Assembly (NCBI RefSeq): GCF_050920415.1
Contig: NZ_CP169309.1
Strand: one strand, 5' to 3'
Length of the DNA: 64,000 nt
From: Escherichia coli
GTDB taxonomy: Bacteria; Pseudomonadota; Gammaproteobacteria; Enterobacterales; Enterobacteriaceae
In this document: one piece after another, positions 1 through 64,000 of the stretch
How the letters are laid out: every line of letters begins with the position of its first letter
How positions within the stretch are numbered: the first letter of the stretch is position 1
Program-made: the position numbers and the translations under genes
The notes under the pieces: generated by a model
The model's database searches: none
Told to the model about the DNA's origin: nothing
Seen by the model: only the letters and a program-made list of their open reading frames with translations

Positions 1-586
1 CGTTTATATCGGTCAGTACTGTATCAACGCCCTGACTTACTTCTTCATTACCTGGTTTCCGGTTTATCTGGTGCAGGCACGCGGGATGTCGATTCTGAAA
101 GCGGGCTTTGTGGCTTCCGTACCGGCGGTTTGCGGTTTTATCGGCGGCGTGTTGGGGGGGATTATTTCAGACTGGCTGATGCGCCGCACAGGTTCGCTGA
201 ACATTGCGCGTAAAACACCGATCGTAATGGGCATGTTGCTGTCGATGGTGATGGTGTTCTGCAACTACGTCAACGTTGAGTGGATGATCATCGGCTTTAT
301 GGCGCTGGCCTTCTTCGGTAAGGGCATCGGGGCGCTGGGTTGGGCAGTAATGGCAGATACCGCGCCAAAAGAGATCAGCGGTCTTTCCGGTGGCCTGTTC
401 AACATGTTCGGTAACATTTCTGGCATCGTCACGCCAATCGCAATTGGTTATATCGTTGGCACGACTGGCTCGTTTAATGGGGCGCTGATTTATGTTGGTG
501 TTCATGCCTTAATCGCGGTACTGAGCTACCTGGTGCTGGTGGGCGATATCAAGCGTATCGAGCTGAAACCTGTTGCGGGGCAATAA
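1..586 (+). CDS. gudP: D-glucarate/galactarate MFS permease, C-terminal part (5' end outside window)
   Basis: ORF 71..586 translation is hydrophobic multi-TM MFS-like; reading frame is open back to the window edge; followed directly by gudX and gudD as in E. coli. Confidence 0.8.
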
Positions 587-587
587 G

Positions 588-1928
588 ATGACGACACAAT
601 CCAGTCCTGTTATTACTGATATGAAGGTTATTCCGGTCGCCGGGCACGACAGCATGTTGCTTAATATTGGTGGTGCACATAACGCATATTTCACCCGCAA
701 TATTGTGGTACTCACCGATAACGCCGGGCATACCGGTATTGGTGAAGCGCCGGGCGGAGAGGTGATTTATCAAACACTGGTCGATGCTATTCCGATGGTG
801 TTGGGCCAGGAAGTTGCGCGCCTGAATAAAGTGGTTCAGCAGGTGCATAAAGGTAATCAGGCAGCCGATTTTGATACCTTCGGCAAAGGTGCCTGGACTT
901 TTGAATTGCGCGTTAATGCCGTGGCGGCGCTGGAAGCCGCCTTGCTAGACCTGCTAGGTAAGGCGCTGAATGTTCCGGTCTGCGAACTGTTAGGGCCAGG
1001 CAAGCAACGCGATGCTATTACCGTCCTCGGTTATCTGTTTTATATCGGTGATCGGACCAAAACCGATCTTCCTTATCTGGAAAATACGCTGGGCAACCAT
1101 GAGTGGTATCAATTGCGGCATCAGAAAGCGATGAACAGCGAAGCCGTTGTGCGTCTGGCGGAAGCTTCACAGGATCGCTATGGCTTTAAAGATTTCAAAC
1201 TTAAGGGCGGCGTGTTACCTGGCGAGCAAGAAATCGACACTGTTCGTGCATTGAAGAAACGCTTCCCGGATGCGCGAATTACCGTTGATCCCAACGGTGC
1301 ATGGCTGCTTGATGAAGCCATTTCTCTGTGCAAAGGGCTGAATGATGTTCTTACCTATGCCGAAGATCCATGCGGAGCAGAACAGGGCTTCTCCGGACGT
1401 GAAGTGATGGCGGAGTTTCGGCGGGCGACCGGCTTGCCCGTCGCGACTAATATGATCGCCACCAACTGGCGCGAAATGGGCCATGCGGTGATGCTCAATG
1501 CGGTAGATATTCCACTTGCCGATCCGCACTTCTGGACGCTTTCCGGTGCAGTTCGCGTGGCGCAGCTTTGCGACGACTGGGGGCTGACCTGGGGCTGCCA
1601 TTCCAACAACCATTTCGATATCTCTCTGGCGATGTTTACCCATGTGGGCGCGGCGGCACCGGGTAATCCTACCGCTATCGATACCCACTGGATTTGGCAG
1701 GAGGGCGATTGTCGCCTGACCCAAAATCCGCTGGAGATTAAAAACGGAAAAATTGCCGTTCCTGATGCGCCCGGTCTGGGCGTGGAACTGGACTGGGAAC
1801 AGGTACAAAAGGCACATGAGGCCTATAAACGTCTGCCTGGCGGTGCGCGTAACGACGCAGGCCCGATGCAGTACCTGATCCCCGGCTGGACCTTTGACCG
1901 TAAACGTCCCGTTTTCGGCCGTCATTGA
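588..1928 (+). CDS. gudX: glucarate dehydratase-related protein (enolase superfamily)
   Basis: ORF 573..1928; likely start at the internal ATG giving [21 protein letters not shown]; paralogous to the next ORF. Confidence 0.9.
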
Positions 1929-1948
1929 TTTTGAAAAAGGACATAAAG

Positions 1949-3289
1949 ATGAGTTCTCAATTTACGACGCCTGTTGTTACTGAAATGCAGGTCATCCCGG
2001 TGGCGGGCCATGACAGTATGCTGATGAATCTGAGTGGTGCACACGCACCGTTCTTCACGCGTAATATTGTGATTATCAAAGATAATTCTGGTCACACTGG
2101 CGTAGGGGAAATTCCCGGCGGCGAGAAAATCCGTAAAACGCTGGAAGATGCGATTCCGCTGGTGATGGGTAAAACGCTGGGTGAATACAAAAACGTTCTG
2201 ACGCTGGTGCGTAATACTTTTGCCGATCGTGATGCTGGTGGGCGCGGTTTGCAGACATTTGATTTGCGTACCACTATTCATGTAGTTACCGGGATAGAAG
2301 CGGCAATGCTGGATCTGCTGGGGCAGCATCTGGGGGTTAACGTGGCATCCCTGCTGGGCGATGGTCAACAGCGTAGCGAAGTCGAAATGCTCGGTTATCT
2401 GTTCTTCGTCGGTAATCGCAAAGCCACACCACTGCCGTATCAAAGCCAGCCGGATGACTCATGCGACTGGTATCGCCTGCGTCATGAAGAAGCGATGACG
2501 CCGGATGCGGTAGTGCGCCTGGCGGAAGCAGCATATGAAAAATATGGCTTCAACGATTTCAAACTGAAGGGCGGTGTACTGGCCGGAGAAGAAGAGGCCG
2601 AATCTATTGTAGCACTGGCGCAACGCTTCCCGCAGGCGCGTATTACCCTCGATCCTAACGGTGCCTGGTCGCTGAACGAAGCGATTAAAATCGGTAAATA
2701 CCTGAAAGGTTCGCTGGCTTATGCAGAAGATCCGTGTGGTGCGGAGCAAGGTTTCTCCGGGCGTGAAGTGATGGCAGAGTTCCGTCGCGCAACTGGCCTG
2801 CCGACCGCAACCAATATGATCGCCACCGACTGGCGGCAGATGGGCCATACGCTCTCGTTACAATCCGTTGATATCCCGCTGGCGGATCCGCATTTCTGGA
2901 CGATGCAAGGTTCGGTACGTGTGGCGCAAATGTGCCATGAGTTTGGCCTGACCTGGGGTTCACACTCTAACAACCACTTCGATATTTCCCTGGCGATGTT
3001 TACCCATGTAGCCGCTGCTGCACCGGGTAAAATTACTGCTATTGATACGCACTGGATCTGGCAGGAAGGCAATCAGCGTCTGACCAAAGAACCGTTTGAG
3101 ATCAAAGGCGGGCTGGTACAGGTGCCGCAAAAACCAGGATTGGGCGTAGAAATCGATATGGATCAGGTGATGAAAGCCCACGAGCTGTATCAGAAACACG
3201 GGCTTGGCGCGCGTGACGATGCAATGGGAATGCAGTATCTGATTCCTGGCTGGACGTTCGATAACAAGCGTCCGTGCATGGTGCGTTAA
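1949..3289 (+). CDS. gudD: D-glucarate dehydratase
   Basis: ORF 1925..3289; likely start at [22 protein letters not shown]; enolase-superfamily fold, close paralog of gudX. Confidence 0.9.
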
Positions 3290-3300
3290 GACAGAAAACC

Positions 3301-3329
3301 AAAACCGGCTCTGTCAGGAGCCGGTTTTT
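3301..3329. terminator. bidirectional rho-independent terminator between convergent gudD and barA
   Basis: aaaaCCGGCTC-tgtcag-GAGCCGGtttt: 7-bp GC stem flanked by A run upstream and T run downstream. Confidence 0.6.
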
Positions 3330-3346
3330 ACTGGATAACATATTTA

Positions 3347-6103
3347 TTACCCAAGAATTTTGCTGGCTTCGCGCGCCACATTATCCATCTCGTCCAGCAG
3401 TTCCAGAAGCTCTGGCTCCAAATCTTCTTCTTTAGTACCGCTGCGTAGCTGTTGTTCAATCAGTTGGCAGAGATTCTTCATACGCGGCACACCGCTATAG
3501 CCGCAACTGCCATGCAGTTTATGAATCAAATCAACCAGGCCTTCCGGGTTTTCTCCAACCAGCTGTTCCTCAACTTTGTTGCGAACTTCAGGCAGGAAAT
3601 CGAGTAACATTTGCAGCATATCGCGCGCTAAATCGGTTTTTCCTGCTGCCTGGCGTAGTGCCAGTTGCCAGTCGAGGGTCGCATTCGGGTTCACCACAAT
3701 TTCATTGACTTCGGGGGTCACGACGCGAGAGGAAATACCGCTGCCAGGCTTGTAGCGCAACAGCAAATTATGCAATCGTTCTTCTTCAATCGGTTTCGCC
3801 AGATAATCGCTCATCCCTGCGCCAAGCAGCTTCTCTTTTTGCCCGGCCATTGCATGCGCCGTTACCGCGATAACCGGCGTTTGTTGCTGATGTGGGAGCT
3901 GGTGGATGAGTTCGCAGGCCCGAATTCCGTCCATGTCCGGCATTTGAATATCCATTAAGATCAGATCGAACGGCATCTGTTTCGCCCGTTCAACGGCCTG
4001 ATGCCCGCTATCGCAAAGCTCTACATGTTGCACCATATCTTCCAGCAATGCGCCGATAAGTTTCAGGTTAGCGGGGTTGTCATCAACCGCCATGACTGTC
4101 ATTGCCAGCTTACTTTCATCGGTTACAGGCAAAAGCGTGTTTTGTTTGTGATGACAAAATTCCGTCAGGGCAGGGAACAGGCGCGTAGGTGTTAATGGTT
4201 TCAGCAGACACGCGCCGATACCATCTTGCTTAAGTTTTTCAGCATTGACTTGTGCATGGCAAGGAAGTGCCAGCATCAGAAAATCGGTCATCGATACCGC
4301 TTTCGCTAATCGCTCATGTTGCATTGTTAGCGGCTCGCGGAAGGTCACCGCAATGCCTAATAACATCATGTCGTAATGCGCGGGAGGCAGCGCGGAGAAC
4401 GTTGGGCTATAAACCACTTCCAGCGGCGTTTCACTTAAAATATCCAGCGTGCATTGCGCTGCTGCGGAGTTTGGTTCGACATAGGCCAGGCGCTTGCCGG
4501 CGAGGCACTGGGTGGATGGCCCTTCGATAATAATGTTCGGATTCAGATCGAGATTAATGTGGAACCAGAAAGTTGAACCGCGATTCGGCTGGCTATGGAA
4601 CGAAATATCGCCGCCCATTTCATTAACCAGTTTTTGTGTAATCACCAGCCCCAGCCCGGTGCCACCATGACGGCGGGAAATACTGGCATCAGCCTGTCGG
4701 AAGGCCTGGAATAAGCGCGATTGATCGCGTTCAGGAATACCAATGCCGGTATCCCGAATCTGCACTTCAATCTGCACTTTGGTATTACTCAGCGCACGTT
4801 TTTCTACCAGAATATCAATGTTGCCATTCTCGGTGAATTTAATTGCATTCCCTACCAGGTTAGTGATGATTTGCTGTAATCGCAGTGGGTCGCCAATTAC
4901 GTTATCGGGCACGTCGCTCTTAATATTGAGCGTCAGTTCCAGCCCTTTATCGTGAGAAGAATGTGCCAGCAGGGTAACGACTTCATCCAGCGTGCTGCGT
5001 AGTGGGAATGGAATACTTTCCAGAATCAGCTTACCTGCTTCCAGTTTCGAGAAGTCGAGAACATCATTAATAATTGCCAGCAAATTATTTGCCGAACGTT
5101 CAATCGTATTCAGGTGATCGCGCTGCGTTGGCGTTAATTCTGTTTTCAGCGTCAGGCGGGTAAAGCCAATAACACCATTCAGTGGTGTACGCAGCTCGTG
5201 TGACATATTTGCCAGAAACTCGGATTTAATACGCGCCGCTTCCTGGGCGCGCTTTTTCGCCAGATCCAACTCAACGTTCTGAATTTCCATCTGCTCCAGC
5301 GTTTCACGTAGATCGGACGTCGCCTGGTCGATATTGTGCTGCATCTCTTCGTGATAAGCTGCCAGCGACATTGCCATCGAGTTGATACCGTTTTTCAGCA
5401 TATCCAGCTCGCCGAGCATAAATCCTTCCACCCGGCTGTCGAGTTGCCCGCGACGGATGCGGTCGACGGTATTCACCATGTTGCGAATCGGACCGGTTAC
5501 ATCGCGCATTAAGCGCCAGCCAAAAATAAGCGCAATACCGATACAAAACAGCATCATCACGCTGGAAATAAAGATCTCTTTATATTGCTGCAAGCGAACC
5601 GATTTAAGATCCAGCTCAAGCGCAATATATCCCAACATATTTTGACTATTTTTGGCATCGCTACTGGGCGATTCGTCGGGGGAGTAACTCTCAGAAATAA
5701 TCGGCGTGCGGAGGATCATAATATCGCCGTCACGAGTGACAGTGAGCTGGCGAGGAAACGGCACGTTGCTGCCGAGCTGCATTGATGAGGGATCAAGATG
5801 AAAATTGGAGGTGACAAAGAGTCGGTTATTTTCATCATAAACCGAAATCGCGCGAACAATATCGGAATGGCGACGATGCAGTACGCTTATTAACTGACCG
5901 ATAGATTCGCGATTTTGCAGGCTCATGCCATATTCAGTAGAAACTGCAAGCGGCTCAATAATGCTGGCTCCGGCATCTTCCAGTTGACGCTGCAAGTCGT
6001 TATAGCGATGCACAACGAAAAAGATACTCAGCAATAAACCAATAAGGACGGTCGGTGCCAGGATCAGAATCATCATGCGTGCGCGCAGGCTGTAGTTGGT
6101 CAT
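3347..6103 (-). CDS. barA: hybrid sensor histidine kinase BarA (HAMP, HisKA/HATPase, receiver, Hpt)
   Basis: 918-aa ORF; H-box SHELRTPLN, receiver [14 protein letters not shown]-terminal Hpt region. Confidence 0.95.
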
Positions 6104-6159
6104 GGAGTTCCGTTATGGGACAATTAAGGTCACACTGTTAAATTGAGAAAGTCTCGCCA

Positions 6160-7461
6160 ATGGCGCAATTCTACTCTGCAAAACGACGCACGACGACGCG
6201 TCAGATCATAACTGTTTCAGTCAACGACCTCGACTCTTTTGGTCAGGGCGTGGCACGACATAACGGCAAAGCGTTATTTATTCCTGGATTATTGCCACAG
6301 GAAAACGCGGAAGTTACTGTTACTGAAGATAAAAAACAGTACGCCCGCGCTAAAGTCGTACGCCGGTTAAGCGATAGCCCGGAACGCGAAACGCCACGCT
6401 GCCCTCATTTTGGCGTATGCGGTGGCTGTCAGCAACAACACGCCAGCGAGGATTTACAGCAGCGAAGCAAAAGTGCGGCACTCGCCCGATTAATGAAACA
6501 CGAAGTCTCTGAAGTGATCGCCGATGTTCCCTGGGGCTATCGCCGTCGCGCGCGTTTAAGTTTGAACTACTTACCGAAAACACAGCAACTTCAGATGGGG
6601 TTTCGCAAAGCGGGCTCCAGTGACATTGTCGACGTTAAACAATGCCCCATTTTAGTGCCCCAACTTGAAGCATTGCTGCCCAAAGTCAGGGCATGCCTGG
6701 GCAGCTTACAAGCTATGCGCCATCTTGGTCATGTTGAACTGGTACAGGCAACCAGCGGCACGCTGATGATTTTGCGCCATACCGCATCGCTAAGTTCGGC
6801 AGATCGCGAAAAACTGGAACGCTTTTCGCATTCTGAAGGCCTGGATCTGTATCTCGCCCCCGATAGTGAGATACTCGAAACCGTCTCTGGTGAGATGCCC
6901 TGGTATGAGTCAAACGGGTTGCGCTTAACTTTTAGCCCGCGCGATTTTATTCAGGTCAATGCGGGTGTGAACCAAAAAATGGTAGCGCGTGCGTTGGAAT
7001 GGCTGGATGTACAACCTGAAGATCGCGTACTGGATCTGTTCTGCGGTATGGGCAACTTTACACTGCCATTGGCGACACAAGCTGCCAGTGTGGTGGGTGT
7101 AGAAGGCGTTCCGGCGCTGGTTGAAAAAGGCCAGCAGAATGCGCGTCTTAATGGCTTACACAATGTGACGTTTTATCACGAAAATCTTGAAGAAGATGTC
7201 ACAAAGCAGCCGTGGGCGAAAAACGGCTTCGATAAAGTGTTGCTGGACCCGGCGCGAGCAGGTGCCGCAGGTGTTATGCAGCAAATTATAAAACTGGAAC
7301 CTATTCGTATAGTTTATGTATCCTGTAATCCTGCAACGCTGGCTCGGGATAGCGAAGCGTTATTAAAAGCAGGATATACCATTGCGCGACTGGCGATGCT
7401 GGATATGTTCCCACACACGGGACATCTGGAATCGATGGTACTTTTCTCGCGCGTTAAATAG
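6160..7461 (+). CDS. rlmD: 23S rRNA (uracil1939-C5)-methyltransferase
   Basis: 433-aa ORF; TRAM-like N-terminus, Cys cluster [17 protein letters not shown]-binding [10 protein letters not shown]. Confidence 0.9.
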
Positions 7462-7508
7462 TTACGATTTGCCGATTTCGGCAGGTCTGGTCCCTAAAGG
7501 AGAGGACG

Positions 7509-9743
7509 ATGGTTGCGGTAAGAAGTGCACATATCAATAAGGCTGGTGAATTTGATCCGGAAAAATGGATCGCAAGTCTGGGTATTACCAGCCAGAAGTC
7601 GTGTGAGTGCTTAGCCGAAACCTGGGCGTATTGTCTGCAACAGACGCAGGGGCATCCGGATGCCAGTCTGTTATTGTGGCGTGGTGTTGAGATGGTGGAG
7701 ATCCTCTCGACATTAAGTATGGACATTGACACGCTGCGGGCGGCGCTGCTGTTCCCTCTGGCGGATGCCAACGTAGTTAGCGAAGATGTGCTGCGTGAGA
7801 GCGTCGGTAAGTCGGTCGTTAACCTTATTCACGGCGTGCGTGATATGGCGGCGATCCGCCAGCTGAAAGCGACGCATACCGATTCTGTTTCCTCCGAACA
7901 GGTCGATAACGTTCGCCGGATGTTATTGGCGATGGTCGATGATTTCCGCTGTGTGGTTATCAAACTGGCAGAGCGTATTGCTCATCTGCGAGAAGTGAAA
8001 GACGCGCCGGAAGATGAACGCGTACTGGCGGCAAAAGAGTGCACCAATATCTACGCGCCGTTGGCGAACCGTCTTGGGATTGGGCAACTGAAATGGGAGC
8101 TGGAAGATTACTGCTTCCGTTATCTCCACCCGACCGAATACAAACGCATCGCAAAACTGCTGCATGAACGCCGTCTCGACCGCGAACACTATATCGAAGA
8201 GTTTGTCGGTCATCTGCGCGCTGAGATGAAAGCTGAAGGCGTTAAAGCTGAAGTGTATGGTCGTCCGAAACACATCTACAGTATCTGGCGCAAAATGCAG
8301 AAAAAGAACCTCGCCTTCGATGAGCTGTTTGATGTGCGTGCGGTACGTATTGTCGCCGAGCGTTTACAGGATTGTTATGCCGCACTGGGGATAGTGCACA
8401 CTCACTATCGCCACCTGCCGGATGAGTTTGACGATTACGTTGCTAACCCGAAACCAAACGGTTATCAGTCTATTCATACCGTGGTTCTGGGGCCGGGTGG
8501 CAAAACCGTTGAGATCCAAATCCGCACCAAACAGATGCATGAAGATGCAGAGTTGGGTGTTGCTGCGCACTGGAAATATAAAGAAGGCGCGGCAGCTGGC
8601 GGCGCACGTTCGGGACATGAAGACCGAATTGCCTGGCTGCGTAAACTGATTGCGTGGCAGGAAGAGATGGCTGATTCCGGCGAAATGCTCGACGAAGTAC
8701 GCAGCCAGGTTTTTGACGACCGGGTGTATGTCTTTACGCCGAAAGGCGATGTCGTTGATTTGCCTGCGGGATCAACGCCGCTGGACTTCGCTTACCACAT
8801 CCACAGTGATGTCGGACACCGCTGCATCGGGGCAAAAATTGGCGGGCGCATTGTGCCGTTCACCTACCAGTTGCAGATGGGCGACCAGATTGAAATTATC
8901 ACCCAGAAACAGCCGAACCCCAGCCGTGACTGGTTAAACCCAAACCTCGGTTACGTCACAACCAGCCGTGGGCGTTCGAAAATTCACGCCTGGTTCCGTA
9001 AACAGGATCGTGACAAAAATATTCTGGCAGGGCGGCAAATCCTTGACGACGAGCTGGAACATCTGGGGATCAGCCTGAAAGAAGCAGAAAAACATCTGCT
9101 GCCGCGTTACAACTTCAATGATGTCGACGAGTTGTTAGCAGCGATTGGTGGCGGGGATATCCGTCTCAATCAGATGGTGAACTTCCTGCAATCGCAATTT
9201 AATAAGCCGAGTGCCGAAGAGCAGGATGCCGCCGCGCTGAAGCAACTTCAGCAAAAAAGCTATACGCCGCAAAACCGCAGTAAAGATAACGGTCGTGTGG
9301 TGGTAGAAGGTGTCGGCAACCTGATGCACCACATCGCGCGCTGCTGTCAGCCGATTCCTGGAGATGAGATTGTCGGTTTCATTACCCAGGGGCGCGGTAT
9401 TTCAGTACACCGCGCCGATTGCGAACAACTGGCGGAACTGCGCTCCCATGCGCCAGAACGCATTGTTGACGCGGTATGGGGCGAGAGTTACTCCGCCGGA
9501 TATTCGCTGGTGGTCCGCGTGGTGGCTAATGATCGTAGTGGGTTGTTACGTGATATCACGACCATTCTCGCCAACGAGAAGGTGAACGTGCTTGGCGTTG
9601 CCAGCCGTAGCGACACCAAACAGCAACTGGCAACCATCGACATGACTATTGAGATTTACAACCTGCAAGTGCTGGGCCGCGTGCTGGGTAAACTCAACCA
9701 GGTGCCGGATGTTATCGACGCGCGTCGACTGCATGGGAATTAA
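7509..9743 (+). CDS. relA: GTP pyrophosphokinase ((p)ppGpp synthetase I)
   Basis: 744-aa ORF; RelA/SpoT synthetase domain, TGS and ACT C-terminal domains. Confidence 0.95.
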   Translation: MVAVRSAHINKAGEFDPEKWIASLGITSQKSCECLAETWAYCLQQTQGHPDASLLLWRGVEMVEILSTLSMDIDTLRAALLFPLADANVVSEDVLRESVGKSVVNLIHGVRDMAAIRQLKATHTDSVSSEQVDNVRRMLLAMVDDFRCVVIKLAERIAHLREVKDAPEDERVLAAKECTNIYAPLANRLGIGQLKWELEDYCFRYLHPTEYKRIAKLLHERRLDREHYIEEFVGHLRAEMKAEGVKAEVYGRPKHIYSIWRKMQKKNLAFDELFDVRAVRIVAERLQDCYAALGIVHTHYRHLPDEFDDYVANPKPNGYQSIHTVVLGPGGKTVEIQIRTKQMHEDAELGVAAHWKYKEGAAAGGARSGHEDRIAWLRKLIAWQEEMADSGEMLDEVRSQVFDDRVYVFTPKGDVVDLPAGSTPLDFAYHIHSDVGHRCIGAKIGGRIVPFTYQLQMGDQIEIITQKQPNPSRDWLNPNLGYVTTSRGRSKIHAWFRKQDRDKNILAGRQILDDELEHLGISLKEAEKHLLPRYNFNDVDELLAAIGGGDIRLNQMVNFLQSQFNKPSAEEQDAAALKQLQQKSYTPQNRSKDNGRVVVEGVGNLMHHIARCCQPIPGDEIVGFITQGRGISVHRADCEQLAELRSHAPERIVDAVWGESYSAGYSLVVRVVANDRSGLLRDITTILANEKVNVLGVASRSDTKQQLATIDMTIEIYNLQVLGRVLGKLNQVPDVIDARRLHGN

Positions 9744-9752
9744 TCATGCATA

Positions 9753-9790
9753 GCTGGATATGGCATCAGCCGTATCCAGCGGTATCTTTT
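9753..9790 (+). terminator. hairpin downstream of relA (possible terminator)
   Basis: GCTGGATA-12 nt loop-TATCCAGC followed by ggtatctttt; the T tract is weak. Confidence 0.4.
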
Positions 9791-9838
9791 ACTCGAAGGT
9801 ATTACACCTGACAGACCCGCAATTTTCAGGACATTCTA

Positions 9839-10630
9839 ATGAATCAAATCGACCGTTTGCTCACTATTATGCAGCGCCTGCGCGACCCGGAAAACGGCTG
9901 CCCGTGGGATAAAGAGCAGACATTTGCCACCATTGCACCTTACACCCTTGAAGAAACCTACGAGGTGCTGGACGCCATTGCCCGTGAAGATTTTGACGAT
10001 CTGCGCGGTGAACTCGGCGATCTGCTGTTCCAGGTGGTGTTTTACGCACAAATGGCCCAGGAAGAAGGGCGCTTTGACTTTAATGATATTTGCGCTGCGA
10101 TTAGCGATAAATTAGAGCGTCGCCATCCGCATGTTTTTGCTGACAGTTCTGCCGAAAACAGTCGTGAAGTGCTTGCCCGTTGGGAGCAAATCAAAACCGA
10201 AGAGCGCGCGCAGAAAGCGCAGCATTCGGCGCTGGACGATATTCCTCGTAGTTTACCGGCTTTAATGCGTGCGCAAAAAATCCAGAAACGTTGCGCCAAC
10301 GTTGGCTTCGATTGGACGACGCTTGGTCCGGTAGTCGATAAAGTCTACGAAGAGATCGACGAGGTGATGTACGAGGCGCGGCAGGCTGTTGTCGACCAGG
10401 CTAAACTGGAGGATGAAATGGGTGACCTGCTGTTTGCCACGGTCAACATGGCCCGCCATTTAGGGACAAAAGCAGAGATTGCACTACAAAAAGCCAATGA
10501 AAAATTCGAGCGCCGTTTTCGCGAAGTGGAGCGTATTGTTGCCGCGCGTGGACTGGAAATGACAGGTGTAGACCTCGAAACAATGGAAGAAGTCTGGCAA
10601 CAGGTAAAACGGCAGGAAATTGATCTCTAA
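9839..10630 (+). CDS. mazG: nucleoside triphosphate pyrophosphohydrolase MazG
   Basis: 263-aa ORF; tandem MazG domains with EExYE-type motifs (LEETYEVLDAI, YEEIDEVMYE). Confidence 0.9.
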   Translation: MNQIDRLLTIMQRLRDPENGCPWDKEQTFATIAPYTLEETYEVLDAIAREDFDDLRGELGDLLFQVVFYAQMAQEEGRFDFNDICAAISDKLERRHPHVFADSSAENSREVLARWEQIKTEERAQKAQHSALDDIPRSLPALMRAQKIQKRCANVGFDWTTLGPVVDKVYEEIDEVMYEARQAVVDQAKLEDEMGDLLFATVNMARHLGTKAEIALQKANEKFERRFREVERIVAARGLEMTGVDLETMEEVWQQVKRQEIDL

Positions 10631-10842
10631 GGGAATTACGTGGTCAAGCGCGATTTGTGTCATTTTTTAAATGACAAGCGCTTGATTTGCGTCAAAAACA
10701 TTTACCCCAAAGGGGCTATTTTCTCACTCCTGATTTCAATGGTGAGCTGGCGAAGAGGAGGGATAATGAAAGTTTGTGGCACAGGTCATGTTCGGGTATA
10801 CTGCTTTCCCGTCCTGGTTATTCCATCGTCTTTTCAACCTAA

Positions 10843-12495
<1,653 letters not shown>

Positions 12496-12514
12496 GTAAA
12501 AAAGTTAGAACGGC

Positions 12515-12545
12515 AACGCGTACCCAGGGTACGCGTTGTTTGTCT
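12515..12545 (+). terminator. hairpin in pyrG-eno spacer (possible attenuator or processing site)
   Basis: AACGCGTAC-ccagg-GTACGCGTT followed by gtttgt. Confidence 0.35.
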
Positions 12546-12567
12546 GGAGTTTCAGTTTAACTAGTGA

Positions 12568-13881
<1,314 letters not shown>

Positions 13882-13900
13882 GCCTGACTTTATCTGATTT

Positions 13901-13931
13901 AAAAATGCCAGCCTTCGGGCTGGCATTTTTT
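13901..13931. terminator. bidirectional rho-independent terminator between eno and the convergent TPM gene
   Basis: aaaaaTGCCAGCC-ttcg-GGCTGGCAtttttt. Confidence 0.65.
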
Positions 13932-13940
13932 ATGGTTGAG

Positions 13941-14813
13941 TTACCAGCGACCGGAAGCACCGCCACCGCCAGAAGAACCGTCACCTCCGCTAAATCCGCC
14001 ACCACTTGAGCCGCCACCAGAACCGCCGCTGTCTGAATGATAACTTCTACCTGATGCTTTTTTCTGTGGGACACATAACCAGGTAAAGACCATAATGATG
14101 GTGAAAGTAAAAAAGAAGGAAAATACAGCAATGGAAAAAGTTTGATCGGAGAACAGGAATAAATCTATAAGATAGACTGTTGAAATACAAACACTGCTTT
14201 TAAATGCCCGACAAAAATTATTGCCTTGATGAAAAAACCAGAAAGGGAAGAACATCACTGCAAATACCCAAAAAATAGCAAAGTAGTAATGATCACTGGA
14301 AGACGCTGATTCACTTTCTGAAGGATTAGACGAATATTGGTGTTGTGAAGTGAGTTGGTTATTCAAAGCGATTATAGCTAACTCTCATCCCTTAGCTAAT
14401 TTTTGTTTTTTAAAGGCGGGTATCATGATGTTACGGATGATATTGCCAGCCAGAGCATCGGTTACCTTTTCTTCCAGCCCATAACCTACCTGAATGCGGA
14501 CAGTTCGATCCGACCAGGCAACAACGATCAGTATCCCATCATTACGTTTGGCATCTCCTAAACGCCAATTGTCAAAAACCCTTGTAGCATATTGTTCAAT
14601 AGAATCGCCTCCGGTGGATGGCACTATTAATACAGCGACCTGTGCCCGTGTTTTTTGTGTAATATCCTGCAGCTGTTGTGTCAGTGATTGTTGTTCAGAC
14701 GTGCTTAAGGTACCAGTAATATCGGTCACCTGTTGGCGCAGCTCCGGCACAGCAATTTGCTGGGCAAGCACAGGAAGGCACCATAAAGTGAGTAGAAAAA
14801 GGATTATACGCAT
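13941..14813 (-). pseudogene. YgcG-like TPM-domain membrane protein, copy 3, interrupted by an in-frame TGA
   Basis: ORFs 14385..14825 (signal peptide + TPM domain) and 13941..14366 (TM helices + Gly/Ser tail ...GGGGASGRW) are in the same frame, separated only by TGA at 14385..14387 and 6 sense codons; the downstream ORF begins with TTG, not ATG. Confidence 0.6.
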
Positions 14814-14818
14814 AACGA

Positions 14819-15966
14819 TCACCAACGGTCGGATGAACCGCCACCGCCAGAAGAACCGCCGCCACCGCGGAAAGAGTTTTTCGACGAAGAACGAGAATGA
14901 GCATTACGATTCCCCGTTTTCTTGTTGCTTTTATGCCCTGATCCCAGTTTAAGATTGCCAGTAAATTTGGCCACAATGATCAGCAGAACGATGCCAGCAA
15001 TGGTTATTGGGCCGATAAAATGATCAATTAGCCCAATAATTGTTGAGATGAACGCAATATCTTTATTACTGGCGAATACCAGGCACCATCCCACAACAAT
15101 TATCAGCAGCACGACAAACAATGAATTTCGTCCTGATTCACGAACCTGCGGAGCCTTCTTTTGTTTTTTCACTTTAGCGTTTTTATTTTGGGGGGCCAGC
15201 ATCATAGGAAATGTGCGGCATATATTAAAAACTACCGCGAGACGCTGCCAGCAGATTGCTGCGAAAAATAAACTAAAACAAACGACCGATACCCGCCGAA
15301 TGATGACATCGTCCTGAAAGGAGAAAAACCAGACCATAGGAGTAATCATCGATATCATCCATATGCCAGGCCCGGGACGGCTGGTAAATCGCCAGAGGAC
15401 AACGATGGCAACGATCATCAGTAATGTCCAGGCAAGACATGGCAGCGAGCGTTGCGGATTAGCAAACAGATGATTGGCTAAAGCATCCAAAGGGCTAAGA
15501 TTCGCTTTTATATAGGTAAACTGTGCGATGCCTTCAATTCCCTGCGTTAACCCGGAGAAGAGATTATTTTTTTGAATTCCGGTTGCATATGGTAATGAAC
15601 AATTTGCGCAGCTTGTTCCGGTGGCAGCATCTCTTCCAGTCCATGCCCAATCTTCATTGACGCCAGCCCTTCCGGCCAAACGACGAGAATTAAGATACCT
15701 TCGCCGTACCGCTTCTCTCCAACAGGTTTCCAGTGATATAACCCGTAGCTTTGCGAGGCTGCAAGTTTAATGTCTTTACCCCCAGTGGTCAGCGTTACCA
15801 ACACGGCAACCTGAAAGTGGTTTTGCTGCTCGAGAGTCTGTAATTGTTGAGTTAAAGCAGTTTGTTCTTCTGTCGTTAATGTCCCGGTTAAGTCAGTTAC
15901 TGAAGGCAATTGTTCAGCGAATGCCTGGAAACCACATAGCATCAGAAGTAAGAGAAAAATACGCAT
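14819..15966 (-). pseudogene. YgcG-like TPM-domain membrane protein, copy 2, frame-shifted at an A7 run
   Basis: ORF 15547..15966 (signal + TPM domain) and ORF 14819..15679 (5 TM helices + tail ...[15 protein letters not shown]) overlap in different frames; similarity to the intact paralog continues across the shift (LFSGLTQGIEGI vs LAGGLQKGISDI); switch point is the T7/A7 tract at 15567..15573. Confidence 0.6.
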
Positions 15967-15980
15967 TTCAATTCCTTTTG

Positions 15981-16919
15981 TTACCAGCGCCCGGAGGCGC
16001 CACCGCCGCCAGATGAACCGCCGCCGCCGCTGAAATTATCATTGTCAAAAGAGGATGAAGAGGAAGATGACGACGATGATGAAGAACGCCTGGAGGCCGA
16101 GTTACTTCTTTCGTAATGTGACGGTCGGTTGGCACTGCGCATCGAATCCCGAACCTTTTTGCCGAAGGGGGTAAAAGCGATGGCGACAGCCAGGAACGGT
16201 GTGGCGAAGCAGAGTAATGTTGCGAGTACTCCCCAGCTTCCGCTGAAACCTGCTATAGGTAAAACAAAGGCCAGTACAATAGCTGTGAAGCAAATTAGTC
16301 CCAGCGTTTTGACATATCCTCTGGCGGAAATAAAGGTCAGTACTATTGCCCAGACTAACAAAGCCCACCAACCGCTAAAGGGCAAAGGGTGATCGGTCGG
16401 TGTTATCGCTTCTAAATTATTCCCCGTCAGACGATTATCAATATCGCTTATTCCCTTTTGCAAGCCGCCAGCAAGGTCGCCATTTTTAAATGCCGGAATA
16501 ATACTGTTGCGAATAATTTTCCCGGACTGCGCATCCGTAATAACGCCTTCCAGTCCGTAACCGATTTCAATACGCACGGTATGATCCTGCCAGGCGACTA
16601 ACAGTAGAACGCCATCATCGCGGTCTTTATCTCCGGGTTTCCAGCTATCGAATACCCGCGTTGCGTACTGCTCGATGGTTTCATCGCCTGTGGTTTCAAC
16701 CACTAACACGACCAGTTGTGCGTGGCTTTTTTGCGTCAGCTCTTTAATCTGATTGGTCAACGTATTTACTTCATCGTTCGTCAATTTGCCGGTTAAGTCA
16801 TTCACATACCTGGGTGATTCAGGCACTGGAATTTGTATGGCAAACACAGATGAACAAAAGAAAGCCATAAGGAAGATAAAATTTCGCACAGGACTTCCTC
16901 GCTTAATGAGCATTAGCAT
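15981..16919 (-). CDS. YgcG-family TPM-domain membrane protein, intact copy (312 aa)
   Basis: signal peptide, TPM domain, 3 TM helices, poly-Ser tract, C-terminal [15 protein letters not shown]; probably the ygcG ortholog but which copy is orthologous cannot be decided from sequence alone. Confidence 0.8.
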   Translation of the reverse strand: MLMLIKRGSPVRNFIFLMAFFCSSVFAIQIPVPESPRYVNDLTGKLTNDEVNTLTNQIKELTQKSHAQLVVLVVETTGDETIEQYATRVFDSWKPGDKDRDDGVLLLVAWQDHTVRIEIGYGLEGVITDAQSGKIIRNSIIPAFKNGDLAGGLQKGISDIDNRLTGNNLEAITPTDHPLPFSGWWALLVWAIVLTFISARGYVKTLGLICFTAIVLAFVLPIAGFSGSWGVLATLLCFATPFLAVAIAFTPFGKKVRDSMRSANRPSHYERSNSASRRSSSSSSSSSSSSFDNDNFSGGGGSSGGGGASGRW

Positions 16920-17505
16920 TCTGGCTAAAATCTATTGTTGGGGTTTTACTCACAGCGGCGACATCATCCGGTAAATAATTTTTCTTCGGTGTGTAATCCA
17001 TGACTTTTGCGGTTAACACTGCGGGGAATTTGCGGATAGTGACATTATATTGTTCGATGGCTTTAATATATCTTCCTCGCGCAACGGCAATTCGATTTTC
17101 ACTTCCTTCGAGCTGTACCATCAAATTTTGATAGAGTTCCTGGGCCTTTAGCTCAGGGTAACGTTCACTAATTATCGTTAACTGACCGAGAGTGCGAGAC
17201 ACCTGCGCCTGGGCCTGTTGCCAGACTTGTAATTTTTGTTCATCCCCCGGAGTTTGCTGAAGATCGCTACTGGCGCGATTAGCCTGACTACGTGCCAATG
17301 TTACGGCTTCCAGTACCTCTTGTTCATGGCTGGAATAACCTTTAATACTAGCGACAAGATTAGGAATAAGATCGGCGCGACGTTGATATTGATTTAATAC
17401 CTCAGACCAGGAAGCGTTAACCTGCTCATCATAGGTTTGAATATCGTTATATCCACAGCCTGATAAATTGAAAATAAATATAATTACGATGAATATTCTG
17501 AGCAT
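16903..17505 (-). CDS. LemA-family lipoprotein
   Basis: 200-aa ORF with lipobox (FNLSGCGY) and LemA-like coiled region; its 3' end overlaps the start of the TPM gene (translational coupling). Confidence 0.8.
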   Translation of the reverse strand: MLRIFIVIIFIFNLSGCGYNDIQTYDEQVNASWSEVLNQYQRRADLIPNLVASIKGYSSHEQEVLEAVTLARSQANRASSDLQQTPGDEQKLQVWQQAQAQVSRTLGQLTIISERYPELKAQELYQNLMVQLEGSENRIAVARGRYIKAIEQYNVTIRKFPAVLTAKVMDYTPKKNYLPDDVAAVSKTPTIDFSQNANAH

Positions 17506-17677
17506 GGTTAAATTCCTTTTAATTAATTCCTTAAAACATAATACGCCACTTCATTTTATTCTTTATGATCTAATCCACTTTTTGCCTTAAACCTGCCTGT
17601 AACAGAATGTTAATAAGACATGATTGTTGTGGCAGGATCTGCAATAATTAACAATTATCCACTTCACAGAGAATGCT

Positions 17678-18349
17678 ATGCAGTACCCGATTAACGAGAT
17701 GTTCCAGACCCTGCAAGGTGAGGGTTACTTTACCGGCGTCCCCGCCATTTTTATTCGTTTACAGGGATGCCCGGTCGGCTGTGCCTGGTGCGACACCAAA
17801 CACACCTGGGAAAAGCTTGAGGATCGGGAAGTCTCCCTTTTCAGCATTCTGGCGAAGACCAAAGAGAGTGATAAGTGGGGGGCGGCGAGCAGTGAAGATT
17901 TGCTGGCTGTCATTGGTCGTCAGGGATACACCGCGCGGCATGTGGTGATTACGGGTGGTGAGCCTTGCATTCATGATTTGCTGCCACTGACTGACCTGCT
18001 CGAAAAGAACGGTTTTAGCTGCCAGATCGAAACCAGCGGTACTCATGAAGTACGCTGCACGCCGAATACCTGGGTTACCGTATCGCCAAAGCTGAACATG
18101 CGCGGCGGCTATGAAGTGTTGTCACAGGCACTGGAGCGAGCCAACGAAATCAAGCATCCAGTGGGACGCGTACGTGATATTGAAGCACTGGATGAACTAC
18201 TGGCAACGCTGACCGATGATAAACCACGAGTCATTGCACTGCAGCCAATTAGCCAGAAGGACGATGCCACACGTTTGTGCATTGAAACCTGTATTGCGCG
18301 TAACTGGCGTTTATCGATGCAAACACATAAATATTTAAATATTGCCTGA
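17678..18349 (+). CDS. queE: 7-carboxy-7-deazaguanine synthase (radical SAM)
   Basis: 223-aa ORF; Cys motif CPVGCAWC; MQYPINEMFQTLQGEGYFTG. Confidence 0.92.
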   Translation: MQYPINEMFQTLQGEGYFTGVPAIFIRLQGCPVGCAWCDTKHTWEKLEDREVSLFSILAKTKESDKWGAASSEDLLAVIGRQGYTARHVVITGGEPCIHDLLPLTDLLEKNGFSCQIETSGTHEVRCTPNTWVTVSPKLNMRGGYEVLSQALERANEIKHPVGRVRDIEALDELLATLTDDKPRVIALQPISQKDDATRLCIETCIARNWRLSMQTHKYLNIA

Positions 18350-18539
18350 TTAAACATTTATAAGCGTTATAAATGGGTGGAACCTGTAAAGACTTCCACT
18401 CATTTATATTCTTTGTCGCCTCTGAAAAAACTCCATTTTGCCCATTCTGGACTAATCATTATCATTCTCTACAAATTCTCTGGCGTTAATTTTTCGTTGG
18501 AGTGAAAATTATTGCAGTGAAGTTTGGTAGATTTTAGTG

Positions 18540-18687
18540 GGTATAGAGTTATTTTAAATATTTACTTTTTTAATCAATGGATTAAGTGTTCTTTAACATA
18601 ATGGATGTGTTGTTTGTGTGATCCTGTAAAGTTGGTAGATTGTGACTGGCTTAAAAAATCATTAATTAATAATAGGTTATGTTTAGA
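18540..18687 (+). promoter_or_regulatory. putative leader of the queE-proximal CRISPR array
   Basis: AT-rich sequence immediately 5' of the first repeat, same polarity as the repeats. Confidence 0.4.
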
Positions 18688-18899
18688 GAGTTCCCCACGT
18701 CAGCGGGGATAAACCGCTATACGAAGTTATTAGGTCCGAAGAGGAGTTGAGTTCCCCACGTCAGCGGGGATAAACCGTTTACGTGTTATCGCGCACCGGC
18801 GACGGTGTGGAGTTCCCCGCGCCAGCGGGGATAAACCGATTCAGCAAATAGCGAATTTCATAAATATGATGTGTTCCCCGCGCCAGCGGGGATAAACCA
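18688..18899 (+). CRISPR. type I-E CRISPR array, 4 repeats / 3 spacers (ygcE-queE array)
   Basis: 29-bp repeats at 18688, 18749, 18810, 18871 with 32-bp spacers (period 61); repeats 1-2 are the variant GAGTTCCCCaCGtCAGCGGGGATAAACCG, repeat 3 is canonical, repeat 4 is degenerate (GtG..., terminal a). Confidence 0.9.
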
Positions 18900-19352
18900 C
18901 CATATAACCCGTTATCTCTTTCTCAAGTTTTTATATTAGCTGTACTTGTAATAAGCAACATATCCACATAACACCTCATGTTCAAAATAGTTCCCCATGC
19001 CAGATAAGTTCACAATTATCGATACAAAAAATCAAATTTAATCAAAGTGTTATATGTATAATCCTTAAACCGTTAAGAAATTTTAATATATTATTTTTTT
19101 AATATTAATTAATGCCTGTTAATTTTTTCTTTAGAATAACAGTGTATTTTTTAAGCTTGTTATTCATTGATTAAGTAATAAATCTGGAAGTTTGTCTTTG
19201 TTTTGAGGCTAATGAGTGGTTTTACATAACCGCCTCTATACGCTGTTGATGAATAGTTCTTATGAATAAAGATATCCAGTTCATACTTTAAGTGAAAATT
19301 GATAAAGTGCGATTCGTATTGTCTTTTATTCTAAAGACATCGAGTGTAGTTA

Positions 19353-19490
19353 ATATTCCTTGTAAAAACAGGGATAAACCGAACTAGTTAAAGTTTTTAT
19401 TATGTTCCCTGCATCAGCGGGGATAAACCGGACTTGTTATCATTTTTTAAGTTGTCGAACTTATGTTCCCCGCGCCAGCGGGGATAACCA
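19353..19490 (+). CRISPR. degenerate CRISPR remnant (2-3 decayed repeats)
   Basis: repeat-like units ending at 19381, 19430 and 19490 (atGTTCCCtGCatCAGCGGGGATAAACCG; atGTTCCCCGCGCCAGCGGGGATAACCA) with one 32-bp spacer 19431..19462. Confidence 0.6.
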
Positions 19491-19536
19491 TTCAGGTATG
19501 TTCAGGCCGGGCAGTTTCCCGCCCGGTCTTCCTCAC

Positions 19537-21015
19537 TTACGCATTCGACCAGCTCTGGATCGAATCTGCATTCCCCAACTCACCATGCATCACTTCATAC
19601 GATTTTTTCAGGATCACATCAGTGTGTTTGGTTAGGTCTTTGAAAATGCCTTTATTCATCGCGTCGTAGCGTTTGGCATTGCTCTCAATCGGCATAAAGA
19701 TATCTTTCACGCGAACCATTTTGTCGACAGCCGTTGCGTAATCCGGGTATAGCCCCAGACCTACCGCTGTATTAATCGCGGCCCCCAGACTTGCGCAACC
19801 ATTAATGGCGTTACGGCGTGCCGGAAGGTTGAACACGTCGGCAAAAATCTGCATAAACAGATCGCTGTTCGAACCACCGCCAGTAATGATCACATGTTTC
19901 GCAAAGTGATTCATTTCATGACACATATTGTCGTAATTGTTCTTCAGCGTCAGCGCCACGCTTTCCAGTATCGAACGATAAATCCATGCGTAATCCATGC
20001 TGGAATCAAAGCCGATCATAATCCCGCGTTTGTAGGGTTCCCACGGGTTGGTCAGCCAGTCCAGCACCGTCATCAGACCATTACAGCCAGGCGGCACACA
20101 ACAAGCTTTTTTGTTGAGCAAATCTTCCGGTGAAAGATCCTGCGCCCTGGCATCCTGAATTAACGACTCGCCTAACATGTCGCGTAGCCAGCTCACCGTC
20201 CACATGCCTTTGCGAATACCGTAACCTTCATACAGCAAGGTTTGCGGAATAGAAGACATAATCGGCCAGTACGCTACCGGATCTTTCGGCAGTGCTTTGC
20301 CGTTCATCATCAGCGCGATGTAGGTACCAAGAGAAATTACCGCAGTTTCATCATCCAGTAACCCGGCTCCCAGTGCTTCTACCGGTTTATCACTGGTGGT
20401 ACAAACAACCGGCAGCCCAGCCGGGAAATGTGTCGCCAGCGCGGCTTGTGGTGTGATATGCCCAAGAACAGTGCCCGGCATTTGCACATCAAAAAGCATC
20501 TGTCGGGGAATATTAAACTTCTCCATTACCGCGGTATCTTCGCTCCATGCCCAGGTCTTATAATCCACCGGCCACTGACCAAAATAGTTGGCGATATTGT
20601 CTTTAAACTCGCCGGTTAAACGGTGTGTCAGATAACCTGAAAAAGAGGTGACATATGCCACATCAGGATTGGTGTGCTCGTAGGGACGTGTTACGCGTGC
20701 ATCCTGCCAGCTAATCAACGGCGCAGCTGGCGTGCCATCGGCTTTCAATAACGCACGGCAGCAACGGATAGATCCCAGACCAATGCCGACAATATCTTCT
20801 TTATTCCCGGCAAACTGGCTCATCAAATCGTGACCGGCAAAACATAATGATGCCCATAAATCGTCATCAGGATGTTCTGCGGTATCGGCATCTGGCGTGC
20901 GCATCGGCTGCAATAAGCCTTTGCCTTCGCATACCACATTACCTTCCAGATCGTACATCACCACTTTTGTGCTCTGACTTCCGCCATCAATCCCTATGAT
21001 GTATTTTTTCGACAT
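19537..21015 (-). CDS. ygcE: FGGY-family carbohydrate kinase
   Basis: 492-aa ORF; N-terminal IGIDGGSQSTKVV sugar-kinase motif. Confidence 0.85.
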   Translation of the reverse strand: MSKKYIIGIDGGSQSTKVVMYDLEGNVVCEGKGLLQPMRTPDADTAEHPDDDLWASLCFAGHDLMSQFAGNKEDIVGIGLGSIRCCRALLKADGTPAAPLISWQDARVTRPYEHTNPDVAYVTSFSGYLTHRLTGEFKDNIANYFGQWPVDYKTWAWSEDTAVMEKFNIPRQMLFDVQMPGTVLGHITPQAALATHFPAGLPVVCTTSDKPVEALGAGLLDDETAVISLGTYIALMMNGKALPKDPVAYWPIMSSIPQTLLYEGYGIRKGMWTVSWLRDMLGESLIQDARAQDLSPEDLLNKKACCVPPGCNGLMTVLDWLTNPWEPYKRGIMIGFDSSMDYAWIYRSILESVALTLKNNYDNMCHEMNHFAKHVIITGGGSNSDLFMQIFADVFNLPARRNAINGCASLGAAINTAVGLGLYPDYATAVDKMVRVKDIFMPIESNAKRYDAMNKGIFKDLTKHTDVILKKSYEVMHGELGNADSIQSWSNA

Positions 21016-21041
21016 GATTTTTCTCCTGTAATTTTCTGGAC

Positions 21042-22319
21042 TTACTTGTTGCTAGCCATTGCGGGGGCGCTATCAGCAGTACGAATTTTTTGGAACAGCA
21101 AAAAGGTAAAGACGATCACCATGGCAAGCGCCGCCATGCCCATCAGCCACATATTGCGGTAGGCTTCTGCCGCGGGCAGGGTGTCTTGCCAGTGGCCGAT
21201 AATTGGGTAAACGAAGACATCCGGCAGAAATCCAATCACCGAACAAATACCTACCGTGGTGCCCATAATGTAAGACGGTGTTCTCGCTTCGCCAGGGCAG
21301 GCCCAGTACAGCCCGCGTGAGGCGTAACAGGTGAATCCCAGAAGTAAAATCAGACCAATCCCCATCGCGACCGATTGCGGGTTAGAGTTCGTGATGAGCA
21401 GGGCAGTTAACGCCAGCAGGCCGAGTACGGAAAGGATTTGGATCACGCGGGTAGGGGATTTCACTTTGCTGTAGGTGGTGATAATGCCACCAAGTGGGCC
21501 GCACAGTGCGCGGAAGATTTTGTTGATCACAATCCCCATGTAGCTCGCCGCCACCAGCGACATGCCGTACATTTCGGTCAGATAGTTGGTGGAGTAACTC
21601 AGAATGGCGTAGATGGTGAAGACGCCAAAAATCACCATGCTGCAGTACCATGTGGTGCTGATGCGCAAAACGGCAAGGATGTCGCTAAGCTGGAATGACT
21701 GTTTTTCTTCGTTATTGGCATTGCGCAGGTTGTTGTTATCGCTAACAAAAAACCAGCACAGAATCCCCAATAAAATGTAGACCACACTATAGATGATAAT
21801 GACCGTTTTCAGGCTGGCGCTGTCATCCGGTGCAAAGCGAGAAAAGACCCACATGGTAAACACCGCCAGCGACATTACACCGACGCCGCGCAGCCCTTCC
21901 ATCCAGCCCATAATTTTCCCCTGCTCGCTATGATCGCCAAGCAACGATGCGGCTTTAATCGACACCGACCACAGCATTAAAATCGTCGTTATCGCAAAGG
22001 CGACCTGAATACAGAGCATTACCCACAGCGGTGGATACGTTGCCATTAACAGACCCAGCAATCCGGTAATGATCATCGCGGAAGTAATCATTTTGCGGTG
22101 TGAAAATTTATCGGCAATAACGCCGCTGGGGGCATAAAGAATAATAGCCGCAATACCAAAGGTACTCATTATTAAACCTATCTCGGTATTGCTGAATCCC
22201 ATAAATTTCGCCATGGGAATTTGATAAATATAACGTAAATAAGCCAGGTCGAAACTAACGCCGCCGCTAAAACTAATTATCGCGAGGGTTATCCAACGGC
22301 GATATGAGTTGTGTTGCAT
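21042..22319 (-). CDS. yqcE: MFS transporter
   Basis: 425-aa ORF, about 12 predicted TM segments; position between ygcE and ygcW. Confidence 0.8.
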   Translation of the reverse strand: MQHNSYRRWITLAIISFSGGVSFDLAYLRYIYQIPMAKFMGFSNTEIGLIMSTFGIAAIILYAPSGVIADKFSHRKMITSAMIITGLLGLLMATYPPLWVMLCIQVAFAITTILMLWSVSIKAASLLGDHSEQGKIMGWMEGLRGVGVMSLAVFTMWVFSRFAPDDSASLKTVIIIYSVVYILLGILCWFFVSDNNNLRNANNEEKQSFQLSDILAVLRISTTWYCSMVIFGVFTIYAILSYSTNYLTEMYGMSLVAASYMGIVINKIFRALCGPLGGIITTYSKVKSPTRVIQILSVLGLLALTALLITNSNPQSVAMGIGLILLLGFTCYASRGLYWACPGEARTPSYIMGTTVGICSVIGFLPDVFVYPIIGHWQDTLPAAEAYRNMWLMGMAALAMVIVFTFLLFQKIRTADSAPAMASNK

Positions 22320-22440
22320 ATCGTATTCCCATTTGTAATAGACAAAAAAAAGAGAAAAGTAAGCCGCCCTTTCAGGTGGATTACTTTTCTCAGGTCTCTA
22401 GTAATTGCAGTAAGAAATAACATGGAAAGCAGTGGTGTTG

Positions 22441-22456
22441 TGTGAGAGTAATCACG
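22441..22456. promoter_or_regulatory. candidate CRP site (TGTGA-N6-TCACg)
   Basis: tgtgagagtaatcacg in the divergent yqcE/ygcW intergenic region. Confidence 0.45.
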
Positions 22457-22497
22457 CTTCTGCTTTTTAAAATTATTTGACAATTCGAATATCACAC

Positions 22498-22513
22498 TGT
22501 GATTACGATCACA
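22498..22513. promoter_or_regulatory. candidate CRP site (perfect TGTGA-N6-TCACA)
   Basis: tgtgattacgatcaca about 125 bp upstream of the ygcW start. Confidence 0.5.
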
Positions 22514-22637
22514 TTAGCACTTATTCCCTTATGATAAAAATTATCTCCAGTTACCAGAGATAATGAGAAAGGTAACTTCCCTCTCGCGGGGGAAGTTACC
22601 TTTCTTTTTTTTTGCCTTACGGAAATTGGAGCTAACT

Positions 22638-23423
22638 ATGTCAATCGAATCTCTCAATGCGTTCTCAATGGATTTTTTCTCCCTGAAAGGTAAAACCGCA
22701 ATTGTTACCGGCGGGAATAGCGGTTTAGGCCAGGCATTTGCCATGGCGCTGGCAAAAGCAGGCGCAAATATCTTTATTCCAAGTTTCGTTAAAGATAATG
22801 GCGAAACAAAGGAAATGATTGAAAAACAGGGTGTTGAGGTGGACTTCATGCAGGTGGATATCACCGCAGAAGGCGCGCCGCAGAAGATAATTACCGCCTG
22901 TTGTGAACGTTTCGGCACCGTCGATATTCTGGTTAACAATGCCGGTATATGTAAGCTGAATAAGGTGCTGGATTTCGGTCGTGCCGACTGGGACCCGATG
23001 ATTGACGTGAACCTGACCGCCGCATTCGAGTTAAGCTACGAAGCGGCAAAAATTATGATCCCGCAGAAAAGCGGTAAAATCATTAATATCTGTTCACTGT
23101 TTTCTTACTTAGGTGGTCAATGGTCACCTGCTTATTCTGCCACTAAACACGCCCTTGCCGGATTTACCAAAGCCTATTGCGATGAATTAGGTCAATATAA
23201 TATTCAGGTAAATGGTATTGCCCCAGGATATTACGCTACCGATATCACCCTGGCGACACGCAGTAATCCAGAAACCAATCAGCGCGTTCTTGATCATATT
23301 CCAGCAAACCGTTGGGGCGATACTCAGGATTTAATGGGCGCAGCCATATTTCTCGCAAGTCCGGCATCGAATTATGTCAACGGGCATTTATTAGTGGTTG
23401 ATGGCGGTTATTTAGTGCGCTAA
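22638..23423 (+). CDS. ygcW: short-chain dehydrogenase/reductase (KduD/gluconate-dehydrogenase-like)
   Basis: ORF 22563..23423; start moved to the ATG preceded by GGAG (MSIESLNAF); TGGNSGLGQ Rossmann motif and YSATKHAL catalytic motif. Confidence 0.85.
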   Translation: MSIESLNAFSMDFFSLKGKTAIVTGGNSGLGQAFAMALAKAGANIFIPSFVKDNGETKEMIEKQGVEVDFMQVDITAEGAPQKIITACCERFGTVDILVNNAGICKLNKVLDFGRADWDPMIDVNLTAAFELSYEAAKIMIPQKSGKIINICSLFSYLGGQWSPAYSATKHALAGFTKAYCDELGQYNIQVNGIAPGYYATDITLATRSNPETNQRVLDHIPANRWGDTQDLMGAAIFLASPASNYVNGHLLVVDGGYLVR

Positions 23424-23492
23424 TCCATAACGGTGGTTTCTGATTTCTTTTATTAATGACTATTCCATTTTTATTATCAGGAAGGAATTACT

Positions 23493-24947
23493 ATGTCTTT
23501 ATCTCGCGCAGCGATTGTCGACCAGCTAAAGGAAATTGTTGGTGCAGATCGCGTAATTACCGATGAAACGGTATTGAAGAAAAACAGTATTGATCGTTTT
23601 CGTAAATTTCCGGATATTCATGGTATTTATACTTTGCCTATTCCGGCAGCGGTCGTAAAACTCGGTTCCACAGAGCAAGTGTCCCGTGTGCTGAATTTTA
23701 TGAATGCACACAAAATTAACGGTGTGCCGCGTACCGGGGCTTCCGCTACCGAAGGTGGGCTGGAAACCGTTGTGGAAAACTCGGTGGTGCTCGACGGCTC
23801 TGCCATGAATCAAATCATTAATATTGATATTGAGAATATGCAGGCCACGGCGCAATGCGGTGTTCCGCTGGAAGTGCTGGAAAACGCGTTGCGTGAAAAA
23901 GGTTACACCACGGGGCACTCTCCGCAGTCAAAACCGTTGGCACAGATGGGTGGACTGGTGGCGACCCGTAGTATTGGGCAGTTCTCCACACTCTACGGCG
24001 CAATCGAGGATATGGTCGTTGGCCTGGAAGCAGTACTGGCTGATGGCACCGTGACACGCATTAAAAACGTGCCACGACGCGCGGCGGGTCCGGACATTCG
24101 TCACATCATCATCGGCAACGAAGGCGCATTGTGCTATATCACTGAAGTCACTGTGAAAATCTTTAAATTCACTCCGGAAAACAACCTCTTCTACGGCTAT
24201 ATCCTGGAAGACATGAAAACCGGCTTCAACATCCTGCGTGAAATCATGGTGGAAGGATATCGTCCGTCGATCGCTCGTTTGTATGACGCTGAAGATGGCA
24301 CCCAACACTTCACCCATTTTGCCGACGGAAAATGCGTGCTGATCTTTATGGCTGAAGGTAACCCTCGCATTGCGAAGGCGACGGGCGAAGGGATTGCTGA
24401 AATCGTGGCACGTTACCCGCAATGCCAGCGCGTGGACAGCAAGCTGATCGAAACCTGGTTTAACAACCTGAACTGGGGACCGGATAAAGTGGCTGCCGAA
24501 CGTGTGCAGATCCTCAAAACCGGCAACATGGGCTTTACCACCGAAGTGTCCGGATGCTGGAGTTGCATACACGAAATCTACGAAAGCGTTATTAACCGTA
24601 TTCGTACCGAGTTCGCGCACGCCGACGACATCACCATGCTGGGCGGTCACTCCTCTCATAGCTATCAGAACGGCACCAACATGTACTTCGTCTACGACTA
24701 CAACGTCGTTGACTGTAAGCCGGAAGAGGAAATCGACAAGTACCACAATCCGCTCAACAAAATCATCTGCGAAGAAACCATTCGCCTCGGCGGTTCGATG
24801 GTGCACCACCACGGTATCGGTAAACATCGCGTTCACTGGAGCAAACTGGAACACGGCAGCGCGTGGGCATTGCTGGAAGGGCTGAAAAAACAGTTCGATC
24901 CTAACGGTATTATGAATACGGGTACTATCTATCCGATTGAAAAATAA
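23493..24947 (+). CDS. ygcU: FAD-linked oxidase (PCMH-type FAD-binding domain)
   Basis: 484-aa ORF with FAD-binding-4-like N-terminal domain. Confidence 0.85.
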   Translation: MSLSRAAIVDQLKEIVGADRVITDETVLKKNSIDRFRKFPDIHGIYTLPIPAAVVKLGSTEQVSRVLNFMNAHKINGVPRTGASATEGGLETVVENSVVLDGSAMNQIINIDIENMQATAQCGVPLEVLENALREKGYTTGHSPQSKPLAQMGGLVATRSIGQFSTLYGAIEDMVVGLEAVLADGTVTRIKNVPRRAAGPDIRHIIIGNEGALCYITEVTVKIFKFTPENNLFYGYILEDMKTGFNILREIMVEGYRPSIARLYDAEDGTQHFTHFADGKCVLIFMAEGNPRIAKATGEGIAEIVARYPQCQRVDSKLIETWFNNLNWGPDKVAAERVQILKTGNMGFTTEVSGCWSCIHEIYESVINRIRTEFAHADDITMLGGHSSHSYQNGTNMYFVYDYNVVDCKPEEEIDKYHNPLNKIICEETIRLGGSMVHHHGIGKHRVHWSKLEHGSAWALLEGLKKQFDPNGIMNTGTIYPIEK

Positions 24948-25040
24948 TGTGTCAGGCAGCGTTTCGCGATGACGGGGCGTTGTCTTTTCGGCTTCTCAAC
25001 CGGGAAGCCGTTCTTATTACCGGACAATGAAGGGGTAAAG

Positions 25041-26378
25041 ATGAACACTTCACCGGTGCGAATGGATGATTTACCGCTTAACCGTTTTCACTGTCGAATT
25101 GCTGCGCTGACTTTCGGCGCACACCTGACCGACGGTTATGTTCTCGGCGTCATTGGTTACGCCATAATTCAGCTTACTCCAGCCATGCAACTGACGCCGT
25201 TTATGGCGGGAATGATTGGTGGCTCGGCGCTACTTGGCCTGTTTATCGGCAGCCTGGTTTTGGGGTGGATCTCCGACCATATCGGGCGGCAAAAAATCTT
25301 CACCTTCAGCTTTATGCTGATTACGCTCGCCTCGTTCCTGCAATTTTTTGCCACCACGCCAGAGCATCTTATTGGACTGCGCATTTTGATCGGCATTGGG
25401 CTGGGAGGTGATTACTCAGTAGGTCACACCTTGCTGGCTGAATTTTCCCCGCGCCGCCATCGCGGTATTTTGCTGGGCGCTTTCAGCGTGGTGTGGACCG
25501 TAGGTTATGTGTTGGCAAGTCTTGCCGGACATCACTTAATTAGCGAAAGCCCCGAAGCCTGGCGATGGTTACTTGCATCGGCGGCATTTCCTGCCCTGTT
25601 GATTACGTTGTTACGTTGGGGAACGCCAGAATCGCCACGCTGGCTACTGCGCCAGGGGCGTTTTGCAGAAGCTCACGCTATCGTGCATCGCTATTTTGGT
25701 CCCCATGTTTTACTGGGCGATGAAGTGGCAACGGCGACCCATAAACACATCAAAACCTTGTTCTCTTCGCGCTACTGGCGGCGCACGGCGTTTAACAGCA
25801 TCTTCTTTGTCTGCCTCGTGATCCCGTGGTTTGTGATTTATACCTGGCTGCCAACTATCGCCCAGACTATTGGACTGGAAGATGCGCTGACTGCCAGCCT
25901 GATGCTTAATGCGTTGTTAATTGTGGGCGCGCTGCTGGGATTAGTTCTGACGCACCTGCTGGCACATCGCAAATTTTTGCTGGGAAGTTTTTTGCTGCTG
26001 GCGGCAACGCTGGTAGTGATGGCCTGTTTGCCTTCTGGCAGTTCATTAACGCTGCTGCTTTTTGTTCTCTTCAGCACCACCATTTCGTCAGTCAGTAATC
26101 TGGTGGGCATTTTGCCTGCGGAAAGTTTTCCTACTGACATTCGCTCGCTGGGTATCGGTTTTGCCACTGCCATGAGTCGGTTGGGGGCGGCGGTAAGTAC
26201 TGGCCTGCTGCCGTGGGTGCTGGCGCAGTGGGGAATGCAAGTCACCTTATTGCTCCTGGCGGCAGTGTTGTTGGTTGGTTTTGTTGTGACCTGGCTATGG
26301 GCACCAGAAACCAAAGCACTCCCGCTGGTGGCGGCGGGAAATGTAGGAGGTACGAATGAACATTCTGTTAGCGTTTAA
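25041..26378 (+). CDS. ygcS: MFS transporter
   Basis: ORF 24969..26378; likely start at MNTSPVRMDD preceded by GAAGGGG; 12-TM profile. Confidence 0.8.
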   Translation: MNTSPVRMDDLPLNRFHCRIAALTFGAHLTDGYVLGVIGYAIIQLTPAMQLTPFMAGMIGGSALLGLFIGSLVLGWISDHIGRQKIFTFSFMLITLASFLQFFATTPEHLIGLRILIGIGLGGDYSVGHTLLAEFSPRRHRGILLGAFSVVWTVGYVLASLAGHHLISESPEAWRWLLASAAFPALLITLLRWGTPESPRWLLRQGRFAEAHAIVHRYFGPHVLLGDEVATATHKHIKTLFSSRYWRRTAFNSIFFVCLVIPWFVIYTWLPTIAQTIGLEDALTASLMLNALLIVGALLGLVLTHLLAHRKFLLGSFLLLAATLVVMACLPSGSSLTLLLFVLFSTTISSVSNLVGILPAESFPTDIRSLGIGFATAMSRLGAAVSTGLLPWVLAQWGMQVTLLLLAAVLLVGFVVTWLWAPETKALPLVAAGNVGGTNEHSVSV

Positions 26379-27135
26379 AGCCGAACCGGATGCCGGAATG
26401 CTGGCGGAAAAAGAGTGGCAGGCAGCGGCTCAGGGTAATAGCGGACCGGATGTTTCGCTTCTGCGAAGTTTACTCGGTGCTGATGAACAGGCTGCCGCCG
26501 CGCTGCTGTTGGCGCAGAGAAAAAACGGTATGTCGATGTCTTTAACCGCGTTGAGCATGGGGGATGAACGGGCGTTGCACTGGCTGCGCTATCTCATGGC
26601 TCTTGGGTTTGAGGAAGCTGTATTGCTGGAGACGGCGGCAGATCTGCGCTTTGCGCCGGAATTTGTCGCTCGCCATATTGCCGAATGGCAGCGCCAGAAT
26701 CCGCTGGATCTGATCATTACTGGCTGCCAGAGCAGCGAAGGGCAGAACGGGCAAACGCCATTTTTGCTGGCGGAAATGCTGACTTGGCCCTGCTTTACCC
26801 AGGTGGAGCGTTTTACTCTCGACGCACCGTTTATCTCGCTCGAACAGCGTACTGAACATGGATTACGCTGTTGTCGGGTTCGCTTGCCTGCGGTGATTGC
26901 CGTGCGCCAGTGTGGCGAGGTGGCCTTGCCAGTACCGGGAATGCGCCAGCGAATGGCTGCGGGGAAAGCTGAAATTATCCGCAAAACTGTTACTGCTGAA
27001 TCGCCAGCGATGCAGTGCCGGCAACTGGAAAGGCCAGAGCAACGACGCGGTGCAACGCTTCTTGATGGGCAAACGGTAGCAGAAAAAGCGCAAAAGCTAT
27101 GGCAGGACTATTTACGCCAAAGGATGCAGCCATGA
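26356..27135 (+). CDS. ygcR: electron-transfer flavoprotein beta-subunit-like (FixA-like)
   Basis: 259-aa ORF; overlaps the end of ygcS and the start of ygcQ. Confidence 0.8.
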   Translation: MNILLAFKAEPDAGMLAEKEWQAAAQGNSGPDVSLLRSLLGADEQAAAALLLAQRKNGMSMSLTALSMGDERALHWLRYLMALGFEEAVLLETAADLRFAPEFVARHIAEWQRQNPLDLIITGCQSSEGQNGQTPFLLAEMLTWPCFTQVERFTLDAPFISLEQRTEHGLRCCRVRLPAVIAVRQCGEVALPVPGMRQRMAAGKAEIIRKTVTAESPAMQCRQLERPEQRRGATLLDGQTVAEKAQKLWQDYLRQRMQP

Positions 27136-27992
27136 ATATCGCCATTGTGACAATAAATCAGGACCATGCCGCAATAGCGGGCTGGCTGGCGGAGCAGGAT
27201 TTCAGCGGCAGCACATTAACGCACTGGCAAATCGAGCCGCAGCCGATGGTCGCGGAACAGGTGCTGGATGCGCTGGTAGAACAGTGGCAGCGAACGCCTG
27301 CGGACGTTGTTCTCTTTCCGCCGGGAACGTTTGGTGATGAACTGTCGACACGGTTGGCCTGGCGATTACATGGTGCAAGCATCAGCCAGGTGACTTCGTT
27401 AGATATTTCAACCGGAAGCGTACGCAAATCCCACTGGGGAAATGCGCTAACGGCGACGCTGCAAACAGAAAAACGCCCGCTATGCCTCTCCCTGGCGCGT
27501 CAGGCGGGAGCAGATAAAAACGCCTCGTTGCCCCCGGGTATGCAGCAACTGAACATTGTCCCAGGTGCGCTTCCCAGCTGGCTGGTTAGCATAGTGAACC
27601 TGAAAAATGTTACCCGCGACCCATTAGCTGAGGCCAGACGGGTGCTGGTGGTGGGGCAGGGCGGAGAGGCAGATAACCAGGAAATCGCTATGCTGGCAGA
27701 AAAGCTGGGAGCCGAAGTGGGCTACAGTCGGGCACGAGTGATGAACGGTGGCGTTGATGCTGAAAAAGTGATTGGTATTTCAGGACATCTGCTGGCACCT
27801 GAGGTGTGCATTGTTGTTGGCGCTTCCGGCGCAGCAGCGTTAATGGCGGGCGTACGCAATAGCAAGTTTGTGGTGGCGATTAATCATGACGCCAGCGCAG
27901 CGGTATTTTCACAGGCAGATGTTGGCGTGGTTGATGACTGGAAAGTGGTGCTGGAGGCACTGGTGACAAACATTCACGCAGATTGCCAATAA
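27132..27992 (+). CDS. ygcQ: electron-transfer flavoprotein alpha-subunit-like (FixB-like)
   Basis: ORF 27099..27992; start taken at MNIAIVTINQD. Confidence 0.8.
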   Translation: MNIAIVTINQDHAAIAGWLAEQDFSGSTLTHWQIEPQPMVAEQVLDALVEQWQRTPADVVLFPPGTFGDELSTRLAWRLHGASISQVTSLDISTGSVRKSHWGNALTATLQTEKRPLCLSLARQAGADKNASLPPGMQQLNIVPGALPSWLVSIVNLKNVTRDPLAEARRVLVVGQGGEADNQEIAMLAEKLGAEVGYSRARVMNGGVDAEKVIGISGHLLAPEVCIVVGASGAAALMAGVRNSKFVVAINHDASAAVFSQADVGVVDDWKVVLEALVTNIHADCQ

Positions 27993-27994
27993 CG

Positions 27995-28105
27995 TGTTGC
28001 CGGATGATCCTGCCTACGGTTCTTGCCAGGGGACTTGTAGGCCTGATAAGACGCGTCAAGCGTCGCATCAGGCGCTGAATGTCGGATGTGGCGTGCAGCC
28101 TACAA
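27995..28105. repeat. REP/BIME palindromic elements
   Basis: GCCGGATG... and GTAGGCCTGATAAGACGCG...CGCATCAGGC motifs typical of E. coli REP units. Confidence 0.65.
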
Positions 28106-28138
28106 ATCACACAAATTCAATTCGTTACGATTATCTCG

Positions 28139-28714
28139 TCAAAGCAATTTTTTCGCTAACGTCCAGACCCCGGTATTCGTGGTAGAAAGCGCCACTACAC
28201 CGGCGTTAATCGCATTACGCGCATCTTCTTCATCGCACACCAGCCCGCCAGCAATCAGCGGCTGGTGGATTTTCTCCGTTACCCAGCCCAGCACTTTAGG
28301 CATACAGCCTGGCAGAATTTCAATACAATCAGGATTCGATTGCGCAACCTGCTTATCAATGTTGTGAAAAGAAATCGAGTCGACAATAAACAAGCGATGA
28401 ATACAGAAAAAGCCTTCCGCTCTCGCCGCTTTTAGCATTGACGCTTTGGTACTGATAATGCCGTCCGCCTCGGTCACCAGTTTCAGAAACTGAATTACTA
28501 CTTCTTTATTTGACGCGCCTTCCAGCAAATCGACATGAATAAAAGCATATTTTCCGGCGTTCTTAATCTTTTTGACGATATGACTGATGGTGCAAATATT
28601 GCCGTATAACACGGAAATAAACTGGCATTCAGAATCGATTGCCAACTGCAGGCTGGCATTATCTTTAACGGCAGCAATCACCGGATTCTGGCGGAGCAGG
28701 TGTAAGAGGGGCAT
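28139..28714 (-). CDS. ygcP: GlpP-like antiterminator-family protein
   Basis: 191-aa ORF; position and size match ygcP. Confidence 0.8.
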   Translation of the reverse strand: MPLLHLLRQNPVIAAVKDNASLQLAIDSECQFISVLYGNICTISHIVKKIKNAGKYAFIHVDLLEGASNKEVVIQFLKLVTEADGIISTKASMLKAARAEGFFCIHRLFIVDSISFHNIDKQVAQSNPDCIEILPGCMPKVLGWVTEKIHQPLIAGGLVCDEEDARNAINAGVVALSTTNTGVWTLAKKLL

Positions 28715-28730
28715 AAATTATCCTTATTAT

Positions 28731-28991
28731 TTATCCAAAGCGGTAGATGATGCCGAATCCGGAAGGCGGATAGCGCCACTGTTGCAGTGTTTTTTCATCG
28801 CACAGCAAACGGCAGGTGCCACACTCCAGACAATTACGATAATCAACGTGCAAATCACCTTCCGGTGTGAGCGAAAAAAGACCAGCCGGACAAGCGTTAA
28901 TCAACCGTTCTGCCGTCTGGCGCTCAACGGAGTCAGCCGGAACAATATGTGGCGCATCAGCAGCGCGCCAGAGATTACGGGCTACAGACAT
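28731..28991 (-). CDS. ygcO: ferredoxin-like protein (FixX-like)
   Basis: ORF 28731..29027; Cys cluster CLECGTCRLLC; start taken at MSVARNL. Confidence 0.75.
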   Translation of the reverse strand: MSVARNLWRAADAPHIVPADSVERQTAERLINACPAGLFSLTPEGDLHVDYRNCLECGTCRLLCDEKTLQQWRYPPSGFGIIYRFG

Positions 28992-30253
28992 CGAATACTC
29001 CTGACAACATCGCCCGCCAGATGCCACAGGCCATGACGACGTAAATGACGCCAGAGCAACTGGCGCAGCGGCGGAACAGGTTTATCACCCTGATCCCATA
29101 AATCGCGGGAAATATCCTGCATTAACGCAGGCCACTTACGGTACCAGCCCGGGCGTTGCAAAAGCGCCGGAACATGCTGATAGCGCTGTAGAACATCCCA
29201 CAGCAGGCTGCGCTCTACGTTGTAATGATAAAGCGGAAACAGATTTTGCGGCTCGCGGTGCTGGCAGGCGCTTATCAGCGTTTGTGCCGCCGCCTGTGCG
29301 CCAGCCAGCGCCATATCCATGCCGCGCACGGAAATTCCGGTATTGACGCAACTGCGCAACGCATCGCCCAGCAGCAGCCAGCCGTTACCGGCGTATTGCA
29401 CCGGCATACTGTGCAAGCCACCTTCTGGCACCAGATGCGCACCATACTCCAGTGATTCCGTGTTTTTGATAAGCGGGCGCACTGCCGGATGCGTTTTAAA
29501 GCGAGCCAGCAGCTCGCTTGCCGGAACACGACTTTGCGTAAGTGAAGAGAGCGGGCAAACAATCCCTAACGAGAGCGTTTGTTGATTAGTATAAAGAAAT
29601 GCGCCGTCGGGTAAGTCATCACAGATTCCGCCGCTGAACAGCAACGCTGCGCCTTCGTTATTCTCCAGATGAAAACGTTCTTCAATAGCGGATGTTTCCA
29701 GTGACAGAACTTCTTTAATCCCCAACGCCATCACTTCGCCAGCAGGACGAGTCACTAACCCGTGACGCTCAGACAGGACGCTGTTGGCACCTTCTGCCAG
29801 CACCACATAACGGGCGCGGAGAATATCGTCACCACAAATAACGCCGCAAACTCTGCCTTTTTCTTCATACAGTGCATCCACCGTCGTACCGGGGATGCAT
29901 TCGACACCTTCTTTTTCGGCTTCGGCAACCAGCCACGGATCGAATCGCGCACGTAATACACTCCAGGATTCACCGCCGGGCTGTAAGCTGGAAAACGTCG
30001 TTGCGCCATCCGGCGTTAGCAGAGAAAGACTTTCGTGAGTGATGCGTCGTTCAAGAGGCGCGGTCAGGTGAAACTGAGGGAGGAGTTCCGCGAGCGCATG
30101 GGTGTATAAACGCCCGCCGGAAAGGTTTTTACTGCCGGGAATTTCAGCGCGTTCCAGTAACAGAACGGATAAACCTGCCCGCGCGCAGCGTAAAGAACAA
30201 GCGGTGCCTGCTATACCCGCACCAATAATAATAATGTCGCAGTCGTCTTCCAT
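28982..30253 (-). CDS. ygcN: FAD-dependent oxidoreductase (FixC/ETF-QO-like)
   Basis: ORF 28982..30283; dinucleotide-binding motif IIIIGAGIAG right after the internal Met chosen as start. Confidence 0.8.
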   Translation of the reverse strand: MEDDCDIIIIGAGIAGTACSLRCARAGLSVLLLERAEIPGSKNLSGGRLYTHALAELLPQFHLTAPLERRITHESLSLLTPDGATTFSSLQPGGESWSVLRARFDPWLVAEAEKEGVECIPGTTVDALYEEKGRVCGVICGDDILRARYVVLAEGANSVLSERHGLVTRPAGEVMALGIKEVLSLETSAIEERFHLENNEGAALLFSGGICDDLPDGAFLYTNQQTLSLGIVCPLSSLTQSRVPASELLARFKTHPAVRPLIKNTESLEYGAHLVPEGGLHSMPVQYAGNGWLLLGDALRSCVNTGISVRGMDMALAGAQAAAQTLISACQHREPQNLFPLYHYNVERSLLWDVLQRYQHVPALLQRPGWYRKWPALMQDISRDLWDQGDKPVPPLRQLLWRHLRRHGLWHLAGDVVRSIRCL

Positions 30254-30330
30254 GTCATGCCCCAGATATCCAGAGCGCAACACCCTAACATAGCGTTACT
30301 TAAGGGAAATTGACCGCCGACACACTCTTA

Positions 30331-30696
30331 TCATTCGCCGCGATAGATGCAACCTGCGGTGCAGGTTTCTTTCACCATAACCGCACTTAACAGCGGAACA
30401 ACCGGTTTAACCTGATCCCAAATCCATTTTGCTAAAACCTCGCTGGTCGGGTTTTCCAGGCCAGGAATATCATTGAGATAATAGTGATCGAGGCGATCAT
30501 AGGTTGGTTTAAATGCCGCTTTCAGTTCAGCGAAATCGATAATCCAGCCCGTATGCGGATCGACTTCCCCGGTAATTTCCAGTCGCACCATAAAGGAATG
30601 CCCGTGCAGGCGACCACATTTATGTCCTTCCGGGACGTGTGGTAAGCGGTGAGCGGCTTCGAAGGTGAAATCTTTAAATAACGTGGTGGACATCAT
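30331..30696 (-). CDS. queD: 6-carboxy-5,6,7,8-tetrahydropterin synthase
   Basis: ORF 30331..30780; start taken at [35 protein letters not shown] (PTPS fold, CxxxHGH zinc motif). Confidence 0.88.
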
Positions 30697-31011
30697 AATT
30701 TCTCTACATGACGATAAAACCGCCGTAGAGTACCGGAAAGGCTGTTTTTTCGCATTATCTAAAACGACTTTGTTGCGCAAAATCGCTGATTTATCTTAAT
30801 GATTGGTTAAATTCATTTGTTTTTCATTGGGTTGGTTAATCTGTTTTGTTGTTAAAGACTATTGCTAAAACAGGTTAGTCGATTTGGTTATTAGTTATCG
30901 CTATCCCGTCTTTAATCCACACCGTTCACCCCGTTAACCTTACCTTCTCTTCTGTTTTATGGGCGCTGACAGGGCGCAGAAACAGCTTTGCTTACTGGAA
31001 CATAACGACGC

Positions 31012-32817
31012 ATGACGACACAGGTCCCACCTTCCGCGTTGCTTCCGTTGAACCCGGAGCAACTGGCACGCCTTCAGGCGGCCACGACCGATTTAACTCC
31101 CACCCAGCTTGCCTGGGTTTCTGGCTATTTCTGGGGCGTGCTCAACCAACAGCCTGCTGCGCTTACAGCGACGCCAGCGCCCGCCCCCGCCGCAGAAATG
31201 CCGGGTATAACTATTATCTCCGCTTCGCAAACCGGCAATGCGCGCCGGGTTGCTGAAACATTACGCGATGATTTATTAGCGGCAAAACTGAACGTTAAGC
31301 TGGTGAACGCGGGCGACTATAAATTCAAACAAATCGCCAGCGAAAAACTGCTCATCGTGGTGACGTCAACGCAAGGTGAAGGGGAACCGCCGGAGGAGGC
31401 CGTCGCGCTGCATAAGTTCCTGTTCTCCAAAAAAGCGCCGAAGCTGGAAAACACCGCGTTTGCCGTGTTTAGTCTCGGCGATAGCTCTTATGAATTTTTC
31501 TGCCAGTCCGGAAAAGATTTCGATAGCAAGCTGGCGGAACTGGGCGGTGAACGCCTGCTCGACCGTGTCGATGCCGATGTTGAATACCAGGCCGCTGCCA
31601 GCGAGTGGCGCGCCCGCGTGGTAGATGCTCTTAAATCGCGTTCGCCTGTCGCGGCACCTTCGCAATCCGTCGCTACTGGCGCGGTAAATGAAATCCACAC
31701 CAGCCCGTACAGCAAAGACGCGCCGCTGGTGGCGAGCCTTTCGGTTAACCAGAAAATTACTGGGCGTAACTCTGAAAAAGACGTTCGCCATATCGAAATT
31801 GACCTGGGCGACTCTGGCCTGCGTTACCAGCCTGGCGATGCGCTGGGCGTCTGGTATCAGAACGATCCGGCGCTGGTGAAAGAACTTGTCGAATTGCTGT
31901 GGCTGAAAGGCGATGAACCTGTCACCGTCGAGGGCAAAACGTTGCCTCTGAACGAGGCCCTACAGTGGCACTTCGAACTGACCGTCAACACCGCCAACAT
32001 CGTTGAGAACTACGCCACGCTTACCCGCAGCGAAACACTGCTGCCGCTGGTGGGCGATAAAGCGAAGTTACAGCATTACGCCGCGACCACGCCGATTGTC
32101 GATATGGTGCGTTTCTCTCCTGCGCAGCTTGACGCTGAAGCCCTGATTAACTTGCTGCGCCCGCTGACCCCGCGCCTGTACTCCATCGCCTCCTCGCAGG
32201 CGGAAGTCGAGAACGAAGTACACGTCACCGTTGGTGTGGTGCGTTATGACATTGAAGGCCGCGCCCGTGCTGGCGGTGCCTCCAGCTTTCTTGCGGACCG
32301 TGTGGAAGAAGAGGGCGAAGTCCGCGTATTTATCGAACATAACGACAACTTCCGCCTGCCCGCTAACCCGGAAACGCCGGTGATTATGATTGGCCCAGGC
32401 ACCGGCATCGCGCCATTCCGCGCCTTTATGCAGCAACGCGCCGCTGACGAAGCGCCGGGCAAAAACTGGCTGTTCTTCGGCAACCCACACTTTACCGAAG
32501 ATTTCCTCTACCAGGTGGAGTGGCAGCGCTACGTCAAAGAGGGCGTGCTGACGCGTATCGATCTTGCCTGGTCGCGCGATCAAAAAGAAAAAATTTACGT
32601 ACAAGACAAAATGCGCGAACAGGGCGCAGAGCTGTGGCGCTGGATCAATGACGGTGCCCACATTTATGTCTGCGGCGACGCTAATCGCATGGCGAAAGAC
32701 GTTGAACAGGCACTTCTGGAAGTGATTGCCGAATTTGGTGGCATGGACACCGAAGCGGCGGATGAATTTTTAAGTGAGCTGCGCGTAGAGCGCCGTTATC
32801 AGCGAGATGTCTACTAA
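31012..32817 (+). CDS. cysJ: sulfite reductase [NADPH] flavoprotein alpha subunit
   Basis: 601-aa ORF; flavodoxin and FAD/NADPH reductase domains; [17 protein letters not shown]. Confidence 0.96.
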
Positions 32818-34529
32818 TGAGCGAAAAACATCCAGGGCCTTTAGTGGTCGAAGGTAAACTGACAGACGCCGAGCGCATGAAGCTTGAGAGCAACTACCTG
32901 CGCGGGACCATTGCGGAAGATTTAAACGACGGTCTGACCGGCGGCTTTAAGGGCGACAACTTCCTGCTGATCCGTTTCCACGGTATGTATCAGCAGGATG
33001 ACCGCGATATCCGCGCCGAACGTGCTGAACAGAAGCTGGAACCGCGTCATGCGATGCTGCTGCGCTGCCGTCTGCCGGGTGGGGTGATCACCACTAAACA
33101 GTGGCAGGCAATTGATAAATTCGCCGGTGAAAACACCATTTATGGCAGCATTCGCCTGACCAACCGCCAGACGTTCCAGTTCCACGGCATTCTGAAAAAG
33201 AACGTCAAACCGGTGCACCAGATGCTGCACTCGGTCGGTCTTGATGCGCTGGCGACCGCCAACGACATGAACCGTAATGTACTCTGCACCTCGAACCCAT
33301 TTGAATCTCAGTTGCACGCGGAAGCGTATGAGTGGGCGAAGAAAATCTCTGAACATCTGCTGCCGCGTACCCGCGCCTACGCGGAGATCTGGCTCGATCA
33401 GGAAAAAGTCGCCACCACTGACGAAGAACCGATCCTCGGTCAGACCTATCTGCCGCGTAAATTCAAAACCACGGTAGTGATCCCGCCGCAGAACGATATC
33501 GATCTGCACGCCAACGACATGAACTTTGTGGCGATCGCGGAAAACGGCAAGCTGGTGGGCTTCAACCTGCTGGTGGGTGGTGGGCTTTCTATCGAACACG
33601 GCAACAAGAAAACCTACGCCCGCACGGCGAGCGAGTTTGGCTATCTGCCACTGGAGCATACGCTGGCGGTGGCGGAAGCGGTCATTACCACTCAGCGTGA
33701 CTGGGGTAATCGTACTGACCGTAAAAACGCCAAAACCAAATACACGCTGGAGCGCGTGGGGGTCGAGACGTTTAAAGCAGAAGTGGAACGTCGCGCGGGG
33801 ATCAAGTTCGAACCGATCCGTCCGTATGAATTTACCGGTCGCGGCGATCGTATCGGCTGGGTAAAAGGGATCGACGACAAATGGCACTTGACGCTGTTTA
33901 TCGAAAATGGCCGAATTCTTGATTATCCGGGACGTCCGCTGAAAACCGGCCTGTTGGAGATCGCAAAGATCCACAAAGGTGATTTCCGCATTACGGCGAA
34001 CCAGAATCTGATCATCGCCGGTGTACCGGAAAGCGAGAAAGCGAAGATTGAGAAGATCGCCAAAGAGAGCGGATTGATGAATGCCGTCACGCCGCAGCGC
34101 GAAAACTCAATGGCCTGCGTGTCATTCCCGACTTGCCCGTTGGCGATGGCGGAAGCGGAGCGTTTCCTGCCGTCGTTTATCGATAACATCGATAATTTAA
34201 TGGCGAAACATGGTGTCAGCGATGAGCATATCGTGATGCGTGTAACAGGCTGCCCGAACGGTTGTGGTCGCGCGATGCTGGCGGAAGTGGGCCTGGTGGG
34301 TAAAGCGCCTGGGCGCTACAACCTGCATCTTGGTGGCAACCGCATTGGGACACGTATCCCACGGATGCATAAAGAAAACATCACCGAGCCGGAAATCCTG
34401 GCGACGCTTGATGAACTGATAGGGCGCTGGGCGAAAGAACGTGAAGCGGGTGAAGGCTTCGGCGACTTTACGGTGCGTGCGGGCATCATTCGCCCGGTGC
34501 TCGATCCGGCGCGTGATTTGTGGGATTAA
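32817..34529 (+). CDS. cysI: sulfite reductase hemoprotein beta subunit
   Basis: 570-aa ORF; siroheme/4Fe-4S Cys motifs ([21 protein letters not shown]). Confidence 0.96.
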
Positions 34530-34554
34530 TATGAATTGCCGCTTCAACTCGGTT

Positions 34555-34640
34555 TTGTTGGCCTGATAAGCGAAGCGCCATCAGGCACTGTGACACCTTT
34601 TGCCGGATGTGGCATAAACGTCTTATCCGGCCTACTTAAC
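34555..34640. repeat. REP/BIME palindromic elements
   Basis: GGCCTGATAAGCGAAGCGCCATCAGGC and TGCCGGATGTGGCATAAACGTCTTATCCGGCCTAC. Confidence 0.65.
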
Positions 34641-34665
34641 CCGCAAGGCAAACAGTGAGGAATCT

Positions 34666-35400
34666 ATGTCCAAACTCGATCTAAATGCGCTGAACGAACT
34701 GTCGAAGGTAGATCGCATTCTGGCGCTGGCGGAAACTAACGCCGAGCTTGAAAAACTGGATGCTGAAGGCCGCGTCGCCTGGGCGCTGGATAATCTGCCC
34801 GGTGAATATGTGCTTTCTTCCAGCTTCGGCATTCAGGCGGCGGTGAGCCTGCATCTGGTGAATCAGGTTCGCCCGGATATTCCGGTGATCCTCACCGATA
34901 CGGGTTATCTGTTCCCTGAAACCTACCGCTTTATTGACGAGTTAACGGACAAACTCAAGCTCAACCTGAAAGTGTACCGCGCTACCGAAAGCGCTGCCTG
35001 GCAGGAAGCACGCTACGGCAAACTGTGGGAACAGGGCGTTGAAGGCATTGAAAAGTACAACGATATCAACAAAGTCGAACCGATGAACCGGGCGCTGAAA
35101 GAACTAAACGCGCAAACGTGGTTTGCTGGCCTGCGCCGTGAACAATCCGGCAGCCGCGCTAATTTACCGGTGCTGGCAATTCAGCGTGGTGTATTCAAAG
35201 TGCTGCCGATTATCGACTGGGATAACCGAACTATTTATCAGTACCTGCAAAAACATGGCCTGAAATATCATCCATTATGGGACGAAGGATATTTATCGGT
35301 CGGTGATACCCATACAACCCGTAAATGGGAACCTGGTATGGCGGAAGAAGAAACGCGTTTCTTTGGCTTAAAAAGGGAATGTGGGCTGCACGAAGGGTAA
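34666..35400 (+). CDS. cysH: phosphoadenosine phosphosulfate reductase
   Basis: 244-aa ORF; PAPS reductase family, C-terminal ECGLH motif. Confidence 0.95.
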
Positions 35401-35417
35401 ATATTGCCGGATAAAAT

Positions 35418-35455
35418 AAACGCCTCTGTCAGAAATGATGGGGGCGTTTTTATTT
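35418..35455 (+). terminator. putative cysH terminator
   Basis: AAACGCC...GGCGTTTTTATTTT hairpin with T tract. Confidence 0.5.
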
Positions 35456-35757
35456 TGCGAGCCGCATTCCGGCATTTAAACGTGAATATAGCAGGGGAAA
35501 TCAACAGTTATAGAATGGCGTCGGGTGCTTGAGGCTGTCTGGCGTTAAGCATTCGCGAGGTTCCAGATGGACAAAAGCCCCAGGCGATATATCTATCAAC
35601 CTGAGGCTCGCGTTCGAACGTAGCAATTCGGATGTTAGTCTCTTCTTTGCAGGGAGGCAAGACATGTGTATATCACTGTAATTCGATATTTATGAGCAGC
35701 ATCGAAAAATAGTCCACTGATATCATCGATAATACTAAAAAAACAGGGAGGCTATTA

Positions 35758-38424
35758 ATGGAACCTTTTAAATATATATGTCATTACTGGGGGAAATCCT
35801 CAAAAAGCCTGACGAAAGGAAATGATATTCATCTGTTGATTTATCATTGCCTGGATGTTGCAGCTGTTGCAGATTGCTGGTGGGATCAATCAGTCGTACT
35901 ACAAAATGCTTTTTGCCGAAATGAAATGCTATCAAAACAGAAGGTGAAAGCCTGGCTGTTATTTTTCATTGCCCTTCATGATATCGGAAAGTTTGATATA
36001 CGATTCCAATATAAATCAGCAGAAAGTTGGCTGAAATTAAATCCTGCAACGTCATCACTTAATGGTCCATCAACACAAATGTGCCGTAAATTTAATCATG
36101 GTGCAGCCGGTCTGTATTGGTTTAACCAGGATTCACTTTCAGAGCAATCTCCCGGGGATTTTTTCAGTTTTTTTGATGCCGCTCCTCATCCTTATGAGTC
36201 CTGGTTTCCTTGGGTAGAGGCCGTTACAGGACATCATGGTTTTATATTACATTCCCAGGATCAAGATAAGTCGCGTTGGGAAATGCCAGCTTCTCTGGCA
36301 TCTTATGCTGCGCAAGATAAACAGGCTCGTGAGGAGTGGATATCTGTACTCGAAGCATTATTTTTAACACCAGCCGGGTTATCTATAAACGATATACCAC
36401 CTGATTGTTCATCATTGTTAGCAGGTTTTTGCTCGCTTGCTGACTGGTTAGGTTCCTGGACCACAACGGATACCTTTCTATTCAAAGAAGATGCACCTTC
36501 AGGCATACAAGCGCTAAGAAAATATTTTCAGGATAGACAACAGGATGCGTGTCGGGTACTGGAGTTGAGTGGCCTTGTATCAAATAAGCGTAGTTATGAC
36601 GGCGTACATGCCTTACTGGACAATGGCTATCAACCAAGACAATTACAGGTGTTGGTTGATGCTCTTCCTACAGCTCCCGGGCTGACGGTGATTGAGGCAC
36701 CTACGGGATCAGGTAAAACCGAAACAGCGCTGGCCTATGCCTGGAAACTTATTGACCAACAACTTGCGGATAGTGTTATTTTTGCCCTCCCTACACAAGC
36801 TACTGCAAATGCAATGCTCAGCAGAATGGAAGCGAACGCGAGCCGTTTATTTACCTCCCCAAATCTTATTCTTGCTCATGGTAATTCACGTTTTAACCAC
36901 CTTTTTCAATCAATAAAATCACGCGCATTTACTGAGCAGGGGCAAGAAGAAGCGTGGGTTCAGTGTTGCCAATGGTTGTCACAAAGCAATAAGAAAGTGT
37001 TTCTTGGGCAAATAGGAGTTTGCACGATTGATCAGGTGTTGATATCGGTATTGCCAGTTAAACACCGCTTTATCCGTGGTTTGGGAATTGGTCGAAGTGT
37101 TTTAATTGTTGATGAAGTTCATGCTTACGACACGTATATGAACGGCTTGCTGGAGGCTGTGCTCAAGGCTCAGGCTGATGTGGGGGGGAGTGTTATTCTT
37201 CTTTCCGCAACTCTACCAATGAAACAAAAACAGAAACTTCTGGATACTTATGGTCTGCATACAGATCCAGAGGAAAATAACTCCGCATATCCACTCATTA
37301 ACTGGCGAGGTGTGAATGGTGCGCAACGTTTTGATCTGTTAGCTCATCCAGAACAACTCCCGCCCCGCTTTTCAATTCAGCTAGAACCTATTTATTTAGC
37401 TGACATGTTACCTGACCTTACGATGTTAGAGCGAATGATCGCAGCGGCAAACGCGGGTGCACAAGTCTGTCTTATTTGCAATTTGGTTGACGTTGCACAA
37501 GTATGCTACCAACGGCTAAAGGAGCTAAATAACACGCAAGTAGATATAGATTTGTTTCATGCACGCTTTACGCTGAACGATCGTCGAGAAAAAGAGAATC
37601 GTGTTATTAGCGATTTCGGAAAAAATGGGGATCGAAATGTTGGACGAATACTTGTCGCCACGCAAGTCGTGGAACAATCGCTCGACGTTGATTTTGATTG
37701 GTTAATTACCCAGCATTGTCCCGCAGATTTGCTTTTCCAACGATTGGGCCGTTTACATCGTCATCATCGCAAATATCGTCCCGCTGGTTTTGAGATTCCT
37801 GTTGCCACCATTTTGCTGCCTGATGGCGAGGGTTACGGACGACATGAGCATATTTATAGCAACGTTAGAGTCATGTGGCGGACGCAGCAACATATTGAGG
37901 AACTTAATGGAGCATCCTTATTTTTCCCTGATGCTTACCGGCAATGGCTGGATAGCATTTACGATGATGCGGAAATGGATGAGCCAGAATGGGTCGGCAA
38001 TGGCATGGATAAATTTGAAAGCGCCGAGTGTGAAAAAAGGTTCAAGGCTCGTAAGGTTCTGCAGTGGGCTGAAGAATATAGCTTGCAGGATAACGATGAA
38101 ACCATTCTTGCGGTAACGAGGGATGGGGAAATGAGCCTGCCATTATTGCCTTATGTACAAACGTCTTCAGGTAAACAACTGCTCGATGGCCAGGTCTACG
38201 AGGACCTAAGTCATGAACAGCAGTATGAGGTGTTAGCACTTAATCGCGTCAATGTACCCTTCACTTGGAAACGTAGTTTTTCTGAAGTAGTAGATGAAGA
38301 TGGGTTACTTTGGCTGGAAGGGAAACAGAATCAGGATGGATGGATCTGGCAGGGTAATAATATTGTTATTACCTACACTCGGGATGAAGGGATGACCAGA
38401 GTCATCCCTGCAAATCCCAAATAA
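35758..38424 (+). CDS. cas3: type I-E Cas3 HD nuclease / SF2 helicase
   Basis: 888-aa ORF; HD motif (LHDIGKF), Walker A APTGSGKTE, DEVH box (IVDEVHAYD). Confidence 0.96.
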   Translation: MEPFKYICHYWGKSSKSLTKGNDIHLLIYHCLDVAAVADCWWDQSVVLQNAFCRNEMLSKQKVKAWLLFFIALHDIGKFDIRFQYKSAESWLKLNPATSSLNGPSTQMCRKFNHGAAGLYWFNQDSLSEQSPGDFFSFFDAAPHPYESWFPWVEAVTGHHGFILHSQDQDKSRWEMPASLASYAAQDKQAREEWISVLEALFLTPAGLSINDIPPDCSSLLAGFCSLADWLGSWTTTDTFLFKEDAPSGIQALRKYFQDRQQDACRVLELSGLVSNKRSYDGVHALLDNGYQPRQLQVLVDALPTAPGLTVIEAPTGSGKTETALAYAWKLIDQQLADSVIFALPTQATANAMLSRMEANASRLFTSPNLILAHGNSRFNHLFQSIKSRAFTEQGQEEAWVQCCQWLSQSNKKVFLGQIGVCTIDQVLISVLPVKHRFIRGLGIGRSVLIVDEVHAYDTYMNGLLEAVLKAQADVGGSVILLSATLPMKQKQKLLDTYGLHTDPEENNSAYPLINWRGVNGAQRFDLLAHPEQLPPRFSIQLEPIYLADMLPDLTMLERMIAAANAGAQVCLICNLVDVAQVCYQRLKELNNTQVDIDLFHARFTLNDRREKENRVISDFGKNGDRNVGRILVATQVVEQSLDVDFDWLITQHCPADLLFQRLGRLHRHHRKYRPAGFEIPVATILLPDGEGYGRHEHIYSNVRVMWRTQQHIEELNGASLFFPDAYRQWLDSIYDDAEMDEPEWVGNGMDKFESAECEKRFKARKVLQWAEEYSLQDNDETILAVTRDGEMSLPLLPYVQTSSGKQLLDGQVYEDLSHEQQYEVLALNRVNVPFTWKRSFSEVVDEDGLLWLEGKQNQDGWIWQGNNIVITYTRDEGMTRVIPANPK

Positions 38425-38838
38425 CTTCGGGAATGATTGGTATCAATGACGATAACAAGACCAATAACGGTTTATCCCTACTTAAGTAGGGAAGGTGCAC
38501 AATGTACATCTTCTTTTAATTTCCCGGTATGAGATTTTATATTCACAGTATGAATATTTTATGTAATAAAATTTATGGTAATTATTATAACTAAAAATTT
38601 CTTTGATAATAAAACGAATAACTTGCAGATTTGAAATGCATGCATTATTGTCTTTAAACAATTCAACACATCTTAATATATGCATAGGTTAATTGTATTA
38701 AACCAATGAATATATTTTTGCAGTGAATGTGATTATTGAATTAATTACGCCGTATTTTTTCTTTGTTTTTACCGATAACGGAAGTGTGCCGACGTATAGA
38801 AATGCAGGAGAAATGTCGGAGCATATGAAGGAGAACAA
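38425..38838. promoter_or_regulatory. cas3-casA intergenic region holding the casA operon promoter (H-NS/LeuO-controlled in K-12)
   Basis: very AT-rich 414-bp spacer directly upstream of casA; the regulatory role is from established K-12 knowledge, not read from the sequence. Confidence 0.55.
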
Positions 38839-40347
38839 ATGAATTTGCTTATTGATAACTGGATCCCTGTACGCCCGCGAAACGGGGGGAAAGTCCAAAT
38901 CCTAAATCTGCAATCGCTATACTGCAGTAGAGATCAGTGGCGGTTAAGTTTGCCCCGTGACGATATGGAACTGGCCGCTTTAGCACTGCTGGTTTGCATT
39001 GCACAAATTATCGCCCCGGCAAAAGATGACGTTGAATTTCGACATCGCATAATGAATCCGCTCACTGAAGATGAGTTTCAACGACTCATCGCGCCGTGGA
39101 TAGATATGTTCTACCTTAATCACGCAGAACATCCCTTTATGCAGACCAAAGGTGTCAAAGCAAATGATGTGACTCCAATGGAAAAACTATTGGCAGGGGT
39201 AAGCGGCGCGACGAATTGTGCATTTGTCAATCAACCGGGGCAGGGTGAAGCATTATGTGGTGGATGCACTGCGATTGCGTTATTCAACCAGGCGAATCAG
39301 GCACCTGGTTTTGGTGGTGGCTTTAAAAGCGGTTTACGTGGAGGAACACCTATAACCACCTTCGTATGTGGGATCGATCTTCGCTCGACGGTGTTACTCA
39401 ATGTCCTCACAATACCTCGTCTTCAAAAACAATTTCCCAATGAATCAAATACGGAAAACCAACCTACCTGGATTAAGCCTGTCAAGCCCAATGAATCTGT
39501 GCCAGCTTCGTCAATTGGGTTTGTCCGTGGCTTATTCTGGCAACCAGCGCATATTGAATTATGCGATCCCATTGGGATTGGTAAATGTTCTTGCTGTGGA
39601 CAGGAAAGCAATTTGCGTTATACAGGTTTTCTTAAGGAAAAATTTACCTTTACAGTTAATGGGCTATGGCCCCATCCGCATTCCCCTTGTCTGGTAACAG
39701 TCAAGAAAGGGGAGGTTGAGGAAAAATTTCTTGCTTTCACCACCTCCGCACCATCATGGACGCAAATCAGCCGAGTTGTGGTAGATAAGATTATTCAAAA
39801 TGAAAATGGAAATCGCGTGGCGGCGGTTGTGAATCAATTCAGAAATATTGCGCCGCAAAGTCCTCTTGAATTGATTATGGGGGGATATCGTAATAATCAA
39901 GCATCTATTCTTGAACGACGTCATGATGTGCTGATGTTTAATCAGGGGTGGCAACAATACGGCAATGTTATAAACGAAATAGTGACTGTTGGTTTGGGGT
40001 ATAAAACAGCCTTACGCAAGGCGTTATATACTTTTGTGGAAGGTATTAAAAATAAAGACTTTAAAGGGGCTGGAGTCTCTGTTCATGAGACTGCAGAAAG
40101 GCATTTCTATCGACAGAGTGAATTATTAATTCCCGATGTATTGGCGAATGTTAATTTTTCCCAGGCTGATGAGGTAATAGCTGATTTACGAGACAAACTT
40201 CATCAATTGTGTGAAATGCTATTTAATCAATCTGTAGCTCCCTATGCACATCATCCTAAATTAATAAGCACATTAGCACTCGCCCGCGCCACGCTATACA
40301 AACATTTACGGGAGTTAAAACCGCAAGGAGGGCCATCAAATGGCTGA
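38839..40347 (+). CDS. casA: Cascade large subunit Cse1
   Basis: 502-aa ORF, first gene of casABCDE-cas1-cas2. Confidence 0.95.
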   Translation: MNLLIDNWIPVRPRNGGKVQILNLQSLYCSRDQWRLSLPRDDMELAALALLVCIAQIIAPAKDDVEFRHRIMNPLTEDEFQRLIAPWIDMFYLNHAEHPFMQTKGVKANDVTPMEKLLAGVSGATNCAFVNQPGQGEALCGGCTAIALFNQANQAPGFGGGFKSGLRGGTPITTFVCGIDLRSTVLLNVLTIPRLQKQFPNESNTENQPTWIKPVKPNESVPASSIGFVRGLFWQPAHIELCDPIGIGKCSCCGQESNLRYTGFLKEKFTFTVNGLWPHPHSPCLVTVKKGEVEEKFLAFTTSAPSWTQISRVVVDKIIQNENGNRVAAVVNQFRNIAPQSPLELIMGGYRNNQASILERRHDVLMFNQGWQQYGNVINEIVTVGLGYKTALRKALYTFVEGIKNKDFKGAGVSVHETAERHFYRQSELLIPDVLANVNFSQADEVIADLRDKLHQLCEMLFNQSVAPYAHHPKLISTLALARATLYKHLRELKPQGGPSNG

Positions 40348-40822
40348 TGAAATTGATGCAATGGCTTTATATCGAGCCTGGCAACAGCTGGATAACGGAG
40401 CATGTGCGCAAATTAGACGTGTTTCAGAACCTGATGATTTACGCGATATCCCTGCGTTTTATCGGTTGGTGCAACCTTTTGGTTGGGAAAACCTGCGTCA
40501 CCAACAGGCTCTTTTGCGCATGGTGTTTTGCCTGAGCGCAGGAAAGAATGTCATCCGACATCAGGATAAAAAACCGGAGCAAACAATAGGTATCTCGTTG
40601 GGAAGAGCTTTAGCCAATAGTGGAAGAATTAACGAGCGCCGTATCTTCCAATTGATTCGGGCTGACAGAACAGCCGATATGGTCCAGTTACGTCGATTGC
40701 TTGCTCACGCCGAACCCGTACTTGACTGGTCATTAATGGCCCGGATGTTGACCTGGTGGGGAAAGCGCGAACGCCAGCAACTTCTGGAAGATTTTGTATT
40801 GACCACAAACAAAAATGCGTAA
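40340..40822 (+). CDS. casB: Cascade small subunit Cse2
   Basis: 160-aa ORF overlapping casA by 8 bp. Confidence 0.95.
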   Translation: MADEIDAMALYRAWQQLDNGACAQIRRVSEPDDLRDIPAFYRLVQPFGWENLRHQQALLRMVFCLSAGKNVIRHQDKKPEQTIGISLGRALANSGRINERRIFQLIRADRTADMVQLRRLLAHAEPVLDWSLMARMLTWWGKRERQQLLEDFVLTTNKNA

Positions 40823-40834
40823 GGAAACCTCTCA

Positions 40835-41926
40835 ATGTCTAATTTTATTAATATCCATGTCCTGATCTCTCACAGCCCTTCATGTCTGAACCGCGACGAT
40901 ATGAACATGCAGAAAGACGCTATTTTCGGCGGGAAAAGGCGAGTAAGAATTTCAAGTCAAAGCCTTAAACGTGCGATGCGTAAAAGTGATTATTACGCAC
41001 AAAATATTGGTGAATCCAGTCTCAGAACAATTCATCTTGCACAATTACGTGATGTTCTTCGGCAAAAACTTGGTGAACGTTTTGAGCAAAAAATCATCGA
41101 TAAGACATTAGCTCTGCTCTCCGGTAAATCAGTTGATGAAGCTGAAAAGATTTCTGCCGATGCGGTTACTCCCTGGGTTGTGGGAGAAATAGCCTGGTTC
41201 TGTGAGCAGGTTGCAAAAGCAGAGGCAGATAATCTGGATGATAAAAAGCTGCTCAAAATTCTTAAGGAAGATATTGCCGCTATCCGTGTGAATTTACAGC
41301 AGGGGGTTGATATTGCGCTTAGCGGAAGAATGGCAACCAGCGGCATGATGAGTGAGTTGGGAAAAGTTGATGGTGCAATGTCCATTGCGCACGCGATCAC
41401 GACCCATCAGGTTGATTCTGATATTGACTGGTTCACCGCCGTAGATGATTTACAGGAACAAGGTTCTGCACATCTGGGAACACAGGAATTTTCATCGGGT
41501 GTTTTTTATCGTTATGCCAACATTAACCTTGCTCAACTTCAGGAAAATTTAGGCGGCGCCTCCTGGGAGCAGGCTCTGGAAATTGCAACCCATGTTGTTC
41601 ATATGCTGGCAACAGAGGTCCCTGGAGCAAAACAGCGTACTTATGCCGCTTTTAACCCTGCGGAGATGGTAATGGTTAATTTCTCCGATATGCCACTTTC
41701 TATGGCAAATGCTTTTGAAAAAGCGGTGAAAGCGAAAGATGGCTTTTTGCAACCGTCTATACAGGCGTTTAATCAATATTGGGATCGCGTTGCGAATGGC
41801 TATGGTCTGAACGGAGCTGCTGCGCAATTTAGCTTGTCTGACATGGACCCAATTACTGCTCAGGTTAAACAAATGCCTACTTTAGAACAGTTAAAATCCT
41901 GGGTTCGTAATAATGGCGAGGCGTGA
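40835..41926 (+). CDS. casC: Cascade backbone subunit Cas7e
   Basis: 363-aa ORF; [22 protein letters not shown]. Confidence 0.95.
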
Positions 41927-41928
41927 AC

Positions 41929-42603
41929 ATGAGATCTTATTTGATCTTGCGGCTTGCTGGGCCAATGCAAGCCTGGGGGCTGCCGACCTTTGAAGGAACG
42001 CGACCTACCGGAAGATTTCCGACCCGAAGCGGGTTATTAGGGCTACTCGGGGCTTGTCTTGGGATCCAACGTGATGATACTTCTTCATTACAGGTGTTAT
42101 CAGAGAGTGTGCAATTTGCAGTGCGTTGCGATGAACTCATTCTTGACGATCGTCGTGTGTCTGTAACGGGGTTGCGTGATTACCATACAGTCCTTGGAGC
42201 GCGAGAAGATTACCGTGGTTTGAAAAGTCATGAAACGATTCAAACATGGCGCGAATATTTATGTGATGCCTCCTTTACCGTCGCTATCTGGTTAACACCA
42301 CAGGCAACGATGGTTATGTCAGAACTTGAAAAAGCAGTATTAAAGCCTCGGTATACACCGTATCTGGGGCGGAGGAGTTGTCCGCTAACACAACCGCTTT
42401 TTCTCGGGACATGTCAGGCGTCGGATCCTCAGAAGGCGCTATTAAATTATGAGCCCGTTGGCGGCGATATTTATAGTGAGGAATCAGTTGACGGGCATCA
42501 TTTAAAATTTACGGTGCGCGACGAACCGATGATCACCTTACCTCGACAATTTGCTTCCCGGGAATGGTATGTGATTAAAGGAGGTATGGATGTATCTCAG
42601 TAA
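41929..42603 (+). CDS. casD: Cascade subunit Cas5e
   Basis: ORF 41923..42603; start taken at MRSYLILRLAGPMQAWG. Confidence 0.92.
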   Translation: MRSYLILRLAGPMQAWGLPTFEGTRPTGRFPTRSGLLGLLGACLGIQRDDTSSLQVLSESVQFAVRCDELILDDRRVSVTGLRDYHTVLGAREDYRGLKSHETIQTWREYLCDASFTVAIWLTPQATMVMSELEKAVLKPRYTPYLGRRSCPLTQPLFLGTCQASDPQKALLNYEPVGGDIYSEESVDGHHLKFTVRDEPMITLPRQFASREWYVIKGGMDVSQ

Positions 42604-43189
42604 AATCATCATTGCCAGGGCCTGTAGCAGGGATCTTTACCAACTTCACCAGGGATTATGGCATTTATTTCCAAATAGACCAGATGCTGCTCGTGATTTT
42701 CTTTTTCATGTTGAGAAGCGAAACACACCAGAAGGCTGTCATGTTTTATTGCAGTCAGCGCAAATGCCTGTTTCAACTGCCGTTGCGACAGTCATTAAAA
42801 CTAAACAGGTTGAATTTCAACTTCAGGTTGGTGTTCCACTCTATTTTCGGCTTCGGGCAAATCCGATCAAAACTATTCTCGACAATCAAAAGCGTCTGGA
42901 CAGTAAAGGGAATATTAAACGCTGTCGGGTTCCGTTAATAAAAGAAGCAGAACAAATCGCGTGGTTGCAACGTAAATTGGGCAATGCGGCGCGCGTTGAA
43001 GATGTGCATCCCATATCGGAACGGCCACAGTATTTTTCTGGGGAAGGTAAAAATGGAAAAATCCAAACGGTTTGCTTTGAAGGTGTGCTCACCGTCAATG
43101 ACGCATCAGCGTTAATGGATCTTATACAGCAAGGTATTGGGCCAGCCAAATCGATGGGATGTGGTTTGCTATCTTTGGCTCCACTGTGA
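42590..43189 (+). CDS. casE: Cas6e crRNA endoribonuclease
   Basis: 199-aa ORF; MYLSKIIIARA... Confidence 0.95.
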   Translation: MYLSKIIIARACSRDLYQLHQGLWHLFPNRPDAARDFLFHVEKRNTPEGCHVLLQSAQMPVSTAVATVIKTKQVEFQLQVGVPLYFRLRANPIKTILDNQKRLDSKGNIKRCRVPLIKEAEQIAWLQRKLGNAARVEDVHPISERPQYFSGEGKNGKIQTVCFEGVLTVNDASALMDLIQQGIGPAKSMGCGLLSLAPL

Positions 43190-43204
43190 TTGAGGTGTAA
43201 TAAA

Positions 43205-44408
<1,204 letters not shown>

Positions 44409-44513
44409 AAACAAAGAATTAGCTGATCTTTAATAATAAGGAAATGTTACATTAAGGTTGGTGGGTTGTTTTTATGGGAAAAAATGCTTTAAGAACAAAT
44501 GTATACTTTGAGA
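44409..44513 (+). promoter_or_regulatory. CRISPR leader
   Basis: AT-rich about 105 bp between the cas2 stop and the first repeat. Confidence 0.7.
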
Positions 44514-45701
44514 GAGTTCCCCGCGCCAGCGGGGATAAACCGCTCGCGTATACTCTCTGCCAACGTCTCCAGATGAGTTCCCCGCGCCAGCGGGGATAAA
44601 CCGGCGGGATTATCGGCACTGACGTCGGCGCTGTGGAGTTCCCCGCGCCAGCGGGGATAAACCGGGTCGCTTCCATATATGAACCTTGAGGATTAGGAGT
44701 TCCCCGCGCCAGCGGGGATAAACCGGTTCCATGCACTGCCCGCAGTGTCAGCCGTACGAGTTCCCCGCGCCAGCGGGGATAAACCGGTAAATCATACGTT
44801 GGCATCAGTATTTTTCTCGAGTTCCCCGCGCCAGCGGGGATAAACCGACTCCGCGCCATTTGAGAATTCTCAGTTCTGCGAGTTCCCCGCGCCAGCGGGG
44901 ATAAACCGCTACTGCTGTCAGACGGCAGGGCAAAACAGCGGAGTTCCCCGCGCCAGCGGGGATAAACCGGACGTGCGGATGCTGTTTCTGGTTTTACCTC
45001 CGAGTTCCCCGCGCCAGCGGGGATAAACCGTTTTTTCTCAGCGTCTGGCAGAGCTAATCGCCGAGTTCCCCGCGCCAGCGGGGATAAACCGGTGTCAAAT
45101 TTCATGTAATTGATGATCCAGCTGAGTTCCCCGCGCCAGCGGGGATAAACCGGGTATTTCTCGTTAACACGGTCGTATCAAAACGAGTTCCCCGCGCCAG
45201 CGGGGATAAACCGAGGGGTTGCAACCATAGCCCTTAGTTGATTGCGAGTTCCCCGCGCCAGCGGGGATAAACCGCCAGTGGATTTTAATAAACTCTCCAG
45301 CGAGCAGAGTTCCCCGCGCCAGCGGGGATAAACCGTTCGCCACGTCAGGCGTGATTTCCTGCACTGAGAGTTCCCCGCGCCAGCGGGGATAAACAGGGCG
45401 CGTCTGCGCCCGCTAGGACTCGTGTCAAGAGTTCCCCGCGCCAGCGGGGATAAACCGGGAGTTCAGACATAGGTGGAATGATGGACTACGAGTTCCCCGC
45501 GTTAGCGGGGATAAACCGCCCGGTAGCCAGGTTTGCAACGCCTGAACCGAGAGTTCCCCGCGCCAGCAGGGATAAATCGGCAACGACGGTGAGATTTCAC
45601 GCCTGACGCTGGTGTTCCCCGCATCAGCGGGGATAAACCGGGCGCACTGGATGCGATGATGGATATCACTTAGAATTCCCCGCCCCTGCGGTAGAACTCC
45701 C
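44514..45701 (+). CRISPR. type I-E CRISPR array, 20 repeats / 19 spacers
   Basis: 29-bp repeat GAGTTCCCCGCGCCAGCGGGGATAAACCG at 44514 and every 61 bp to 45673; 32-bp spacers; variants in repeats 15 (AAACaG), 17 (GCGttAGC), 18, 19 and a degenerate terminal repeat. Confidence 0.97.
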
Positions 45702-45721
45702 AGCTCCCATTTTCAACCCCA

Positions 45722-46759
45722 TCAAGACGCCTTCGCCAGTTCCTTCACTAGCGGTAGCATTATCCGCATAACGTCACGGCAGCGACGTTCTATTCTTCCA
45801 GGAAGCGCCTTATCAATATGCTGTTGATTATCAAGCCTTACATCATGCCAGCTATTTCCCGCCGGGAAGGCCGGTGTTTTTGCGCGTTGCTGATAACCAT
45901 CCTTATTTCCAAGATTCCAGTTGGTCGCCTCCACCGAAAGTACCGCAATACCGGCTTTGTCGAAAACTTCTGCATCGTTACAACACCCAGTGCCTTTCGG
46001 ATAGTTTTTATTCAAACCTGGATTTGTTGTCGCTGCAATCCCATGATTATGCGCAATTGCCAGCGCTCGATCACGGGTTAATTTCCTGACAGCCTCTGGT
46101 GTATTTACACCACTATTAAAATACAATTTATCGCCAACAATTAAGTTATCGAGATTAATCACCAGCAGCGTATTTTTCTTTTCAGTATCGCTCATGCGCT
46201 TGAGTAAATTCTCAGCGCCTAATTTCCCTTCTTCTTCTCCACTGGTTGCCACAAAACGAATACCATACTCGGTAGGCGTATTTTTCAGACGTTCAGCCAG
46301 TTCCAGCATGACACCTAAACCTGCGGCGTTATCATCCATTCCTTGTAATGTCAGCCCGCCGAGATTGGCATCGGCGTCGGCATCGCTCAGTGGAGCGTAC
46401 GTATCAAGATGCGCCATAATAATGATCTGCTGCGGCGCTTTGCCTTCATGAGCGGCAATCACCGTACTTCCCGTCACGTTGTGCCAGTTTTTGCGGTTAT
46501 CGCGGGCGGTGTAAATATATCGGCTATTAAATGTCCGAATATCACTGCGATAACCCATCTGTTGAAACTGTTGGCGAATATAATCGGCAGATAACATTTC
46601 TGCAGGAGTTCCGGTCATGCGTCCCGGAAAGAAAGTAGCAATATGTCGTGCCTGTGTATTAGCAAAATCACCAGGTTTAGGTGACGAGGCGTGTACGGGG
46701 AGAATAAAGCATACGCCGAGCGCCAGGGCAGCGGTACGGTGGCGCAATGCGGAAAACAT
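45722..46759 (-). CDS. iap: alkaline phosphatase isozyme conversion aminopeptidase
   Basis: 345-aa ORF with signal peptide and M28-type peptidase region; located between the CRISPR array and cysD. Confidence 0.9.
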   Translation of the reverse strand: MFSALRHRTAALALGVCFILPVHASSPKPGDFANTQARHIATFFPGRMTGTPAEMLSADYIRQQFQQMGYRSDIRTFNSRYIYTARDNRKNWHNVTGSTVIAAHEGKAPQQIIIMAHLDTYAPLSDADADANLGGLTLQGMDDNAAGLGVMLELAERLKNTPTEYGIRFVATSGEEEGKLGAENLLKRMSDTEKKNTLLVINLDNLIVGDKLYFNSGVNTPEAVRKLTRDRALAIAHNHGIAATTNPGLNKNYPKGTGCCNDAEVFDKAGIAVLSVEATNWNLGNKDGYQQRAKTPAFPAGNSWHDVRLDNQQHIDKALPGRIERRCRDVMRIMLPLVKELAKAS

Positions 46760-47010
46760 AGTGAGTCCTTAAATACCATGCAAATTTTTTTACCGCCATA
46801 GTATGAAACTGCCGCTGCGCTAAAACAATTTCAAATCTTCCTAAACGCCCGAAATCCGGTGCCTTAAGCACTTTTTGATATTAGCTTTGCCAAATCGTTA
46901 TTCCGTTAAGGAACTACTCATTCTAATTGGTAATTTCATTCGTTCTCTTACGCTCCCTATAGTCGAAACATCTGATGGCAAGAAAATAGCGGTATTGCAA
47001 AGGAACGGTT

Positions 47011-47919
47011 ATGGATCAAAAACGACTTACTCACCTGCGGCAACTGGAGGCGGAAAGCATCCACATTATTCGCGAGGTGGCGGCAGAATTCTCAAATCCG
47101 GTGATGCTCTACTCTATCGGTAAAGATTCCAGCGTCATGCTGCATCTGGCGCGCAAGGCGTTTTATCCGGGTACGCTGCCTTTCCCTCTGCTGCATGTTG
47201 ATACTGGCTGGAAATTCCGCGAGATGTATGAGTTTCGCGATCGTACGGCTAAAGCCTATGGCTGCGAGTTGCTGGTGCATAAAAACCCGGAAGGCGTGGC
47301 GATGGGGATTAATCCATTCGTACACGGCAGCGCAAAACATACCGATATTATGAAAACCGAAGGTTTGAAGCAGGCGTTGAACAAGTACGGTTTTGATGCC
47401 GCCTTCGGTGGCGCACGTCGTGACGAAGAGAAATCCCGCGCTAAGGAGCGAATCTACTCTTTCCGTGACCGCTTCCATCGCTGGGACCCGAAAAATCAGC
47501 GCCCGGAGCTGTGGCACAACTACAACGGGCAAATTAACAAAGGCGAAAGTATCCGCGTTTTCCCGCTCTCTAACTGGACCGAGCAGGATATCTGGCAATA
47601 CATCTGGCTGGAAAATATCGACATTGTCCCGCTGTATCTCGCTGCTGAACGTCCGGTTCTGGAACGCGACGGTATGTTGATGATGATTGATGACAACCGT
47701 ATCGACCTGCAACCGGGCGAAGTGATTAAAAAACGGATGGTGCGTTTCCGTACGCTGGGCTGCTGGCCGCTGACCGGCGCGGTGGAGTCAAATGCGCAAA
47801 CACTACCGGAAATCATCGAAGAGATGCTGGTTTCCACCACCAGTGAACGTCAGGGGCGCGTGATTGACCGCGACCAGGCGGGATCCATGGAGCTGAAAAA
47901 ACGTCAGGGGTATTTTTAA
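47011..47919 (+). CDS. cysD: sulfate adenylyltransferase subunit 2
   Basis: 302-aa ORF; PAPS-reductase-like fold. Confidence 0.95.
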
Positions 47920-47920
47920 G

Positions 47921-49348
47921 ATGAACACCGCACTTGCACAACAAATCGCCAATGAAGGCGGCGTCGAAGCCTGGATGATTGCGCAACAACATAAAAGCCT
48001 GCTGCGTTTTCTGACCTGTGGTAGCGTCGATGACGGCAAAAGTACCCTGATTGGTCGCCTGCTGCACGATACCCGCCAAATCTACGAAGATCAGCTCTCA
48101 TCACTGCATAACGACAGTAAACGTCACGGCACCCAGGGCGAAAAGCTGGATCTGGCACTGCTGGTGGACGGCCTGCAAGCTGAGCGCGAACAGGGCATCA
48201 CTATTGATGTGGCCTACCGCTATTTCTCTACCGAGAAGCGTAAATTTATTATCGCCGACACCCCAGGGCACGAGCAGTACACCCGCAATATGGCGACTGG
48301 CGCATCGACATGCGAACTGGCGATCTTACTGATCGATGCCCGTAAAGGCGTGCTCGATCAAACGCGTCGTCACAGTTTTATCTCCACGCTGTTGGGTATC
48401 AAACATCTGATCGTGGCGATCAACAAAATGGATCTGGTGGATTACAGCGAAGAGACGTTCACCCGCATTCGTGAAGATTATCTGACCTTTGCCGAGCAGT
48501 TGCCGGGTAATCTGGATATTCGCTTTGTGCCGCTCTCCGCGCTGGAAGGCGACAACGTGGCTTCGCAAAGTGAAAGCATGCCGTGGTACAGCGGTCCGAC
48601 ACTACTCGAAGTACTGGAAACCGTGGAGATACAGCGAGTGGTGGATGCCCAGCCAATGCGCTTTCCGGTGCAGTACGTTAACCGCCCGAATCTTGATTTT
48701 CGTGGCTACGCCGGAACGCTGGCATCCGGTCGCGTGGAAGTCGGGCAACGAGTCAAAGTGTTGCCTTCGGGAGTGGAGTCAAACATTGCGCGGATCGTGA
48801 CTTTTGATGGCGATCGCGAAGAAGCCTTTGCCGGAGAAGCGATCACCCTGGTGCTAACGGATGAGATCGACATCAGCCGTGGTGATCTGCTGCTGGCGGC
48901 AGACGAAGCGCTACCGGCAGTGCAGAGCGCGTCGGTGGATGTGGTGTGGATGGCGGAACAGCCACTTTCCCCTGGACAAAGCTACGACATCAAAATTGCC
49001 GGTAAGAAGACGCGTGCCCGTGTTGATGGTATTCGCTATCAGGTTGATATTAATAACCTTACTCAACGCGAAGTTGAAAATCTGCCGCTAAACGGCATTG
49101 GTTTGGTGGATCTCACTTTTGACGAGCCGCTGGTGTTAGATCGTTATCAGCAAAACCCGGTTACTGGTGGGCTGATTTTTATCGATCGCCTGAGCAATGT
49201 GACCGTGGGTGCCGGTATGGTGCACGAGCCAGTTAGCCAGGCTACTGCTGTGACATCTGAATTCAGTGCATTCGAACTGGAATTGAATGCCCTGGTCCGT
49301 CGTCATTTCCCGCACTGGGGCGCTCGCGATTTACGGGGAGATAAATAA
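47921..49348 (+). CDS. cysN: sulfate adenylyltransferase subunit 1 (GTPase)
   Basis: 475-aa ORF; GTP-binding motifs [18 protein letters not shown]. Confidence 0.95.
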
Positions 49349-49953
49349 TGGCGCTGCATGACGAAAACGTCGTCTGGCATAGCCACCCAGTAACTCCGCA
49401 ACAACGCGAACAGCACCACGGTCATCGTGGTGTTGTGCTGTGGTTTACCGGCCTCTCTGGTTCCGGTAAATCAACCGTCGCGGGGGCGCTGGAGGAGGCG
49501 TTACATAACCTTGGTGTCAGTACGTATTTGCTGGATGGCGACAACGTCCGCCACGGCTTATGCAGCGATCTCGGTTTTAGCGATGCCGATCGTAAAGAGA
49601 ATATCCGTCGCGTCGGTGAAGTGGCGAATTTAATGGTTGAAGCTGGACTGGTGGTGCTGACCGCGTTTATCTCGCCACACCGCGCCGAACGCCAGATGGT
49701 CCGCGAACGCGTAGGAGAAGGGCGTTTTATCGAAGTGTTTGTCGATACGCCGCTGGCGATTTGCGAGGCCCGCGATCCAAAAGGCTTATATAAGAAAGCA
49801 CGTGCCGGTGAACTGCGTAACTTTACGGGAATAGATTCCGTTTACGAAGCACCTGAATCGGCAGAAATTCATCTCAATGGTGAACAATTAGTAACAAATT
49901 TGGTACAGCAATTATTAGATCTGTTGAGACAGAACGATATTATCAGATCCTGA
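49348..49953 (+). CDS. cysC: adenylyl-sulfate kinase
   Basis: 201-aa ORF; P-loop GLSGSGKST; start overlaps the cysN stop. Confidence 0.95.
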
Positions 49954-50002
49954 GACACCACCGGGTTTCCATGCCCGGTTCGTCAAAGTAACAGGATCAA
50001 AT

Positions 50003-50326
50003 ATGCGTAATAGCCATAACATTACACTAACAAATAACGACAGCCTTACTGAGGATGAAGAAACCACATGGTCACTGCCAGGTGCTGTGGTTGGTTTTGT
50101 CTCCTGGTTATTTGCGCTGGCGATGCCGATGTTGATTTATGGCTCTAACACGCTGTTCTTCTTTATCTACACCTGGCCTTTCTTTCTGGCACTGATGCCT
50201 GTCGCGGTGGTGGTGGGGATTGCACTGCATTCATTGATGGACGGAAAGCTACGCTACAGTATTGTTTTCACCCTTGTGACAGTCGGCATTATGTTTGGCG
50301 CACTGTTTATGTGGCTACTGGGCTAA
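50003..50326 (+). CDS. ygbE: inner-membrane protein YgbE
   Basis: 107-aa ORF with 3 TM helices. Confidence 0.8.
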   Translation: MRNSHNITLTNNDSLTEDEETTWSLPGAVVGFVSWLFALAMPMLIYGSNTLFFFIYTWPFFLALMPVAVVVGIALHSLMDGKLRYSIVFTLVTVGIMFGALFMWLLG

Positions 50327-50519
50327 TTTGTACTTTCCCGTCTCCTCTGTTCATAATTCAAACCGTAACGAATAATGAGATTATGTTCTGCACGCCCTGG
50401 GTATACGTAACAATGGACAAATGTGGTACATTTGCCCGCGTTGTCGCGGTATCCCCAACAGAGGATGTAGAGTCGTCTTCGGATGCATGGGATGATGATG
50501 CCGTTTTTCAGGGGGCAGG

Positions 50520-50831
50520 ATGGGTAAACTAACGCTGCTGTTGCTGGCTATTCTGGTCTGGCTACAGTATTCGCTGTGGTTCGGTAAGAACGGTATACAT
50601 GACTATACCCGCGTCAATGATGATGTGGCGGCACAGCAAGCTACAAACGCGAAACTTAAAGCGCGAAACGATCAACTTTTTGCCGAAATTGACGATCTCA
50701 ATGGCGGCCAGGAGGCGCTCGAAGAGCGTGCGCGTAATGAACTCAGCATGACCAGGCCGGGCGAAACTTTTTATCGTCTGGTGCCTGACGCGTCGAAACG
50801 CGCACAGTCTGCGGGGCAAAACAATCGATAA
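50520..50831 (+). CDS. ftsB: cell division protein FtsB
   Basis: 103-aa ORF; N-terminal TM helix plus coiled coil. Confidence 0.9.
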
Positions 50832-50849
50832 ATCAGCCCGGGAATTAAC

Positions 50850-51560
50850 ATGGCAACCACTCATTTGGATGTTTGCGCCGTGGTTCCGGCGGCCGGATTT
50901 GGCCGTCGAATGCAAACGGAATGTCCTAAGCAATATCTCTCAATCGGTAATCAAACCATTCTTGAACACTCGGTGCATGCGCTGCTGGCGCATCCCCGGG
51001 TGAAGCATGTCGTCATTGCCATAAGTCCTGGCGATAGCCGTTTTGCACAACTTCCTCTGGCGAATCATCCGCAAATCACCGTTGTAGATGGCGGTGATGA
51101 GCGTGCCGATTCGGTACTGGCAGGTCTGAAAGCCGCTGGCGATGCGCAGTGGGTATTGGTGCATGACGCCGCTCGTCCTTGTCTGCATCAGGATGACCTT
51201 GCGCGATTGTTGGCGTTGAGCGAAACCAGTCGCACAGGGGGGATCCTCGCCGCACCGGTGCGCGATACCATGAAACGTGCCGAACCTGGCAAAAATGCCA
51301 TTGCTCATACCGTTGATCGCAACGGCTTATGGCACGCGCTGACGCCGCAATTTTTCCCTCGTGAGCTGTTACATGACTGTCTGACGCGCGCTTTAAATGA
51401 AGGTGCGACTATTACCGACGAAGCCTCGGCGCTGGAATATTGCGGATTCCATCCGCAGTTGGTCGAAGGCCGTGCGGATAACATTAAAGTCACGCGTCCG
51501 GAAGATTTGGCACTGGCCGAGTTTTACCTCACCCGAACCATCCATCAGGAGAATACATAA
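50850..51560 (+). CDS. ispD: 2-C-methyl-D-erythritol 4-phosphate cytidylyltransferase
   Basis: 236-aa ORF; [12 protein letters not shown]. Confidence 0.95.
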
Positions 51561-52039
51561 TGCGAATTGGACACGGTTTTGACGTACACGCCTTTGGCGG
51601 TGAAGGCCCAATTATCATTGGTGGCGTACGCATTCCTTACGAAAAAGGGTTGCTGGCGCATTCTGATGGCGACGTGGCGTTACATGCACTGACCGATGCA
51701 TTGCTTGGTGCAGCGGCGTTGGGGGATATCGGCAAGCTGTTCCCGGATACCGATCCATCATTTAAAGGGGCCGACAGCCGCGAATTGCTGCGCGAAGCCT
51801 GGCGTCGTATTCAGGCGAAGGGGTATACCCTCGGTAACGTCGATGTCACTATCATCGCTCAGGCACCGAAGATGTTGCCGCATATTCCACAAATGCGCGT
51901 GTTTATTGCCGAAGATCTCGGCTGCCATATGGATGATGTTAACGTGAAAGCCACTACTACGGAAAAATTAGGATTTACCGGGCGTGGGGAAGGGATTGCC
52001 TGTGAAGCGGTGGCGCTACTCATTAAGGCAACAAAATGA
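51560..52039 (+). CDS. ispF: 2-C-methyl-D-erythritol 2,4-cyclodiphosphate synthase
   Basis: 159-aa ORF; [12 protein letters not shown]. Confidence 0.95.
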
Positions 52040-53065
52040 TTGAGTTTGATAATCTCACTTACCTCCACGGTAAACCGCAAGGTACCGGGCTGCTGAAAGC
52101 CAATCCGGAAGACTTTGTGGTGGTGGAAGATTTGGGCTTTGAGCCTGATGGTGAAGGTGAGCATATTCTGGTTAGAATCCTCAAAAACGGCTGTAATACC
52201 CGTTTTGTGGCGGATGCACTGGCGAAATTCCTGAAAATTCATGCCCGTGAAGTCAGCTTCGCTGGGCAAAAAGACAAACATGCTGTTACGGAACAGTGGT
52301 TATGCGCTCGCGTGCCAGGCAAAGAGATGCCCGATCTCAGTGCTTTTCAACTGGAAGGTTGTCAGGTGCTGGAGTATGCGCGGCACAAGCGTAAGCTGCG
52401 TTTAGGGGCGCTGAAAGGTAACGCTTTTACCCTGGTACTCCGCGAAGTGAGCAATCGTGATGACGTTGAACAACGTCTGATCGATATTTGCGTAAAAGGT
52501 GTACCGAACTACTTTGGTGCCCAACGTTTTGGTATTAGCGGCAGCAACTTGCAGGGTGCGCTGCGCTGGGCGCAAACCAATACTCCGGTGCGTGATCGCA
52601 ATAAACGGAGTTTTTGGTTGTCGGCAGCCCGCAGTGCGTTGTTTAATCAGATTGTTGCTGAGCGCCTCAAAAAAGCAGACGTTAATCAAGTTGTTGACGG
52701 CGATGCGCTACAATTAGCCGGACGTGGCAGCTGGTTTGTTGCCTCCAATGAAGAACTGGCGGAATTACAGCGTCGCGTCAACGATAAAGAGCTGATGATT
52801 ACTGCTGCATTGCCGGGCAGTGGCGAATGGGGAACTCAGCGTGAAGCGCTGGCATTCGAACAAGCAGCTGTCGCCGAAGAAACTGAATTGCAAGCCTTAC
52901 TGGTGCGCGAAAAAGTTGAAGCCGCGCGCAGAGCGATGCTGCTGTATCCGCAACAATTAAGCTGGAACTGGTGGGATGACGTCACCGTAGAAATCCGTTT
53001 CTGGCTTCCGGCAGGCAGTTTTGCGACCAGCGTTGTCAGGGAACTTATCAACACAACAGGTGATT

Positions 53066-53085
<20 letters not shown>
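52036..53085 (+). CDS. truD: tRNA pseudouridine13 synthase
   Basis: 349-aa ORF. Confidence 0.9.
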
Positions 53086-54447
<1,362 letters not shown>

Positions 54448-54586
54448 AACGTGAGGAAATACCTGGATTTTTCCTGGTTATTTTGCCGCAGGTCAGCGTA
54501 TCGTGAACATCTTTTCCAGTGTTCAGTATGGTGCCTTGCACGGTAATTATGTCACTGGTTATTAACCAATTTTTCTTGGGGGATAA

Positions 54587-55726
54587 ATGAGCGCGGGAAG
54601 CCCAAAATTCACCGTTCGCCGCATTGCGGCTTTGTCACTGGTTTCGCTATGGCTGGCAGGCTGTTCTGACACTTCAAATCCACCGGCACCGGTCAGCTCC
54701 GTTAATGGCAATGCGTCTGCAAACACCAATTCTGGTATGTTGATTACGCCGCCGCCGAAAATGGGGACGACGTCTACAACGCAGCAACCGCAAATTCAGC
54801 CGGTACAGCAGCCACAAATTCAATCTGCACAACAACCGCAAATCCAGCCGGTGCAGCCAGTTGCTCAGCCGCCGGTACAGATGGAAAACGGACGCATCGT
54901 CTACAACCGTCAGTATGGGAACATTCCGAAAGGCAGTTATAGCGGCAGTACATACACCGTGAAAAAAGGCGACACACTTTTCTATATCGCCTGGATTACT
55001 GGCAATGATTTCCGTGACCTTGCTCAGCGCAACAATATTCAGGCACCATACGCGCTGAATGTAGGTCAGACCTTACAGGTGGGTAATGCTTCCGGTACGC
55101 CAATCACTGGTGGAAATGCCATTACCCAGGCCGATGCAGCAGAGCAAGGAGTTGTGATCAAGCCTGCACAAAATTCCACCGTTGCTGTTGCGTCGCAACC
55201 GACAATTACGTATTCTGAGTCTTCGGGTGAACAGAGTGCTAACAAAATGTTGCCGAACAACAAGCCAACTGGGACCACGGTCACAGCGCCTGTAACGGTA
55301 CCAACAGCAAGCACAACCGAGCCGACTGTCAGCAGTACATCAACCAGTGCGCCTATCTCCACCTGGCGCTGGCCGACTGAGGGCAAAGTGATCGAAACCT
55401 TTGGTGCTTCTGAGGGGGGCAACAAGGGGATTGATATCGCAGGCAGCAAAGGACAGGCAATTATCGCGACCGCAGATGGCCGCGTTGTTTATGCCGGTAA
55501 CGCGCTGCGCGGCTACGGTAATCTGATTATCATCAAACATAATGATGATTACCTGAGTGCCTACGCCCATAACGACACAATGCTGGTCCGGGAACAACAA
55601 GAAGTGAAGGCGGGGCAAAAAATAGCGACTATGGGTAGCACCGGAACCAGTTCAACACGCTTGCATTTTGAAATTCGTTACAAGGGGAAATCCGTAAACC
55701 CGCTGCGCTATTTGCCGCAGCGATAA
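54587..55726 (+). CDS. nlpD: murein hydrolase activator NlpD (LysM + M23)
   Basis: 379-aa ORF; lipobox LAGCS, QQPQIQ repeats, LysM and degenerate M23 domain; known to harbour the rpoS promoter in E. coli. Confidence 0.92.
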
Positions 55727-55788
55727 ATCGGCGGAACCAGGCTTTTGCTTGAATGTTCCGTCAAGGGATCACGGGTAGGAGCCACCTT

Positions 55789-56781
55789 ATGAGTCAGAAT
55801 ACGCTGAAAGTTCATGATTTAAATGAAGATGCGGAATTTGATGAGAACGGAGTTGAGGTTTTTGACGAAAAGGCCTTAGTAGAAGAGGAACCCAGTGATA
55901 ACGATTTGGCCGAAGAGGAACTGTTATCGCAAGGGGCCACACAGCGTGTGTTGGACGCGACTCAGCTTTACCTTGGTGAGATTGGTTATTCACCACTGTT
56001 AACGGCCGAAGAAGAAGTTTATTTTGCGCGTCGCGCACTGCGAGGAGATGTTGCCTCCCGCCGCCGGATGATCGAGAGTAACTTGCGTCTGGTGGTAAAA
56101 ATTGCCCGCCGTTATGGCAATCGTGGTCTGGCTTTGCTGGATCTTATCGAAGAGGGCAACCTGGGGCTGATCCGCGCGGTAGAGAAGTTTGACCCGGAAC
56201 GTGGTTTCCGCTTCTCAACATACGCAACCTGGTGGATTCGCCAAACGATCGAACGGGCGATTATGAACCAAACCCGTACTATTCGTTTGCCGATTCACAT
56301 CGTAAAGGAGCTGAACGTTTACCTGCGAACCGCACGTGAGTTGTCCCATAAGCTGGACCACGAACCAAGTGCGGAAGAGATCGCAGAGCAGCTGGATAAG
56401 CCAGTTGATGACGTCAGCCGTATGCTTCGTCTTAACGAGCGCATTACCTCGGTAGACACCCCGCTGGGTGGAGATTCCGAAAAAGCGTTGCTGGACATCC
56501 TGGCCGATGAAAAAGAAAACGGCCCGGAAGATACCACGCAAGATGACGATATGAAACAAAGCATCGTCAAATGGCTGTTCGAACTGAACGCCAAACAGCG
56601 TGAAGTGCTGGCACGTCGATTCGGTTTGCTGGGGTACGAAGCGGCAACACTGGAAGATGTAGGTCGTGAAATTGGCCTCACCCGTGAACGTGTTCGCCAG
56701 ATTCAGGTTGAAGGCCTGCGCCGTTTGCGCGAAATCCTGCAAACGCAGGGGCTGAATATCGAAGCGCTGTTCCGCGAATAA
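55789..56781 (+). CDS. rpoS: RNA polymerase sigma factor RpoS (sigma-38)
   Basis: ORF 55753..56781; start taken at [18 protein letters not shown] (330 aa); full length with no internal stop; codon 33 encodes Glu. Confidence 0.96.
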
Positions 56782-56796
56782 GTAAGCATCTGTCAG

Positions 56797-56832
56797 AAAG
56801 GCCAGTCTCTTATGAGGCTGGCCTTTTTCTTT
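56797..56832 (+). terminator. rpoS rho-independent terminator
   Basis: AAAGGCCAG-loop-CTGGCCTTTttcttttg. Confidence 0.7.
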
Positions 56833-56901
56833 TGTATGGGGAGTTGGTGTGTTTCGTCGCCTGGATAAGACACGTCAGCGTCCCATCCGGCAATCAACAT
56901 C

Positions 56902-57309
56902 CTATTTGCTCATCATCTTGCGCACCAGCTGCATAAACAGCTCCTGCTCTTCTCCACTCAAACGCCCCAAAAATTCCTCATCCACACTGTCGCCAATCGG
57001 TATCGCCGCAGCAAGTACCTTTTCTCCTTCGGCAGTCAGCCAGACAAAGCGTCGCCGCTTATCAGCGGTGTCATGTTCACGTCTGACTAAGCCACGATTT
57101 TCCATTCTTGCCAACATTTCTGCCAGCGTTGCTTTGGTGCTGACGGCTGCTTCCATCAGTGCCACCTGTTCGATACCAGGTTTATCAGCAATGGCGCGCA
57201 TCACCGCGTACTGTGGTTTGGTCAGGTCAGGTAACTCGTGCTGCCAGCGGGCCGTATGCTGCTGAAAAAGCTGTCGTAACTGATGGAACGCTTTATTTCG
57301 TAACGCCAT
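56902..57309 (-). CDS. MarR/SlyA-family transcriptional regulator
   Basis: 135-aa ORF with winged-helix MarR signature; divergent from the decarboxylase operon. Confidence 0.8.
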   Translation of the reverse strand: MALRNKAFHQLRQLFQQHTARWQHELPDLTKPQYAVMRAIADKPGIEQVALMEAAVSTKATLAEMLARMENRGLVRREHDTADKRRRFVWLTAEGEKVLAAAIPIGDSVDEEFLGRLSGEEQELFMQLVRKMMSK

Positions 57310-57424
57310 GTAAACTCCGGGCTAATTCTCTGTCGCTATCATAGCGGTTTTTCAGTGACGAAGAAGATGTTGTTACTTTTCAATCCTTGCCGCTGTGGAA
57401 ATGAAGGAGTATGTTAATAATAAC

Positions 57425-57438
57425 GTTCGTATACGAAC
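57425..57438. promoter_or_regulatory. perfect 14-bp palindrome, candidate MarR operator
   Basis: GTTCGTATACGAAC about 18 bp upstream of the ubiX-like start, in the divergent promoter region. Confidence 0.45.
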
Positions 57439-57455
57439 AATTAAGATAGTAAGCA

Positions 57456-58049
57456 ATGAAACTGATCGTCGGGATGACAGGGGCTACCGGTGCGCCTCTT
57501 GGTGTGGCATTACTGCAAGCGCTGCGGGAGATGCCGAATGTCGAGACTCATCTGGTGATGTCGAAGTGGGCGAAAACCACTATTGAACTGGAAACGCCTT
57601 ACAGCGCTCGCGATGTTGCCGCCCTCGCTGACTTCAGCCATAACCCGGCGGATCAGGCTGCGACCATCTCTTCCGGCTCCTTTCGTACCGACGGCATGAT
57701 CGTTATTCCATGCAGTATGAAAACGCTCGCCGGTATCCGCGCTGGTTACGCCGATGGTCTCGTAGGGCGCGCGGCGGACGTCGTGCTCAAAGAAGGCCGC
57801 AAACTGGTGCTGGTGCCGCGTGAAATGCCGCTTAGCACCATCCATCTCGAAAATATGCTCGCACTTTCGCGCATGGGCGTGGCGATGGTGCCGCCGATGC
57901 CTGCCTTTTATAACCATCCCGAAACGGTAGATGACATTGTCCACCACGTGGTAGCCCGCGTGCTGGATCAATTTGGCCTCGAACATCCTCACGCCAGGCG
58001 CTGGCAAGGGTTGCCGCAGGCCCGGAATTTTTCTCAGGAGAATGAATAA
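57456..58049 (+). CDS. ecdB: UbiX/Pad1-family flavin prenyltransferase (decarboxylase subunit B)
   Basis: 197-aa ORF; MKLIVGMTGATGAPLG flavoprotein motif. Confidence 0.85.
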   Translation: MKLIVGMTGATGAPLGVALLQALREMPNVETHLVMSKWAKTTIELETPYSARDVAALADFSHNPADQAATISSGSFRTDGMIVIPCSMKTLAGIRAGYADGLVGRAADVVLKEGRKLVLVPREMPLSTIHLENMLALSRMGVAMVPPMPAFYNHPETVDDIVHHVVARVLDQFGLEHPHARRWQGLPQARNFSQENE

Positions 58050-59476
58050 TGGCATTTGATGATTTACGCAGCTTTTTACAGGCGCTCGACGACCAGGGGC
58101 AATTGCTGAAAATCAGCGAAGAGGTGAATGCCGAGCCGGATCTGGCTGCCGCTGCCAACGCCACCGGGCGTATCGGCGACGGCGCGCCCGCGCTGTGGTT
58201 TGATAATATTCGCGGCTTTACCGATGCGCGCGTGGCGATGAACACCATCGGCTCCTGGCAGAACCACGCGATTTCCCTCGGGCTGCCACCGAACACACCG
58301 GTTAAAAAACAGATTGATGAGTTTATCCGCCGCTGGGATAACTTTCCCATTGCCCCGGAACGCCGCGCCAATCCTGCCTGGGCGCAGAACACCGTCGATG
58401 GCGACGAGATCAATTTGTTCAATATCCTGCCGCTGTTTCGTTTAAACGATGGCGATGGCGGTTTCTATCTCGACAAAGCGTGCGTGGTTTCCCGCGATCC
58501 GCTCGATCCGGATAACTTCGGCAAGCAGAACGTCGGCATCTATCGCATGGAAGTGAAGGGTAAGCGTAAGCTCGGCCTGCAACCGGTGCCGATGCACGAT
58601 ATCGCCCTGCATCTGCATAAAGCAGAAGAGCGCGGTGAAGATCTGCCGATTGCGATCACGCTCGGTAACGATCCGATCATCACCCTGATGGGCGCCACCC
58701 CGCTGAAATATGATCAATCGGAGTACGAAATGGCGGGCGCACTACGCGAAAGCCCGTACCCGATCGCCACCGCCCCGCTGACCGGTTTTGATGTGCCGTG
58801 GGGCTCGGAGGTGATCCTCGAAGGGGTAATCGAAAGCCGTAAACGCGAGATTGAAGGGCCGTTCGGTGAATTTACCGGCCACTACTCCGGCGGGCGCAAC
58901 ATGACCGTGGTGCGCATCGATAAAGTCTCTTACCGCACCAAACCGATTTTTGAATCGCTCTATCTCGGTATGCCGTGGACCGAAATCGACTACCTGATGG
59001 GGCCAGCCACCTGTGTGCCGCTGTATCAGCAACTGAAAGCCGAGTTCCCGGAAGTGCAGGCGGTGAACGCTATGTACACCCACGGCCTGCTGGCGATTAT
59101 CTCCACCAAAAAACGCTATGGCGGCTTTGCCCGCGCAGTGGGCCTGCGTGCGATGACCACGCCGCACGGTCTGGGTTATGTGAAGATGGTGATTATGGTC
59201 GATGAAGACGTTGACCCGTTCAACCTGCCGCAGGTGATGTGGGCGCTCTCGTCGAAAGTGAACCCGGCAGGCGATCTGGTGCAACTGCCGAATATGTCCG
59301 TGCTGGAACTCGACCCAGGCTCAAGCCCGGCGGGGATCACCGATAAGCTGATTATCGACGCCACCACGCCTGTCGCCCCGGACAACCGTGGCCACTACAG
59401 CCAGCCGGTGGTGGACTTACCGGAAACCAAAGCCTGGGCTGAAAAACTGACCGCTATGCTGGCCGCACGTAAATAA
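58049..59476 (+). CDS. ecdC: UbiD-family (hydroxyarylic acid) decarboxylase subunit C
   Basis: 475-aa ORF with UbiD family signature; start overlaps the ubiX-like stop. Confidence 0.85.
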   Translation: MAFDDLRSFLQALDDQGQLLKISEEVNAEPDLAAAANATGRIGDGAPALWFDNIRGFTDARVAMNTIGSWQNHAISLGLPPNTPVKKQIDEFIRRWDNFPIAPERRANPAWAQNTVDGDEINLFNILPLFRLNDGDGGFYLDKACVVSRDPLDPDNFGKQNVGIYRMEVKGKRKLGLQPVPMHDIALHLHKAEERGEDLPIAITLGNDPIITLMGATPLKYDQSEYEMAGALRESPYPIATAPLTGFDVPWGSEVILEGVIESRKREIEGPFGEFTGHYSGGRNMTVVRIDKVSYRTKPIFESLYLGMPWTEIDYLMGPATCVPLYQQLKAEFPEVQAVNAMYTHGLLAIISTKKRYGGFARAVGLRAMTTPHGLGYVKMVIMVDEDVDPFNLPQVMWALSSKVNPAGDLVQLPNMSVLELDPGSSPAGITDKLIIDATTPVAPDNRGHYSQPVVDLPETKAWAEKLTAMLAARK

Positions 59477-59486
59477 GGAGAACAAG

Positions 59487-59723
59487 ATGATTTGTCCACG
59501 TTGTGCCGATGAACAGATTGAAGTGATGGCGAAATCGCCGGTGAAAAATGTCTGGACGGTCTACCAGTGCCAGCATTGCCTTTATACCTGGCGCGATACT
59601 GAACCGCTACGCCGCACCAGCCGCGAACATTATCCCGAAGCCTTCCGCATGACGCAGAAAGATATTGATGACGCGCCGATGGTGCCGAGCATCCCGCCGC
59701 TGCTGGCGGAAGGTAAGCGCTAA
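59487..59723 (+). CDS. ecdD: small decarboxylase subunit D (zinc-ribbon-like)
   Basis: 78-aa ORF with CPRC...CQHC motif, third gene of a B-C-D decarboxylase operon. Confidence 0.7.
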   Translation: MICPRCADEQIEVMAKSPVKNVWTVYQCQHCLYTWRDTEPLRRTSREHYPEAFRMTQKDIDDAPMVPSIPPLLAEGKR

Positions 59724-59726
59724 ATA

Positions 59727-59757
59727 AAAGGTCCGATGCCCATCGGACCTTTTTATT
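59727..59757. terminator. bidirectional terminator between ecdD and ygbN
   Basis: AAAGGTCCGATG-cc-CATCGGACCTTTttatt. Confidence 0.6.
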
Positions 59758-59761
59758 AAGG

Positions 59762-61126
59762 TCAAATTACCGCCCATACGCACCAGGTAATTAAGAATCC
59801 GGTAAAACCGAGAATGGTCGTTAACACTGTCCAGGTTTTCAGACCGTCTGCTACCGACAACCCCAGATATTTGGTCACAATCCAGAACCCTGAGTCATTA
59901 ATATGTGACGCGCCAAGCCCACCAAAGCAGGCTGCCAGCGTCACCAATACGCACTGAATCGGATTCAATCCCATCACCGCTTCTGAGAGTAACCCGCCGG
60001 TTGTCAGGATTGCTACGGTTGCTGACCCCTGCGATGCACGCAGCGCCAGTGAAATAATAAATGCGGCTGGTAACAGAGGCAGGTCAATCATTTGTAGCAT
60101 GTTGGCAAGGGCTTTGCCGACGCCCGATTCCACCAGCACTTTGCCAAATACCCCTCCAGCACCAGTAACCAAAATCACTACCGCCGCAGTGGGAAGGGCT
60201 GAGCCCATAATGTCGCTGGTGTGTTGTAAGCTCCAGCCGCGACGTAAAGCCAATAACCAGAATGCCAGCACCAGCGCAATCATTAGAGCTACCATTGGTG
60301 AGCCGATCAGCTGTAGCGTACCAAGCAGGGGATGCGAAGGCGGCATCAGTGTTGCGGAAACCGTACCCGCCATGATAATCGCGATAGGAATAACAATTAG
60401 CGAGGTGACCAGCGCGACGCCCGGTGGATTTATTTTATCGCTTAATTTTGTCGCGCCTTCCTCACTGGCCGGAGCCAGTTGCATCTGTTCCAGTACTTCC
60501 ACCGACATCGCATATTGGCGCTTATTGATTATTTTCGCTGCAAAGTAGCCAACAATCCCTACGGGAATAGAAATCGCAATACCGATGATGGTTAGCCAGC
60601 CGATGTCTGCGTGGAGTAACCCCGCTGCGGCGACAGGGCCTGGATGCGGCGGTACCGCCACATGAACAGTTAGCATGATTCCAGCGACAGGCAGGCCAAA
60701 TTTGAGTGGCGATATTTTGGCAACCTTGGCAAAACCGTAAATGATTGGCGCAAGAATAATAAAGCCGACATCAAAGAAGACGGGAATACCGAGGAAGAAC
60801 GCTGCCAGAGTCAGCGCAGCGATAGTTCGTTTGTCACCTAACTTGCGACTGAAATAATTAGCCAGTGACTCTGCACCACCAGAGTGTTCGATCATACGCC
60901 CCAGCATAGCGCCCAGACCAATAATAATAGTGACGGAACCAAGCACACCGCCCATCCCGGCGATCATCACTTTACCCACTTCGCCCGCCGGTATACCCGC
61001 CGCAAGTGCGACTAACAGGCTGACGAGGAGCAGAGCAACGAATGGTTGTACCTTTGCCTTGATGACCAGCAGCAACAGCATGATTACGCCAGTTAACGCA
61101 ATGCATAACAATGTAATTGTGGACAT
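59762..61126 (-). CDS. ygbN: GntP-family permease
   Basis: 454-aa ORF, multi-TM GntP profile. Confidence 0.85.
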   Translation of the reverse strand: MSTITLLCIALTGVIMLLLLVIKAKVQPFVALLLVSLLVALAAGIPAGEVGKVMIAGMGGVLGSVTIIIGLGAMLGRMIEHSGGAESLANYFSRKLGDKRTIAALTLAAFFLGIPVFFDVGFIILAPIIYGFAKVAKISPLKFGLPVAGIMLTVHVAVPPHPGPVAAAGLLHADIGWLTIIGIAISIPVGIVGYFAAKIINKRQYAMSVEVLEQMQLAPASEEGATKLSDKINPPGVALVTSLIVIPIAIIMAGTVSATLMPPSHPLLGTLQLIGSPMVALMIALVLAFWLLALRRGWSLQHTSDIMGSALPTAAVVILVTGAGGVFGKVLVESGVGKALANMLQMIDLPLLPAAFIISLALRASQGSATVAILTTGGLLSEAVMGLNPIQCVLVTLAACFGGLGASHINDSGFWIVTKYLGLSVADGLKTWTVLTTILGFTGFLITWCVWAVI

Positions 61127-61213
61127 GGGAAACCCTGTCTGAAAGTTATAGTTAACCTACCCCTCCGTAGATGGGGGGATGTATGGGTACGTTGTAATTA
61201 GGGATTTAACGAA

Positions 61214-61990
61214 TTAGCGCCAGGCGTCAAACCAGCCAAGCCCTTCTTCGGTGAGGCCACGAGGTTTATATTCACAACCGATCCAGCCCTGATATCCCAC
61301 CTCATCGAACAGGCGGAACAGCCACGGATAGTTGATTTCTCCATCGTCCGGTTCATGTCGATCAGGTAGTCCGGCAATTTGTACGTGCGCATATTTCCCG
61401 GCGTAGTCGCGGATTAAATGCGTCAGGTTGCCATCTACTTTTTGCGCATGAAAAGTATCTAGTTGAATAAACACGTTATCTCGCGCAACTTCTTCAACAA
61501 TAGCCAGTGCCTGATACTGGCTGGAGAAGAGATAATGAGGCTTAACGCCGGGGCTGAGTGCTTCAACTAATATTCGCTTGCCGTGTGGCGCAAAGCGGTC
61601 GGCAGCGTAGCGGAGATTATCGATAAATACTGCCCTGTACCGTTCAGCATCTTCGCCAGCGGGCACGACGCCTGCCATCACATGGACTTGTTCACAATTG
61701 AGCGCCAATGCATATTCCAGTGCCAGGTCGATGTCTGCGTGTGCTTCGTGCTCACGTCCGGGAAGGGCGGATAATCCCCATTCCCCCGCATTAATATCTC
61801 CGGGAGCGGTATTGAACAGCGCCAGTGTCAGATGGTTTTGCTCCAGTTGCTTTTGGATTTGCAGGGTGGAGTAGTTATAGGGAAACAGAAATTCCACAGC
61901 ATCGAACCCGGCTTTTCGCGCTGCGGCGAAGCGTTCAATAAAAGGCACTTCGGTGAACATCATGGATAAATTAGCTGCAAAACGAGGCAT
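61214..61990 (-). CDS. ygbM: hydroxypyruvate-isomerase-like TIM-barrel isomerase
   Basis: 258-aa ORF; [21 protein letters not shown]. Confidence 0.85.
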
Positions 61991-61994
61991 TGCA

Positions 61995-62633
61995 TTAACT
62001 CCTTAATTCCGCAATTTCACCTGCGGTCAGATAACGGATCGGGCGGTCACCGAGAATAAAAATCAGCTTTGCCGTTTCCTCCAGCTCTTCCATATTGTTG
62101 GCGGCTTCTTGCAGGCTTTCACCGCAAACCACTGGGCCATGATTTGCCAGTAAAAAAGCCTGATTGTCTGCTGCCAGTTCCGCCAGATCCTGTGCGATGC
62201 GTTTATCGCCCGGTCGGTAATAAGGCACCAGCGGGATATTTCCCATCCGCATCACCACGTATGGTGTGAACGGACGAATAACGTTGCTGCTGTCCAGCCC
62301 TTGCAGGCAGGAAAGCGCCGTCGACCATGTGCTGTGCAAATGCACCACCGCTTTACAGCGCGGATTGTTGCGATACAGCGCCAGATGAAAGAGCACCTCT
62401 TTCGAGGGTTTGTCACCACTTAACCATTCGCCATCCGCGGCGACTTTGGAAAGCCGCTGCGGATCGAGATTGCCCAGGCATGAACCTGTCGGTGTCGCCA
62501 GTAAATTCCCGTCAGGTAAAAGCAGCGACAGATTGCCAGCCGAACCGGTTGCATAGCCGCGCTGAAAGAATGAACTGGCAATCCGCGTCATCTCCTCTCG
62601 CAAAGACTGCTCTACTTTTGCGAAATCGCTCAT
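61995..62633 (-). CDS. ygbL: class II aldolase/adducin-family protein
   Basis: 212-aa ORF. Confidence 0.85.
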
Positions 62634-63892
62634 GATAAAAACTCTCTTTGGGCTCGTGAAAAAAAGGCTTCATCACCGAAGTTGCCAGATTTAAGGGCGA
62701 GTGAGACAGGCTTATCCAGTGCGTTTACCCACGGCACGCCGGGGGAAATGGTTGGGCCAATATGAAACCCTTTTATTCTCAGGCTCTGTGTGACTACGCC
62801 GGAGGTCTCACCGCCTGCGACAATAAAGCGTGTCACGCCTTCCGCTGCTAACCGCGCCGCTAGTTGAGAAAACAGTGTTTCTACTGCCTGACTGGCTTTT
62901 TGTGCACCGTATTGCTGTTGAATTGCTGCCAATGCGTCAGTGCTGGCGGTGGCAAAAACCAGTGGAGCAAGTACACCTTCCTGGCCCAGAACCCACTCTG
63001 CCAGCTCGTGTGCATAAGCGGCCAGAGTTTCGGTTGAGAGGCAGCGTGCCACATCAACTTCACGGGCTGGTGCAATTTGACGGTAATGTGCTACCTGGCG
63101 GTTGGTCATTTGAGAGCATGAACCGGAGAGCACTACGCCGCGCCCAGCGAGCGGATGCCCTGCTTTGCGAGCCTGGTTACCGTTTTCTTGCGCCCACTGC
63201 CGGGCAAGGCCAATCGCCAGACCAGAACCGCCCGTTACCAGTGGGGCATCGCGCAAGGCTTCCCCCTGAATTTCCAGATGGTGTTCGGTCAGCGCATCAA
63301 GCACCGCGTAGCGGTAGCCCTCTTGCTGTAAGCGAGCCAGCTCTTGACGAACGGCATCCACACCTTGTTCGAAAACATGTGCCGAAACGACGCCGCAGCG
63401 CCCTGTGGATTGCGCTTCAACCAGACGGGGAAGATAGCTGTCGGTCATGGGATTTACCGGGTGATGGCGCATCCCGGATTCGGCCAGCAGTTGATTCATT
63501 ACGAACAAATACCCCTGATAAACCGTACGTCCGTTGACCGGCAGGGCCGGAGAGAAGACCGTAAACGGCGTGTCGAGAGCATCCATTAATGCATCGGTAA
63601 CCGGGCCGATATTACCTTTCGCCGTACTGTCGAAAGTAGAGCAGTATTTGAAATAGATCTGTTTGCAACCTTGCTGTTGCAACCAGCTCAGAGCCGCCAG
63701 CGATTGCTGTGTGGCTTCAACCACCGGACAGGAACGCGTTTTCAGGCTGATCACCAGTGCGTCGATTGCTTCCGGCATTTTACCTGTTGGAACACCGTTA
63801 ATTTGTACCGTTGGTAGACCGTTTTCCACCAGAAAACTGGCGATATCCGTCGCGCCGGTAAAATCATCGGCGATAACGCCAATCTTGATCAT
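62630..63892 (-). CDS. ygbK: four-carbon acid sugar kinase family protein
   Basis: 420-aa ORF; MIKIGVIADDFTGATD. Confidence 0.85.
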   Translation of the reverse strand: MIKIGVIADDFTGATDIASFLVENGLPTVQINGVPTGKMPEAIDALVISLKTRSCPVVEATQQSLAALSWLQQQGCKQIYFKYCSTFDSTAKGNIGPVTDALMDALDTPFTVFSPALPVNGRTVYQGYLFVMNQLLAESGMRHHPVNPMTDSYLPRLVEAQSTGRCGVVSAHVFEQGVDAVRQELARLQQEGYRYAVLDALTEHHLEIQGEALRDAPLVTGGSGLAIGLARQWAQENGNQARKAGHPLAGRGVVLSGSCSQMTNRQVAHYRQIAPAREVDVARCLSTETLAAYAHELAEWVLGQEGVLAPLVFATASTDALAAIQQQYGAQKASQAVETLFSQLAARLAAEGVTRFIVAGGETSGVVTQSLRIKGFHIGPTISPGVPWVNALDKPVSLALKSGNFGDEAFFSRAQREFLS

Positions 63893-64000
63893 GATTTCGC
63901 TCCCGGTAGAGTGATGCCAGAGAAAATCTTGATAACTGCGCTATCGTCTTCTTTCCCGTAACCCGCGTTACTGGCGCTGGTGAACATATTCAATGCTGTT
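63889..64000 (-). CDS. ygbJ: NAD-dependent dehydrogenase, C-terminal fragment (5' end outside window)
   Basis: open frame on minus strand ending in TGA that overlaps the ygbK ATG (ATGA); too short for a firm call. Confidence 0.5.
   Translation of the reverse strand, partial: TALNMFTSASNAGYGKEDDSAVIKIFSGITLPGAKS

Follow-up and report, generated by a model that had tools for sequence, protein, structure and literature searches.

GlpP-type leader RNAs at both divergent operons of the Escherichia coli ygc cluster, a putative catabolic island with an AGPS-type flavoenzyme

Each of the two divergent operons of the ygc cluster, ygcWUSRQ and yqcE-ygcE, has a CRP site at its head and, behind it, a conserved leader RNA; these two leaders of the GlpP antiterminator type are a new, previously unannotated finding. 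The reading that we favor, and to which we give an even chance, is that the cluster is a CRP- and antiterminator-gated catabolic island, in which a substituted glycerol would be converted to a DHAP-like phospho-ketone and then handled by an AGPS-type flavoenzyme. The control by CRP and leader antitermination is well supported, whereas the chemistry, including the substrate and the role of the ETF, is what we infer from family-level knowledge and comparative genomics.

The cluster spans positions 19537-30253 of the window, i.e. the whole stretch of 64,000 nt that was analysed, and consists of ten intact E. coli genes without internal stops (ygcE, yqcE, ygcW, ygcU, ygcS, ygcR, ygcQ, ygcP, ygcO and ygcN). 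It is 100% identical across 10,717 bp to E. coli NZ_CP169399.1, where RefSeq labels the products as FGGY kinase (ygcE), MFS (yqcE and ygcS), SDR (ygcW), FAD-binding oxidoreductase (ygcU), ETF beta/alpha of the FixA/FixB family (ygcR/ygcQ), glycerol-3-phosphate responsive antiterminator (ygcP), ferredoxin family (ygcO) and FAD-dependent oxidoreductase (ygcN). This annotation and domain checks confirmed the gene identities of the original prediction, and the ten-gene grouping is real, as the gene order is kept in about 50 Enterobacterales species and a core is kept across phyla. That the substrate was not known also held: none of the ten proteins reached an NCBIfam equivalog cutoff, and the searchable literature naming the genes assigns them no pathway or substrate. 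In a 2026 paper, ygcU is still named merely FAD-binding oxidoreductase. The remark that the cluster is wedged between two CRISPR loci is right only loosely, since degenerate type I-E repeats (18682-18902 and 19396-19494) lie directly upstream but the other array (44818-45152) is not adjacent, being located about 14.5 kb downstream, past queD, cysJIH and the cas genes.

Upstream of ygcW, a perfect CRP site (TGTGATTACGATCACA, 22498..22513) is centred 41.5 bp upstream of the predicted transcription start site (TSS), and the promoter harbors the extended -10 element TGaTAAAAA at 22532-22540. The CRP site was also predicted earlier by PhyloScan, and CRP binding to it was described in ETEC by ChIP-seq (PMC4287617) and in vitro with a Kd of ~1.7 nM (PMC12871828). 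For yqcE, a CRP-like site (TGTGAGAGTAATCACG, 22441..22456) has its centre at the same distance from the predicted TSS (~22407, minus strand), 41.5 bp upstream, this spacing being inferred, and PMC8085971 lists yqcE-ygcE among the Crp-activated operons.

The leader of ygcWUSRQ (22547..22613, plus strand) was identified with a covariance model, a terminator scan and folding. Its antiterminator helix is formed by AGTTACC (22549-22555) and GGTAACT (22571-22577), which enclose the purine-rich loop AGAGATAATGAGAAA, and the terminator scan placed an intrinsic terminator with 19 pairs followed by a T-run (stem 22565-22606, T9 22605-22613). Folding gave -6.7 kcal/mol for the nascent hairpin versus -34.2 kcal/mol for the full terminator fold. 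Compensatory changes were found at 8 of the 16 terminator pairs in a 29-species alignment; the antiterminator was 98.5% paired, with three of its seven pairs compensatory. The window contains a single copy of the motif (0 expected), and the leader scored 92.9 bits with covariance model R1. The leader of yqcE-ygcE (22337..22407, minus strand), identified with the same model and folding, scored 61.9 bits (E = 2.5e-9; 22337-22425, minus strand). Its antiterminator arms are located at 22405-22400 and 22385-22380, its terminator stem at 22391-22352 and its T-run at 22351-22344, and the nascent hairpin folds with -1.4 kcal/mol versus -22.3 kcal/mol for the full terminator fold. No leader element was detected upstream of ygcN, the first gene of ygcNOP, by covariance-model scan and sequence reading. 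Rfam has no family for the ygc leader, which is also unannotated. The design of the leaders, a weak 5' antiterminator hairpin that competes with a strong intrinsic terminator, matches the GlpP-controlled glpD leader of Bacillus subtilis, and the GlpP-type RNA target that the original prediction proposed to look for in the 5' UTRs is therefore present twice.

The corresponding regulator is encoded by ygcP (28139..28714, minus strand), whose product matches PF04309 (G3P_antiterm) over the full model length (2.2e-62) and PDB 3kts (9.3e-29), in agreement with its earlier description as GlpP-like. The presence of ygcP tracks that of the leader across loci: the leader was present in every scanned locus encoding a GlpP-family protein and in none of the 8 scanned loci with RpiR-type or sigma-54 regulators, or with no visible regulator on a truncated contig. 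We found no published report of GlpP-type antitermination operating in Enterobacterales. In the loci that have no GlpP, the RpiR/SIS regulators likewise suggest that the inducer is phosphorylated. Since the controlled genes are not glpF, glpK, glpD, glpT or glpQ, plain glycerol-3-phosphate seems unlikely as the ligand of YgcP.

Across phyla, the core of the system consists of the SDR, YgcU and the FGGY kinase, usually accompanied by a GlpP-like regulator; among 67 loci, just a few did not show all three enzymes, and these gaps were mostly due to truncated contigs. The SDR, encoded by ygcW (22638..23423, plus strand), is close to KduD and gluconate 5-dehydrogenase (348.8 bits to the KduD model NF005390, cutoff 369) and has relatives of 61-80% identity in other phyla, while the Enterococcus canis locus harbors a GldA-family glycerol dehydrogenase in its place. 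The kinase gene ygcE (19537..21015, minus strand), the second gene of the yqcE-ygcE operon, is kept together with ygcW and ygcU across phyla in the fetched loci that were long enough to show it. Top NCBIfam matches of YgcE were XylB (142 bits), LsrK (137) and GlpK (103), all far under their cutoffs, and its nearest solved structures were LsrK first and glycerol kinases next.

The product of ygcU (23493..24947, plus strand) combines FAD_binding_4 and FAD-oxidase_C domains, and its orthologues share 54-73% identity across phyla. Among solved structures, alkyl-DHAP synthases come closest (2.8e-40), followed by glycolate oxidase and LctD, and YgcU R262, Y398 and H438-H440, which are invariant in 26 family members, align with AGPS R419, Y578 and H615-617. 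YgcU was correctly described as a FAD enzyme, but structure matches and catalytic residues place it with AGPS and not among ordinary oxidases. An assignment of YgcU to the D-2-hydroxyacid dehydrogenase type is disfavored, because the AGPS Arg, Tyr and His-His-His are present and the (S/G)EHG motif is missing; this motif is found in a second flavoenzyme of the anaerobe loci.

Two MFS transporters are encoded in the cluster. YqcE (21042..22319, minus strand) is anion:cation symporter/organophosphate-antiporter-like, with matches below cutoff to the D-galactonate transporter and PgtP subfamilies; its orthologues lie beside the core in Enterobacterales and Photobacterium, and a distant relative (27-28% identity) occurs in two Bacillaceae loci. 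Listed apart from these orthologues, MFS genes are also present in Vibrio and L075 loci. For YgcS (24969..26378, plus strand), subfamily matches were below cutoff and included aromatic acid:H+, sugar porter and organic cation transporter subfamilies; the true start is likely ATG 25041, which is preceded by an RBS. Because of a 23-nt overlap, ygcS and ygcR are assigned to one operon. In loci from outside Enterobacterales, BCCT or Opu-type betaine transporters mostly take the place of the MFS importers; they are encoded in or adjoining the cluster in 12 non-enterobacterial loci, with the leader directly before the transporter or its operon in 8 of these. The kinase and transport genes had been called sugar-type; FGGY kinase and MFS genes are indeed present, but the transporter swaps point to a glycerol derivative of betaine type more than to a sugar. 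As the E. coli importers are MFS and not betaine-type, the E. coli substrate might differ from that of marine and halophile loci.

The ETF subunits are encoded by ygcR (beta, 26356..27135, plus strand; Pfam ETF 4.4e-15) and ygcQ (alpha, 27132..27992, plus strand; Pfam ETF_alpha 2.3e-17 plus ETF). On the minus strand, ygcO (28731..28991) encodes a FixX-like ferredoxin (FixX model 1.4e-21) with an intact cysteine motif CPAG...CLECGTCRLLC, and ygcN (28982..30253) a FixC/ETF-quinone-oxidoreductase-like flavoprotein with 376 bits to NF007450 (FixC-type subfamily) and 356 bits to the FixC model, both under cutoff. Since ygcN overlaps ygcO, ygcNOP is regarded as one operon. The Fix-like character of the four genes was thereby verified. 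However, ETF and FixCX genes are often missing among the 67 loci, ygcR for instance in Erwiniaceae-type and Bacillaceae loci, and by this distribution they are an accessory module and not the conserved heart of the system.

Taken together, we propose that CRP-cAMP activates two back-to-back promoters between yqcE and ygcW and that in each leader the strong intrinsic terminator would form by default. YgcP, loaded with a phosphorylated pathway intermediate, would bind the purine-rich loop of the weak 5'-terminal hairpin, which would then retain the terminator 5' arm and allow polymerase to read into ygcWUSRQ and yqcE-ygcE. The substrate, a small compound with a glycerol-like 1,2-diol end and probably of betaine type, would be imported by YqcE and/or YgcS. 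YgcW would oxidize its secondary alcohol to the ketone and YgcE would phosphorylate the neighbouring primary alcohol, in either order, yielding X-CH2-CO-CH2-O-phosphate, i.e. a 1-substituted DHAP, in which X probably carries a quaternary ammonium group. On the flavin of YgcU, the Arg/Tyr/His-His-His set would enolise the ketone and release X, either by substitution with water to give DHAP or by net oxidation. If the step is a net oxidation, the electrons would pass to the quinone pool through YgcRQ (ETF) and YgcNO (ETF-quinone oxidoreductase and ferredoxin).

AGPS chemistry is redox-neutral, and therefore the close adjacency of YgcU and EtfBA in anaerobes, Vibrionaceae and enterics is unexplained by it unless YgcU performs net oxidation or reduction. 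An unlikely alternative is a polyol or sugar-acid pathway of the GlpK/GlpD or EryA/EryB type, in which the kinase would form a polyol phosphate, YgcU would be a FAD dehydrogenase delivering electrons via ETF/FixCX to quinone and the SDR would catalyze a neighbouring redox step. YgcU belongs to the GlcD/D-lactate dehydrogenase superfamily, of which members such as LctD work with ETF (7qh2 is among the YgcU structure matches), EtfBA is encoded immediately behind ygcU in loci of Sporomusa, Photobacterium, Syntrophomonadaceae, Desulfobacterales, Anaeromicrobium and Vibrio, and the regulator is of the glycerol-3-phosphate family. Against this, YgcU carries the AGPS residues and it is the dehydrogenase-like paralogue of the same loci that keeps (S/G)EHG; moreover, many loci keep YgcU without ETF, and a pathway for sugars or polyols would not be expected to come with betaine-type transporters.

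Less probable still is a reductive anaerobic electron sink like cai/fix, in which YgcNO and YgcRQ would supply YgcU with electrons for the reductive cleavage of an alpha-ammonio ketone, e.g. with release of trimethylamine. The paralogy of YgcRQNO to FixABCX and the enrichment of ETF in anaerobes and facultative anaerobes are consistent with it, and it fits the betaine-type transporters as well. However, aerobic Bacillaceae and Erwiniaceae have the core without any ETF, the cluster has no CoA-transferase, ligase or acyl-CoA dehydrogenase, no FNR-type site was noticed on reading the intergenic sequence by eye, and sequence does not tell in which direction the electrons would flow.

Of 5426 complete E. 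coli genomes, 5060 carry the cluster. The dN/dS values are 0.01-0.05 for the core genes, 0.09-0.23 for ygcR, 0.12-0.26 for ygcQ and 0.07-0.26 over all ETF and FixCX genes, which indicates purifying selection. That the cluster is cryptic or decaying in E. coli, silent behind two very strong terminators and kept by drift near the recombination-prone CRISPR region, is thus very improbable, although no phenotype or substrate is reported in the literature and the region is unusually polymorphic (dS 0.10-0.58 against Escherichia relatives; half of the genomes just 90-95% identical to this stretch), as its ten reading frames are intact and 4159 E. coli genomes have the leader with at least 99% identity, compared to 90-99% for the coding DNA around it.

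The favored catabolic island resembles several known systems in part. In E. coli, FixABCX genes adjoin the carnitine (betaine) operon. Like ygc, caiTABCDE-fixABCX and ydiQRST attach paralogous ETF alpha/beta, FixC and FixX to a specific catabolic cluster, and a link to BCCT-type betaine transport is common to cai/fix and the wider ygc family; in contrast to cai/fix, ygc has no CoA chemistry, its ETF/FixCX are dispensable in many lineages and it relies on antitermination instead of CaiF. In LctBCD (lactate dehydrogenase-EtfAB) of Acetobacterium woodii, a FAD_binding_4/FAD-oxidase_C enzyme is also encoded beside EtfBA, and the second flavoenzyme of anaerobe ygc loci is LctD-like and has its own ferredoxin-domain ETF in Photobacterium and Firmicutes HGW-7, whereas YgcU bears the AGPS signature. 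The control resembles the B. subtilis glp regulon (GlpP; glpD, glpFK and glpTQ leaders), which shares the PF04309 regulator, the arrangement of promoter, binding region and intrinsic terminator in the 5' UTR and, in glpD, a weak hairpin with a GAGA...GAG-rich loop and a 3' arm common to the terminator. A catabolite signal lies on top in both, CcpA for glp and CRP for ygc, but the ygc-type loci control an SDR, an AGPS-like flavoenzyme, a non-GlpK FGGY kinase, ETF genes and MFS or BCCT transporters. Eukaryotic ether-lipid metabolism likewise brings together such a flavoenzyme (AGPS), an SDR (acyl/alkyl-DHAP reductase) and a kinase that acts on a glycerol backbone (alkylglycerol kinase), although ygc has no acyltransferase. 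YgcU is shorter than AGPS (484 versus 658 aa), missing ~155 N-terminal residues so that its residue 60 aligns with AGPS residue 215, and unlike AGPS it is encoded in a soluble pathway, beside ETF and with transporters that serve small polar compounds and not lipids. The proposed ygc pathway would run eukaryotic ether-lipid chemistry in the catabolic direction.

The ygc cluster (19537-30253) comprises ten intact genes, all translated without stops, in three transcription units: yqcE-ygcE on the minus strand (22319-19537), ygcW-ygcU-ygcS-ygcR-ygcQ on the plus strand (22638-27992), in which ygcS/ygcR and ygcR/ygcQ overlap, and ygcN-ygcO-ygcP on the minus strand (30253-28139), in which ygcN overlaps ygcO. 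The gene families named in the original prediction from the sequence alone were all borne out by annotation and by domain and NCBIfam matches. ygcE encodes a FGGY kinase, yqcE and ygcS encode MFS transporters, ygcW a KduD-like SDR, and ygcP a protein matching PF04309 (G3P_antiterm) over its full length (2.2e-62, model positions 1-173 of 173) as well as PDB 3kts (9.3e-29). ETF beta (ygcR), ETF alpha with its FAD domain (ygcQ), a FixC-like flavoprotein (ygcN) and a FixX-like ferredoxin whose cysteine motif is intact (ygcO) are encoded together in the cluster. As all their matches fell below the curated equivalog or subfamily cutoffs, YgcRQ/YgcNO was classified as a divergent paralog of the FixABCX set. 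None of the ten cluster proteins reached a curated NCBIfam equivalog cutoff; the best matches of YgcE stayed below the named FGGY kinase cutoffs (XylB 142, cutoff 380; LsrK 137, cutoff 528; GlpK 103, cutoff 590).

One E. coli chromosome was 100% identical across the 10.7 kb ygc stretch, which was present at a coverage of at least 80% in 5060 of 5426 complete E. coli genomes (93%). The substrate of the cluster had been described as not known, and no experimental assignment was found in the literature searched: none of the papers naming ygcE, ygcW, ygcP, yqcE or ygcU treats function or assigns a pathway, and those on combinations of AGPS (alkyl-DHAP synthase), FGGY, BCCT, ETF and GlpP, on betaine-lipid head groups, on glycerophosphocholine and on dihydroxypropyl-trimethylammonium contained no pathway assignment for the cluster. 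In a 2026 paper ygcU is still called just a FAD-binding oxidoreductase. The name "ygcO" in a PTS-Ntr review turned out to be a misspelt ycgO and was discarded.

Within Escherichia, the region 19537-30696 was unusually polymorphic, with a synonymous divergence of 0.10-0.58 from five fetched loci (L005, L007, L008, L059, L062) of three E. coli/Escherichia sp. genomes, E. albertii and E. whittamii. The next-best of the 5426 genomes was 97.9% identical over the ygc region, and half of them were 90-95% identical; unlike this surrounding region, the two leader RNAs described below were at least 99% identical in most genomes. For ygcS, RefSeq places the start at 24969; the ATG at 25041, with GAAGGGG ahead of it, appears to be the true one (MNTSPV...). 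The 5′ extension would hold a 9-bp GC-rich hairpin (24989-25010) between ygcU and ygcS, which could be a site of intra-operon processing or attenuation. The convergent gap between ygcQ and ygcP (28000-28115) is filled by REP/BIME-type palindromic repeats with a sub-threshold Rfam match to naRNA4 (29.4 bits vs 59.5).

The cluster had further been placed between two CRISPR loci, which holds only loosely. Two short runs of degenerate type I-E repeats between queE and ygcE (18682-18902 and 19396-19494; four and two repeats spaced by 61 bp, with 68-100% identity to the reference copy) abut ygcE. The cas-associated array (44818-45152) is separated from the cluster by about 14.5 kb that include queD, cysJIH and the cas genes. 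At the repeats, a difference of exactly 61 bp, one repeat-spacer unit, sets the window apart from NZ_CP169399.1, which is otherwise identical. Upstream of queE, at about 14000-17500, three TPM-domain genes beside a LemA-family gene are RefSeq pseudogenes (annotation of locus L001) with an internal stop, a frameshift and a truncation. Far outside the ygc cluster, a 24-nt tandem repeat was found at 54782-54857 (3.2 copies, 69% matches).

A search for a GlpP-type RNA target in the 5′ UTRs, which the original prediction had put forward as a check, yielded candidates. The cluster carries two copies of a leader RNA, one ahead of ygcW (22547-22613, plus strand) and one ahead of yqcE (22337-22407, minus strand), each with a long GC-containing stem and a T-run (T8-T9 in both leaders). 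The 5′ end of the ygcW leader reads CAGUUACC AGAGAUAAUGAGAAA GGUAACU, and its terminator (22565-22606) consists of a 19-bp stem followed by nine U just ahead of the ygcW ribosome-binding site. In an alignment of 29 species, compensatory changes were detected in 8 of the 16 pairs of the terminator stem and at three of the seven positions of the 7-bp helix AGUUACC/GGUAACU, which was paired in 98.5% of the cells; as the aligned sequences are related, these covariation counts are supportive and not probabilistic. Pairing of the helix collapsed when the register was slid, and its 3′ arm sits within the 5′ arm of the terminator. By folding, the nascent hairpins were weak (-6.7 kcal/mol for ygcW, -1.4 kcal/mol for yqcE) whereas the full terminators were strong (-34.2 and -22.3 kcal/mol, respectively), which argues that termination is the default and that read-through would need a protein clamp. 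YgcP is the putative protein binding the leader hairpin or its loop.

A covariance model (R1) was built from the 29-species alignment and found the yqcE copy on the opposite strand (22337-22425, 61.9 bits, E = 2.5e-9). A fixed-pattern search with at most three mismatches had matched the ygcW leader only, which does not speak for a single copy; the second copy surfaced only with this model. Ahead of ygcNOP, no copy was found by the R1 scan or by reading of the sequence. E. coli genomes contain the leader, which is unannotated, at two sites (median), and 4159 of them match it with 99% identity or more. A Rfam scan of 18000-31500 (E ≤ 1) yielded no family for the leader and chance-level matches only (naRNA4 over the REP element, an archaeal snoRNA, and NrrF with 22.9 bits vs a gathering score of 60), which places it outside every described family.

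The region between ygcW and yqcE also harbors a CRP site, TGTGATTACGATCACA (22498-22513), with the perfect consensus. Binding of CRP to this site was demonstrated in vivo by ChIP-seq (PMC4287617) and in vitro with a Kd of about 1.7 nM (PMC12871828), and yqcE-ygcE is included in a list of Crp-activated genes (PMC8085971). From an extended -10 element at 22532-22540, the start of the ygcW transcript was predicted near 22547, which would place the CRP site at -41.5, a spacing as firm as the predicted start. The yqcE leader has a CRP-like site of its own upstream (22441-22456), likewise 41.5 bp from the predicted start. We regard the operons as catabolite-controlled, with protein-mediated antitermination as their proposed gate, and as belonging to a pathway not yet described.

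Presence of the leader was compared with that of the regulator in homologous loci. R1 matched every scanned locus encoding a YgcP homolog, across six phylum-level groups, including loci of Bacillaceae (Salsuginibacillus, Alkalicoccus, Thalassobacillus), Fodinisporobacter, Enterococcus canis, Anaeromicrobium and Vibrio hannami. None of the eight GlpP-less loci (L002, L055, L060, L061, L064-L067) was matched; these carry a RpiR/SIS or sigma-54 regulator instead, or show no regulator on a truncated contig. The leader precedes the SDR gene in every fetched locus of the Enterobacterales and in Photobacterium, Sporomusa and a Syntrophomonadaceae genome.

For gene content, YgcU was scanned against one genome per species, which gave 67 loci, and these were read by mapping the ten E. 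coli proteins, clustering the remaining ORFs and using precomputed Pfam contexts. ygcW, ygcU and ygcE form a core that was found together in all but a few fetched loci, gaps being mostly truncated contigs, and ygcP usually joins it. Between phyla, the core proteins were remarkably well preserved, with identities of 61-80% (YgcW), 54-73% (YgcU) and 43-57% (YgcE). Two further loci had no SDR match near ygcU, one from Desulfobacterales (L055), where the truncated contig stops short of any kinase, and one from Enterococcus canis (L070). In the latter a GldA-family glycerol dehydrogenase (444 bits vs a cutoff of 336) with a leader copy upstream takes the place of the SDR. Replacement by a non-homologous enzyme points to oxidation of a glycerol-like secondary alcohol as the reaction at this step. 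Relatives of the SDR, KduD and gluconate 5-dehydrogenase, catalyze the same type of reaction, R-CHOH-CH2OH to R-CO-CH2OH.

The ETF module is accessory and not part of the core. ETF and FixCX are both missing in Erwinia, Pantoea, Izhakiella, Ewingella, several Serratia and all Bacillaceae loci of the scan, and in strict anaerobes and Vibrionaceae EtfBA lies directly 3′ of ygcU without FixCX. The module evolves fast: identity of YgcR/YgcQ falls to 40-48% in several other genera of the Enterobacteriaceae (Pluralibacter and Cedecea among them), and between this sequence and other E. coli it is 87-89%, compared with 99-100% for YgcW/YgcU. The dN/dS values of 0.07-0.26 for the ETF module and 0.01-0.06 for the core show that both are functional, with weaker constraint on the module. 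A second, LctD/GlcD-like flavoenzyme was observed at the ygc-type loci of strict anaerobes and Photobacterium (L003 13241-14782, L004 13187-16591, L069 13233-16800, and from 20099 in L072 and 10146 in L055). In Photobacterium and Firmicutes HGW-7 it is accompanied by its own EtfB and a ferredoxin-domain EtfA, all within the cluster; E. coli is without this module. Neighboring genes of distant loci (cobalamin synthesis, MoeA/MoeB, proline-racemase-like and signaling proteins) were considered as clues and set aside, as their linkage was inconsistent.

YgcU has the architecture FAD_binding_4 plus FAD-oxidase_C (Pfam, precomputed for the 99%-identical protein P0001), and its nearest solved relatives are AGPS (2.8e-40), followed by glycolate oxidase (4.6e-26) and ETF-dependent LctD (3.5e-22). 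R262 aligns with AGPS Arg419, which is His in PDB 4bc7, Y398 with Tyr578, which is Phe in PDB 4bca, and H438-H440 with the His615-617 loop; all of these residues are invariant in 26 members of the YgcU family. In AGPS they act on acyl-DHAP, whose DHAP part they enolize onto flavin N5; the carboxylate at C1 is expelled and a new nucleophile admitted. The motif (S/G)EHG(I/V/L)G of D-2-hydroxyacid dehydrogenases (GlcD/LctD/D2HGDH) is not present in YgcU, and all 26 members carry (V/C)HHHG(I/V)GK. YgcU has 484 aa and AGPS (EC 2.5.1.26), which works on the lipid substrates acyl-DHAP and fatty alcohol, 658 or 584 aa, with the alignment starting at YgcU 51-60 and AGPS 138-215. Because roughly 155 residues of the N-terminal part of AGPS are missing and the genomic context is one of transporters for small polar solutes, YgcU is considered AGPS-like in mechanism and was not filed as AGPS. 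The second flavoenzyme, the neighboring paralog c18 beside the second ETF, has (S/G)EHG in two of four sequences and SEYG or SYG in the others, and no Tyr segment aligned to Y398.

The choice of transporter differs among the homologous loci in a telling way. BCCT carriers were found in loci of Alkalihalobacillus, Sporomusa, Photobacterium, Firmicutes HGW-7, Anaeromicrobium, Vibrio hannami and Thalassobacillus, and OpuA/OpuC/OsmF-type ABC systems in those of Salsuginibacillus, Alkalicoccus and Fodinisporobacter, in L075 and, adjacent only, in a Syntrophomonadaceae genome. In eight of these loci the leader lies directly upstream of the transporter gene or its operon, so the transporters are part of the regulon. 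To our knowledge, all characterized substrates of the BCCT and Opu-type families carry a quaternary ammonium, sulfonium or similar cationic group. The transporters suggest that X, the substituent on the glycerol-like substrate, carries a betaine-type group. In Alkalihalobacillus oceani (L002 1932-5984), an aspartase (aspartate-ammonia-lyase)-like gene, a betaine-aldehyde-dehydrogenase-like ALDH and a Zn-ADH sit between an OpuAC gene and BCCT-SDR-kinase-YgcU genes, with a sigma-54 activator and not GlpP. This set may be a downstream route for a released betaine alcohol and would fit oxidation of homoserine betaine to trimethyl-aspartate and then release of trimethylamine; found at a single locus, it is only a lead.

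Taken together, a tentative reading is that ygc encodes an unrecognized multi-phylum pathway for a glycerol-linked quaternary ammonium compound, in which YgcU would be a new catabolic flavoenzyme cutting the C-X bond of a 1-substituted DHAP by AGPS-type covalent flavin chemistry, a choline-, betaine- or trimethylamine-type product would be set free in gut Enterobacteriaceae, and the leaders would represent a new family of riboregulatory RNAs that serve GlpP-like proteins in settings other than glycerol metabolism. In E. coli, X-CH2-CHOH-CH2OH would be imported by YqcE and/or YgcS; YgcW would oxidize C2 and YgcE phosphorylate the primary alcohol, in either order, giving X-CH2-CO-CH2-O-phosphate. 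A phosphorylated intermediate would be the ligand of YgcP and, in other lineages, of the RpiR regulator, whose SIS domain fits a phospho-compound. YgcU would then remove X, and this might proceed in two ways. Substitution by water would give DHAP in a redox-neutral step, suiting trimethylamine, a phosphate ester or a carboxylate as leaving group. Alternatively, net oxidation at C1 would give an unstable hemiacetal or hemiaminal that falls apart, with electrons passing via YgcRQ and YgcNO to the quinone pool. Such a net oxidation would explain, if proven, why EtfBA stays by ygcU in anaerobes and is dispensable in aerobes. The role of the ETF, for which the clue to YgcU as partner is gene adjacency, is the weakest part of the model.

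It is the ETF that a plain kinase-plus-dehydrogenase polyol pathway would account for best, yet the active-site signature of YgcU and the types of transporters contradict such a pathway, which we consider unlikely. A reductive role as an electron sink, similar to cai/fix, would agree with the betaine link; it misfits the aerobes without ETF and the absence of CoA enzymes, and is quite improbable. That the cluster is cryptic and decaying is very doubtful, as its ORFs are intact, dN/dS is low, the leaders hardly vary and the system has been retained in several phyla. For the pathway for a glycerol-linked quaternary ammonium compound, candidate substrates are, in no firm order, a deacylated betaine-lipid glyceryl ether head group (glyceryl-trimethylhomoserine), glycerophosphocholine and 3-(trimethylammonio)propane-1,2-diol.

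With the genes already catalogued and the CRP site known, the observation itself brings nothing new. As far as checked, new elements are two putative leader RNAs of the GlpP type in Enterobacteriaceae and their spread across several phyla, the distinction between a conserved core and an accessory ETF module, the AGPS-type active site in YgcU and the link to betaine-type transport. The ygc cluster belongs to the unexplained gene set of E. coli, and this long-standing blank becomes directly testable now that two leader RNAs have been defined, a candidate regulator named and the class of intermediate predicted. If YgcP acts as proposed, GlpP-type antitermination would extend to Enterobacteriaceae and to genes unrelated to glycerol metabolism, by way of an uncatalogued RNA family. 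If YgcU works as inferred, the flavin chemistry of ether-lipid synthesis would also be catabolic in bacteria. The link to betaine-type transporters would add a route in quaternary amine metabolism, which is of importance for osmolyte cycling and trimethylamine formation in the gut, and a glycerol-linked quaternary amine as substrate would add an enzyme reaction together with this gut-relevant route.

In B. subtilis the ligand of GlpP is glycerol-3-phosphate. The 5′ UTR of B. subtilis glpD was shown in published work to confer GlpP- and glycerol-dependent control when transplanted. This leader contains a weak GGUC...GACC hairpin with the loop UGAGAUGAGGAGA, the 3′ arm of which lies within a terminator of -40 kcal/mol. 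Compared by eye and by folding with this one published canonical leader, the ygc leaders resemble it in layout and in the GAGA...GAG loop.

Follow-up and report, generated by a model that had tools for sequence, protein, structure and literature searches.

A case for paired CRP-driven promoters gated by terminator leaders and the GlpP-family protein YgcP in the ygc cluster of Escherichia coli

The two CRP sites between yqcE and ygcW in Escherichia coli appear to belong to two mirror-image units set back to back, each made up of a CRP site, an extended -10 promoter and a terminator-containing leader, in which activation by CRP would be followed by antitermination by YgcP; we put this reading at roughly three chances in four. 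Site 1 would serve yqcE-ygcE and site 2 would serve ygcW-ygcQ. Positions are those of the window, the whole 64-kb stretch of DNA that was analysed, and the features are collected in Table 1. The window matches E. coli NZ_CP169399.1 at 100% identity. An earlier note on this DNA had taken the two sites to indicate cAMP-CRP control of the uncharacterized ygc cluster, an interpretation that is supported by the evidence below.

The flanking genes are divergent, as that note had it, with yqcE at 21042–22319 on the minus strand and ygcW at 22638–23423 on the plus strand, and the 318-bp spacer between them houses both CRP sites. By annotation and NCBIfam, ygcW encodes a short-chain dehydrogenase, ygcU an FAD oxidase, ygcS an MFS transporter, and ygcR and ygcQ the subunits of an electron transfer flavoprotein. 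Scans with the CRP matrix and the leader covariance model detected no CRP site and no leader at ygcNOP, so ‘ygc cluster’ must be taken to mean the yqcE-ygcE and ygcW-ygcQ units.

Table 1. Features of the yqcE-ygcW region, in window coordinates
Feature	Position	Strand	Evidence
yqcE (MFS transporter) and ygcE (FGGY sugar kinase) operon	19537..22319	-	RefSeq annotation, NCBIfam, published Crp activation
Intrinsic terminator, yqcE leader (hairpin 22391-22352, U8 22351-22344)	22344..22391	-	fold, covariation, RNA 3' end
yqcE leader RNA = K-12 ecr2775, 63 nt	22343..22406	-	covariance model match 22334-22410, 81 bits; published coordinates
Candidate antiterminator hairpin, yqcE leader	22380..22405	-	pairing vs slid controls, compensatory changes
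Putative extended -10, yqcE promoter (TG 22422-22421, hexamer TATTTC 22419-22414)	22414..22422	-	conserved TGnTA
CRP site 1, TGTGAGAGTAATCACG, assigned to yqcE promoter	22441..22456		matrix 13.6 bits; conservation; promoter geometry
CRP site 2, TGTGATTACGATCACA, assigned to ygcW promoter	22498..22513		perfect core; 18.4 bits; published binding
Putative extended -10, ygcW promoter (TG 22532-22533, hexamer TAAAAA 22535-22540)	22532..22540	+	conserved TGnTA
ygcW leader RNA = K-12 ecr2774, 73 nt	22545..22618	+	covariance model match 22545-22624, 85 bits; published coordinates
Candidate antiterminator hairpin, ygcW leader	22550..22576	+	pairing vs slid controls, compensatory changes
Intrinsic terminator, ygcW leader (hairpin 22565-22606, T-run 22605-22613)	22565..22613	+	scan, fold, covariation, RNA 3' end
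ygcW, ygcU, ygcS, ygcR, ygcQ	22638..27992	+	RefSeq annotation, NCBIfam
ygcP, candidate trans-acting antiterminator	28139..28714	-	full-length Pfam PF04309 match; co-occurrence with leader motif

The two leaders are near-identical, about 65–75 nt long, and each terminates in an intrinsic terminator before the ribosome-binding site. The terminator of the yqcE leader folds at -23.3 kcal/mol (z = -3.1) and that of the ygcW leader at -42.4 kcal/mol (z = -6.6; 19 pairs in the terminator scan), and the terminator helix is 92% paired, with compensatory changes at 8 pairs. Overlapping each terminator is an alternative RNA element, a candidate antiterminator with arms AUUACU (22405–22400) and AGUAAU (22385–22380) around the loop AGAGACCUGAGAAA in the yqcE leader, and GUUACC (22550–22555) and GGUAAC (22571–22576) around the loop AGAGAUAAUGAGAAA in the ygcW leader. 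In this helix 92% of cells were paired, against 15–53% in slid controls, and the 23 leaders outside the training set gave the same figure (92%, controls 17–54%), with one pair present as GC in 12 and as AU in 8. A matched change across all three interacting arms was seen at one locus, L024 (GTTGCC / GGCGAC / GTCGCC). The covariation comes from few independent events among related sequences, however, and the shuffle statistics therefore overstate it. Target operons whose 5' UTR carries an intrinsic terminator, overlapped by an alternative element, are what is expected of GlpP-type antitermination, as is a PF04309 protein encoded with the regulated genes: ygcP homologues were found in 54/81 collected loci.

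YgcP matches Pfam PF04309 (G3P_antiterm, the GlpP antiterminator family) over positions 1–173 of its 173 residues (E = 2e-62) and has solved relatives in 3kts and 1vkf; NCBIfam, though Pfam matches, holds no model for it, and a literature search returned nothing useful on the function of ygcP or of the ygc cluster. Homologues of ygcP are also present at Vibrio and Photobacterium loci. The covariance model, built from Enterobacterales leaders only, also matched over its full length in Clostridia, Sporomusa, Cohnella, Vibrio and Photobacterium, and every such match had a ygcP homologue next to it; the motif was absent from 17 loci that have ygcW, ygcE or ygcU homologues but no ygcP in the DNA scanned. 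At some of the ygcP-less loci the surrounding DNA was short, and ygcP may lie just beyond it. YgcW identity between phyla is 74–79%, which suggests that the whole ygc cluster has moved by horizontal transfer, so that conservation across phyla is weaker as independent evidence than it would otherwise be.

Taken by itself the antiterminator helix has an energy of -1.4 to -6.7 kcal/mol and would be too weak, from which we infer that YgcP with bound ligand stabilises it and so permits read-through of both leaders; the role given to YgcP draws on its co-occurrence with the leader motif and on the precedent of the GlpP family. Attenuation under some other control, whether a metabolite riboswitch, leader-peptide attenuation or a different protein, is an unlikely alternative. 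It gains from the fact that the link between YgcP and the leaders is drawn from sequence and analogy, and from the strong conservation of about 30 nt of leader primary sequence, but each of its forms meets a difficulty. The variable element, a 6–7-bp helix with a 14–18-nt loop, is too small for known metabolite-binding folds, and Rfam offered nothing relevant for the leaders (E <= 10, 22200–22800); at gathering score the sole match in the whole window was sok, away from the leaders. The ATG at 22563 opens an in-frame ORF of 286 aa, but it is missing from yqcE-type leaders, so there is no conserved leader peptide. As for a different protein, the E. coli ygc cluster holds no other regulator gene, the leader motif co-occurs with ygcP, and the layout is that of the GlpP target glpD.

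The leaders would form an undescribed class of cis-regulatory RNA, the target of a non-glycerol GlpP/PF04309 subfamily represented by YgcP, that gates the CRP-driven cluster; we regard this as somewhat better than an even proposition. Its proposed hallmarks are RUUACY at the 5' end, the loop AGAGA-N3-4-GAGAAA, an arm RGUAAY that also belongs to the intrinsic terminator, and UUUUCUC-U8 at the close.

Read-through is one half of the proposal and the promoters are the other. Across 46 loci, the distance from the CRP centre to the first base of the -10 element was 29.5 or 30.5 bp in 92/92 promoters (29.5 bp from site 1 to the yqcE -10 in this sequence), whereas the distance from site to site ranged between genera from 36 to 246 bp; a variable inter-site distance combined with a fixed distance from CRP to -10 points to one site per promoter. 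The yqcE extended -10 stands out as a conserved island in the spacer alignment, in which the DNA between the two sites, including TTGACA at 22477–22482, is not conserved. Measured from the RNA 5' ends, the CRP sites lie at -42.5 (yqcE) and -39.5 (ygcW), near the -41.5 of a class II promoter; these values are approximate, as the ends are RNA-seq coverage boundaries rather than mapped start sites. In Vibrio hannami the best match to the CRP matrix is 41.5 bp from the point at which the leader is predicted to begin, and on the opposite side a weaker site lies equally far away. Judged by this geometry, both promoters would be class II CRP-dependent promoters with an extended -10 (TGnTA) and an unusable -35. 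Three other candidate elements were set aside. TTGACA as a -35, from the published pattern TTGACA-16-TGTGAT, is unconserved outside E. coli and lies 52 bp from the conserved -10; the published TTCTCA-18-GATAAT for yqcE, also recovered by our scan, occupies non-conserved positions inside the ygcW leader region; and TATGAT at 22530–22535 is a good -10 in this strain only, being TATGCT or TGTGCT elsewhere, where the conserved element is TGnTA.

This arrangement bears on the quite improbable alternative that site 2 alone is functional and serves both divergent promoters, site 1 being weak or decorative. Site 1 does have one half-site mismatch, and the accessible ChIP-seq and Footprint-seq tables name site 2 and not site 1, whose sequence returned no match in a literature search; two sites 57 bp apart are, however, beyond the resolution of ChIP-seq. 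Moreover, site 1 is retained in 46 genomes, always at 29.5 or 30.5 bp from the yqcE -10, and the Escherichia-Citrobacter-Enterobacter group conserves the spacer of site 1 better than that of site 2. From the yqcE start, site 2 would sit at about -98.5 in E. coli and as far as about 290 bp away in other genera. CRP activates from positions such as -61.5, -72.5, -82.5 and -92.5, and -98.5 is out of helical phase with these.

It is scarcely more plausible, and if anything a shade less so, that the two sites form a tandem unit, either for synergistic class III activation or as a repression complex of the CRP-CytR-CRP type. Their spacing is indeed 56–58 bp in 28/29 Escherichia-Citrobacter-Klebsiella-Enterobacter loci (46 bp in the exception, L021), but other genera keep both sites and the leaders at spacings of 36, 65, 93–133, 163–173 and 246 bp, and 57 bp corresponds to about 5.4 helical turns, which would place the two CRP dimers on nearly opposite faces of the DNA. 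In a CytR-CRP module, CytR half-sites lie between a pair of CRP sites whose spacing is fixed at about 52–53 bp. Here the spacing is 57 bp (36–246 bp elsewhere), and no TGCAA motif of the CytR type was seen in the unconserved DNA between the sites. A separate promoter for each site remains the preferred reading.

What these promoters produce in K-12 can be read from published RNA data. The RNAs ecr2774 and ecr2775 were listed among the ‘potential novel sRNAs’ of K-12 in Table S5 of Romero et al. 2014 (PMC4681348), which took them for simple stem-loop sRNAs, perhaps of a REP-like kind; according to the legend of its Figure 7, the RNAs examined on northern blots included the one upstream of yqcE. 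In position ecr2774 and ecr2775 coincide exactly with the two leaders, and they are the same molecules: the predicted starts at 22407 (yqcE) and 22547 (ygcW) compare with published 5' ends at 22406 and 22545, and the U tracts, which end at 22344 and 22613, with published 3' ends at 22343 and 22618. Unlike that paper, we read them as the prematurely terminated leader transcripts of CRP-dependent promoters. Since both transcripts stop at the leader terminators under laboratory conditions (PMC4681348), CRP would be only the first layer of control.

Could the CRP sites instead drive free-standing, trans-acting small RNAs rather than the ygc genes? Both RNAs are abundant in K-12, were classed as potential sRNAs, include a northern blot target and finish in a hairpin with a U tail behind it. 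We hold this to be a slim prospect nonetheless: the 20–24 nt that separate the terminator from the start codon hold no further conserved promoter, yqcE-ygcE mRNA is crp dependent, the motif occurs upstream of ygc-type genes in all phyla examined and also within operons (for example at 12389–12462 in L063), and the covariation of the antiterminator would be purposeless in a plain sRNA. The two RNAs could have a dual role, as leader and as sRNA.

The CRP sites themselves are not new to the CRP regulon. Site 2 ranked second among the PhyloScan CRP predictions of 2007 (PMC1794230), is listed for the ygcW/yqcE peak in CRP ChIP-seq of ETEC H10407 (PMC4287617), which supplies the occupancy that the earlier note had proposed to look for, and has a Kd of 1.7 nM in an in vitro Footprint-seq study of K-12 (PMC12871828). 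Another study places yqcE-ygcE among operons ‘novel and validated’ as Crp-activated, based on crp-deletion transcriptomes and a Crp-cAMP gel shift (PMC8085971). No report of direct crp dependence of ygcW was found in the literature searched. Control in both directions fits the comparative analysis, in which each site has class II geometry to its own conserved extended -10; activation is published for the yqcE-ygcE side and predicted for the ygcW side. H-NS has also been reported in the yqcE-ygcW spacer (PMC3946193), where it may add another layer of control.

Both 16-mers were found where they had been placed, with centres at 22448.5 and 22505.5 (K-12 NC_000913.3 positions 2900462.5 and 2900405.5); they are close neighbours as described, 57 bp from centre to centre, although the gap between them measures 41 bp rather than the 42 bp given. 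‘Consensus-grade’ is exact for site 2, with 10/10 core matches to TGTGA-N6-TCACA; site 1 has 9/10 owing to one half-site mismatch (TCACG). Site 2 is the single occurrence of the full core in 64 kb (0.05 expected). Allowing one mismatch gave 4 matches in the window against 1.8 expected, a count that by itself is not significant. A CRP matrix trained on 106 published ChIP-seq sites, from which site 2 was excluded, ranked sites 2 and 1 as the top two of 63,985 window positions (the third scored 12.2 bits), at the 95th and 60th percentiles of those 106 sites respectively. When the spacer was shuffled 20,000 times, 0.3% of shuffles had one site scoring at least as high as site 1 and none had two. 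Both sites were retained in 46/47 enterobacterial loci, with the half-sites conserved and the N6 spacer variable, as in a phylogenetic footprint; the exception, Limnobaculum eriocheiris (L031), has a 130-bp spacer, a single leader copy and no CRP site. The footprint was also found in Vibrio hannami and within Escherichia, where site 1 is invariant. Two chance matches in AT-rich intergenic DNA, for which the non-significant one-mismatch count might be invoked, can be dismissed given the matrix ranks, the shuffles and the conservation in 46 genomes, and are already refuted by the published CRP binding.

Put together, the proposed sequence of events is as follows. When preferred carbon sources are exhausted, cAMP-CRP recruits RNA polymerase, a step for which there is proof or strong support. 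Unless it is helped onward, the polymerase then halts at the leader terminator and releases a short RNA, as has been shown in K-12. Read-through would require RUUACY, at the very start of the transcript, to pair with RGUAAY in the terminator's 5' arm, giving a 6–7-bp helix that closes the conserved AGAGA-N3-4-GAGAAA loop. The ligand with which YgcP would hold this helix is probably the compound that the YgcE kinase makes by phosphorylation. The outcome would be an AND gate, in which carbon limitation is reported by CRP and the specific substrate by YgcP.

It is now possible to match each CRP site to a single promoter of defined geometry, and CRP-driven initiation at the locus would mostly yield terminated RNAs of 63 and 73 nt. 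Termination in the leader would account for genes that are silent in the laboratory despite the very strong CRP site in front of them, and two published ‘sRNAs’ can be understood more simply, as leaders that have been terminated. As a general point, where a leader terminator follows a promoter, mRNA output is not predicted by CRP occupancy. If the proposed RNA class is real, it spans Enterobacterales, Vibrionaceae and Clostridia, counts ecr2774 and ecr2775 among its terminated leaders, and would involve the first antitermination system of the GlpP/PF04309 family in E. coli, gating a y-ome catabolic cluster behind CRP. The leaders and YgcP give a direct handle for an inducer screen of the ygc cluster.

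Class II CRP-dependent promoters with an extended -10 are exemplified by E. coli galP1 (Busby and Ebright). As at galP1, CRP at both yqcE and ygcW lies about 41.5 bp upstream, over the -35 position, and a TGn extended -10 takes the place of a good -35. Unlike galP1, the promoters here come as a back-to-back pair some 140 bp from each other; each has a CRP site to itself and is followed by a terminator-containing leader, and their starts derive from RNA-seq boundaries rather than primer extension. The proposed leader mechanism resembles that of BglG/SacY, in which a protein acts on a RAT hairpin, in that a weak 5' hairpin sharing bases with the terminator needs stabilisation by protein. The RNA motif differs, however, as does the protein, BglG/SacY having CAT-PRD domains unrelated to the TIM-barrel-like PF04309 of YgcP, which also has no known link to phosphorylation by the phosphotransferase system.

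The closest counterpart is the glp regulon of Bacillus subtilis, where GlpP with glycerol-3-phosphate antiterminates at the glpD, glpFK and glpTQ leaders. The comparison of leaders was made with the glpD 5' UTR only, where a GAGA..GAGA loop is closed by a GGUC/GACC helix that has bases in common with the terminator; as in the ygc leaders, a short helix closing such a loop overlaps the 5' arm of the terminator. In both systems the pathway genes are accompanied by one for a PF04309 protein, and an intrinsic terminator stands in the 5' UTR, the place where GlpP is known to work in B. subtilis (PMC9604022). They differ in that E. coli ygcP forms a separate operon with neither CRP site nor leader. 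Nor is the ygc pathway that of glycerol, comprising as it does an FGGY kinase, a short-chain dehydrogenase, an FAD oxidase and an electron transfer flavoprotein, so that the ligand is probably not glycerol-3-phosphate and the cluster has not been filed as a glycerol regulon. The global signal, too, would be positive for ygc (activation by CRP) and is negative for B. subtilis glpFK (catabolite repression by CcpA), but the logic proposed for ygc is that of the glp system, a global carbon signal joined to a pathway-specific antiterminator.

Both CRP sites lie within the 318-bp spacer between the divergently transcribed yqcE and ygcW, site 1 on the yqcE side and site 2 on the ygcW side, and the two 16-mers reported by an earlier note were recovered exactly, in sequence and position. 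Gene positions are those of the RefSeq annotation of NZ_CP169399.1, carried to the window, a piece of E. coli chromosome which is 100% identical to that genome over a test kilobase (95–99% to most other complete genomes).

Coordinates of features in the window and of leader motifs in comparison loci
Feature	Coordinates	Strand	Remarks
yqcE	21042-22319	minus	RefSeq; ygcE next downstream
yqcE leader terminator	hairpin 22391-22352 + U8	minus	-23.3 kcal/mol, z = -3.1
ecr2775	22406->22343	minus	AAUUACUAGAGACC...CUUUUCUCUUUUUUUUG; K-12 2898527-2898590, 63 nt
yqcE predicted start	~22407	minus
yqcE extended -10	TG 22422-22421, TATTTC 22419-22414	minus	conserved TGnTA
CRP site 1	22441-22456
CRP site 2	22498-22513		perfect
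ygcW extended -10	TG 22532-22533, TAAAAA 22535-22540	plus	conserved TGnTA
ecr2774	22545->22618	plus	CUCCAGUUACCAGAGA...UUUCUUUUUUUUUGCCUU; K-12 2898315-2898388, 73 nt
ygcW predicted start	~22547	plus
ygcW leader terminator	hairpin 22565-22606, T run 22605-22613	plus	T run overlaps last two hairpin bases; -42.4 kcal/mol, z = -6.6
ygcW	22638-23423	plus	RefSeq; then ygcU, ygcS, ygcR, ygcQ
ygcP, ygcO, ygcN	28139-30253	minus	RefSeq; beyond ygcQ
Operon-internal or divergent leader motifs	L063 12389-12462
	L053 7614-7691	minus
	L053 7851-7922	plus
	L089 18295-18370
eno-queE interval	14002-17566		L001 (window region) 4003-7567
CRISPR arrays	18682-18902, 19396-19494		61-bp spacing
CRP-matrix match CGTGATGCGTGTAACA	34232-34247		12.1 bits
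CRP-matrix match TGGGACCACGGTCACA	55270-55285		rank 3, 12.2 bits
sok (RF01794)	35523-35678	plus	97 bits

A perfect TGTGA-N6-TCACA occurs once in the 64 kb (0.05 expected), at site 2. One-mismatch cores numbered four against 1.8 expected; because this count is not significant by itself, a position weight matrix was built from 106 site sequences in a published ETEC ChIP-seq table, with site 2 left out. Site 2 (18.4 bits) and site 1 (13.6 bits, more than 60% of the ChIP sites) were the top two of 63,985 window positions. Chance occurrence of both, with which the one-mismatch count would be compatible, is a weaker explanation given that 0/20,000 shuffled spacers held two sites this good, and as an observation the two sites are confirmed. 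Third in the window ranked TGGGACCACGGTCACA; CGTGATGCGTGTAACA is identical to the ETEC (cysI)/cysH ChIP-seq peak site and is therefore a second published CRP target in the window, its score being partly circular, as the matrix was trained on that very site among others.

The earlier note had proposed cAMP-CRP control in both directions, to be checked against CRP ChIP-seq. In ETEC H10407 there is a ygcW/yqcE peak, beneath which the motif is the perfect site 2 (PMC4287617). A 2026 Footprint-seq preprint places site 2 among its high-affinity sites (estimated Kd 1.7 nM), its label ‘novel’ there reflecting only a distance of >500 bp from the 308 sites that the authors regarded as known (PMC12871828), and the spacer containing it ranked second among the PhyloScan CRP predictions of 2007 (PMC1794230). 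On the expression side, yqcE-ygcE is tabled as a ‘novel and validated’ Crp-activated operon, from crp-deletion transcriptomes and Crp-cAMP gel shifts (PMC8085971). These binding and expression data therefore support the proposal, the ygcW side being read from geometry; that the sites imply CRP control is real, but essentially known from the literature already. A literature search found no paper giving the sequence of site 1. Genomic SELEX has also reported RNA polymerase holoenzyme and H-NS in this spacer (PMC3946193).

To compare promoter geometry, species-representative genomes were scanned once with YgcW, which gave 80 loci. The divergent arrangement was kept in 47 Enterobacterales loci, all but one of which (46/47) carried two CRP-like sites (≤2 core mismatches), their half-sites conserved and the N6 between these free to vary. 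Throughout, 131–144 bp separate the site 2 centre from the ygcW start codon; between the site 1 centre and the yqcE start codon the distance is mostly 128–148 bp. Element order is the same on both sides in alignments (CRP site, 18 variable bases, TGnTA), and in 92/92 promoters 29.5 or 30.5 bp separate the CRP centre from the extended -10, counted to its first base. CRP is thereby placed at -41.5 or -42.5, the geometry of class II promoters. The distance between sites was 56–58 bp in 28/29 Escherichia-Citrobacter-Klebsiella-Enterobacter loci (46 bp in L021), and 36, 65, 93–133, 163–173 or 246 bp outside that group. From the fixed CRP/-10 geometry, the varying distance between sites and the unconserved DNA between them, we infer one CRP site per promoter: each promoter is probably served by its own. 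A single site shared by both promoters is a weaker reading, as is a cooperating tandem or CytR-type module, which might suit the 56–58 bp spacing but fits the distances seen elsewhere less well. The TTGACA at 22477-22482 is tempting, yet was rejected: neither it nor the rest of the ~35-bp stretch separating the sites is conserved.

Among Escherichia, it is the spacers that carry substitutions; half-sites and TGnTA cores are invariant, as are the leaders save for three single-base differences in that of yqcE. Set against 5065 E. coli genomes, the window strain's 161-bp promoter core (22400-22560) is unusually divergent (90–97% identity to most), with changes clustering between functional elements and leaders and CRP half-sites invariant or nearly so. 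In E. coli PK8277 (L085; NZ_CP080133.1 1026533-1027379) only 47 bp of the core is left, with an IS1A transposase gene on either side; insertion sequences have disrupted the regulatory region. In Limnobaculum eriocheiris (L031 3058-3186) the yqcE-ygcW spacer has been compacted or rearranged: it spans just 130 bp and lacks any CRP-like site, and its one leader copy scores on either strand (54.9 and 44.1 bits).

Two abundant short RNAs from the K-12 spacer were described by Romero et al. in 2014 as ‘potential novel sRNAs, simple stem-loop’ (PMC4681348). They are ecr2774, on the ygcW strand, and ecr2775, on the yqcE strand; northern-blotted RNAs included the one upstream of yqcE (Fig. 7 legend), and abundance of the detected RNAs varied with growth medium (PMC4681348). 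Placed in the window by a 1978-bp offset from old to current K-12 coordinates, together with the K-12 sequence, their ends show that both promoters fire 1–2 nt from the predicted starts and that both leader terminators work in vivo. Each leader has a long hairpin followed by a T run shortly before the start codon. Free-standing small RNAs, as their abundance might suggest, are a weaker reading than terminated leaders.

The two leaders are alike (CA[A/G]TTAC[C/T]-AGAGA-N3-4-GAGAAA[A/G]GTAA[C/T]...TTAC[C/T]TTTCT[C/T]-T8-9). In an alignment of 86 distinct leaders, both sides together, the terminator helix was 92% paired and 8 of its pairs showed compensatory changes. A second helix, exclusive of the terminator, joins RUUACY at the transcript's 5′ end to RGUAAY of the terminator 5′ arm; it was also 92% paired, compared with 15–53% in slid controls (one pair GC:55/AU:27, another UA:54/CG:26), although shuffle statistics overstate covariation support because the sequences are related and independent events few. 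In L024 all three interacting arms have changed jointly (GTTGCC/GGCGAC/GTCGCC). Alone, the 5′ hairpin is weak (-6.7 and -1.4 kcal/mol in the two leaders); a weak 5′ hairpin overlapping a terminator is the arrangement classically seen in antiterminators that a protein stabilises. Attenuation by a riboswitch or a leader peptide is a weaker reading. The ATG at 22563-22565, in frame with ygcW and opening a 286-aa ORF in a mechanical ORF list, was rejected as start codon or conserved leader peptide: its position is within the conserved loop of the leader (AUGAGAAA), and yqcE-type leaders do not have it.

A candidate protein is encoded in the cluster. YgcP is a full-length match to Pfam PF04309, ‘glycerol-3-phosphate responsive antiterminator’ (E = 2e-62; solved relatives 3kts and 1vkf), and a literature search found no paper on the function of ygcP or the ygc cluster. 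A covariance model trained on enterobacterial leaders only found exactly two copies in the window and, outside the training loci, full-length matches in Geosporobacter, Anaerosolibacter, Sporomusa, Cohnella and several metagenome-assembled Clostridia, 5′ of or between ygcW, ygcE and ygcU homologues. At least one match was present in 10/10 of the non-enterobacterial loci where a ygcP homologue could be detected, and in 0/17 loci (Actinomycetota, Desulfobacterota, others) with the enzymes but without ygcP in the fetched DNA. Across 23 independent leaders the antiterminator helix was 92% paired, against 17–54% in controls (one pair GC:12/AU:8). In two Vibrionaceae loci, found via YgcP homologues, leaders precede the genes for dehydrogenase, kinase and transporter; across the 20-kb locus of Vibrio hannami the CRP matrix scores highest 41.5 bp 5′ of one leader's predicted start, with a weaker site at equal distance from the other. 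In Clostridia and Photobacterium the motif also occurs within operons, for example between ygcE and ygcU homologues, and as divergent pairs ahead of transporter genes, with two to three leaders per genome. The ygcP-ygcO-ygcN operon has no CRP-matrix match and no leader motif, so that the putative regulator appears to be expressed independently of both candidate target units.

Elsewhere in the window, the 1.1-kb unannotated queE-ygcE gap holds two short CRISPR arrays with type I-E-like repeats (...GTTCCCCGCGCCAGCGGGGATAAACCG), which look like the E. coli CRISPR locus adjoining ygcE. The eno-queE interval contains three TPM-domain pseudogenes (internal stop, frameshift, truncation) and a LemA-family gene. 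The sole Rfam match above gathering score, to the sok antitoxin RNA, marks a hok/sok-type toxin-antitoxin locus.

The evidence best supports a two-step gate, CRP followed by leader antitermination. cAMP-CRP would recruit polymerase to two class II promoters that act independently; this part is very probably correct, with binding and yqcE-ygcE expression shown and ygcW predicted from its geometry. Transcription then ends in the leader by default, as shown in K-12; antitermination stabilised by YgcP would be needed for read-through. YgcP is the likelier factor, at somewhat better than even odds; by analogy with its family it may bind the leaders and sense some ligand. Neither Rfam nor the literature open to search describes these leaders as antitermination elements. 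GlpP of B. subtilis, together with glycerol-3-phosphate, overrides 5′-UTR terminators of glpD, glpFK and glpTQ (PMC9604022), and the glpD 5′ UTR (sequence from the supplement of that paper) folds like the ygc leaders, with a short GGUC/GACC helix that encloses a GAGA..GAGA loop and has bases in common with the terminator.

Follow-up and report, generated by a model that had tools for sequence, protein, structure and literature searches.

The cas locus between cysH and iap

Within the window, by which we mean the whole 64-kb stretch of Escherichia coli DNA that was analysed, positions 35758-45701 hold cas3, casA to casE, cas1 and cas2, followed by a leader of 105 nt and a CRISPR array in which 20 repeats alternate with 19 spacers (Table 1). 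The locus occupies the chromosomal site between cysH and iap, and alignment shows it to be collinear with that of K-12, with no large indels. Its gene order (cas3, cse1, cse2, cas7, cas5, cas6e, cas1, cas2, then leader and array) is that of type I-E; the signature genes of the subtype, cse1/cas8e and cse2/cas11, are both present with profile scores over the cut-off, the models for Cas7, Cas5e and Cas6e (TIGR01869, TIGR01868 and TIGR01907) all exceed theirs, and the adaptation module Cas1e-Cas2e is accompanied by a retained metal-binding triad in Cas1. The initial annotation had described a complete and uninterrupted type I-E locus, and our analyses agree: the list of open reading frames gives uninterrupted frames for all eight cas genes, each of the eight proteins matches, along its full length, a curated type I-E model from NCBIfam, and each gene has its K-12 length, contains no internal stop and encodes a product with 95.7-98.7% amino-acid identity to K-12. 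The locus is free of frameshifts, stops and IS elements. The boundaries given previously are exact to the base, the start being the ATG of cas3 and the end the final base of the terminal repeat, and a leader and array do follow cas2 as had been claimed. Two further arrays of the same system lie elsewhere in the window. Versions of the cas locus disrupted by IS elements are known in other strains.

Table 1. Features of the CRISPR-Cas system of type I-E in the 64-kb window
Feature	Coordinates	Strand	Description
CRISPR II array	18688-18899	+	4 repeats, 3 spacers; adjoins queE
CRISPR II spacer 1	18717-18748	+	lox site region of P1-like phage-plasmids; 32/32, 5'-ATG PAM
Remnant array	19402-19491	+	2 degenerate repeats, 1 spacer; spacer identical to that of the K-12 remnant array
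cas3	35758-38424	+	888 aa; HD nuclease and SF2 helicase; NF007248, 1612.8 bits (cut-off 569), residues 1-882
cas3-casA intergenic region	38425-38838		414 bp, K-12 length; 408/414 identical to K-12
casA / cse1 / cas8e	38839-40347	+	502 aa; large Cascade subunit, PAM reader; NF007247, 900.3 bits (cut-off 576), full length; TIGR02547, 528.9 bits; 97.6% identity to K-12
casB / cse2 / cas11	40340-40822	+	160 aa; TIGR02548, 57 bits (cut-off 28.5); 95.7% identity to K-12
casC / cas7	40835-41926	+	363 aa; Cascade backbone; TIGR01869, 425.6 bits; 98.1% identity to K-12
casD / cas5e	41929-42603	+	224 aa; TIGR01868, 277.5 bits; 96.4% identity to K-12
casE / cas6e	42590-43189	+	199 aa; pre-crRNA endonuclease; TIGR01907, 264.5 bits; H20 present; 96.0% identity to K-12
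cas1	43205-44122	+	305 aa; integrase; TIGR03638, 375.6 bits; E141, H208, D221 present; 98.7% identity to K-12
cas2	44124-44408	+	94 aa; TIGR01873, 142.9 bits
CRISPR I leader	44409-44513	+	105 nt; promoter, IHF site, integrase-anchoring site; 104/105 identical to K-12
CRISPR I array	44514-45701	+	20 repeats of 29 nt, 19 spacers of 32 nt, exact 61-bp period
Spacer S8	44970-45001	+	lambdoid prophage early gene; 32/32, 5'-AAG PAM; 441/5426 complete E. coli genomes
Spacer S11	45153-45184	+	STEC379 lambdoid prophage; 32/32; upstream triplet GCG, a non-consensus PAM
Spacer S15	45397-45428	+	P2-like replication endonuclease (gene A); 32/32, AAG PAM; P2-like prophages

Against their K-12 counterparts the Cas proteins carry 77 amino-acid substitutions in total, the non-conservative ones including CasE W12C, CasC R244W and, in Cas3, L132P, V505E and K625D. 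The alignment with K-12 that had been proposed as a check brought out no change at any catalytic residue checked, and the conserved motifs named at the outset (HD and DEVH of Cas3, and those of Cas1) have their residues intact, as does the active site of CasE. In Cas3, where both the cas3_HD and cas3_core domains are matched, the 29 substitutions (96.7% identity) spare H74/D75, GSGKT (K320), DEVH 452-455, SAT 483-485, motif V and motif VI; a PDB search with this protein returned only distant homologues (4Q2C, 4QQW) and no E. coli structure. The starts of casD and cas1 are placed at the same ATG codons as in K-12, the open reading frames themselves opening slightly upstream at GTG 41923 and TTG 43190. 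All eight exact Cas sequences recur in public data, each on 74 to more than 1000 contigs (for Cas2, at least 1000), so that none of them is a private and possibly damaged allele. The dN/dS ratio against K-12 ranges from 0.05 to 0.25 for cas3 through cas1, which argues for purifying selection, and is lowest among the cas genes measured in cas1 (0.05). As for Cas2, said to differ from K-12 at several positions, it does differ, but at two of its 94 residues only (T66S and L75V, from two nucleotide changes), and "several" was therefore an overstatement; the non-K-12 lineage that had been read from this protein is instead borne out by overall divergence and by spacer content, nucleotide identity to K-12 across the window being 92-99%, mostly 95-97%.

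Repeats, leader and regulatory region

The repeat consensus, GAGTTCCCCGCGCCAGCGGGGATAAACCG, is a palindromic 29-nt sequence that is the same as in K-12; it has 23 matches in the window, where none is expected by chance, and folds into a 7-bp hairpin of -15.1 kcal/mol (z-score -3.6). The final CRISPR I repeat (45673-45701) is degenerate, and variant repeats occur at R15, R17, R18 and R19 of CRISPR I and at R1 and R2 of CRISPR II. Both of the latter carry the double variant G10A and C13T, with the hairpin weakened to -9.7 kcal/mol, and a weakened hairpin is found in R18 too. The final 60 nt of the CRISPR II leader are identical to K-12. An indication from Tandem Repeats Finder that CRISPR I might contain related spacer pairs (122-bp period, 44818-45152) was rejected, pairwise local alignment of the 22 spacers giving at most 12/32, which is the chance level. 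Searching the 64-kb window for self-targeting, we found no spacer match elsewhere at up to 8 mismatches. Rfam at its gathering threshold recognized no CRISPR repeat family, its sole match, upstream of cas3, being to sok RNA.

The IHF site and the integrase-anchoring site of the CRISPR I leader, as reported for this system (PMC10011333, PMC5224486), are both identical here to K-12, and the lone difference in the leader is a T to G change at position -4. Apart from our strain, this variant is present in one of 1201 matching complete genomes, and the exact K-12 60-mer in 1039 of 1221. A review places the Cas1-Cas2 contact at leader positions -1 to -4 (PMC10011333), the junction bases named as rate-determining are only -2, -1 and +1 (PMC5389526), and a direct test of position -4 was not found in the published work searched. 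Upstream in the locus, the region between cas3 and casA contains in K-12 Pcas, anti-Pcas and binding sites for H-NS and LeuO (PMC10011333, PMC12968389); H-NS silences the cas operon, and LeuO or LrhA activates it (PMC10011333, PMC12968389). Since this region departs from K-12 at six positions in 414 bp, silencing by H-NS is the likely default, and LeuO or LrhA would most likely be able to activate the cas operon of this strain as they do that of K-12. A scan for consensus promoters and terminators was uninformative: promoter-like sites were less numerous than in shuffled sequence, and neither Pcas nor the promoter of the leader stood out.

Spacer targets and related strains

Four spacers match mobile elements over 32 of 32 positions, and at three of the four targets the PAM is AAG or ATG; taking four of the 64 triplets as working PAMs, the chance of at least three in four is about 0.001. 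ATG supports type I-E interference. AAG is the consensus PAM (PMC10011333). The genomes that carry the S8 target include ST131 EC958 and E24377A. For S11 the only target identified is a hypothetical-protein gene close to ninG and replication gene P. S15, beyond its exact matches, was found at 30/32 and adjoining AAA in an Enterobacter hormaechei record, the single real lead of the plasmid search with the CRISPR I array. The first spacer of CRISPR II matches an estimated 150 or more P1-like plasmids of E. coli (159 places in plasmids were counted, and every one listed is a match to this spacer) and three P1 phage records; in reference P1 and P7 the match is 31/32, at a site annotated "lox recombination site". 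When the CRISPR I array was searched against 50,697 phage records, misfiled arrays and chance matches were the only results and no protospacer was found; it took a search of complete E. coli genomes with the spacers by themselves to bring out the informative targets. E. coli spacers are aimed mainly at prophages (PMC10910852), and exact targets flanked by AAG or ATG in lambdoid, P2-like and P1-like elements agree with this prophage-directed character of E. coli CRISPR (PMC10910852).

K-12 MG1655 (b2754-b2761) offers the closest studied comparison, with the same site, gene order, gene and intergenic lengths and repeat consensus. The two strains share the three oldest full spacers, S16-S18, exactly, S19 with one mismatch, the degenerate terminal repeat, the CRISPR II leader and the remnant array. 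They differ in cas gene nucleotide sequence (95-97% identity, 99% for cas2) and in spacer number (19 here versus 13 in CRISPR I, three versus six in CRISPR II), the newer spacers all being different, and K-12 has neither the leader -4G nor the variant repeats R1 and R2 of CRISPR II. Far closer is MFDS1022581 (NZ_CP169399.1), which has cysI, cysH and seven Cas proteins identical to those of our strain; the single difference in the eighth, Cas3, is residue 400, C there and W here and in K-12. Its leader is identical, -4G included, and it has 13 spacers in common with our strain, in the same order, and lacks S4-S8. Because the flanking spacers are common to both strains, this absence is most economically explained by an internal repeat-to-repeat deletion, in MFDS1022581, of five units. 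Exact matches to CasA, CasB, CasC, CasD, CasE and Cas1 include records of strain M863 (EGB62261-EGB62266); the Cas2 record of that strain (EGB62260.1, 102 aa) falls in the same 90% cluster and is not exact, and among the matches listed for Cas3 there is no record of M863. M863 belongs to Escherichia clade I (PMC4182557), and the exact protein records shared with it suggest that the source strain is probably a member of that clade.

An ordinary type I-E system and its possible activity

Taken as sequence, the locus is best read as a standard, intact E. coli CRISPR-Cas system of type I-E and of ordinary kind with a K-12-like mechanism, a reading to which we give a probability of about 0.9. The type I-E locus of E. 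coli is a system already known, and its alleles are already in public databases. If the K-12 system is taken as the guide, the arrays would be transcribed from their leaders, CasE would cleave each repeat hairpin to release 61-nt crRNAs, and these would be loaded into Cascade, composed of CasA, CasB, CasC, CasD and CasE. CasA would then read a 5'-AAG or 5'-ATG PAM, the crRNA would form an R-loop and Cas3, once recruited, would nick the target and degrade it, and new 33-bp spacers would be inserted at the leader-repeat junction by Cas1-Cas2 together with IHF. Were they expressed, the stored spacers would be active against temperate phages of the lambdoid, P2-like and P1-like groups. The points that we counted against this reading are the 77 substitutions, the GCG PAM of S11, the variant repeats, the -4 leader change and the lack of acquisition since the split from MFDS1022581.

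One may wonder whether genes so well preserved in sequence could nevertheless belong to a dormant relic, permanently silenced or impaired in adaptation through the -4 change or missense alleles, and conferring no current immunity. The three newest spacers are common to our strain and the near-identical MFDS1022581, the sole array difference being the internal five-unit block, so that no spacer has been acquired since the two split, as fits a mostly dormant system; the rarity of the leader variant and the near identity of the Pcas region with the H-NS-silenced one of K-12 point the same way, and E. coli arrays are reported to be long stable and the system inactive in the laboratory (PMC10910852, PMC10011333). 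Several observations speak against permanent loss, however: dN/dS values of 0.05-0.25 over about 8.6 kb indicate continuing purifying selection, disabling lesions of any of the three kinds sought (frameshift, stop, IS element) are absent, perfect spacer matches with correct PAMs to phages circulating today argue for a continued relevance of the memory in store, and -4 is not among the rate-determining junction bases (PMC5389526). On balance we regard a dormant relic as unlikely, while giving it more weight than any other departure from the intact, K-12-like reading.

A second alternative is that the locus owes its retention chiefly to some function other than defence, for example gene regulation or DNA repair linked to Cas1. 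A connection with DNA repair has been drawn for K-12 Cas1 (YgbT), and it is cas1 that shows the strongest constraint of the cas genes measured. Yet all the interference genes are conserved and not cas1 alone, no spacer matches the window itself, and four exact phage or prophage matches, three of them with working PAMs, have the look of immune memory; we therefore judge a mainly non-immune role to be highly improbable.

Within the intact type I-E reading, it is tempting to hypothesize from the sequence that the T-to-G change at -4 may affect how efficiently or how faithfully spacers are integrated in this lineage, and that the lox spacer of CRISPR II may bar P1-like phage-plasmids when the system is de-repressed. 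We consider this proposal doubtful, placing it below dormancy and above a non-immune role, and neither effect would change the kind of system. P1-like phage-plasmids often bear resistance genes. As a rare variant of the leader-repeat junction, the -4 change is a possible probe of the leader bases needed for integration, and the spacer set is usable as a marker for strain typing. Finally, the main use of these results is in annotation, in that the strain carries a sequence-intact copy of a well-studied CRISPR-Cas system at its standard site, and does so from within what is probably Escherichia clade I, a group that is under-sampled.

Integrity of the cas genes and their regulatory DNA

On the evidence of its sequence, the locus at 35758-45701, coordinates that the initial annotation had given exactly, is an ordinary E. 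coli CRISPR-Cas system of type I-E, already known and sequence-intact. Between cysH and iap lie eight open frames without interruption, all on the plus strand (see table). All eight Cas proteins match the curated NCBIfam type I-E models over their full length with scores far over the cut-off, and our gene-by-gene alignment with the fetched K-12 MG1655 region found the K-12 length and ATG start in eight of eight genes, no internal stop, and amino-acid identities of 95.7-98.7%, which bears out the earlier description of the locus as complete and uninterrupted. Conserved motifs, among which that description had named HD and DEVH of Cas3, are likewise in place: as in K-12, Cas3 has H74/D75, K320 in GSGKT, DEVH at 452-455, SAT at 483-485 as well as motifs V (VATQVVEQSLD) and VI (QRLGRLHR), Cas1 has E141, H208 and D221, and CasE has H20. 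None of the catalytic residues checked, as assigned in the K-12 proteins, has changed. The claim that the cas2 product differs from K-12 at several positions was overstated, as the gene departs from K-12 at just two nucleotides, each change being non-synonymous (T66S, L75V).

The genes from cas3 to cas1 have a dN/dS of 0.05-0.25 relative to K-12, compared with about 0.02 for cysI and cysH; the cas genes are therefore under purifying selection, less strong than that on housekeeping genes. The exact sequences of all eight proteins are already public, on 74-132 contigs each (at least 1000 for Cas2); they are standing alleles rather than private, possibly damaged ones.

The cas3-casA intergenic region is 414 bp long as in K-12 and 408/414 identical, a conservation exceeding that of the flanking genes. 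In K-12 it carries Pcas, anti-Pcas and sites for H-NS and LeuO (and LrhA), and the cas operon is silent except when de-repressed (PMC10011333, PMC12968389); by analogy, it is reasonable to infer that the operon described here is probably silent by default. The cysH-cas3 spacer is 331/358 identical to K-12 and contains, at 35523-35678 on the plus strand, an Rfam match to sok antitoxin RNA (97.1 bits, gathering score 59), the counterpart of the K-12 sokX locus. The 105-nt leader directly follows cas2 and equals K-12 at 104 positions; the IHF site reported at -9 to -35 and the site that anchors the integrase, at -50 to -53, are both identical (PMC10011333; PMC5224486). Its sole change, T to G at -4, is rare: the corresponding leader 60-mer occurs in one of the 1201 complete genomes having that junction, and the exact K-12 60-mer in 1039 of 1221. 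According to one review, Cas1-Cas2 contacts the leader at -1 to -4 (PMC10011333); a different paper gives -2, -1 and +1 as the rate-determining junction bases (PMC5389526).

Features of the window, with cas genes from the ORF list and amino-acid identity to K-12 (substitutions in brackets)
Feature	Position	Strand	Remark
286-aa ORF	14819-15679	-	no Pfam match; segment absent from K-12
TPM-domain protein	15981-16919	-	segment absent from K-12
LemA-family protein	16903-17505	-	segment absent from K-12
CRISPR II	18688-18899		4 repeats, 3 spacers; adjoins queE; outside initial coordinates
Two-repeat remnant array	19402-19491		also in K-12; outside initial coordinates
cysH	34666-35400		
cas3	35758-38424	+	96.7% (29)
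casA	38839-40347	+	97.6% (12)
casB	40340-40822	+	95.7% (7)
casC	40835-41926	+	98.1% (7)
casD	41929-42603	+	96.4% (8)
casE	42590-43189	+	96.0% (8)
cas1	43205-44122	+	98.7% (4)
cas2	44124-44408	+	97.9% (2)
Leader	44409-44513		
CRISPR I	44514-45701		
iap	45722-46759	-	
UbiX/Pad1-type flavoprotein	57456-58049		rpoS-ygbN segment
UbiD-family decarboxylase	58049-59476		rpoS-ygbN segment

Lineage and neighbourhood

The window is collinear with K-12 2,862,227-2,921,333, at 95-97% identity across most of its length and 91.8% in a short queE block. Among the complete E. coli genomes searched (5,426), 1,095 had at least 80% of the locus in one place, most full-length matches being about 94% identical and only three reaching at least 99%; the initial annotation was right to assign the source strain to a non-K-12 lineage. 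In the nearest complete genome, MFDS1022581 (NZ_CP169399.1), seven Cas proteins, cysI and cysH are identical and Cas3 is one residue off. Because the exact matches for CasA, CasB, CasC, CasD, CasE and Cas1 include records of M863, described as Escherichia clade I (PMC4182557), the source strain likely belongs to this clade, a placement drawn from protein identity only.

From ygbN onward (59723-64000, the last 4.3 kb) identity to K-12 rises to 99.3%, compared with 92-97% in the remaining window, a jump that hints at a boundary of recombination close to the variable region at rpoS. The segment between rpoS and ygbN (56827-59723), absent from K-12, is presumably the known polymorphic rpoS-mutS region. 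K-12 also has no counterpart of about 2.9 kb between eno/ygcG and queE (14600-17471). At 9743-9839, where 95 bp separate the relA stop from the mazG start, the mazEF toxin-antitoxin genes that K-12 carries between relA and mazG are missing; the K-12 interval is about 690 bp longer.

Spacer targets and array history

CRISPR I, downstream of cas2, holds 20 repeats (R1-R20, the last degenerate) at an exact 61-bp period and 19 spacers of 32 nt (S1, leader-proximal, to S19). Its repeat consensus GAGTTCCCCGCGCCAGCGGGGATAAACCG is matched 23 times across the window, where chance would give 0, and folds into a 7-bp hairpin of -15.1 kcal/mol.

CRISPR I found almost no targets in phage and plasmid collections; those reported here come from a search of complete E. 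coli genomes with the spacers alone, PAMs being taken from the fetched loci. S8 (32/32, PAM AAG) matches an early gene of a lambdoid prophage that 441 of the 5,426 genomes carry, ST131 EC958 and E24377A among them. In P2-like prophages, S15 (32/32, AAG) matches the gene for the replication endonuclease, and S11 (32/32, non-consensus GCG) matches a lambdoid prophage of strain STEC379. Spacer 1 of CRISPR II (32/32, ATG) matches an estimated 150+ P1-like plasmids (159 plasmid places, all plasmid rows among the matches listed, 60 of 176 records, being of this spacer) and three P1 phage records, and reference P1 and P7 at 31/32; its protospacer spans the lox left arm, and several matched records carry the annotation 'lox recombination site'. 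An ATG PAM supports interference. By our own arithmetic, AAG or ATG at three of four exact targets has a chance of about 0.001 if four of 64 triplets are working PAMs. Because E. coli spacers have been reported to be directed mostly at prophages (PMC10910852), this pattern is confirmatory rather than new. No spacer matched elsewhere within the 64-kb window.

The oldest full spacers of K-12 CRISPR I are identical to S16-S18, and S19 (one base different) and the terminal repeat correspond, with no newer spacer in common. The old K-12 repeats also carry, save one R18 base, the variants seen here: AG in place of CG at the end of R15, a loop change in R17, a stem mismatch in R18 (hairpin down to -9.7 kcal/mol) and three changes in R19, whose hairpin still forms on folding. 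The MFDS1022581 array (locus 11757-12578) shares S1-S3 and S9-S18 in the same order and lacks exactly S4-S8, for which an internal deletion in that genome would be the simplest account; neither array has gained a leader-proximal spacer since the split. Among the missing spacers is S8, which matches a widespread lambdoid prophage; MFDS1022581 lacks its protospacer too, the only match in that genome being the array itself.

In CRISPR II, the leader-proximal R1 and R2 (18688-18777) have an identical pair of changes, G10A in the stem and C13T in the loop, with a predicted hairpin of -9.7 against -15.1 kcal/mol for the consensus. The first repeat is duplicated upon spacer acquisition, and since the P1-lox spacer sits between these adjacent identical variants, the arrangement suggests that its acquisition postdates the variant. 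In that case the altered repeat would have remained integration-competent and supported at least one acquisition, even though weaker binding of Cas1-Cas2 in vitro has been reported for repeats with stem changes (PMC5389526). The P1-lox spacer and the -4 leader variant are small testable curiosities which leave the classification of the system unchanged, and the spacer memory points at temperate coliphages.

Follow-up and report, generated by a model that had tools for sequence, protein, structure and literature searches.

[quoted passage not shown] This raises the question of what such a fragment is doing between cas3 and casA. The first-pass annotation, which drew attention to it, had read it as a possible cas3 terminator hairpin, protein-binding site or vestige of a repeat. 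Here, we followed up the observation in the 64,000-nt stretch of DNA that carries the locus (hereafter, the window) and in related loci of other genomes. The region matches several E. coli chromosomes at 100% identity and K-12 MG1655 at 97.8%. Its genes all lie on the plus strand, in the order cysI, cysH, cas3, casA, casB-E, cas1 and cas2, and are followed by a 20-repeat array. The features of the locus and of the repeat-like element are as follows.

35758..38424, plus strand: cas3, an open reading frame with the Pfam domains Cas3_HD, DEAD and Cas3-like_C_2
38839..40347, plus strand: casA, an open reading frame with the Pfam domain CRISPR_Cse1
42590..43189, plus strand: casE/cas6e, an intact open reading frame with the Pfam domain PF08798 CRISPR_assoc, whose endoribonuclease product is predicted to cleave psiR1 and psiR2
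44514..45704, plus strand: canonical CRISPR array with which repeats were compared, made up of 20 copies of GAGTTCCCCGCGCCAGCGGGGATAAACCG at a 61-nt period
38468..38496, minus strand (38496 to 38468): psiR1, repeat-like unit ACCTTCCCTACTTAAGTAGGGATAAACCG, assigned from its 19/29 match to the repeat, its structured pattern, its fold and the pairing of its orthologues
38437..38467, minus strand: psiS, 31-nt spacer-like guide TTATTGGTCTTGTTATCGTCATTGATACCAA, placed between the two repeat-like units and with an AAG-flanked partial target
38408..38436, minus strand (38436 to 38408): psiR2, degenerate second repeat TCATTCCCGAAGTTATTTGGGATTTGCAG, in register, with repeat geometry and 14/29 identity

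Anatomy of the repeat-like element at the cas3 stop codon

The fragment reported at first pass, CGGTTTATCCC, is present on the plus strand at 38468-38478, although its start had been placed 5 nt too early, at 38463. It shares 3 nt with a perfect 16-bp palindrome, CCCTACTTAAGTAGGG (38476-38491), which is unique in the window even when two mismatches are allowed (0.00 expected). Its distance from cas3, given as about 40 bp, is 44 nt when measured from the last base of the stop codon (38424) to the first base of the fragment. The proposed origin of the 11-mer, namely the 3' end of the repeat on the reverse strand, was borne out: the window holds 23 copies of GGGATAAACCG, 22 in the two CRISPR arrays on the plus strand and one here on the minus strand, compared with a chance expectation of 0.02 matches per window from shuffled sequences. 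The fragment is the 3' half of a longer unit, psiR1, and the rest of the feature had been missed.

Read on the minus strand, psiR1 consists of TT, a 6-bp stem (7 bp with a U5-A22 pair) closing a 4-nt loop, AT and an intact 8-nt 5'-handle, ATAAACCG, at 38475 to 38468. Its ungapped identity to the repeat is 19 of 29 positions, a figure that we dropped as evidence because scores of 19-20 are also obtained with two unrelated 29-mers from the window. Stem positions 9 and 10 and positions 17 and 18 are altered on both sides (CG..CG to TA..TA), and the stem differs from that of the canonical repeat at four positions. The second unit, psiR2, begins 60 nt from the first, compared with a period of 61 nt in the canonical array, and forms the hairpin CCCGAA-GUUA-UUUGGG, while its handle region is not conserved. 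It spans the cas3 stop codon, with the TAA (38422-38424) falling in the loop, and its 3' arm lies antisense to the final codons of cas3, so that it is under coding constraint too and its conservation is ambiguous. When the minus strand is folded, the MFE and the centroid structure both contain the two hairpins. Furthermore, the pattern TTCCC, three paired positions, N4, three paired positions and GGGAT, which was defined after the data had been seen and finds its independent support in the cross-locus tests below, occurs in the window only in the 22 true repeats, psiR1 and psiR2 (0.01 per window in shuffled sequences).

Two repeat-like units therefore flank one spacer-like sequence within the cas locus and outside the array; psiR1 keeps both the 5'-handle and the hairpin, psiR2 keeps the hairpin, and both run from TTCCC to GGGAT around a 6-7-bp stem. 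A canonical CRISPR array, or the vestige of one, was considered and set aside, given the identities of 19/29 and 14/29 and an orientation opposite to that of both arrays. By its sequence and predicted folding, psiR1-psiS-psiR2 (38496 to 38408) is a two-repeat degenerate mini-CRISPR antisense to cas3 and casA (hereafter, the mini-array). No Rfam family covers it, and the only Rfam matches were chance-level ones to snoRNAs.

Guide, target and hairpins across relatives

We aligned the hairpins of 15 units, comprising two canonical repeats, six psiR1 and seven psiR2. Standard pairs made up 97.1% of the alignment cells, and three of the seven pairs were changed on both sides (18 cells). None of 500 shuffles reached the covariation score, and slid controls were only 31-67% paired. 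Eight cells are G.U pairs in the minus-strand RNA and correspond to A.C mismatches in the plus-strand RNA; since they pair only in the minus-strand RNA, the functional strand is the minus strand. A psiR2 unit is found in all related loci, and its 5' arm varies among them (CCCGAA, CCCAAG, CCCAAA and CCCCGC) with pairing kept, and orthologous psiR1 units likewise keep pairing with differing sequences. Five of the seven intact psiR1 lineages examined share an identical handle, ATAAACCG, from which the other two (L011 and L014) differ by one base.

The guide has a partial match close to casA, the predicted target of the effector complex Cascade.

38591..38624, minus strand: predicted Cascade target, with the PAM AAG at 38624 to 38622 and the protospacer at 38621 to 38591, located by the psiS match

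Pairing between psiS and the target extends over positions 1-17 (38621 to 38605) except for positions 6, 9 and 12, with 7 of 7 seed positions matched. In type I Cascade, the bases at positions 6 and 12 are flipped out and do not pair, as Shmakov et al. 2023 also note. Position 9, which adjoins the seed, is a real mismatch in the window and in K-12, and guide position 12 in K-12 is an A that pairs with the target. Within the window this is the single notable AAG-flanked match of psiS. In the 342-bp intergenic stretch, none of 20,000 shuffled versions of psiS reached the observed match, and PAM plus seed alone were found in 0.56% of them. For the five other spacers examined (second array, 19.4-kb cluster), the search for a PAM-flanked partial target in the window returned none. 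Counted from the casA ATG, the first base of the target is 218 bp upstream; relative to psiR1, the target lies 125 nt upstream on the minus strand. The placement of the fragment in the casA promoter region at first pass was thus loosely true: the fragment itself is 343-371 bp upstream of the casA ATG, but the target of the guide adjoins the promoter. The guide accordingly has PAM-proximal partial complementarity to a cognate-PAM site near the promoter of the effector cas genes, where the position relative to the mapped promoter, Pcas, is taken from the text of Shmakov et al.

Conservation in other strains had been named at first pass as a check. The 96-nt element is present in 1132 of 5426 complete E. 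coli genomes, always at an identity of at least 95% (500 at 99% or more and 632 at 95-99%), a count that covers this cas variant; the other I-E cas variant of E. coli lay beyond the reach of a distant-mode DNA search, and the count leaves aside any equivalent in the remaining genomes, about 4300. Within the species, two divergent strains, HCP4S3_I4 and AHM8C212RI (L002 and L013), have a G-to-A change at guide position 7 together with the same G-to-A change in the target, and a T-to-C change at target position 9 that restores the match there.

We then compared loci whose CasA homologues are 56-77% identical. Some have a short gap between cas3 and casA that leaves no room for a mini-array (30 bp in Atlantibacter, 94 bp in Citrobacter, and overlapping genes at two loci). 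Every other locus with a gap of 376-426 bp carries a minus-strand mini-array at the cas3 stop (L010, L011, L012, L014, L016, L065 and L066, the last identified by eye), with the exception of a Salmonella lineage (L006/L007; CasA 77% identical) in which psiR1 has decayed and the target is absent. The element is therefore dispensable in some lineages. The guides are unrelated across loci (CasA 60-71% identical; L010, L011, L012, L014, L016 and L065) and begin TTATTGG.., TTGCTTTG.., TAGTTCTC.., ACCGTGAT.., TTATTTTG.. and TCATTCTG... Nevertheless, every guide finds its best match within its own spacer region at an AAG-flanked site of the minus strand that is complete over the 7-nt seed (7/7) and 212-241 bp upstream of casA, and guide position 6 is mismatched in all loci. 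Specificity was scored in a matrix of eight loci (the window, L001, L013, L010, L011, L012, L014 and L016; CasA 60-100% identical). It was strongly diagonal, with scores of 11-14 for a guide on its own or a closely related region versus 1-6 on unrelated regions, and the observed scores were reached by 0-2 of 3000 shuffles; the ninth locus, L065, entered through a top-hit search only. Guide and target have thus co-evolved, both in the double change at position 7 within the species and in the locus-specific guides.

Additional searches of wider collections returned little. A scan of species-representative genomes with CasA found three distant Methylococcaceae loci only (32-36% identical), and no E. 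coli or Salmonella. As for phage mimics of the guide, the 47 viral matches to the handle plus seed were at chance level and none had a repeat-like hairpin, and a phage collection gave no blastn match. One viral sequence (L022) matching 15 nt of the E. coli target was judged coincidental; it lies at the end of a GC-rich ORF without hairpins.

Promoters, known systems and competing explanations

The target lies in the stretch from which both casA and an antisense transcript could be expressed, and promoter scans placed candidates on both strands.

38606..38635, minus strand: candidate antisense promoter from a consensus scan, with -35 TTCAAA at 38635 to 38630 and -10 TATTAT at 38611 to 38606
38589 to 38584, minus strand: alternative antisense -10, TATAAT, from the consensus scan
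38623..38651, plus strand: candidate Pcas core promoter, with -35 TTGCAG at 38623-38628, a 17-nt spacer and -10 TATTGT at 38646-38651

These placements are hypotheses, as scans in this 28%-GC region gave no more sites than shuffled sequences and the candidate Pcas hexamers of the window score under the listing threshold. The best promoter-like site on the minus strand, which may be the promoter of the published anti-Pcas RNA described below, overlaps the target, with its -10 inside the protospacer, and the -35 of the candidate Pcas overlaps the complement of the PAM. A similar arrangement is seen in L013, L010 and L014, where a -35-like TTGnnn or CTTnnn sits at the PAM and the end of a -10-like hexamer is 26-27 nt past it; for the -10 of L016 this distance is 37 nt (10 nt further).

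An antisense RNA has been described in the position of the mini-array. Published accounts give anti-Pcas RNA a length of 150-200 nt and a position directly downstream of cas3, whose transcript it overlaps (PMC7074321); it was reported by Pul et al. 2010, is repressed by H-NS, is predicted to be highly structured and has no assigned function (PMC7074321, PMC10011333). By position, anti-Pcas should contain psiR1, psiS and psiR2. It resembles the predicted precursor in being antisense, in occupying the place of the mini-array and in overlapping the 3' end of cas3, but the two reviews do not describe it as a crRNA-like precursor. Our literature search found no paper testing the native E. coli element or linking it to anti-Pcas.

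Elements of this kind have been predicted before. Shmakov et al. 2023 ('Widespread CRISPR repeat-like/CRISPR-derived RNA regulatory elements in CRISPR-Cas systems') report repeat-like sequences near cas3 in 25-29% of I-E, I-D and I-F1 loci, and predict a mini-array in the cas3-cas8 region of E. coli I-E that is transcribed opposite to cas3. The same text describes an AAG-flanked target immediately upstream of Pcas that overlaps an H-NS site, mismatches at position 6 and no IHF site in the leader of the mini-array, and limits experimental validation to the I-F1 mini-array of P. aeruginosa. Their E. coli element lies between cas3 and cas8e/casA, and its spacer-proximal unit is the better conserved and the distal one degraded. 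Judged from this textual description, the element in the window is probably the same; it was already known as a computational prediction in kind and, almost certainly, for this locus. Their main text leaves anti-Pcas unmentioned and gives no guide-target covariation for the E. coli locus. What is new here is the covariation of guide with target and of the hairpin arms, the former being independent comparative evidence that the predicted element is under selection, the strand assigned from G.U pairs, and the proposed link to anti-Pcas by position.

A characterized relative is CreR (Cas-regulating RNA) of Salmonella enterica. Liu et al. 2023 introduced the name and found that the Salmonella I-E CreR represses P_casA approximately 8.6-fold with the Cascade of E. 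coli MG1655, an effect that is lifted by an excess of crRNA or by AcrIE8; a later preprint describes phage mimics of Salmonella CreRs. Like the element in the window, it is a degenerate mini-CRISPR upstream of casA, with an AAG PAM and a PAM-proximal partial match to the casA promoter region. Its psiR1 keeps the 5' handle and its psiR2 the 3' handle, and the E. coli element likewise keeps the psiR1 handle and the psiR2 hairpin. It differs in that its guide starts with TAG and has 15 consecutive matches to a target approximately 140 bp upstream of casA, and in that the distance to casA is at most 206 bp for the Salmonella element, while the E. coli mini-array is 343-431 bp upstream (over the cas3 stop) with its target at 218 bp. 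CreA of the CreTA/CrePA modules (I-B in haloarchaea and I-F in Acinetobacter) is a crRNA-like RNA with two degenerate repeats that guides Cascade by partial pairing to repress without cleavage. CreA, however, represses a toxin gene, whereas in the window no intact gene separates the target from casA. The repeat-derived guides tracr-L (type II-A) and scaRNA (Francisella type II-B) also direct an effector to a promoter by partial pairing, but that effector is the class 2 Cas9, the processing route is another one and there is no Cas6e hairpin.

Several relatives carry a further gene in this region. In L011, L012, L014, L016, L065 and L066, the interval between the target and casA holds a homologous gene for a hydrophobic peptide of 38-45 aa (for example, MIELANGIQMILNAVNSITSQGIVLIALLVVGLALIKLHR), at 61-73 nt from the target on its downstream side and directly before casA; in L010 the peptide gene has an in-frame stop. 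The peptide belongs to no Pfam or NCBIfam family, and its six database relatives are all hypothetical proteins. In the E. coli window, the corresponding position is occupied by a truncated ORF of 9 codons only (38680-38709, 59 nt from the target), and a 39-aa GTG ORF in the window shows no similarity. A CreTA/CrePA toxin-antitoxin module was considered for the window and rejected, as no intact candidate toxin gene is present. In the relatives, the layout of the peptide gene is that of a Cascade-repressed toxin (CreT/CreP), for which the peptide is a candidate only.

These comparisons also bear on explanations that do without a Cascade guide. Two of them concern the hairpin that first drew attention. 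A cas3 terminator, or a hairpin in the plus-strand RNA that stabilizes the 3' UTR, would fit the presence of two hairpins at and just past the cas3 stop and a psiR1 stem that, as a perfect palindrome, forms on either strand. We regard it as very unlikely, as no T-run follows the hairpins (the sequence past the hairpin is AAGGTGCACAATG on the plus strand and ATAAACCGTTATTGG on the minus strand), there are 0 terminator-like sites on either strand of 38300-38900, the minus-strand G.U pairs of orthologues become mismatches in plus-strand RNA, and the conserved handle and the guide-target match are left unexplained. The protein-binding option of the first-pass annotation would make the 16-bp palindrome a DNA operator for a dimeric regulator of the LeuO, CRP or SlyA type, which would agree with its perfect symmetry in a region known to bind H-NS, LeuO, CRP and SlyA. 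The orthologous sequences CCCCGCTGATGTGGGG, CCCTACACATGTGGGG and CCCCAACCATGTGGGG, however, are not DNA palindromes, their stems contain G.U pairs, and the regulator sites mapped in the literature are nearer casA, which makes an operator extremely improbable.

The vestige suggested at first pass was half right: the repeat ancestry holds, but psiR1 is a full-length unit on the opposite strand with a second hairpin one period away and compensatory changes in its stem. We accordingly find it quite improbable that the element is a non-functional relic, that is, a decayed array fragment or misplaced repeat beside cas3 kept by linkage. Such a relic would be compatible with an identity of 19/29 that is matched by chance elsewhere in the window, with the Salmonella relative in which the unit has decayed, and with the type III mini-arrays that Shmakov et al. 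deem degraded and non-functional. It would not account for hairpin pairing kept through double changes, for a handle kept identical in most intact lineages, or for unrelated guides that each track an AAG-flanked promoter-region site of their own at the eight matrix loci and L065. Finally, anti-Pcas might be a classical antisense regulator that acts independently of Cascade on the termination, stability or translation of the 3' end of cas3 mRNA, a role that was the original suggestion for this RNA and has been proposed in the literature (PMC7074321, PMC10011333). The transcript does overlap the 3' end of cas3, and psiR2 overlaps its stop codon; nevertheless, the repeat-like geometry, the handle, the PAM and the co-varying target would be unexplained, and we consider such a role unlikely as the sole explanation, although it could coexist with a guide function. 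Overall, the first-pass interpretation is partly supported.

A possible RNA-guided feedback on Cascade production

We consider it likely, from the sequence comparisons, that the mini-array is a CreR-type regulatory element, most likely one through which Cascade represses its own promoter. At the E. coli locus, the steps from transcription through processing and loading to repression would be as follows. An antisense transcript, probably anti-Pcas RNA, would start in the cas3-casA spacer region and run through the mini-array. Cas6e would cut at the base of each hairpin and release a crRNA-like RNA of approximately 60 nt, composed of AUAAACCG, the 31-nt psiS and the psiR2 hairpin, with the predicted mature 5' end 5'-AUAAACCGUUAUUGG (AUAAACCG-UUAUUGG). 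Cascade would load this RNA and bind the AAG-flanked site at 38624 to 38591. Only the PAM-proximal approximately 17 nt would pair, so that the R-loop would not be locked and Cas3 would not be recruited. In type I-E systems, PAM-proximal pairing of about 17 nt is insufficient for R-loop locking and Cas3 recruitment. The same rationale of partial pairing without cleavage is given for CreA and CreR by Liu et al. 2023 and Shmakov et al. 2023. The bound complex might then act as a repressor on or next to the divergent Pcas and anti-Pcas promoters and exert negative feedback on Cascade production. Abundant crRNAs, for which the canonical array (44514..45704) would be the source of competitors, or anti-CRISPRs would relieve this feedback. 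In K-12, the cas operon is silenced by H-NS, and the feedback would therefore matter only once this silencing is lifted.

A broader and more tentative reading, which we hold as a possibility rather than an expectation, joins these elements. Anti-Pcas would be the guide precursor, and one Cascade site would span the divergent anti-Pcas and Pcas promoters, with the PAM on the Pcas -35 and the antisense -10 in the protospacer, so that Cascade and its own guide would be silenced together. In the relatives, that promoter of the cas operon would drive the conserved peptide first, and the peptide would be a candidate Cascade-repressed toxin; the 'standalone CreR' of I-E systems would be CreTA-like guards, and E. 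coli may have lost the peptide gene and kept the guide.

Work on type I-E CRISPR takes E. coli K-12 as its reference organism. The regulation of its cas genes by H-NS, LeuO, CRP, StpA and SlyA has been studied for 15 years, and to our knowledge an RNA-guided feedback loop has never been tested in the native locus. If the proposed feedback is real, Cascade levels would be set partly by competition between the guide and ordinary crRNAs, and the feedback loop would also be lost whenever the cas3-casA region is deleted or replaced, as is commonly done to 'activate' the system. The orphan anti-Pcas transcript would, in that case, gain a function.

The cas3 terminus and psiR2

The hairpin loop of psiR2, the second degenerate repeat unit of the mini-array, contains the cas3 stop codon in the window (38408-38436) and also in L010, L011, L012 and L014 (diverged relatives with the mini-array) and L006 (Salmonella enterica). 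The stop is TAA within GTTA, or in L014 instead TAG within CTAG, and the 3' arm of the repeat is antisense to the final cas3 codons (..N-P-K/R). The cas3 frame thus enters the repeat-derived hairpin and terminates there.

Small open reading frames upstream of casA

Diverged relatives have a conserved gene for a hydrophobic peptide of 38-45 aa, which lies 61-73 nt downstream of the guide's target and ahead of casA. The relevant features are as follows.

L011:3042-3164, peptide gene
L012:6350-6472, peptide gene
L014:6326-6463, peptide gene
L016:6353-6469, peptide gene
L065:2501-2635, peptide gene
L066:2501-2635, peptide gene
Window 38680-38709, aligned position in E. coli, a 9-codon truncated ORF (MHRLIVLNQ*) and nothing longer
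Window 38723-38842, GTG-initiated ORF of 39 codons, MNVIIELITPYFFFVFTDNGSVPTYRNAGEMSEHMKENK

The copy in L010 carries an in-frame stop. The 38-45-aa peptide had no family match, and only six database entries were found for it, each 'hypothetical'; it may be a toxin repressed by Cascade, or else a leader peptide. As for the 39-codon ORF, its terminal ATGA overlaps the casA start codon, and it is absent from the RefSeq annotation. It lacks a Shine-Dalgarno-like sequence, matches no family and bears no similarity to the peptide encoded in the related loci.

Repeat-like sequences and a viral match

Another short repeat cluster was located in the window.

Window 19353-19491, short repeat cluster about 450 nt past the second CRISPR array (18688-18899)

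Its first unit is a degenerate repeat (ATATTCCTTGTAAAAACAGGGATAAACCG) whose hairpin is intact and whose handle (ATAAACCG) is perfect. Beyond it lie two spacers, of 20 nt and then 32 nt, separated by a variant repeat, and a truncated repeat comes after the second spacer. No PAM-flanked partial target for either spacer was found in the window.

On a viral contig (L022:14496-14518; IMGVR_UViG_3300008089_000129), ATAAACCG is followed by TTATTCGTTTTATTA, 15 nt identical to the E. coli target protospacer, of which 7 bases were not fixed by the search pattern. This match was judged coincidental, given that it has no repeat-like hairpin nearby and falls where a GC-rich ORF ends.

Decay, rearrangement and distribution of the cas locus

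Two Salmonella enterica loci (CasA 77% identical) carry a decayed mini-array at the homologous position.

L006:6083-6160, and likewise L007, decayed mini-array

In both, the psiR2 hairpin is retained, the stem of psiR1 (..CCCTCTTGTCGGATGGGTAAACCAG) is broken with its handle altered, and the AAG-flanked target is absent. These loci are a natural case of mini-array loss. Separately, in the divergent E. coli strain HCP4S3_I4 (L002:560-590 and 839-1101), a 13-bp insertion adjoining the guide's target is a local duplication (CTCTTTAATAAAA), and the casA start is replaced by an IS3-family transposase.

Only about 21% of complete E. coli genomes were found to carry the K-12-type cas3-casA region. A search of the species-representative collection gave no close CasA relative, its sole matches being from Methylococcaceae (32-36% identical). 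Close relatives (60-77%) are scattered among Salmonella, Xenorhabdus, and metagenome contigs, which indicates that the cas cassette is patchy and has probably moved horizontally.

Follow-up and report, generated by a model that had tools for sequence, protein, structure and literature searches.

A 19-spacer CRISPR1 array beside a complete type I-E cas operon in Escherichia coli

The locus among the type I-E loci of E. coli

The CRISPR I (CRISPR2.1) array of E. coli K-12 is located between cas2 and iap, and the type I-E operon of this strain is silenced by H-NS, a silencing that is relieved by LeuO. The O157-type variant of the system ('CRISPR-A' duplicons and cas-EO in the nomenclature of PMC3737337), of which strain 2014C-3338 is an example, belongs to the same subtype, occupies the same site by iap and likewise ends in an anchor spacer of this kind. 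The array described here lies in a window of 64,000 nucleotides, the whole stretch of E. coli DNA that was analysed. It is almost certainly a canonical E. coli type I-E CRISPR1 (CRISPR2.1) array, with a leader of the K-12 type and a complete cas operon; the identification is as secure as sequence allows, and nothing contradicts it. In a survey of natural CRISPR1 arrays (n=1,048), the number of spacers ranges from 2 to 32 (PMC10910852), and the 19 spacers found here fall inside the range given there.

The locus shares with that of K-12 the repeat consensus, the 61-nt period and the site between cas2 and iap, as well as the order of the cas genes, the lengths of their products and 104 of 105 leader nucleotides. 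The K-12 array is shorter, as the earlier note had said, with 13 spacers in the K-12-type genome against 19 here, and its spacers 1-9 have nothing in common with spacers 1-15 of the present array. In the O157-type variant of 2014C-3338 the repeats start with GTGTT, whereas those of the present array start with GAGTT, the cas1 and cas2 alleles and the leader are different, and the anchor spacer is the only spacer in common. The site between cas2 and iap is annotated alike in K-12 and in E. coli MFDS1022581 (two RefSeq genomes), and with cysH upstream of cas3 and iap beyond the array the layout is that annotated in RefSeq E. coli genomes.

The closest relative is MFDS1022581 (NZ_CP169399.1), a South Korean isolate from animal-source food. 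Its cas operon and leader are identical to those in the window (9114 of 9114 nt, while the next best genomes reach 97.5%), and so are the flanks, over 1500 of 1500 nt on either side of the array. Its array has 14 of the spacers with their order unchanged, and also the repeat 15 that ends in CAG, but it is without repeat-spacer units 4-8 (305 bp). Sharing of spacers was judged with spacer-only queries against 5,426 complete RefSeq E. coli genomes. These replaced megablast searches with the whole array, or with spacers 4-8 and their repeats, in which in-register repeat alignments dominate the ranking. In the spacer-only searches, spacers 1-15 occur within a CRISPR array in one other genome of the 5,426, that of MFDS1022581, so that the spacer content, which the earlier note had called strain-specific, is specific to a lineage as far as these 15 spacers are concerned. 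The exact 19-spacer allele is absent among the 5,426 genomes, and it is a trivial variant of the MFDS1022581 allele.

The array is cas-proximal, with cas3-cse1-cse2-cas7-cas5-cas6e-cas1-cas2 directly upstream. All eight genes, which run in that order on one strand, have full-length matches to NCBIfam type I-E models above the curated cut-offs (Table 1). Their products have the same lengths as in K-12, contain no internal stops and are 95.7-98.7% identical in amino acid sequence to those of a K-12-type genome. The residues that we take to be catalytic in K-12 are H74, D75, K320 and D452 in Cas3, E141, H208 and D221 in Cas1, and H20 in Cas6e, and every one of them is unchanged here. The earlier description of the genes as intact therefore holds for their length, their family matches, their reading frames and the catalytic residues that were checked.

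Table 1. Positions of the main features of the locus in the window
Feature	Coordinates	Strand	Evidence and remarks
cas3, 888 aa, helicase-nuclease	35758..38424	+	NF007248, 1612.8 bits, residues 1-882; 96.7% aa identity to K-12
cas3-cse1 intergenic region	38425..38838	+	408/414 nt identical to K-12 (98.6%, six differences)
cse1/casA, 502 aa	38839..40347	+	NF007247, 900.3 bits, full length; 97.6% aa identity to K-12
cse2/casB, 160 aa	40340..40822	+	TIGR02548, 57 bits (cut-off 28.5); 95.7% aa identity to K-12
cas7/casC, 363 aa	40835..41926	+	TIGR01869, 425.6 bits; 98.1% aa identity to K-12
cas5/casD, 224 aa from the K-12 ATG (ORF opens with GTG at 41923)	41929..42603	+	TIGR01868, 277.5 bits; 96.4% aa identity to K-12
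cas6e/casE, 199 aa, pre-crRNA endoribonuclease	42590..43189	+	TIGR01907, 264.5 bits; 96.0% aa identity to K-12
cas1e, 305 aa, integrase	43205..44122	+	TIGR03638, 375.7 bits; 98.7% aa identity to K-12
cas2e, 94 aa	44124..44408	+	TIGR01873, 142.9 bits; 97.9% aa identity to K-12
AT-rich leader, K-12 type	44409..44513	+	104/105 nt identical to K-12
CRISPR array	44514..45701	+	19 spacers (32 nt each) between 20 repeats (29 nt each), 61-nt period
Five repeat-spacer units (spacers 4-8) missing in MFDS1022581	44697..45001	+	MFDS1022581 array consists of spacers 1-3, then 9-19
Spacer 4	44726..44757	+	Prophage baseplate J gene, strain 40EC, 31/32, AAG; phrog_6, baseplate wedge subunit
Spacer 8	44970..45001	+	738-aa exonuclease-family gene, EC958 (ST131) prophage adjoining tRNA-Leu, 32/32, AAG; phrog_2489, exonuclease
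Spacer 11	45153..45184	+	Lambdoid prophage nin region, STEC384 and STEC379, 32/32, GCG flank (not a canonical PAM); phrog_5215
Repeat 15, ending in CAG, not CCG	45368..45396	+	Spacer 15 protospacer in N1420 also preceded by CAG
Spacer 15	45397..45428	+	P2-like replication endonuclease (gpA) gene, E. coli N1420, 32/32, CAG; phrog_91
Ancestral distal block, repeats 16-20 and spacers 16-19	45429..45701	+	Same four spacers and near-identical variant repeats at the K-12 array end
iap, bordering the distal array end	45722..46759	-	NF007568, 702.7 bits, full length

By analogy with type I-E of K-12, the leader would drive transcription of the array, and Cas6e would release crRNAs of 61 nt by cleaving every repeat at the hairpin base. 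These would be loaded into Cascade, made up of Cse1, Cse2, Cas7, Cas5 and Cas6e, which would bind protospacers with an AAG-type PAM and recruit Cas3 for degradation of the DNA. Cas1-Cas2 would insert new spacers at the leader end. The region between cas3 and cse1 presumably corresponds to the place where K-12 has Pcas, the promoter that H-NS silences, the role of the region as a promoter here being taken from the K-12 literature. Since this region is 98.6% identical to that of K-12, H-NS probably keeps the operon silent under laboratory conditions here as it does in K-12. The suggestion of the earlier note that the locus may be competent if it were de-repressed has its support in this intergenic identity and in the 104 of 105 leader positions shared with K-12.

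The sole difference between this leader and that of K-12 is a G in place of T at 44510, at position -4 from the first repeat, and it is common to MFDS1022581. A 20-nt direct repeat (TTAAGGTTGGTG...), which is present in K-12 too, has one copy in the 3' end of cas2 (44379-44398) and another in the leader (44452-44471); the copies are 73 nt apart and 85% identical.

Two further small arrays of the same repeat family are located far from the cas genes, one with four repeats and three spacers (18688-18899), the other with two degenerate repeats and one spacer (19402-19491). In a scan of the whole 64-kb window, copies of the repeat with at most eight mismatches are confined to these two places and the main array. 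The spacer nearest the leader (18717-18748) is a match to the P1/P7 phage lox recombination site, covering the right inverted repeat and its flank. Three P1-like records match it at 33/33 and the P1 and P7 references at 32/33, and the PAM is ATG. An isolated type I-E-like repeat of 33 nt, matched at 92% by three of the query repeats, is located at 41833-41865 of a Salmonella plasmid (NZ_KP763470.1, 107,679 bp).

Repeats and the ancestral distal end

The repeat starts run from 44514 to the last repeat at 45673-45701, and all 19 intervals between them are exactly 61 nt. The earlier note, which reported 20 repeats and 19 spacers at a strict 61-bp period over 44514-45701, was correct in both its coordinates and its description. 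The repeat consensus, which is palindromic, is GAGTTCCCCGCGCCAGCGGGGATAAACCG. Fifteen of the 20 repeats match it with no mismatches: the first 14, which had been called canonical, and repeat 16 (R16) as well. A chance origin for 15 identical 29-mers at a fixed spacing is impossible. The substitutions that had been said to grow towards the distal end do so, in the order 1, 2, 2, 3 and 10, with C28A in R15, CC to TT in the loop of R17, G18A and C27T in R18, A2T, G12A and C13T in R19, and a largely degenerate R20. One further step of 61 nt, to 45734, meets unrelated sequence with 23 mismatches in 29 positions, which places the end of the array at R20.

Tandem Repeats Finder recovers only part of the array and is uninformative here, because the spacers hold the identity between units near 70%. 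No Rfam family matches the region 44300-45900 at the gathering thresholds. An ORF of 217 aa on the minus strand (44452-45105) spans the first ten repeat-spacer units, and it was rejected as a gene since it is an artefact of the repeats.

In type I-E systems the 3' hairpin of a crRNA is supplied by the downstream repeat. The canonical repeat, R15 and R17 are all predicted to form one and the same hairpin of 7 bp, with an energy of -15.1 kcal/mol, and it is retained in R19 at -14.4 kcal/mol. The two exceptions among the 20 repeats are R18, where a C-A mismatch within the stem weakens the predicted hairpin to -9.7 kcal/mol, and R20, where the predicted stem is 4 bp (-6.4 kcal/mol); the 7-bp hairpin is thus predicted in the other 18. 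Since the stems of R18 and R20 are predicted to be weakened, poor maturation may be likeliest for the crRNAs of spacers 17 and 19.

The distal decay of the repeats is real, but it is inherited from the ancestral array end of the species and is common to K-12. The last four spacers of K-12 are spacers 16-19 of the present array, and they are accompanied there by the TT-loop, G18A, GTGTT and degenerate terminal repeats. Decay as a feature of this strain was rejected on these grounds, the spacers being the same and the variant repeats nearly the same. Relative to K-12, R18 and R19 each have one extra substitution here (C27T and G12A, respectively), while the terminal repeat, which is degenerate in both, differs by a 1-nt indel, with one C fewer here. 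Read in this way, the decay is old and shared, and this lineage would have added to it only R18 C27T, R19 G12A and the 1-nt deletion in R20.

A spacer-only query with spacers 16-19 finds matches in 4,241 of the 5,426 complete E. coli genomes (78%), at 4,244 places, that is, three places beyond one per genome. Most of the rows sampled from this search are annotated as CRISPR and match spacer 19 only. The terminal spacer 19 is found in the 4,241 genomes, and at least 378 of the 5,426 hold 80% or more of spacers 16-19.

Spacer sources and possible native activity

Prophage matches were found for four of the 19 spacers (4, 8, 11 and 15), and each of the proteins targeted falls in a PHROG phage family. 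The flanks of the traced protospacers are AAG for spacers 4 and 8, GCG for spacer 11 and CAG for spacer 15. The single mismatch of spacer 4 is at position 7, in the seed, and six further genomes match this spacer with two mismatches. The protospacer of spacer 8 is present in about 440-450 of the 5,426 genomes (~8%), a count estimated by comparing the 483 records that match when the query includes spacer 8 with the 35 that match when it does not; in IMG/VR this spacer matches 12 contigs, all 12 of them with AAG. A full-text literature search with the spacer 8 sequence gave no occurrence. Spacer 15 is matched at 29-30 of 32 positions in about 20 further E. coli genomes and at 30 of 32 in an Enterobacter hormaechei record of PLSDB.

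A spacer of 2014C-3338 (1502-1533 of record L008, compared with 6004-6035 of record L006) was taken from the prophage baseplate J gene that spacer 4 also matches, at an offset of 8 nt and with an AGG PAM, and this points to separate acquisitions from a single phage family. In STEC384 (NZ_CP091029.1), four to five separate places match the spacer set, and this suggests that several resident lambdoid prophages of that strain hold the spacer 11 protospacer or weaker matches to other spacers.

For the remaining 15 of the 19 spacers no source was found in the collections searched. The whole array gave no spacer-specific match to isolated phages in INPHARED (50,697 records) at E values up to 5; the matches that did appear were rejected as CRISPR-bearing records filed as phages and as chance partial matches in Corynebacterium and Gordonia phages. 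With the same query and E limit, PLSDB (72,556 plasmid records) gave 60 matching records, made up of CRISPR-bearing records, chance matches and one spacer match, that of spacer 15. This Enterobacter record was rejected as a plasmid target. It holds cpxAR beside a fragment of a 'bacteriophage replication protein A', and since cpxAR is present it is apparently chromosomal DNA with a P2-like remnant. Spacers 1, 2, 3, 5, 6 and 7, searched in IMG/VR with N at every sixth position, gave no matches, and these negatives are meaningful because the same kind of pattern found 12 contigs for spacer 8. Spacers 1-3, at the leader end, have no match in INPHARED, PLSDB, the 5,426 E. coli genomes or IMG/VR, and nothing convincing was found for spacers 9, 10, 12, 13 and 14 in the three BLAST collections (phage, plasmid and E. 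coli genomes). No self-target was found in the window for any spacer at up to nine mismatches. In MFDS1022581, spacers 1-15 match the array only, at one place in the record.

The earlier note had made the interest of the array depend on what the spacers match in mobile elements and reference strains, and the outcome is mixed: four of the 19 spacers are common to K-12, which counts against it, and four match prophages, which counts in its favour. According to PMC10910852, E. coli CRISPR1 arrays target prophages almost exclusively, and a mixed outcome of this kind is the pattern expected from published surveys.

The array and the cas genes may be an evolutionary fossil, intact yet never used for natural immunity, with spacers that are relics of ancient encounters. 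This is a possible but doubtful account. Spacers 1-15 are found in just one other complete genome, which differs by loss of spacers and not by gain, and spacers 1-3, which lie next to the leader, lack a match in all four collections. In the literature, E. coli arrays are described as stable over years (PMC10910852) and as silenced in the laboratory (PMC2886076), and both reports favour disuse. However, the eight cas genes are intact, with 96-99% identity to the functional K-12 proteins, and spacer 8 perfectly matches, with the correct PAM, a circulating prophage that is carried by ~8% of genomes and is absent from the closest relative, MFDS1022581.

The opposite account, that the system is natively active and serves chiefly as an anti-prophage barrier against new temperate phages, as Dion et al. 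(2024) proposed for E. coli, is unlikely on present evidence. All four traced spacers match genes of temperate phages that reside in E. coli chromosomes, with no match of theirs to an isolated virulent phage, MFDS1022581 is without any protospacer for spacers 1-15, and an unrelated lineage has independently gained a spacer that overlaps spacer 4 in the baseplate gene; arrays directed against prophages are also described in the survey PMC10910852. Yet activity is read here from DNA sequence, and the absence of the prophage from one relative is a weak argument since ~92% of genomes are without the spacer 8 prophage anyway. Two of the four protospacers, moreover, have non-canonical flanks (GCG and CAG).

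The reading preferred here is that of a canonical array that records past contact with temperate phages. The four distal spacers and the decayed repeats represent the old, species-wide end of the array. Spacers 1-15 were added in this lineage, and MFDS1022581, its one close relative in the set of complete genomes, later lost units 4-8.

Probable loss of units 4-8 and a possible origin of the variant repeat 15

Because new spacers are inserted next to the leader, and because both strains have spacers 1-3, the difference between the two arrays is read as a loss of units 4-8 in MFDS1022581. The simplest account of this loss would be recombination between repeats. Collapse of the repetitive array during assembly of one of the two records, so that the five-spacer difference would be no biology at all, is a very improbable alternative: apart from these units the two loci do not differ over more than 12 kb, and the arrays differ in length by a whole number of 61-nt units, but the MFDS1022581 assembly is a complete-level RefSeq record, and CRISPR arrays commonly change by loss of internal units through repeat recombination.

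As a result of the substitution in R15, 35 consecutive bases of the array (45394-45428) are identical to phage DNA, namely the N1420 protospacer and the CAG that precedes it. If one base of a 29-nt repeat were substituted at random, the change would give that base at position 28 in about 1 of 87 cases. According to Díez-Villaseñor et al. (PMC3737337), the true duplicon is 28 nt long, its last base is derived from the PAM and spacers are 33-34 nt; by the ruler mechanism that they describe, off-register integration trims the duplicon while the 61-nt period is kept. R15 looks like the product of such an event, in which the AG nucleotides on the PAM side of a CAG-flanked protospacer would have been carried in and the duplicon trimmed to 27 nt. 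An integration scar is thus more likely than decay as the origin of this substitution, a judgement that concerns one case. Native anti-prophage activity of the type I-E system in this lineage and an off-register scar in R15 are two modest and tentative proposals. If the second is true, R15 would be a natural example of the ruler mechanism known from reporter assays.

Nothing in this locus departs from the known CRISPR loci of E. coli; the finding is real, correctly read and ordinary, and its importance beyond the description of the strain is small. The array is a usable typing marker, which ties the window to the MFDS1022581 lineage, with a five-unit deletion separating the two. The traced spacers provide one more example of an E. 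coli CRISPR memory that is aimed at the temperate phages of E. coli, as opposed to plasmids or virulent phages. Were the system shown to be active, spacer 8 would predict that this strain resists lysogenisation by a prophage family often carried by ST131 and other lineages, and native activity would thereby exclude a prophage that is found in ~8% of E. coli, ST131 included.

Follow-up and report, generated by a model that had tools for sequence, protein, structure and literature searches.

An intact Glu33-type rpoS gene in a natural, non-K-12 lineage of Escherichia coli

Introduction

Codon 33 of rpoS, the gene for sigma-S (sigma-38), is polymorphic in Escherichia coli. GAG at this codon, encoding Glu, was reported to be common among natural isolates outside K-12, and all VTEC strains tested had it (PMC2700278). 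Every EHEC and probiotic isolate examined in another study had the same codon (PMC1852560), which was also described as very common, with EPEC E2348/69 included (PMC5491219). Furthermore, most ECOR strains have Glu33, whose activity is reportedly similar to that of Gln33, and rpoS lesions were observed in 20-30% of natural isolates (PMC3074542).

The described systems closest to the locus studied here are the following. The rpoS gene of K-12 strain MG1655 (b2741, NP_417221.1; UniProt RPOS_ECOLI) has CAG, encoding Gln, at codon 33, and the rpoS(Am33) alleles of W3110, J53, S17-1, HMS174 and other K-12 strains have the amber codon TAG. The Glu33 RpoS of natural isolates is represented by the RefSeq protein WP_000081550.1. 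With regard to the surroundings of the gene, the mutS-rpoS (o454-nlpD) region is known in a form called 'pattern IV', which is that of EPEC E2348/69 (PMC4209514).

In this study, we analysed rpoS and its neighbourhood in a 64-kb stretch of E. coli DNA (hereafter, the window) and compared them with these systems. An initial annotation of the window had described rpoS as full length with Glu at codon 33, and had taken this to suggest a functional general stress response. The coordinates of the features around rpoS are summarized in Table 1.

Table 1 Features at the rpoS locus (positions in the window)
Feature	Position	Strand	Remarks
nlpD	54587..55726	+	5' neighbour of rpoS; 28 nt and 7 aa differences from K-12
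Inferred long rpoS 5' UTR	55222..55788	+	Inside nlpD; extent from the K-12 transcript start
Upstream arm of the self-inhibitory leader hairpin	55665..55687	+	About -124 to -102; identical to K-12
Shine-Dalgarno sequence AGGAG	55777..55781	+	7 nt 5' of ATG 55789; read from the sequence
rpoS CDS	55789..56781	+	330 codons and TAA; encodes sigma-S (sigma-38), Glu33 form
Codon 33, GAG (Glu)	55885..55887	+	Direct reading and script
rpoS intrinsic terminator	56795..56838	+	15-pair stem, 4-nt loop, T-rich tail
2.9-kb segment absent from K-12	56828..59722		Between the rpoS terminator and ygbN
MarR/slyA-like regulator	56902-57309	-	Annotation from a 99.985%-identical locus
Hydroxyarylic acid decarboxylase subunit B	57456-58049		Annotation from the same 99.985%-identical locus
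Hydroxyarylic acid decarboxylase subunit C	58049-59476		Annotation from the same 99.985%-identical locus
Hydroxyarylic acid decarboxylase subunit D	59487-59723		Annotation from the same 99.985%-identical locus

Results and discussion

The reading frame and its product

Translation of the frame from the ATG at 55789 to the TAA at 56779-56781 gave 330 residues with zero internal stops, and the same start and end are given in the RefSeq annotation of the nearly identical record NZ_CP169399.1. Hence, the full-length rpoS of the initial annotation was found to have exact coordinates and an uninterrupted frame of 330 codons. The list of open reading frames also contained an in-frame ATG at 55753, 12 codons earlier; this candidate start was rejected on the position of the Shine-Dalgarno sequence and on the concordant starts in K-12 and RefSeq.

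The product was then compared with protein profiles. The NCBIfam RpoS equivalog NF004207 was matched with 604.6 bits against a cut-off of 394, with positions 1-329 of 329 covered, and TIGR02394 was matched with 480.7 bits against a cut-off of 378.7. The RpoD, RpoH and SigB models all remained below their own cut-offs on this product in the profile search. An open frame of 330 codons with such a score against the RpoS equivalog rules out a chance ORF. Four Pfam sigma-70 profiles were each matched over essentially the whole length, namely region 1.2 (PF00140, residues 56-88), region 2 (PF04542, residues 94-163), region 3 (PF04539, residues 174-248) and region 4 (PF04545, residues 262-315). Lys173, which we take to be the residue recognised by RssB for turnover by ClpXP, was present and was invariant in the alignment.

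The position of the gene agreed with this identification: nlpD is followed, after a gap of 62 nt, by rpoS on the same strand, and this order is common to K-12 and to E. coli MFDS1022581. At least 1000 contigs carry the exact protein, under names such as 'MULTISPECIES: RNA polymerase sigma factor RpoS [Enterobacteriaceae]'. The rpoS DNA of NZ_CP169399.1 is 100% identical to that of the window and its protein accession is WP_000081550.1; between this natural-isolate Glu33 RpoS and the product of the window there is zero difference at the protein level.

Comparison with RpoS of K-12

The alignment with rpoS of MG1655 was gapless and contained 19 nucleotide differences. When the two genes were compared codon by codon, 18 of the 19 were synonymous third-position changes and the remaining one, C97G, corresponded to the replacement Q33E. 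The two proteins are therefore of equal length and share 329 of 330 residues, with Gln33 (CAG) in MG1655 and Glu33 (GAG) in the window. No nonsense, frameshift or deletion was present in rpoS relative to MG1655.

According to the initial annotation, its reading would be contradicted by a missense change at an essential sigma-factor residue; such a change was looked for in the MG1655 alignment and none was found. All residues except 33 are those of sigma-S in solved structures of the RNA polymerase holoenzyme (alignment with 6kj6; 5ipl and 6omf were also listed). A hidden missense lesion was thus rejected, because neither the codon comparison with MG1655 nor the alignment with sigma-S of the PDB revealed any besides Q33E. 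The 18 silent changes without further replacement would fit the pattern expected under purifying selection.

The list of open reading frames contains three antisense ORFs (83 to 175 aa) that overlap rpoS. One of them, a 120-aa ORF at 56319-56681 on the minus strand, showed 0 aa changes from K-12 despite 8 nucleotide differences, as a second gene within rpoS might. However, the third codon positions of this ORF coincide with those of rpoS (coordinates divisible by 3), and the zero replacements are an expected artefact because the wobble positions are shared. In addition, there are 7 and 3 amino-acid replacements relative to K-12 in the remaining two antisense ORFs, the product of the 120-aa ORF is rich in Ser and of low complexity, and neither an Rfam family nor any other signal was found at that ORF. 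A second gene at this position is hardly conceivable on these grounds, and antisense coding in rpoS was rejected, the shared wobble positions explaining the conservation.

Codon 33 and its frequency

The presence of Glu at codon 33, as described in the initial annotation, was confirmed by the GAG triplet (Table 1). The residue is located in an acidic N-terminal segment ahead of region 1.2, which begins at residue 56. In the rpoS(Am33) alleles of K-12 this codon is altered to TAG; in the window it encodes an amino acid.

The frequency of the three codons was examined with three probes of 81 bases, each with codon 33 (GAG, CAG or TAG) at its centre, for which exact matches were counted in 5426 complete E. 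coli genomes. Codon 33 is the sole difference between the window and K-12 in the stretch covered by the probes. The GAG33 probe was found in 4809 of 5414 complete genomes, and the matches listed were O157:H7 and other natural isolates. The CAG33 probe was found in 173 genomes; among the 40 matches listed, nearly all were MG1655 or other laboratory derivatives of K-12, or had K-12-type labels. The amber probe, TAG33, was found in 121 genomes, and the 40 matches listed mostly had K-12-derived or K-12-type labels (W3110, J53, S17-1, HMS174 and NEB strains), together with O16:H48 isolates and BLR(DE3). About 311 genomes with polymorphisms near codon 33 fall outside these three exact-match counts.

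Most of the listed matches of the TAG33 and CAG33 probes being K-12 derivatives, the counts agree with the premise of the initial annotation that amber and other rpoS lesions are common in laboratory lines (PMC2700278). Conversely, GAG is the norm of the species, and Glu33 as an unusual feature was rejected on the counts of the three probes; judged by these genomes, Glu33 is the default state of E. coli and no distinguishing feature. In the alignment, RpoS of E. albertii and of Leclercia also had Glu33. Glu33 is therefore probably the ancestral state, with Gln and the amber codon peculiar to K-12.

Leader, promoter and terminator

The segment 53340-56827, containing pcm, nlpD and rpoS, was colinear with K-12 without gaps, at 97.8% identity and with 77 substitutions. 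The nlpD-rpoS arrangement, the Shine-Dalgarno sequence, the leader arm and the terminator stem are common to MG1655 and the window. In K-12, nlpD carries the promoter and the leader of rpoS, and we assumed a K-12 transcript start approximately 567 nt upstream of the gene. A simple consensus scan of 55000-57500 matched no sigma-70-like promoter, a result that is uninformative on the rpoS promoter inside nlpD.

Relative to K-12, the leader contains seven substitutions, at -517, -440, -384, -294, -183, -159 and -81, and no gaps. The last 80 nt before the ATG, including the Shine-Dalgarno sequence, are identical to K-12. The differences nearest to the upstream arm of the leader hairpin are those at -159 and -81. 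We take this arm to be the site at which DsrA, RprA and ArcZ pair in K-12 and, with Hfq, open the self-inhibitory hairpin. Both the predicted MFE fold and the centroid fold paired the arm with 55782-55805, which contains the ribosome-binding site and the start codon, with a z-score of only -1.72; the predicted fold is consistent with the inhibitory-hairpin model of K-12 and is not independent evidence.

The stem of the terminator is the same as in K-12, and all four bases of the loop differ at 56810-56813 (AAGC in K-12 and TTAT in the window). The 2.9-kb insert starts a short distance downstream of the changed loop. The sole match in an Rfam scan of the whole window was the sok RNA described below, and rpoS and its flanks had none.

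With regard to nlpD, five of the seven NlpD replacements relative to K-12 are within residues 44-95, which include a Gln/Pro-rich repeat stretch, and RpoS has only Q33E. The start of nlpD is placed later in the RefSeq annotation of the relative (1095 versus 1140 nt).

Expected function in the general stress response

Taken together, these findings suggest that the interval is an intact wild-type rpoS of a natural, non-K-12 E. coli, coding for the common and probably ancestral Glu33 sigma-S. The protein would have all four sigma-70 regions for binding of the core RNA polymerase and recognition of promoters. With the translation signals, the self-inhibitory leader arm and the terminator conserved, functional sigma-S would be expected to be formed under the usual post-transcriptional control. 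That this is an intact wild-type rpoS of the Glu33 form, and that the locus should make functional sigma-S, we regard as nearly certain. Because every residue except 33 is that of a structurally and functionally characterised sigma-S, we infer that the RpoS regulon, including katE (catalase HPII), glgS (glycogen) and acid resistance, would be transcribed; RpoS would presumably accumulate in the strain and drive the regulon.

The functional stress response that the initial annotation had read from the locus was supported only in part: the intact gene and the wild-type protein stood, whereas an intact ORF alone does not establish the response and Glu33 is the default residue. A working general stress response requires an intact rpoS but is not guaranteed by it, since strains whose RpoS proteins are identical can differ greatly in RpoS level: ECOR2 and ECOR22 had very low RpoS and ECOR69 the highest level measured, all with the same protein sequence (PMC3074542). 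By this precedent, and with seven leader substitutions relative to K-12, the gene could be intact and yet the response weak or absent, the RpoS level being set by proteolysis through RssB/ClpXP, by Hfq and small RNAs, by ppGpp, by Crl or by the leader substitutions. We consider this unlikely for the present strain. In every ECOR strain in which RpoS was undetectable, rpoS itself had a nonsense or frameshift lesion (PMC3074542), and the window has neither. The target arm of the small RNAs and the ribosome-binding site are unchanged from K-12. Furthermore, relA (7509-9743, 744 aa) and barA (3347-6103, 918 aa), which are positive inputs to RpoS, are open full-length frames in the window. Most regulators of the RpoS level, among them the trans-acting rssB, hfq, dsrA, rprA, arcZ and crl as well as spoT, are located outside the 64-kb window.

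The strain thus lacks the kind of rpoS lesion that laboratory K-12 stocks typically have and that also affects 20-30% of natural isolates (PMC3074542). This can serve as a routine note on annotation and quality, for example in predicting tolerance to acid, oxidative stress or starvation. An intact Glu33 rpoS is already known and unremarkable, and raises no new question.

Lineage and the segment downstream of rpoS

Identity between the window and MFDS1022581, an E. coli strain isolated from food in Korea, was 99.85-99.99%. Among 5426 complete E. coli genomes, no other reached 99% identity over 39001-64000. The rpoS gene itself was at least 99% identical in only 19 of 5414 genomes; by this count, a common protein is encoded here by an uncommon synonymous haplotype. 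Relative to K-12, the haplotype is marked by the 18 synonymous changes, the seven leader substitutions, the terminator loop with all four bases changed and the 2.9-kb insert next to it. Such a haplotype might shift RpoS translation or mRNA stability from those of the common alleles, as a lineage-specific retuning without a change of the protein, and we consider this very improbable.

Downstream of rpoS, the alignment with K-12 broke at 56827 and resumed at 59723. In MG1655, ygbN is directly 3' of rpoS, whereas in the window the 2.9-kb insert comes first. The gene order of pattern IV, ygbN(o454)-kpdD-kpdC-kpdB-slyA-rpoS-nlpD (PMC4209514), is that of the window at 54587-61126, and no difference was noted. 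Judging from this gene order, the insert is an already known form of a polymorphic region.

Since Glu33 (GAG) is known in some K-12 stocks (PMC2700278), the window could be regarded as that of a K-12 laboratory line with the Glu33 variant, and the allele would then record the history of a laboratory stock. We give this origin virtually no weight. In addition to Q33E, rpoS has 18 synonymous differences from MG1655, the insert downstream is absent from K-12, and the nearest complete genome is that of the food isolate. A K-12 origin is refuted by the 77 substitutions across pcm-nlpD-rpoS together with the insert. The intact Glu33 rpoS and the downstream insert point instead to a natural, non-K-12 lineage.

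The divergence from K-12 was uneven along the region, with 97.8% identity over pcm-nlpD-rpoS versus 99.3% over ygbN-ygbL. This unevenness would be in line with the recombination mosaic reported for this region.

Other features in the window

A full cas3-casABCDE-cas1-cas2 set was observed at 35758-44400. It is followed, downstream of cas2, by a type I-E CRISPR array at 44514-45700 with 19 clear 29-nt repeats, 18 spacers of 32 nt and a degenerate terminal repeat. MFDS1022581 has no spacer that is absent from the window, and five internal spacers of the window (44726-45001) are missing from this approximately 99.9%-identical genome. Between cysH and cas3, the sok antitoxin RNA (RF01794) was detected at 35523-35678 with 97.1 bits. 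K-12 has a chromosomal hok/sok-type locus at that position, to which this presumably corresponds.

The relA gene is followed, 95 nt on, by a 263-aa ORF that is mazG in the annotation of the relative. In K-12, as we understand it, the mazEF toxin-antitoxin pair separates relA and mazG, and mazEF appears to be absent between the two genes in the lineage of the window. Finally, at approximately 13940-16920, the annotation of the relative gives three TPM-domain pseudogenes (with an internal stop, a frameshift and a truncation) beside an intact LemA gene, and in the same place the window contains broken ORFs of 286 and 312 aa.
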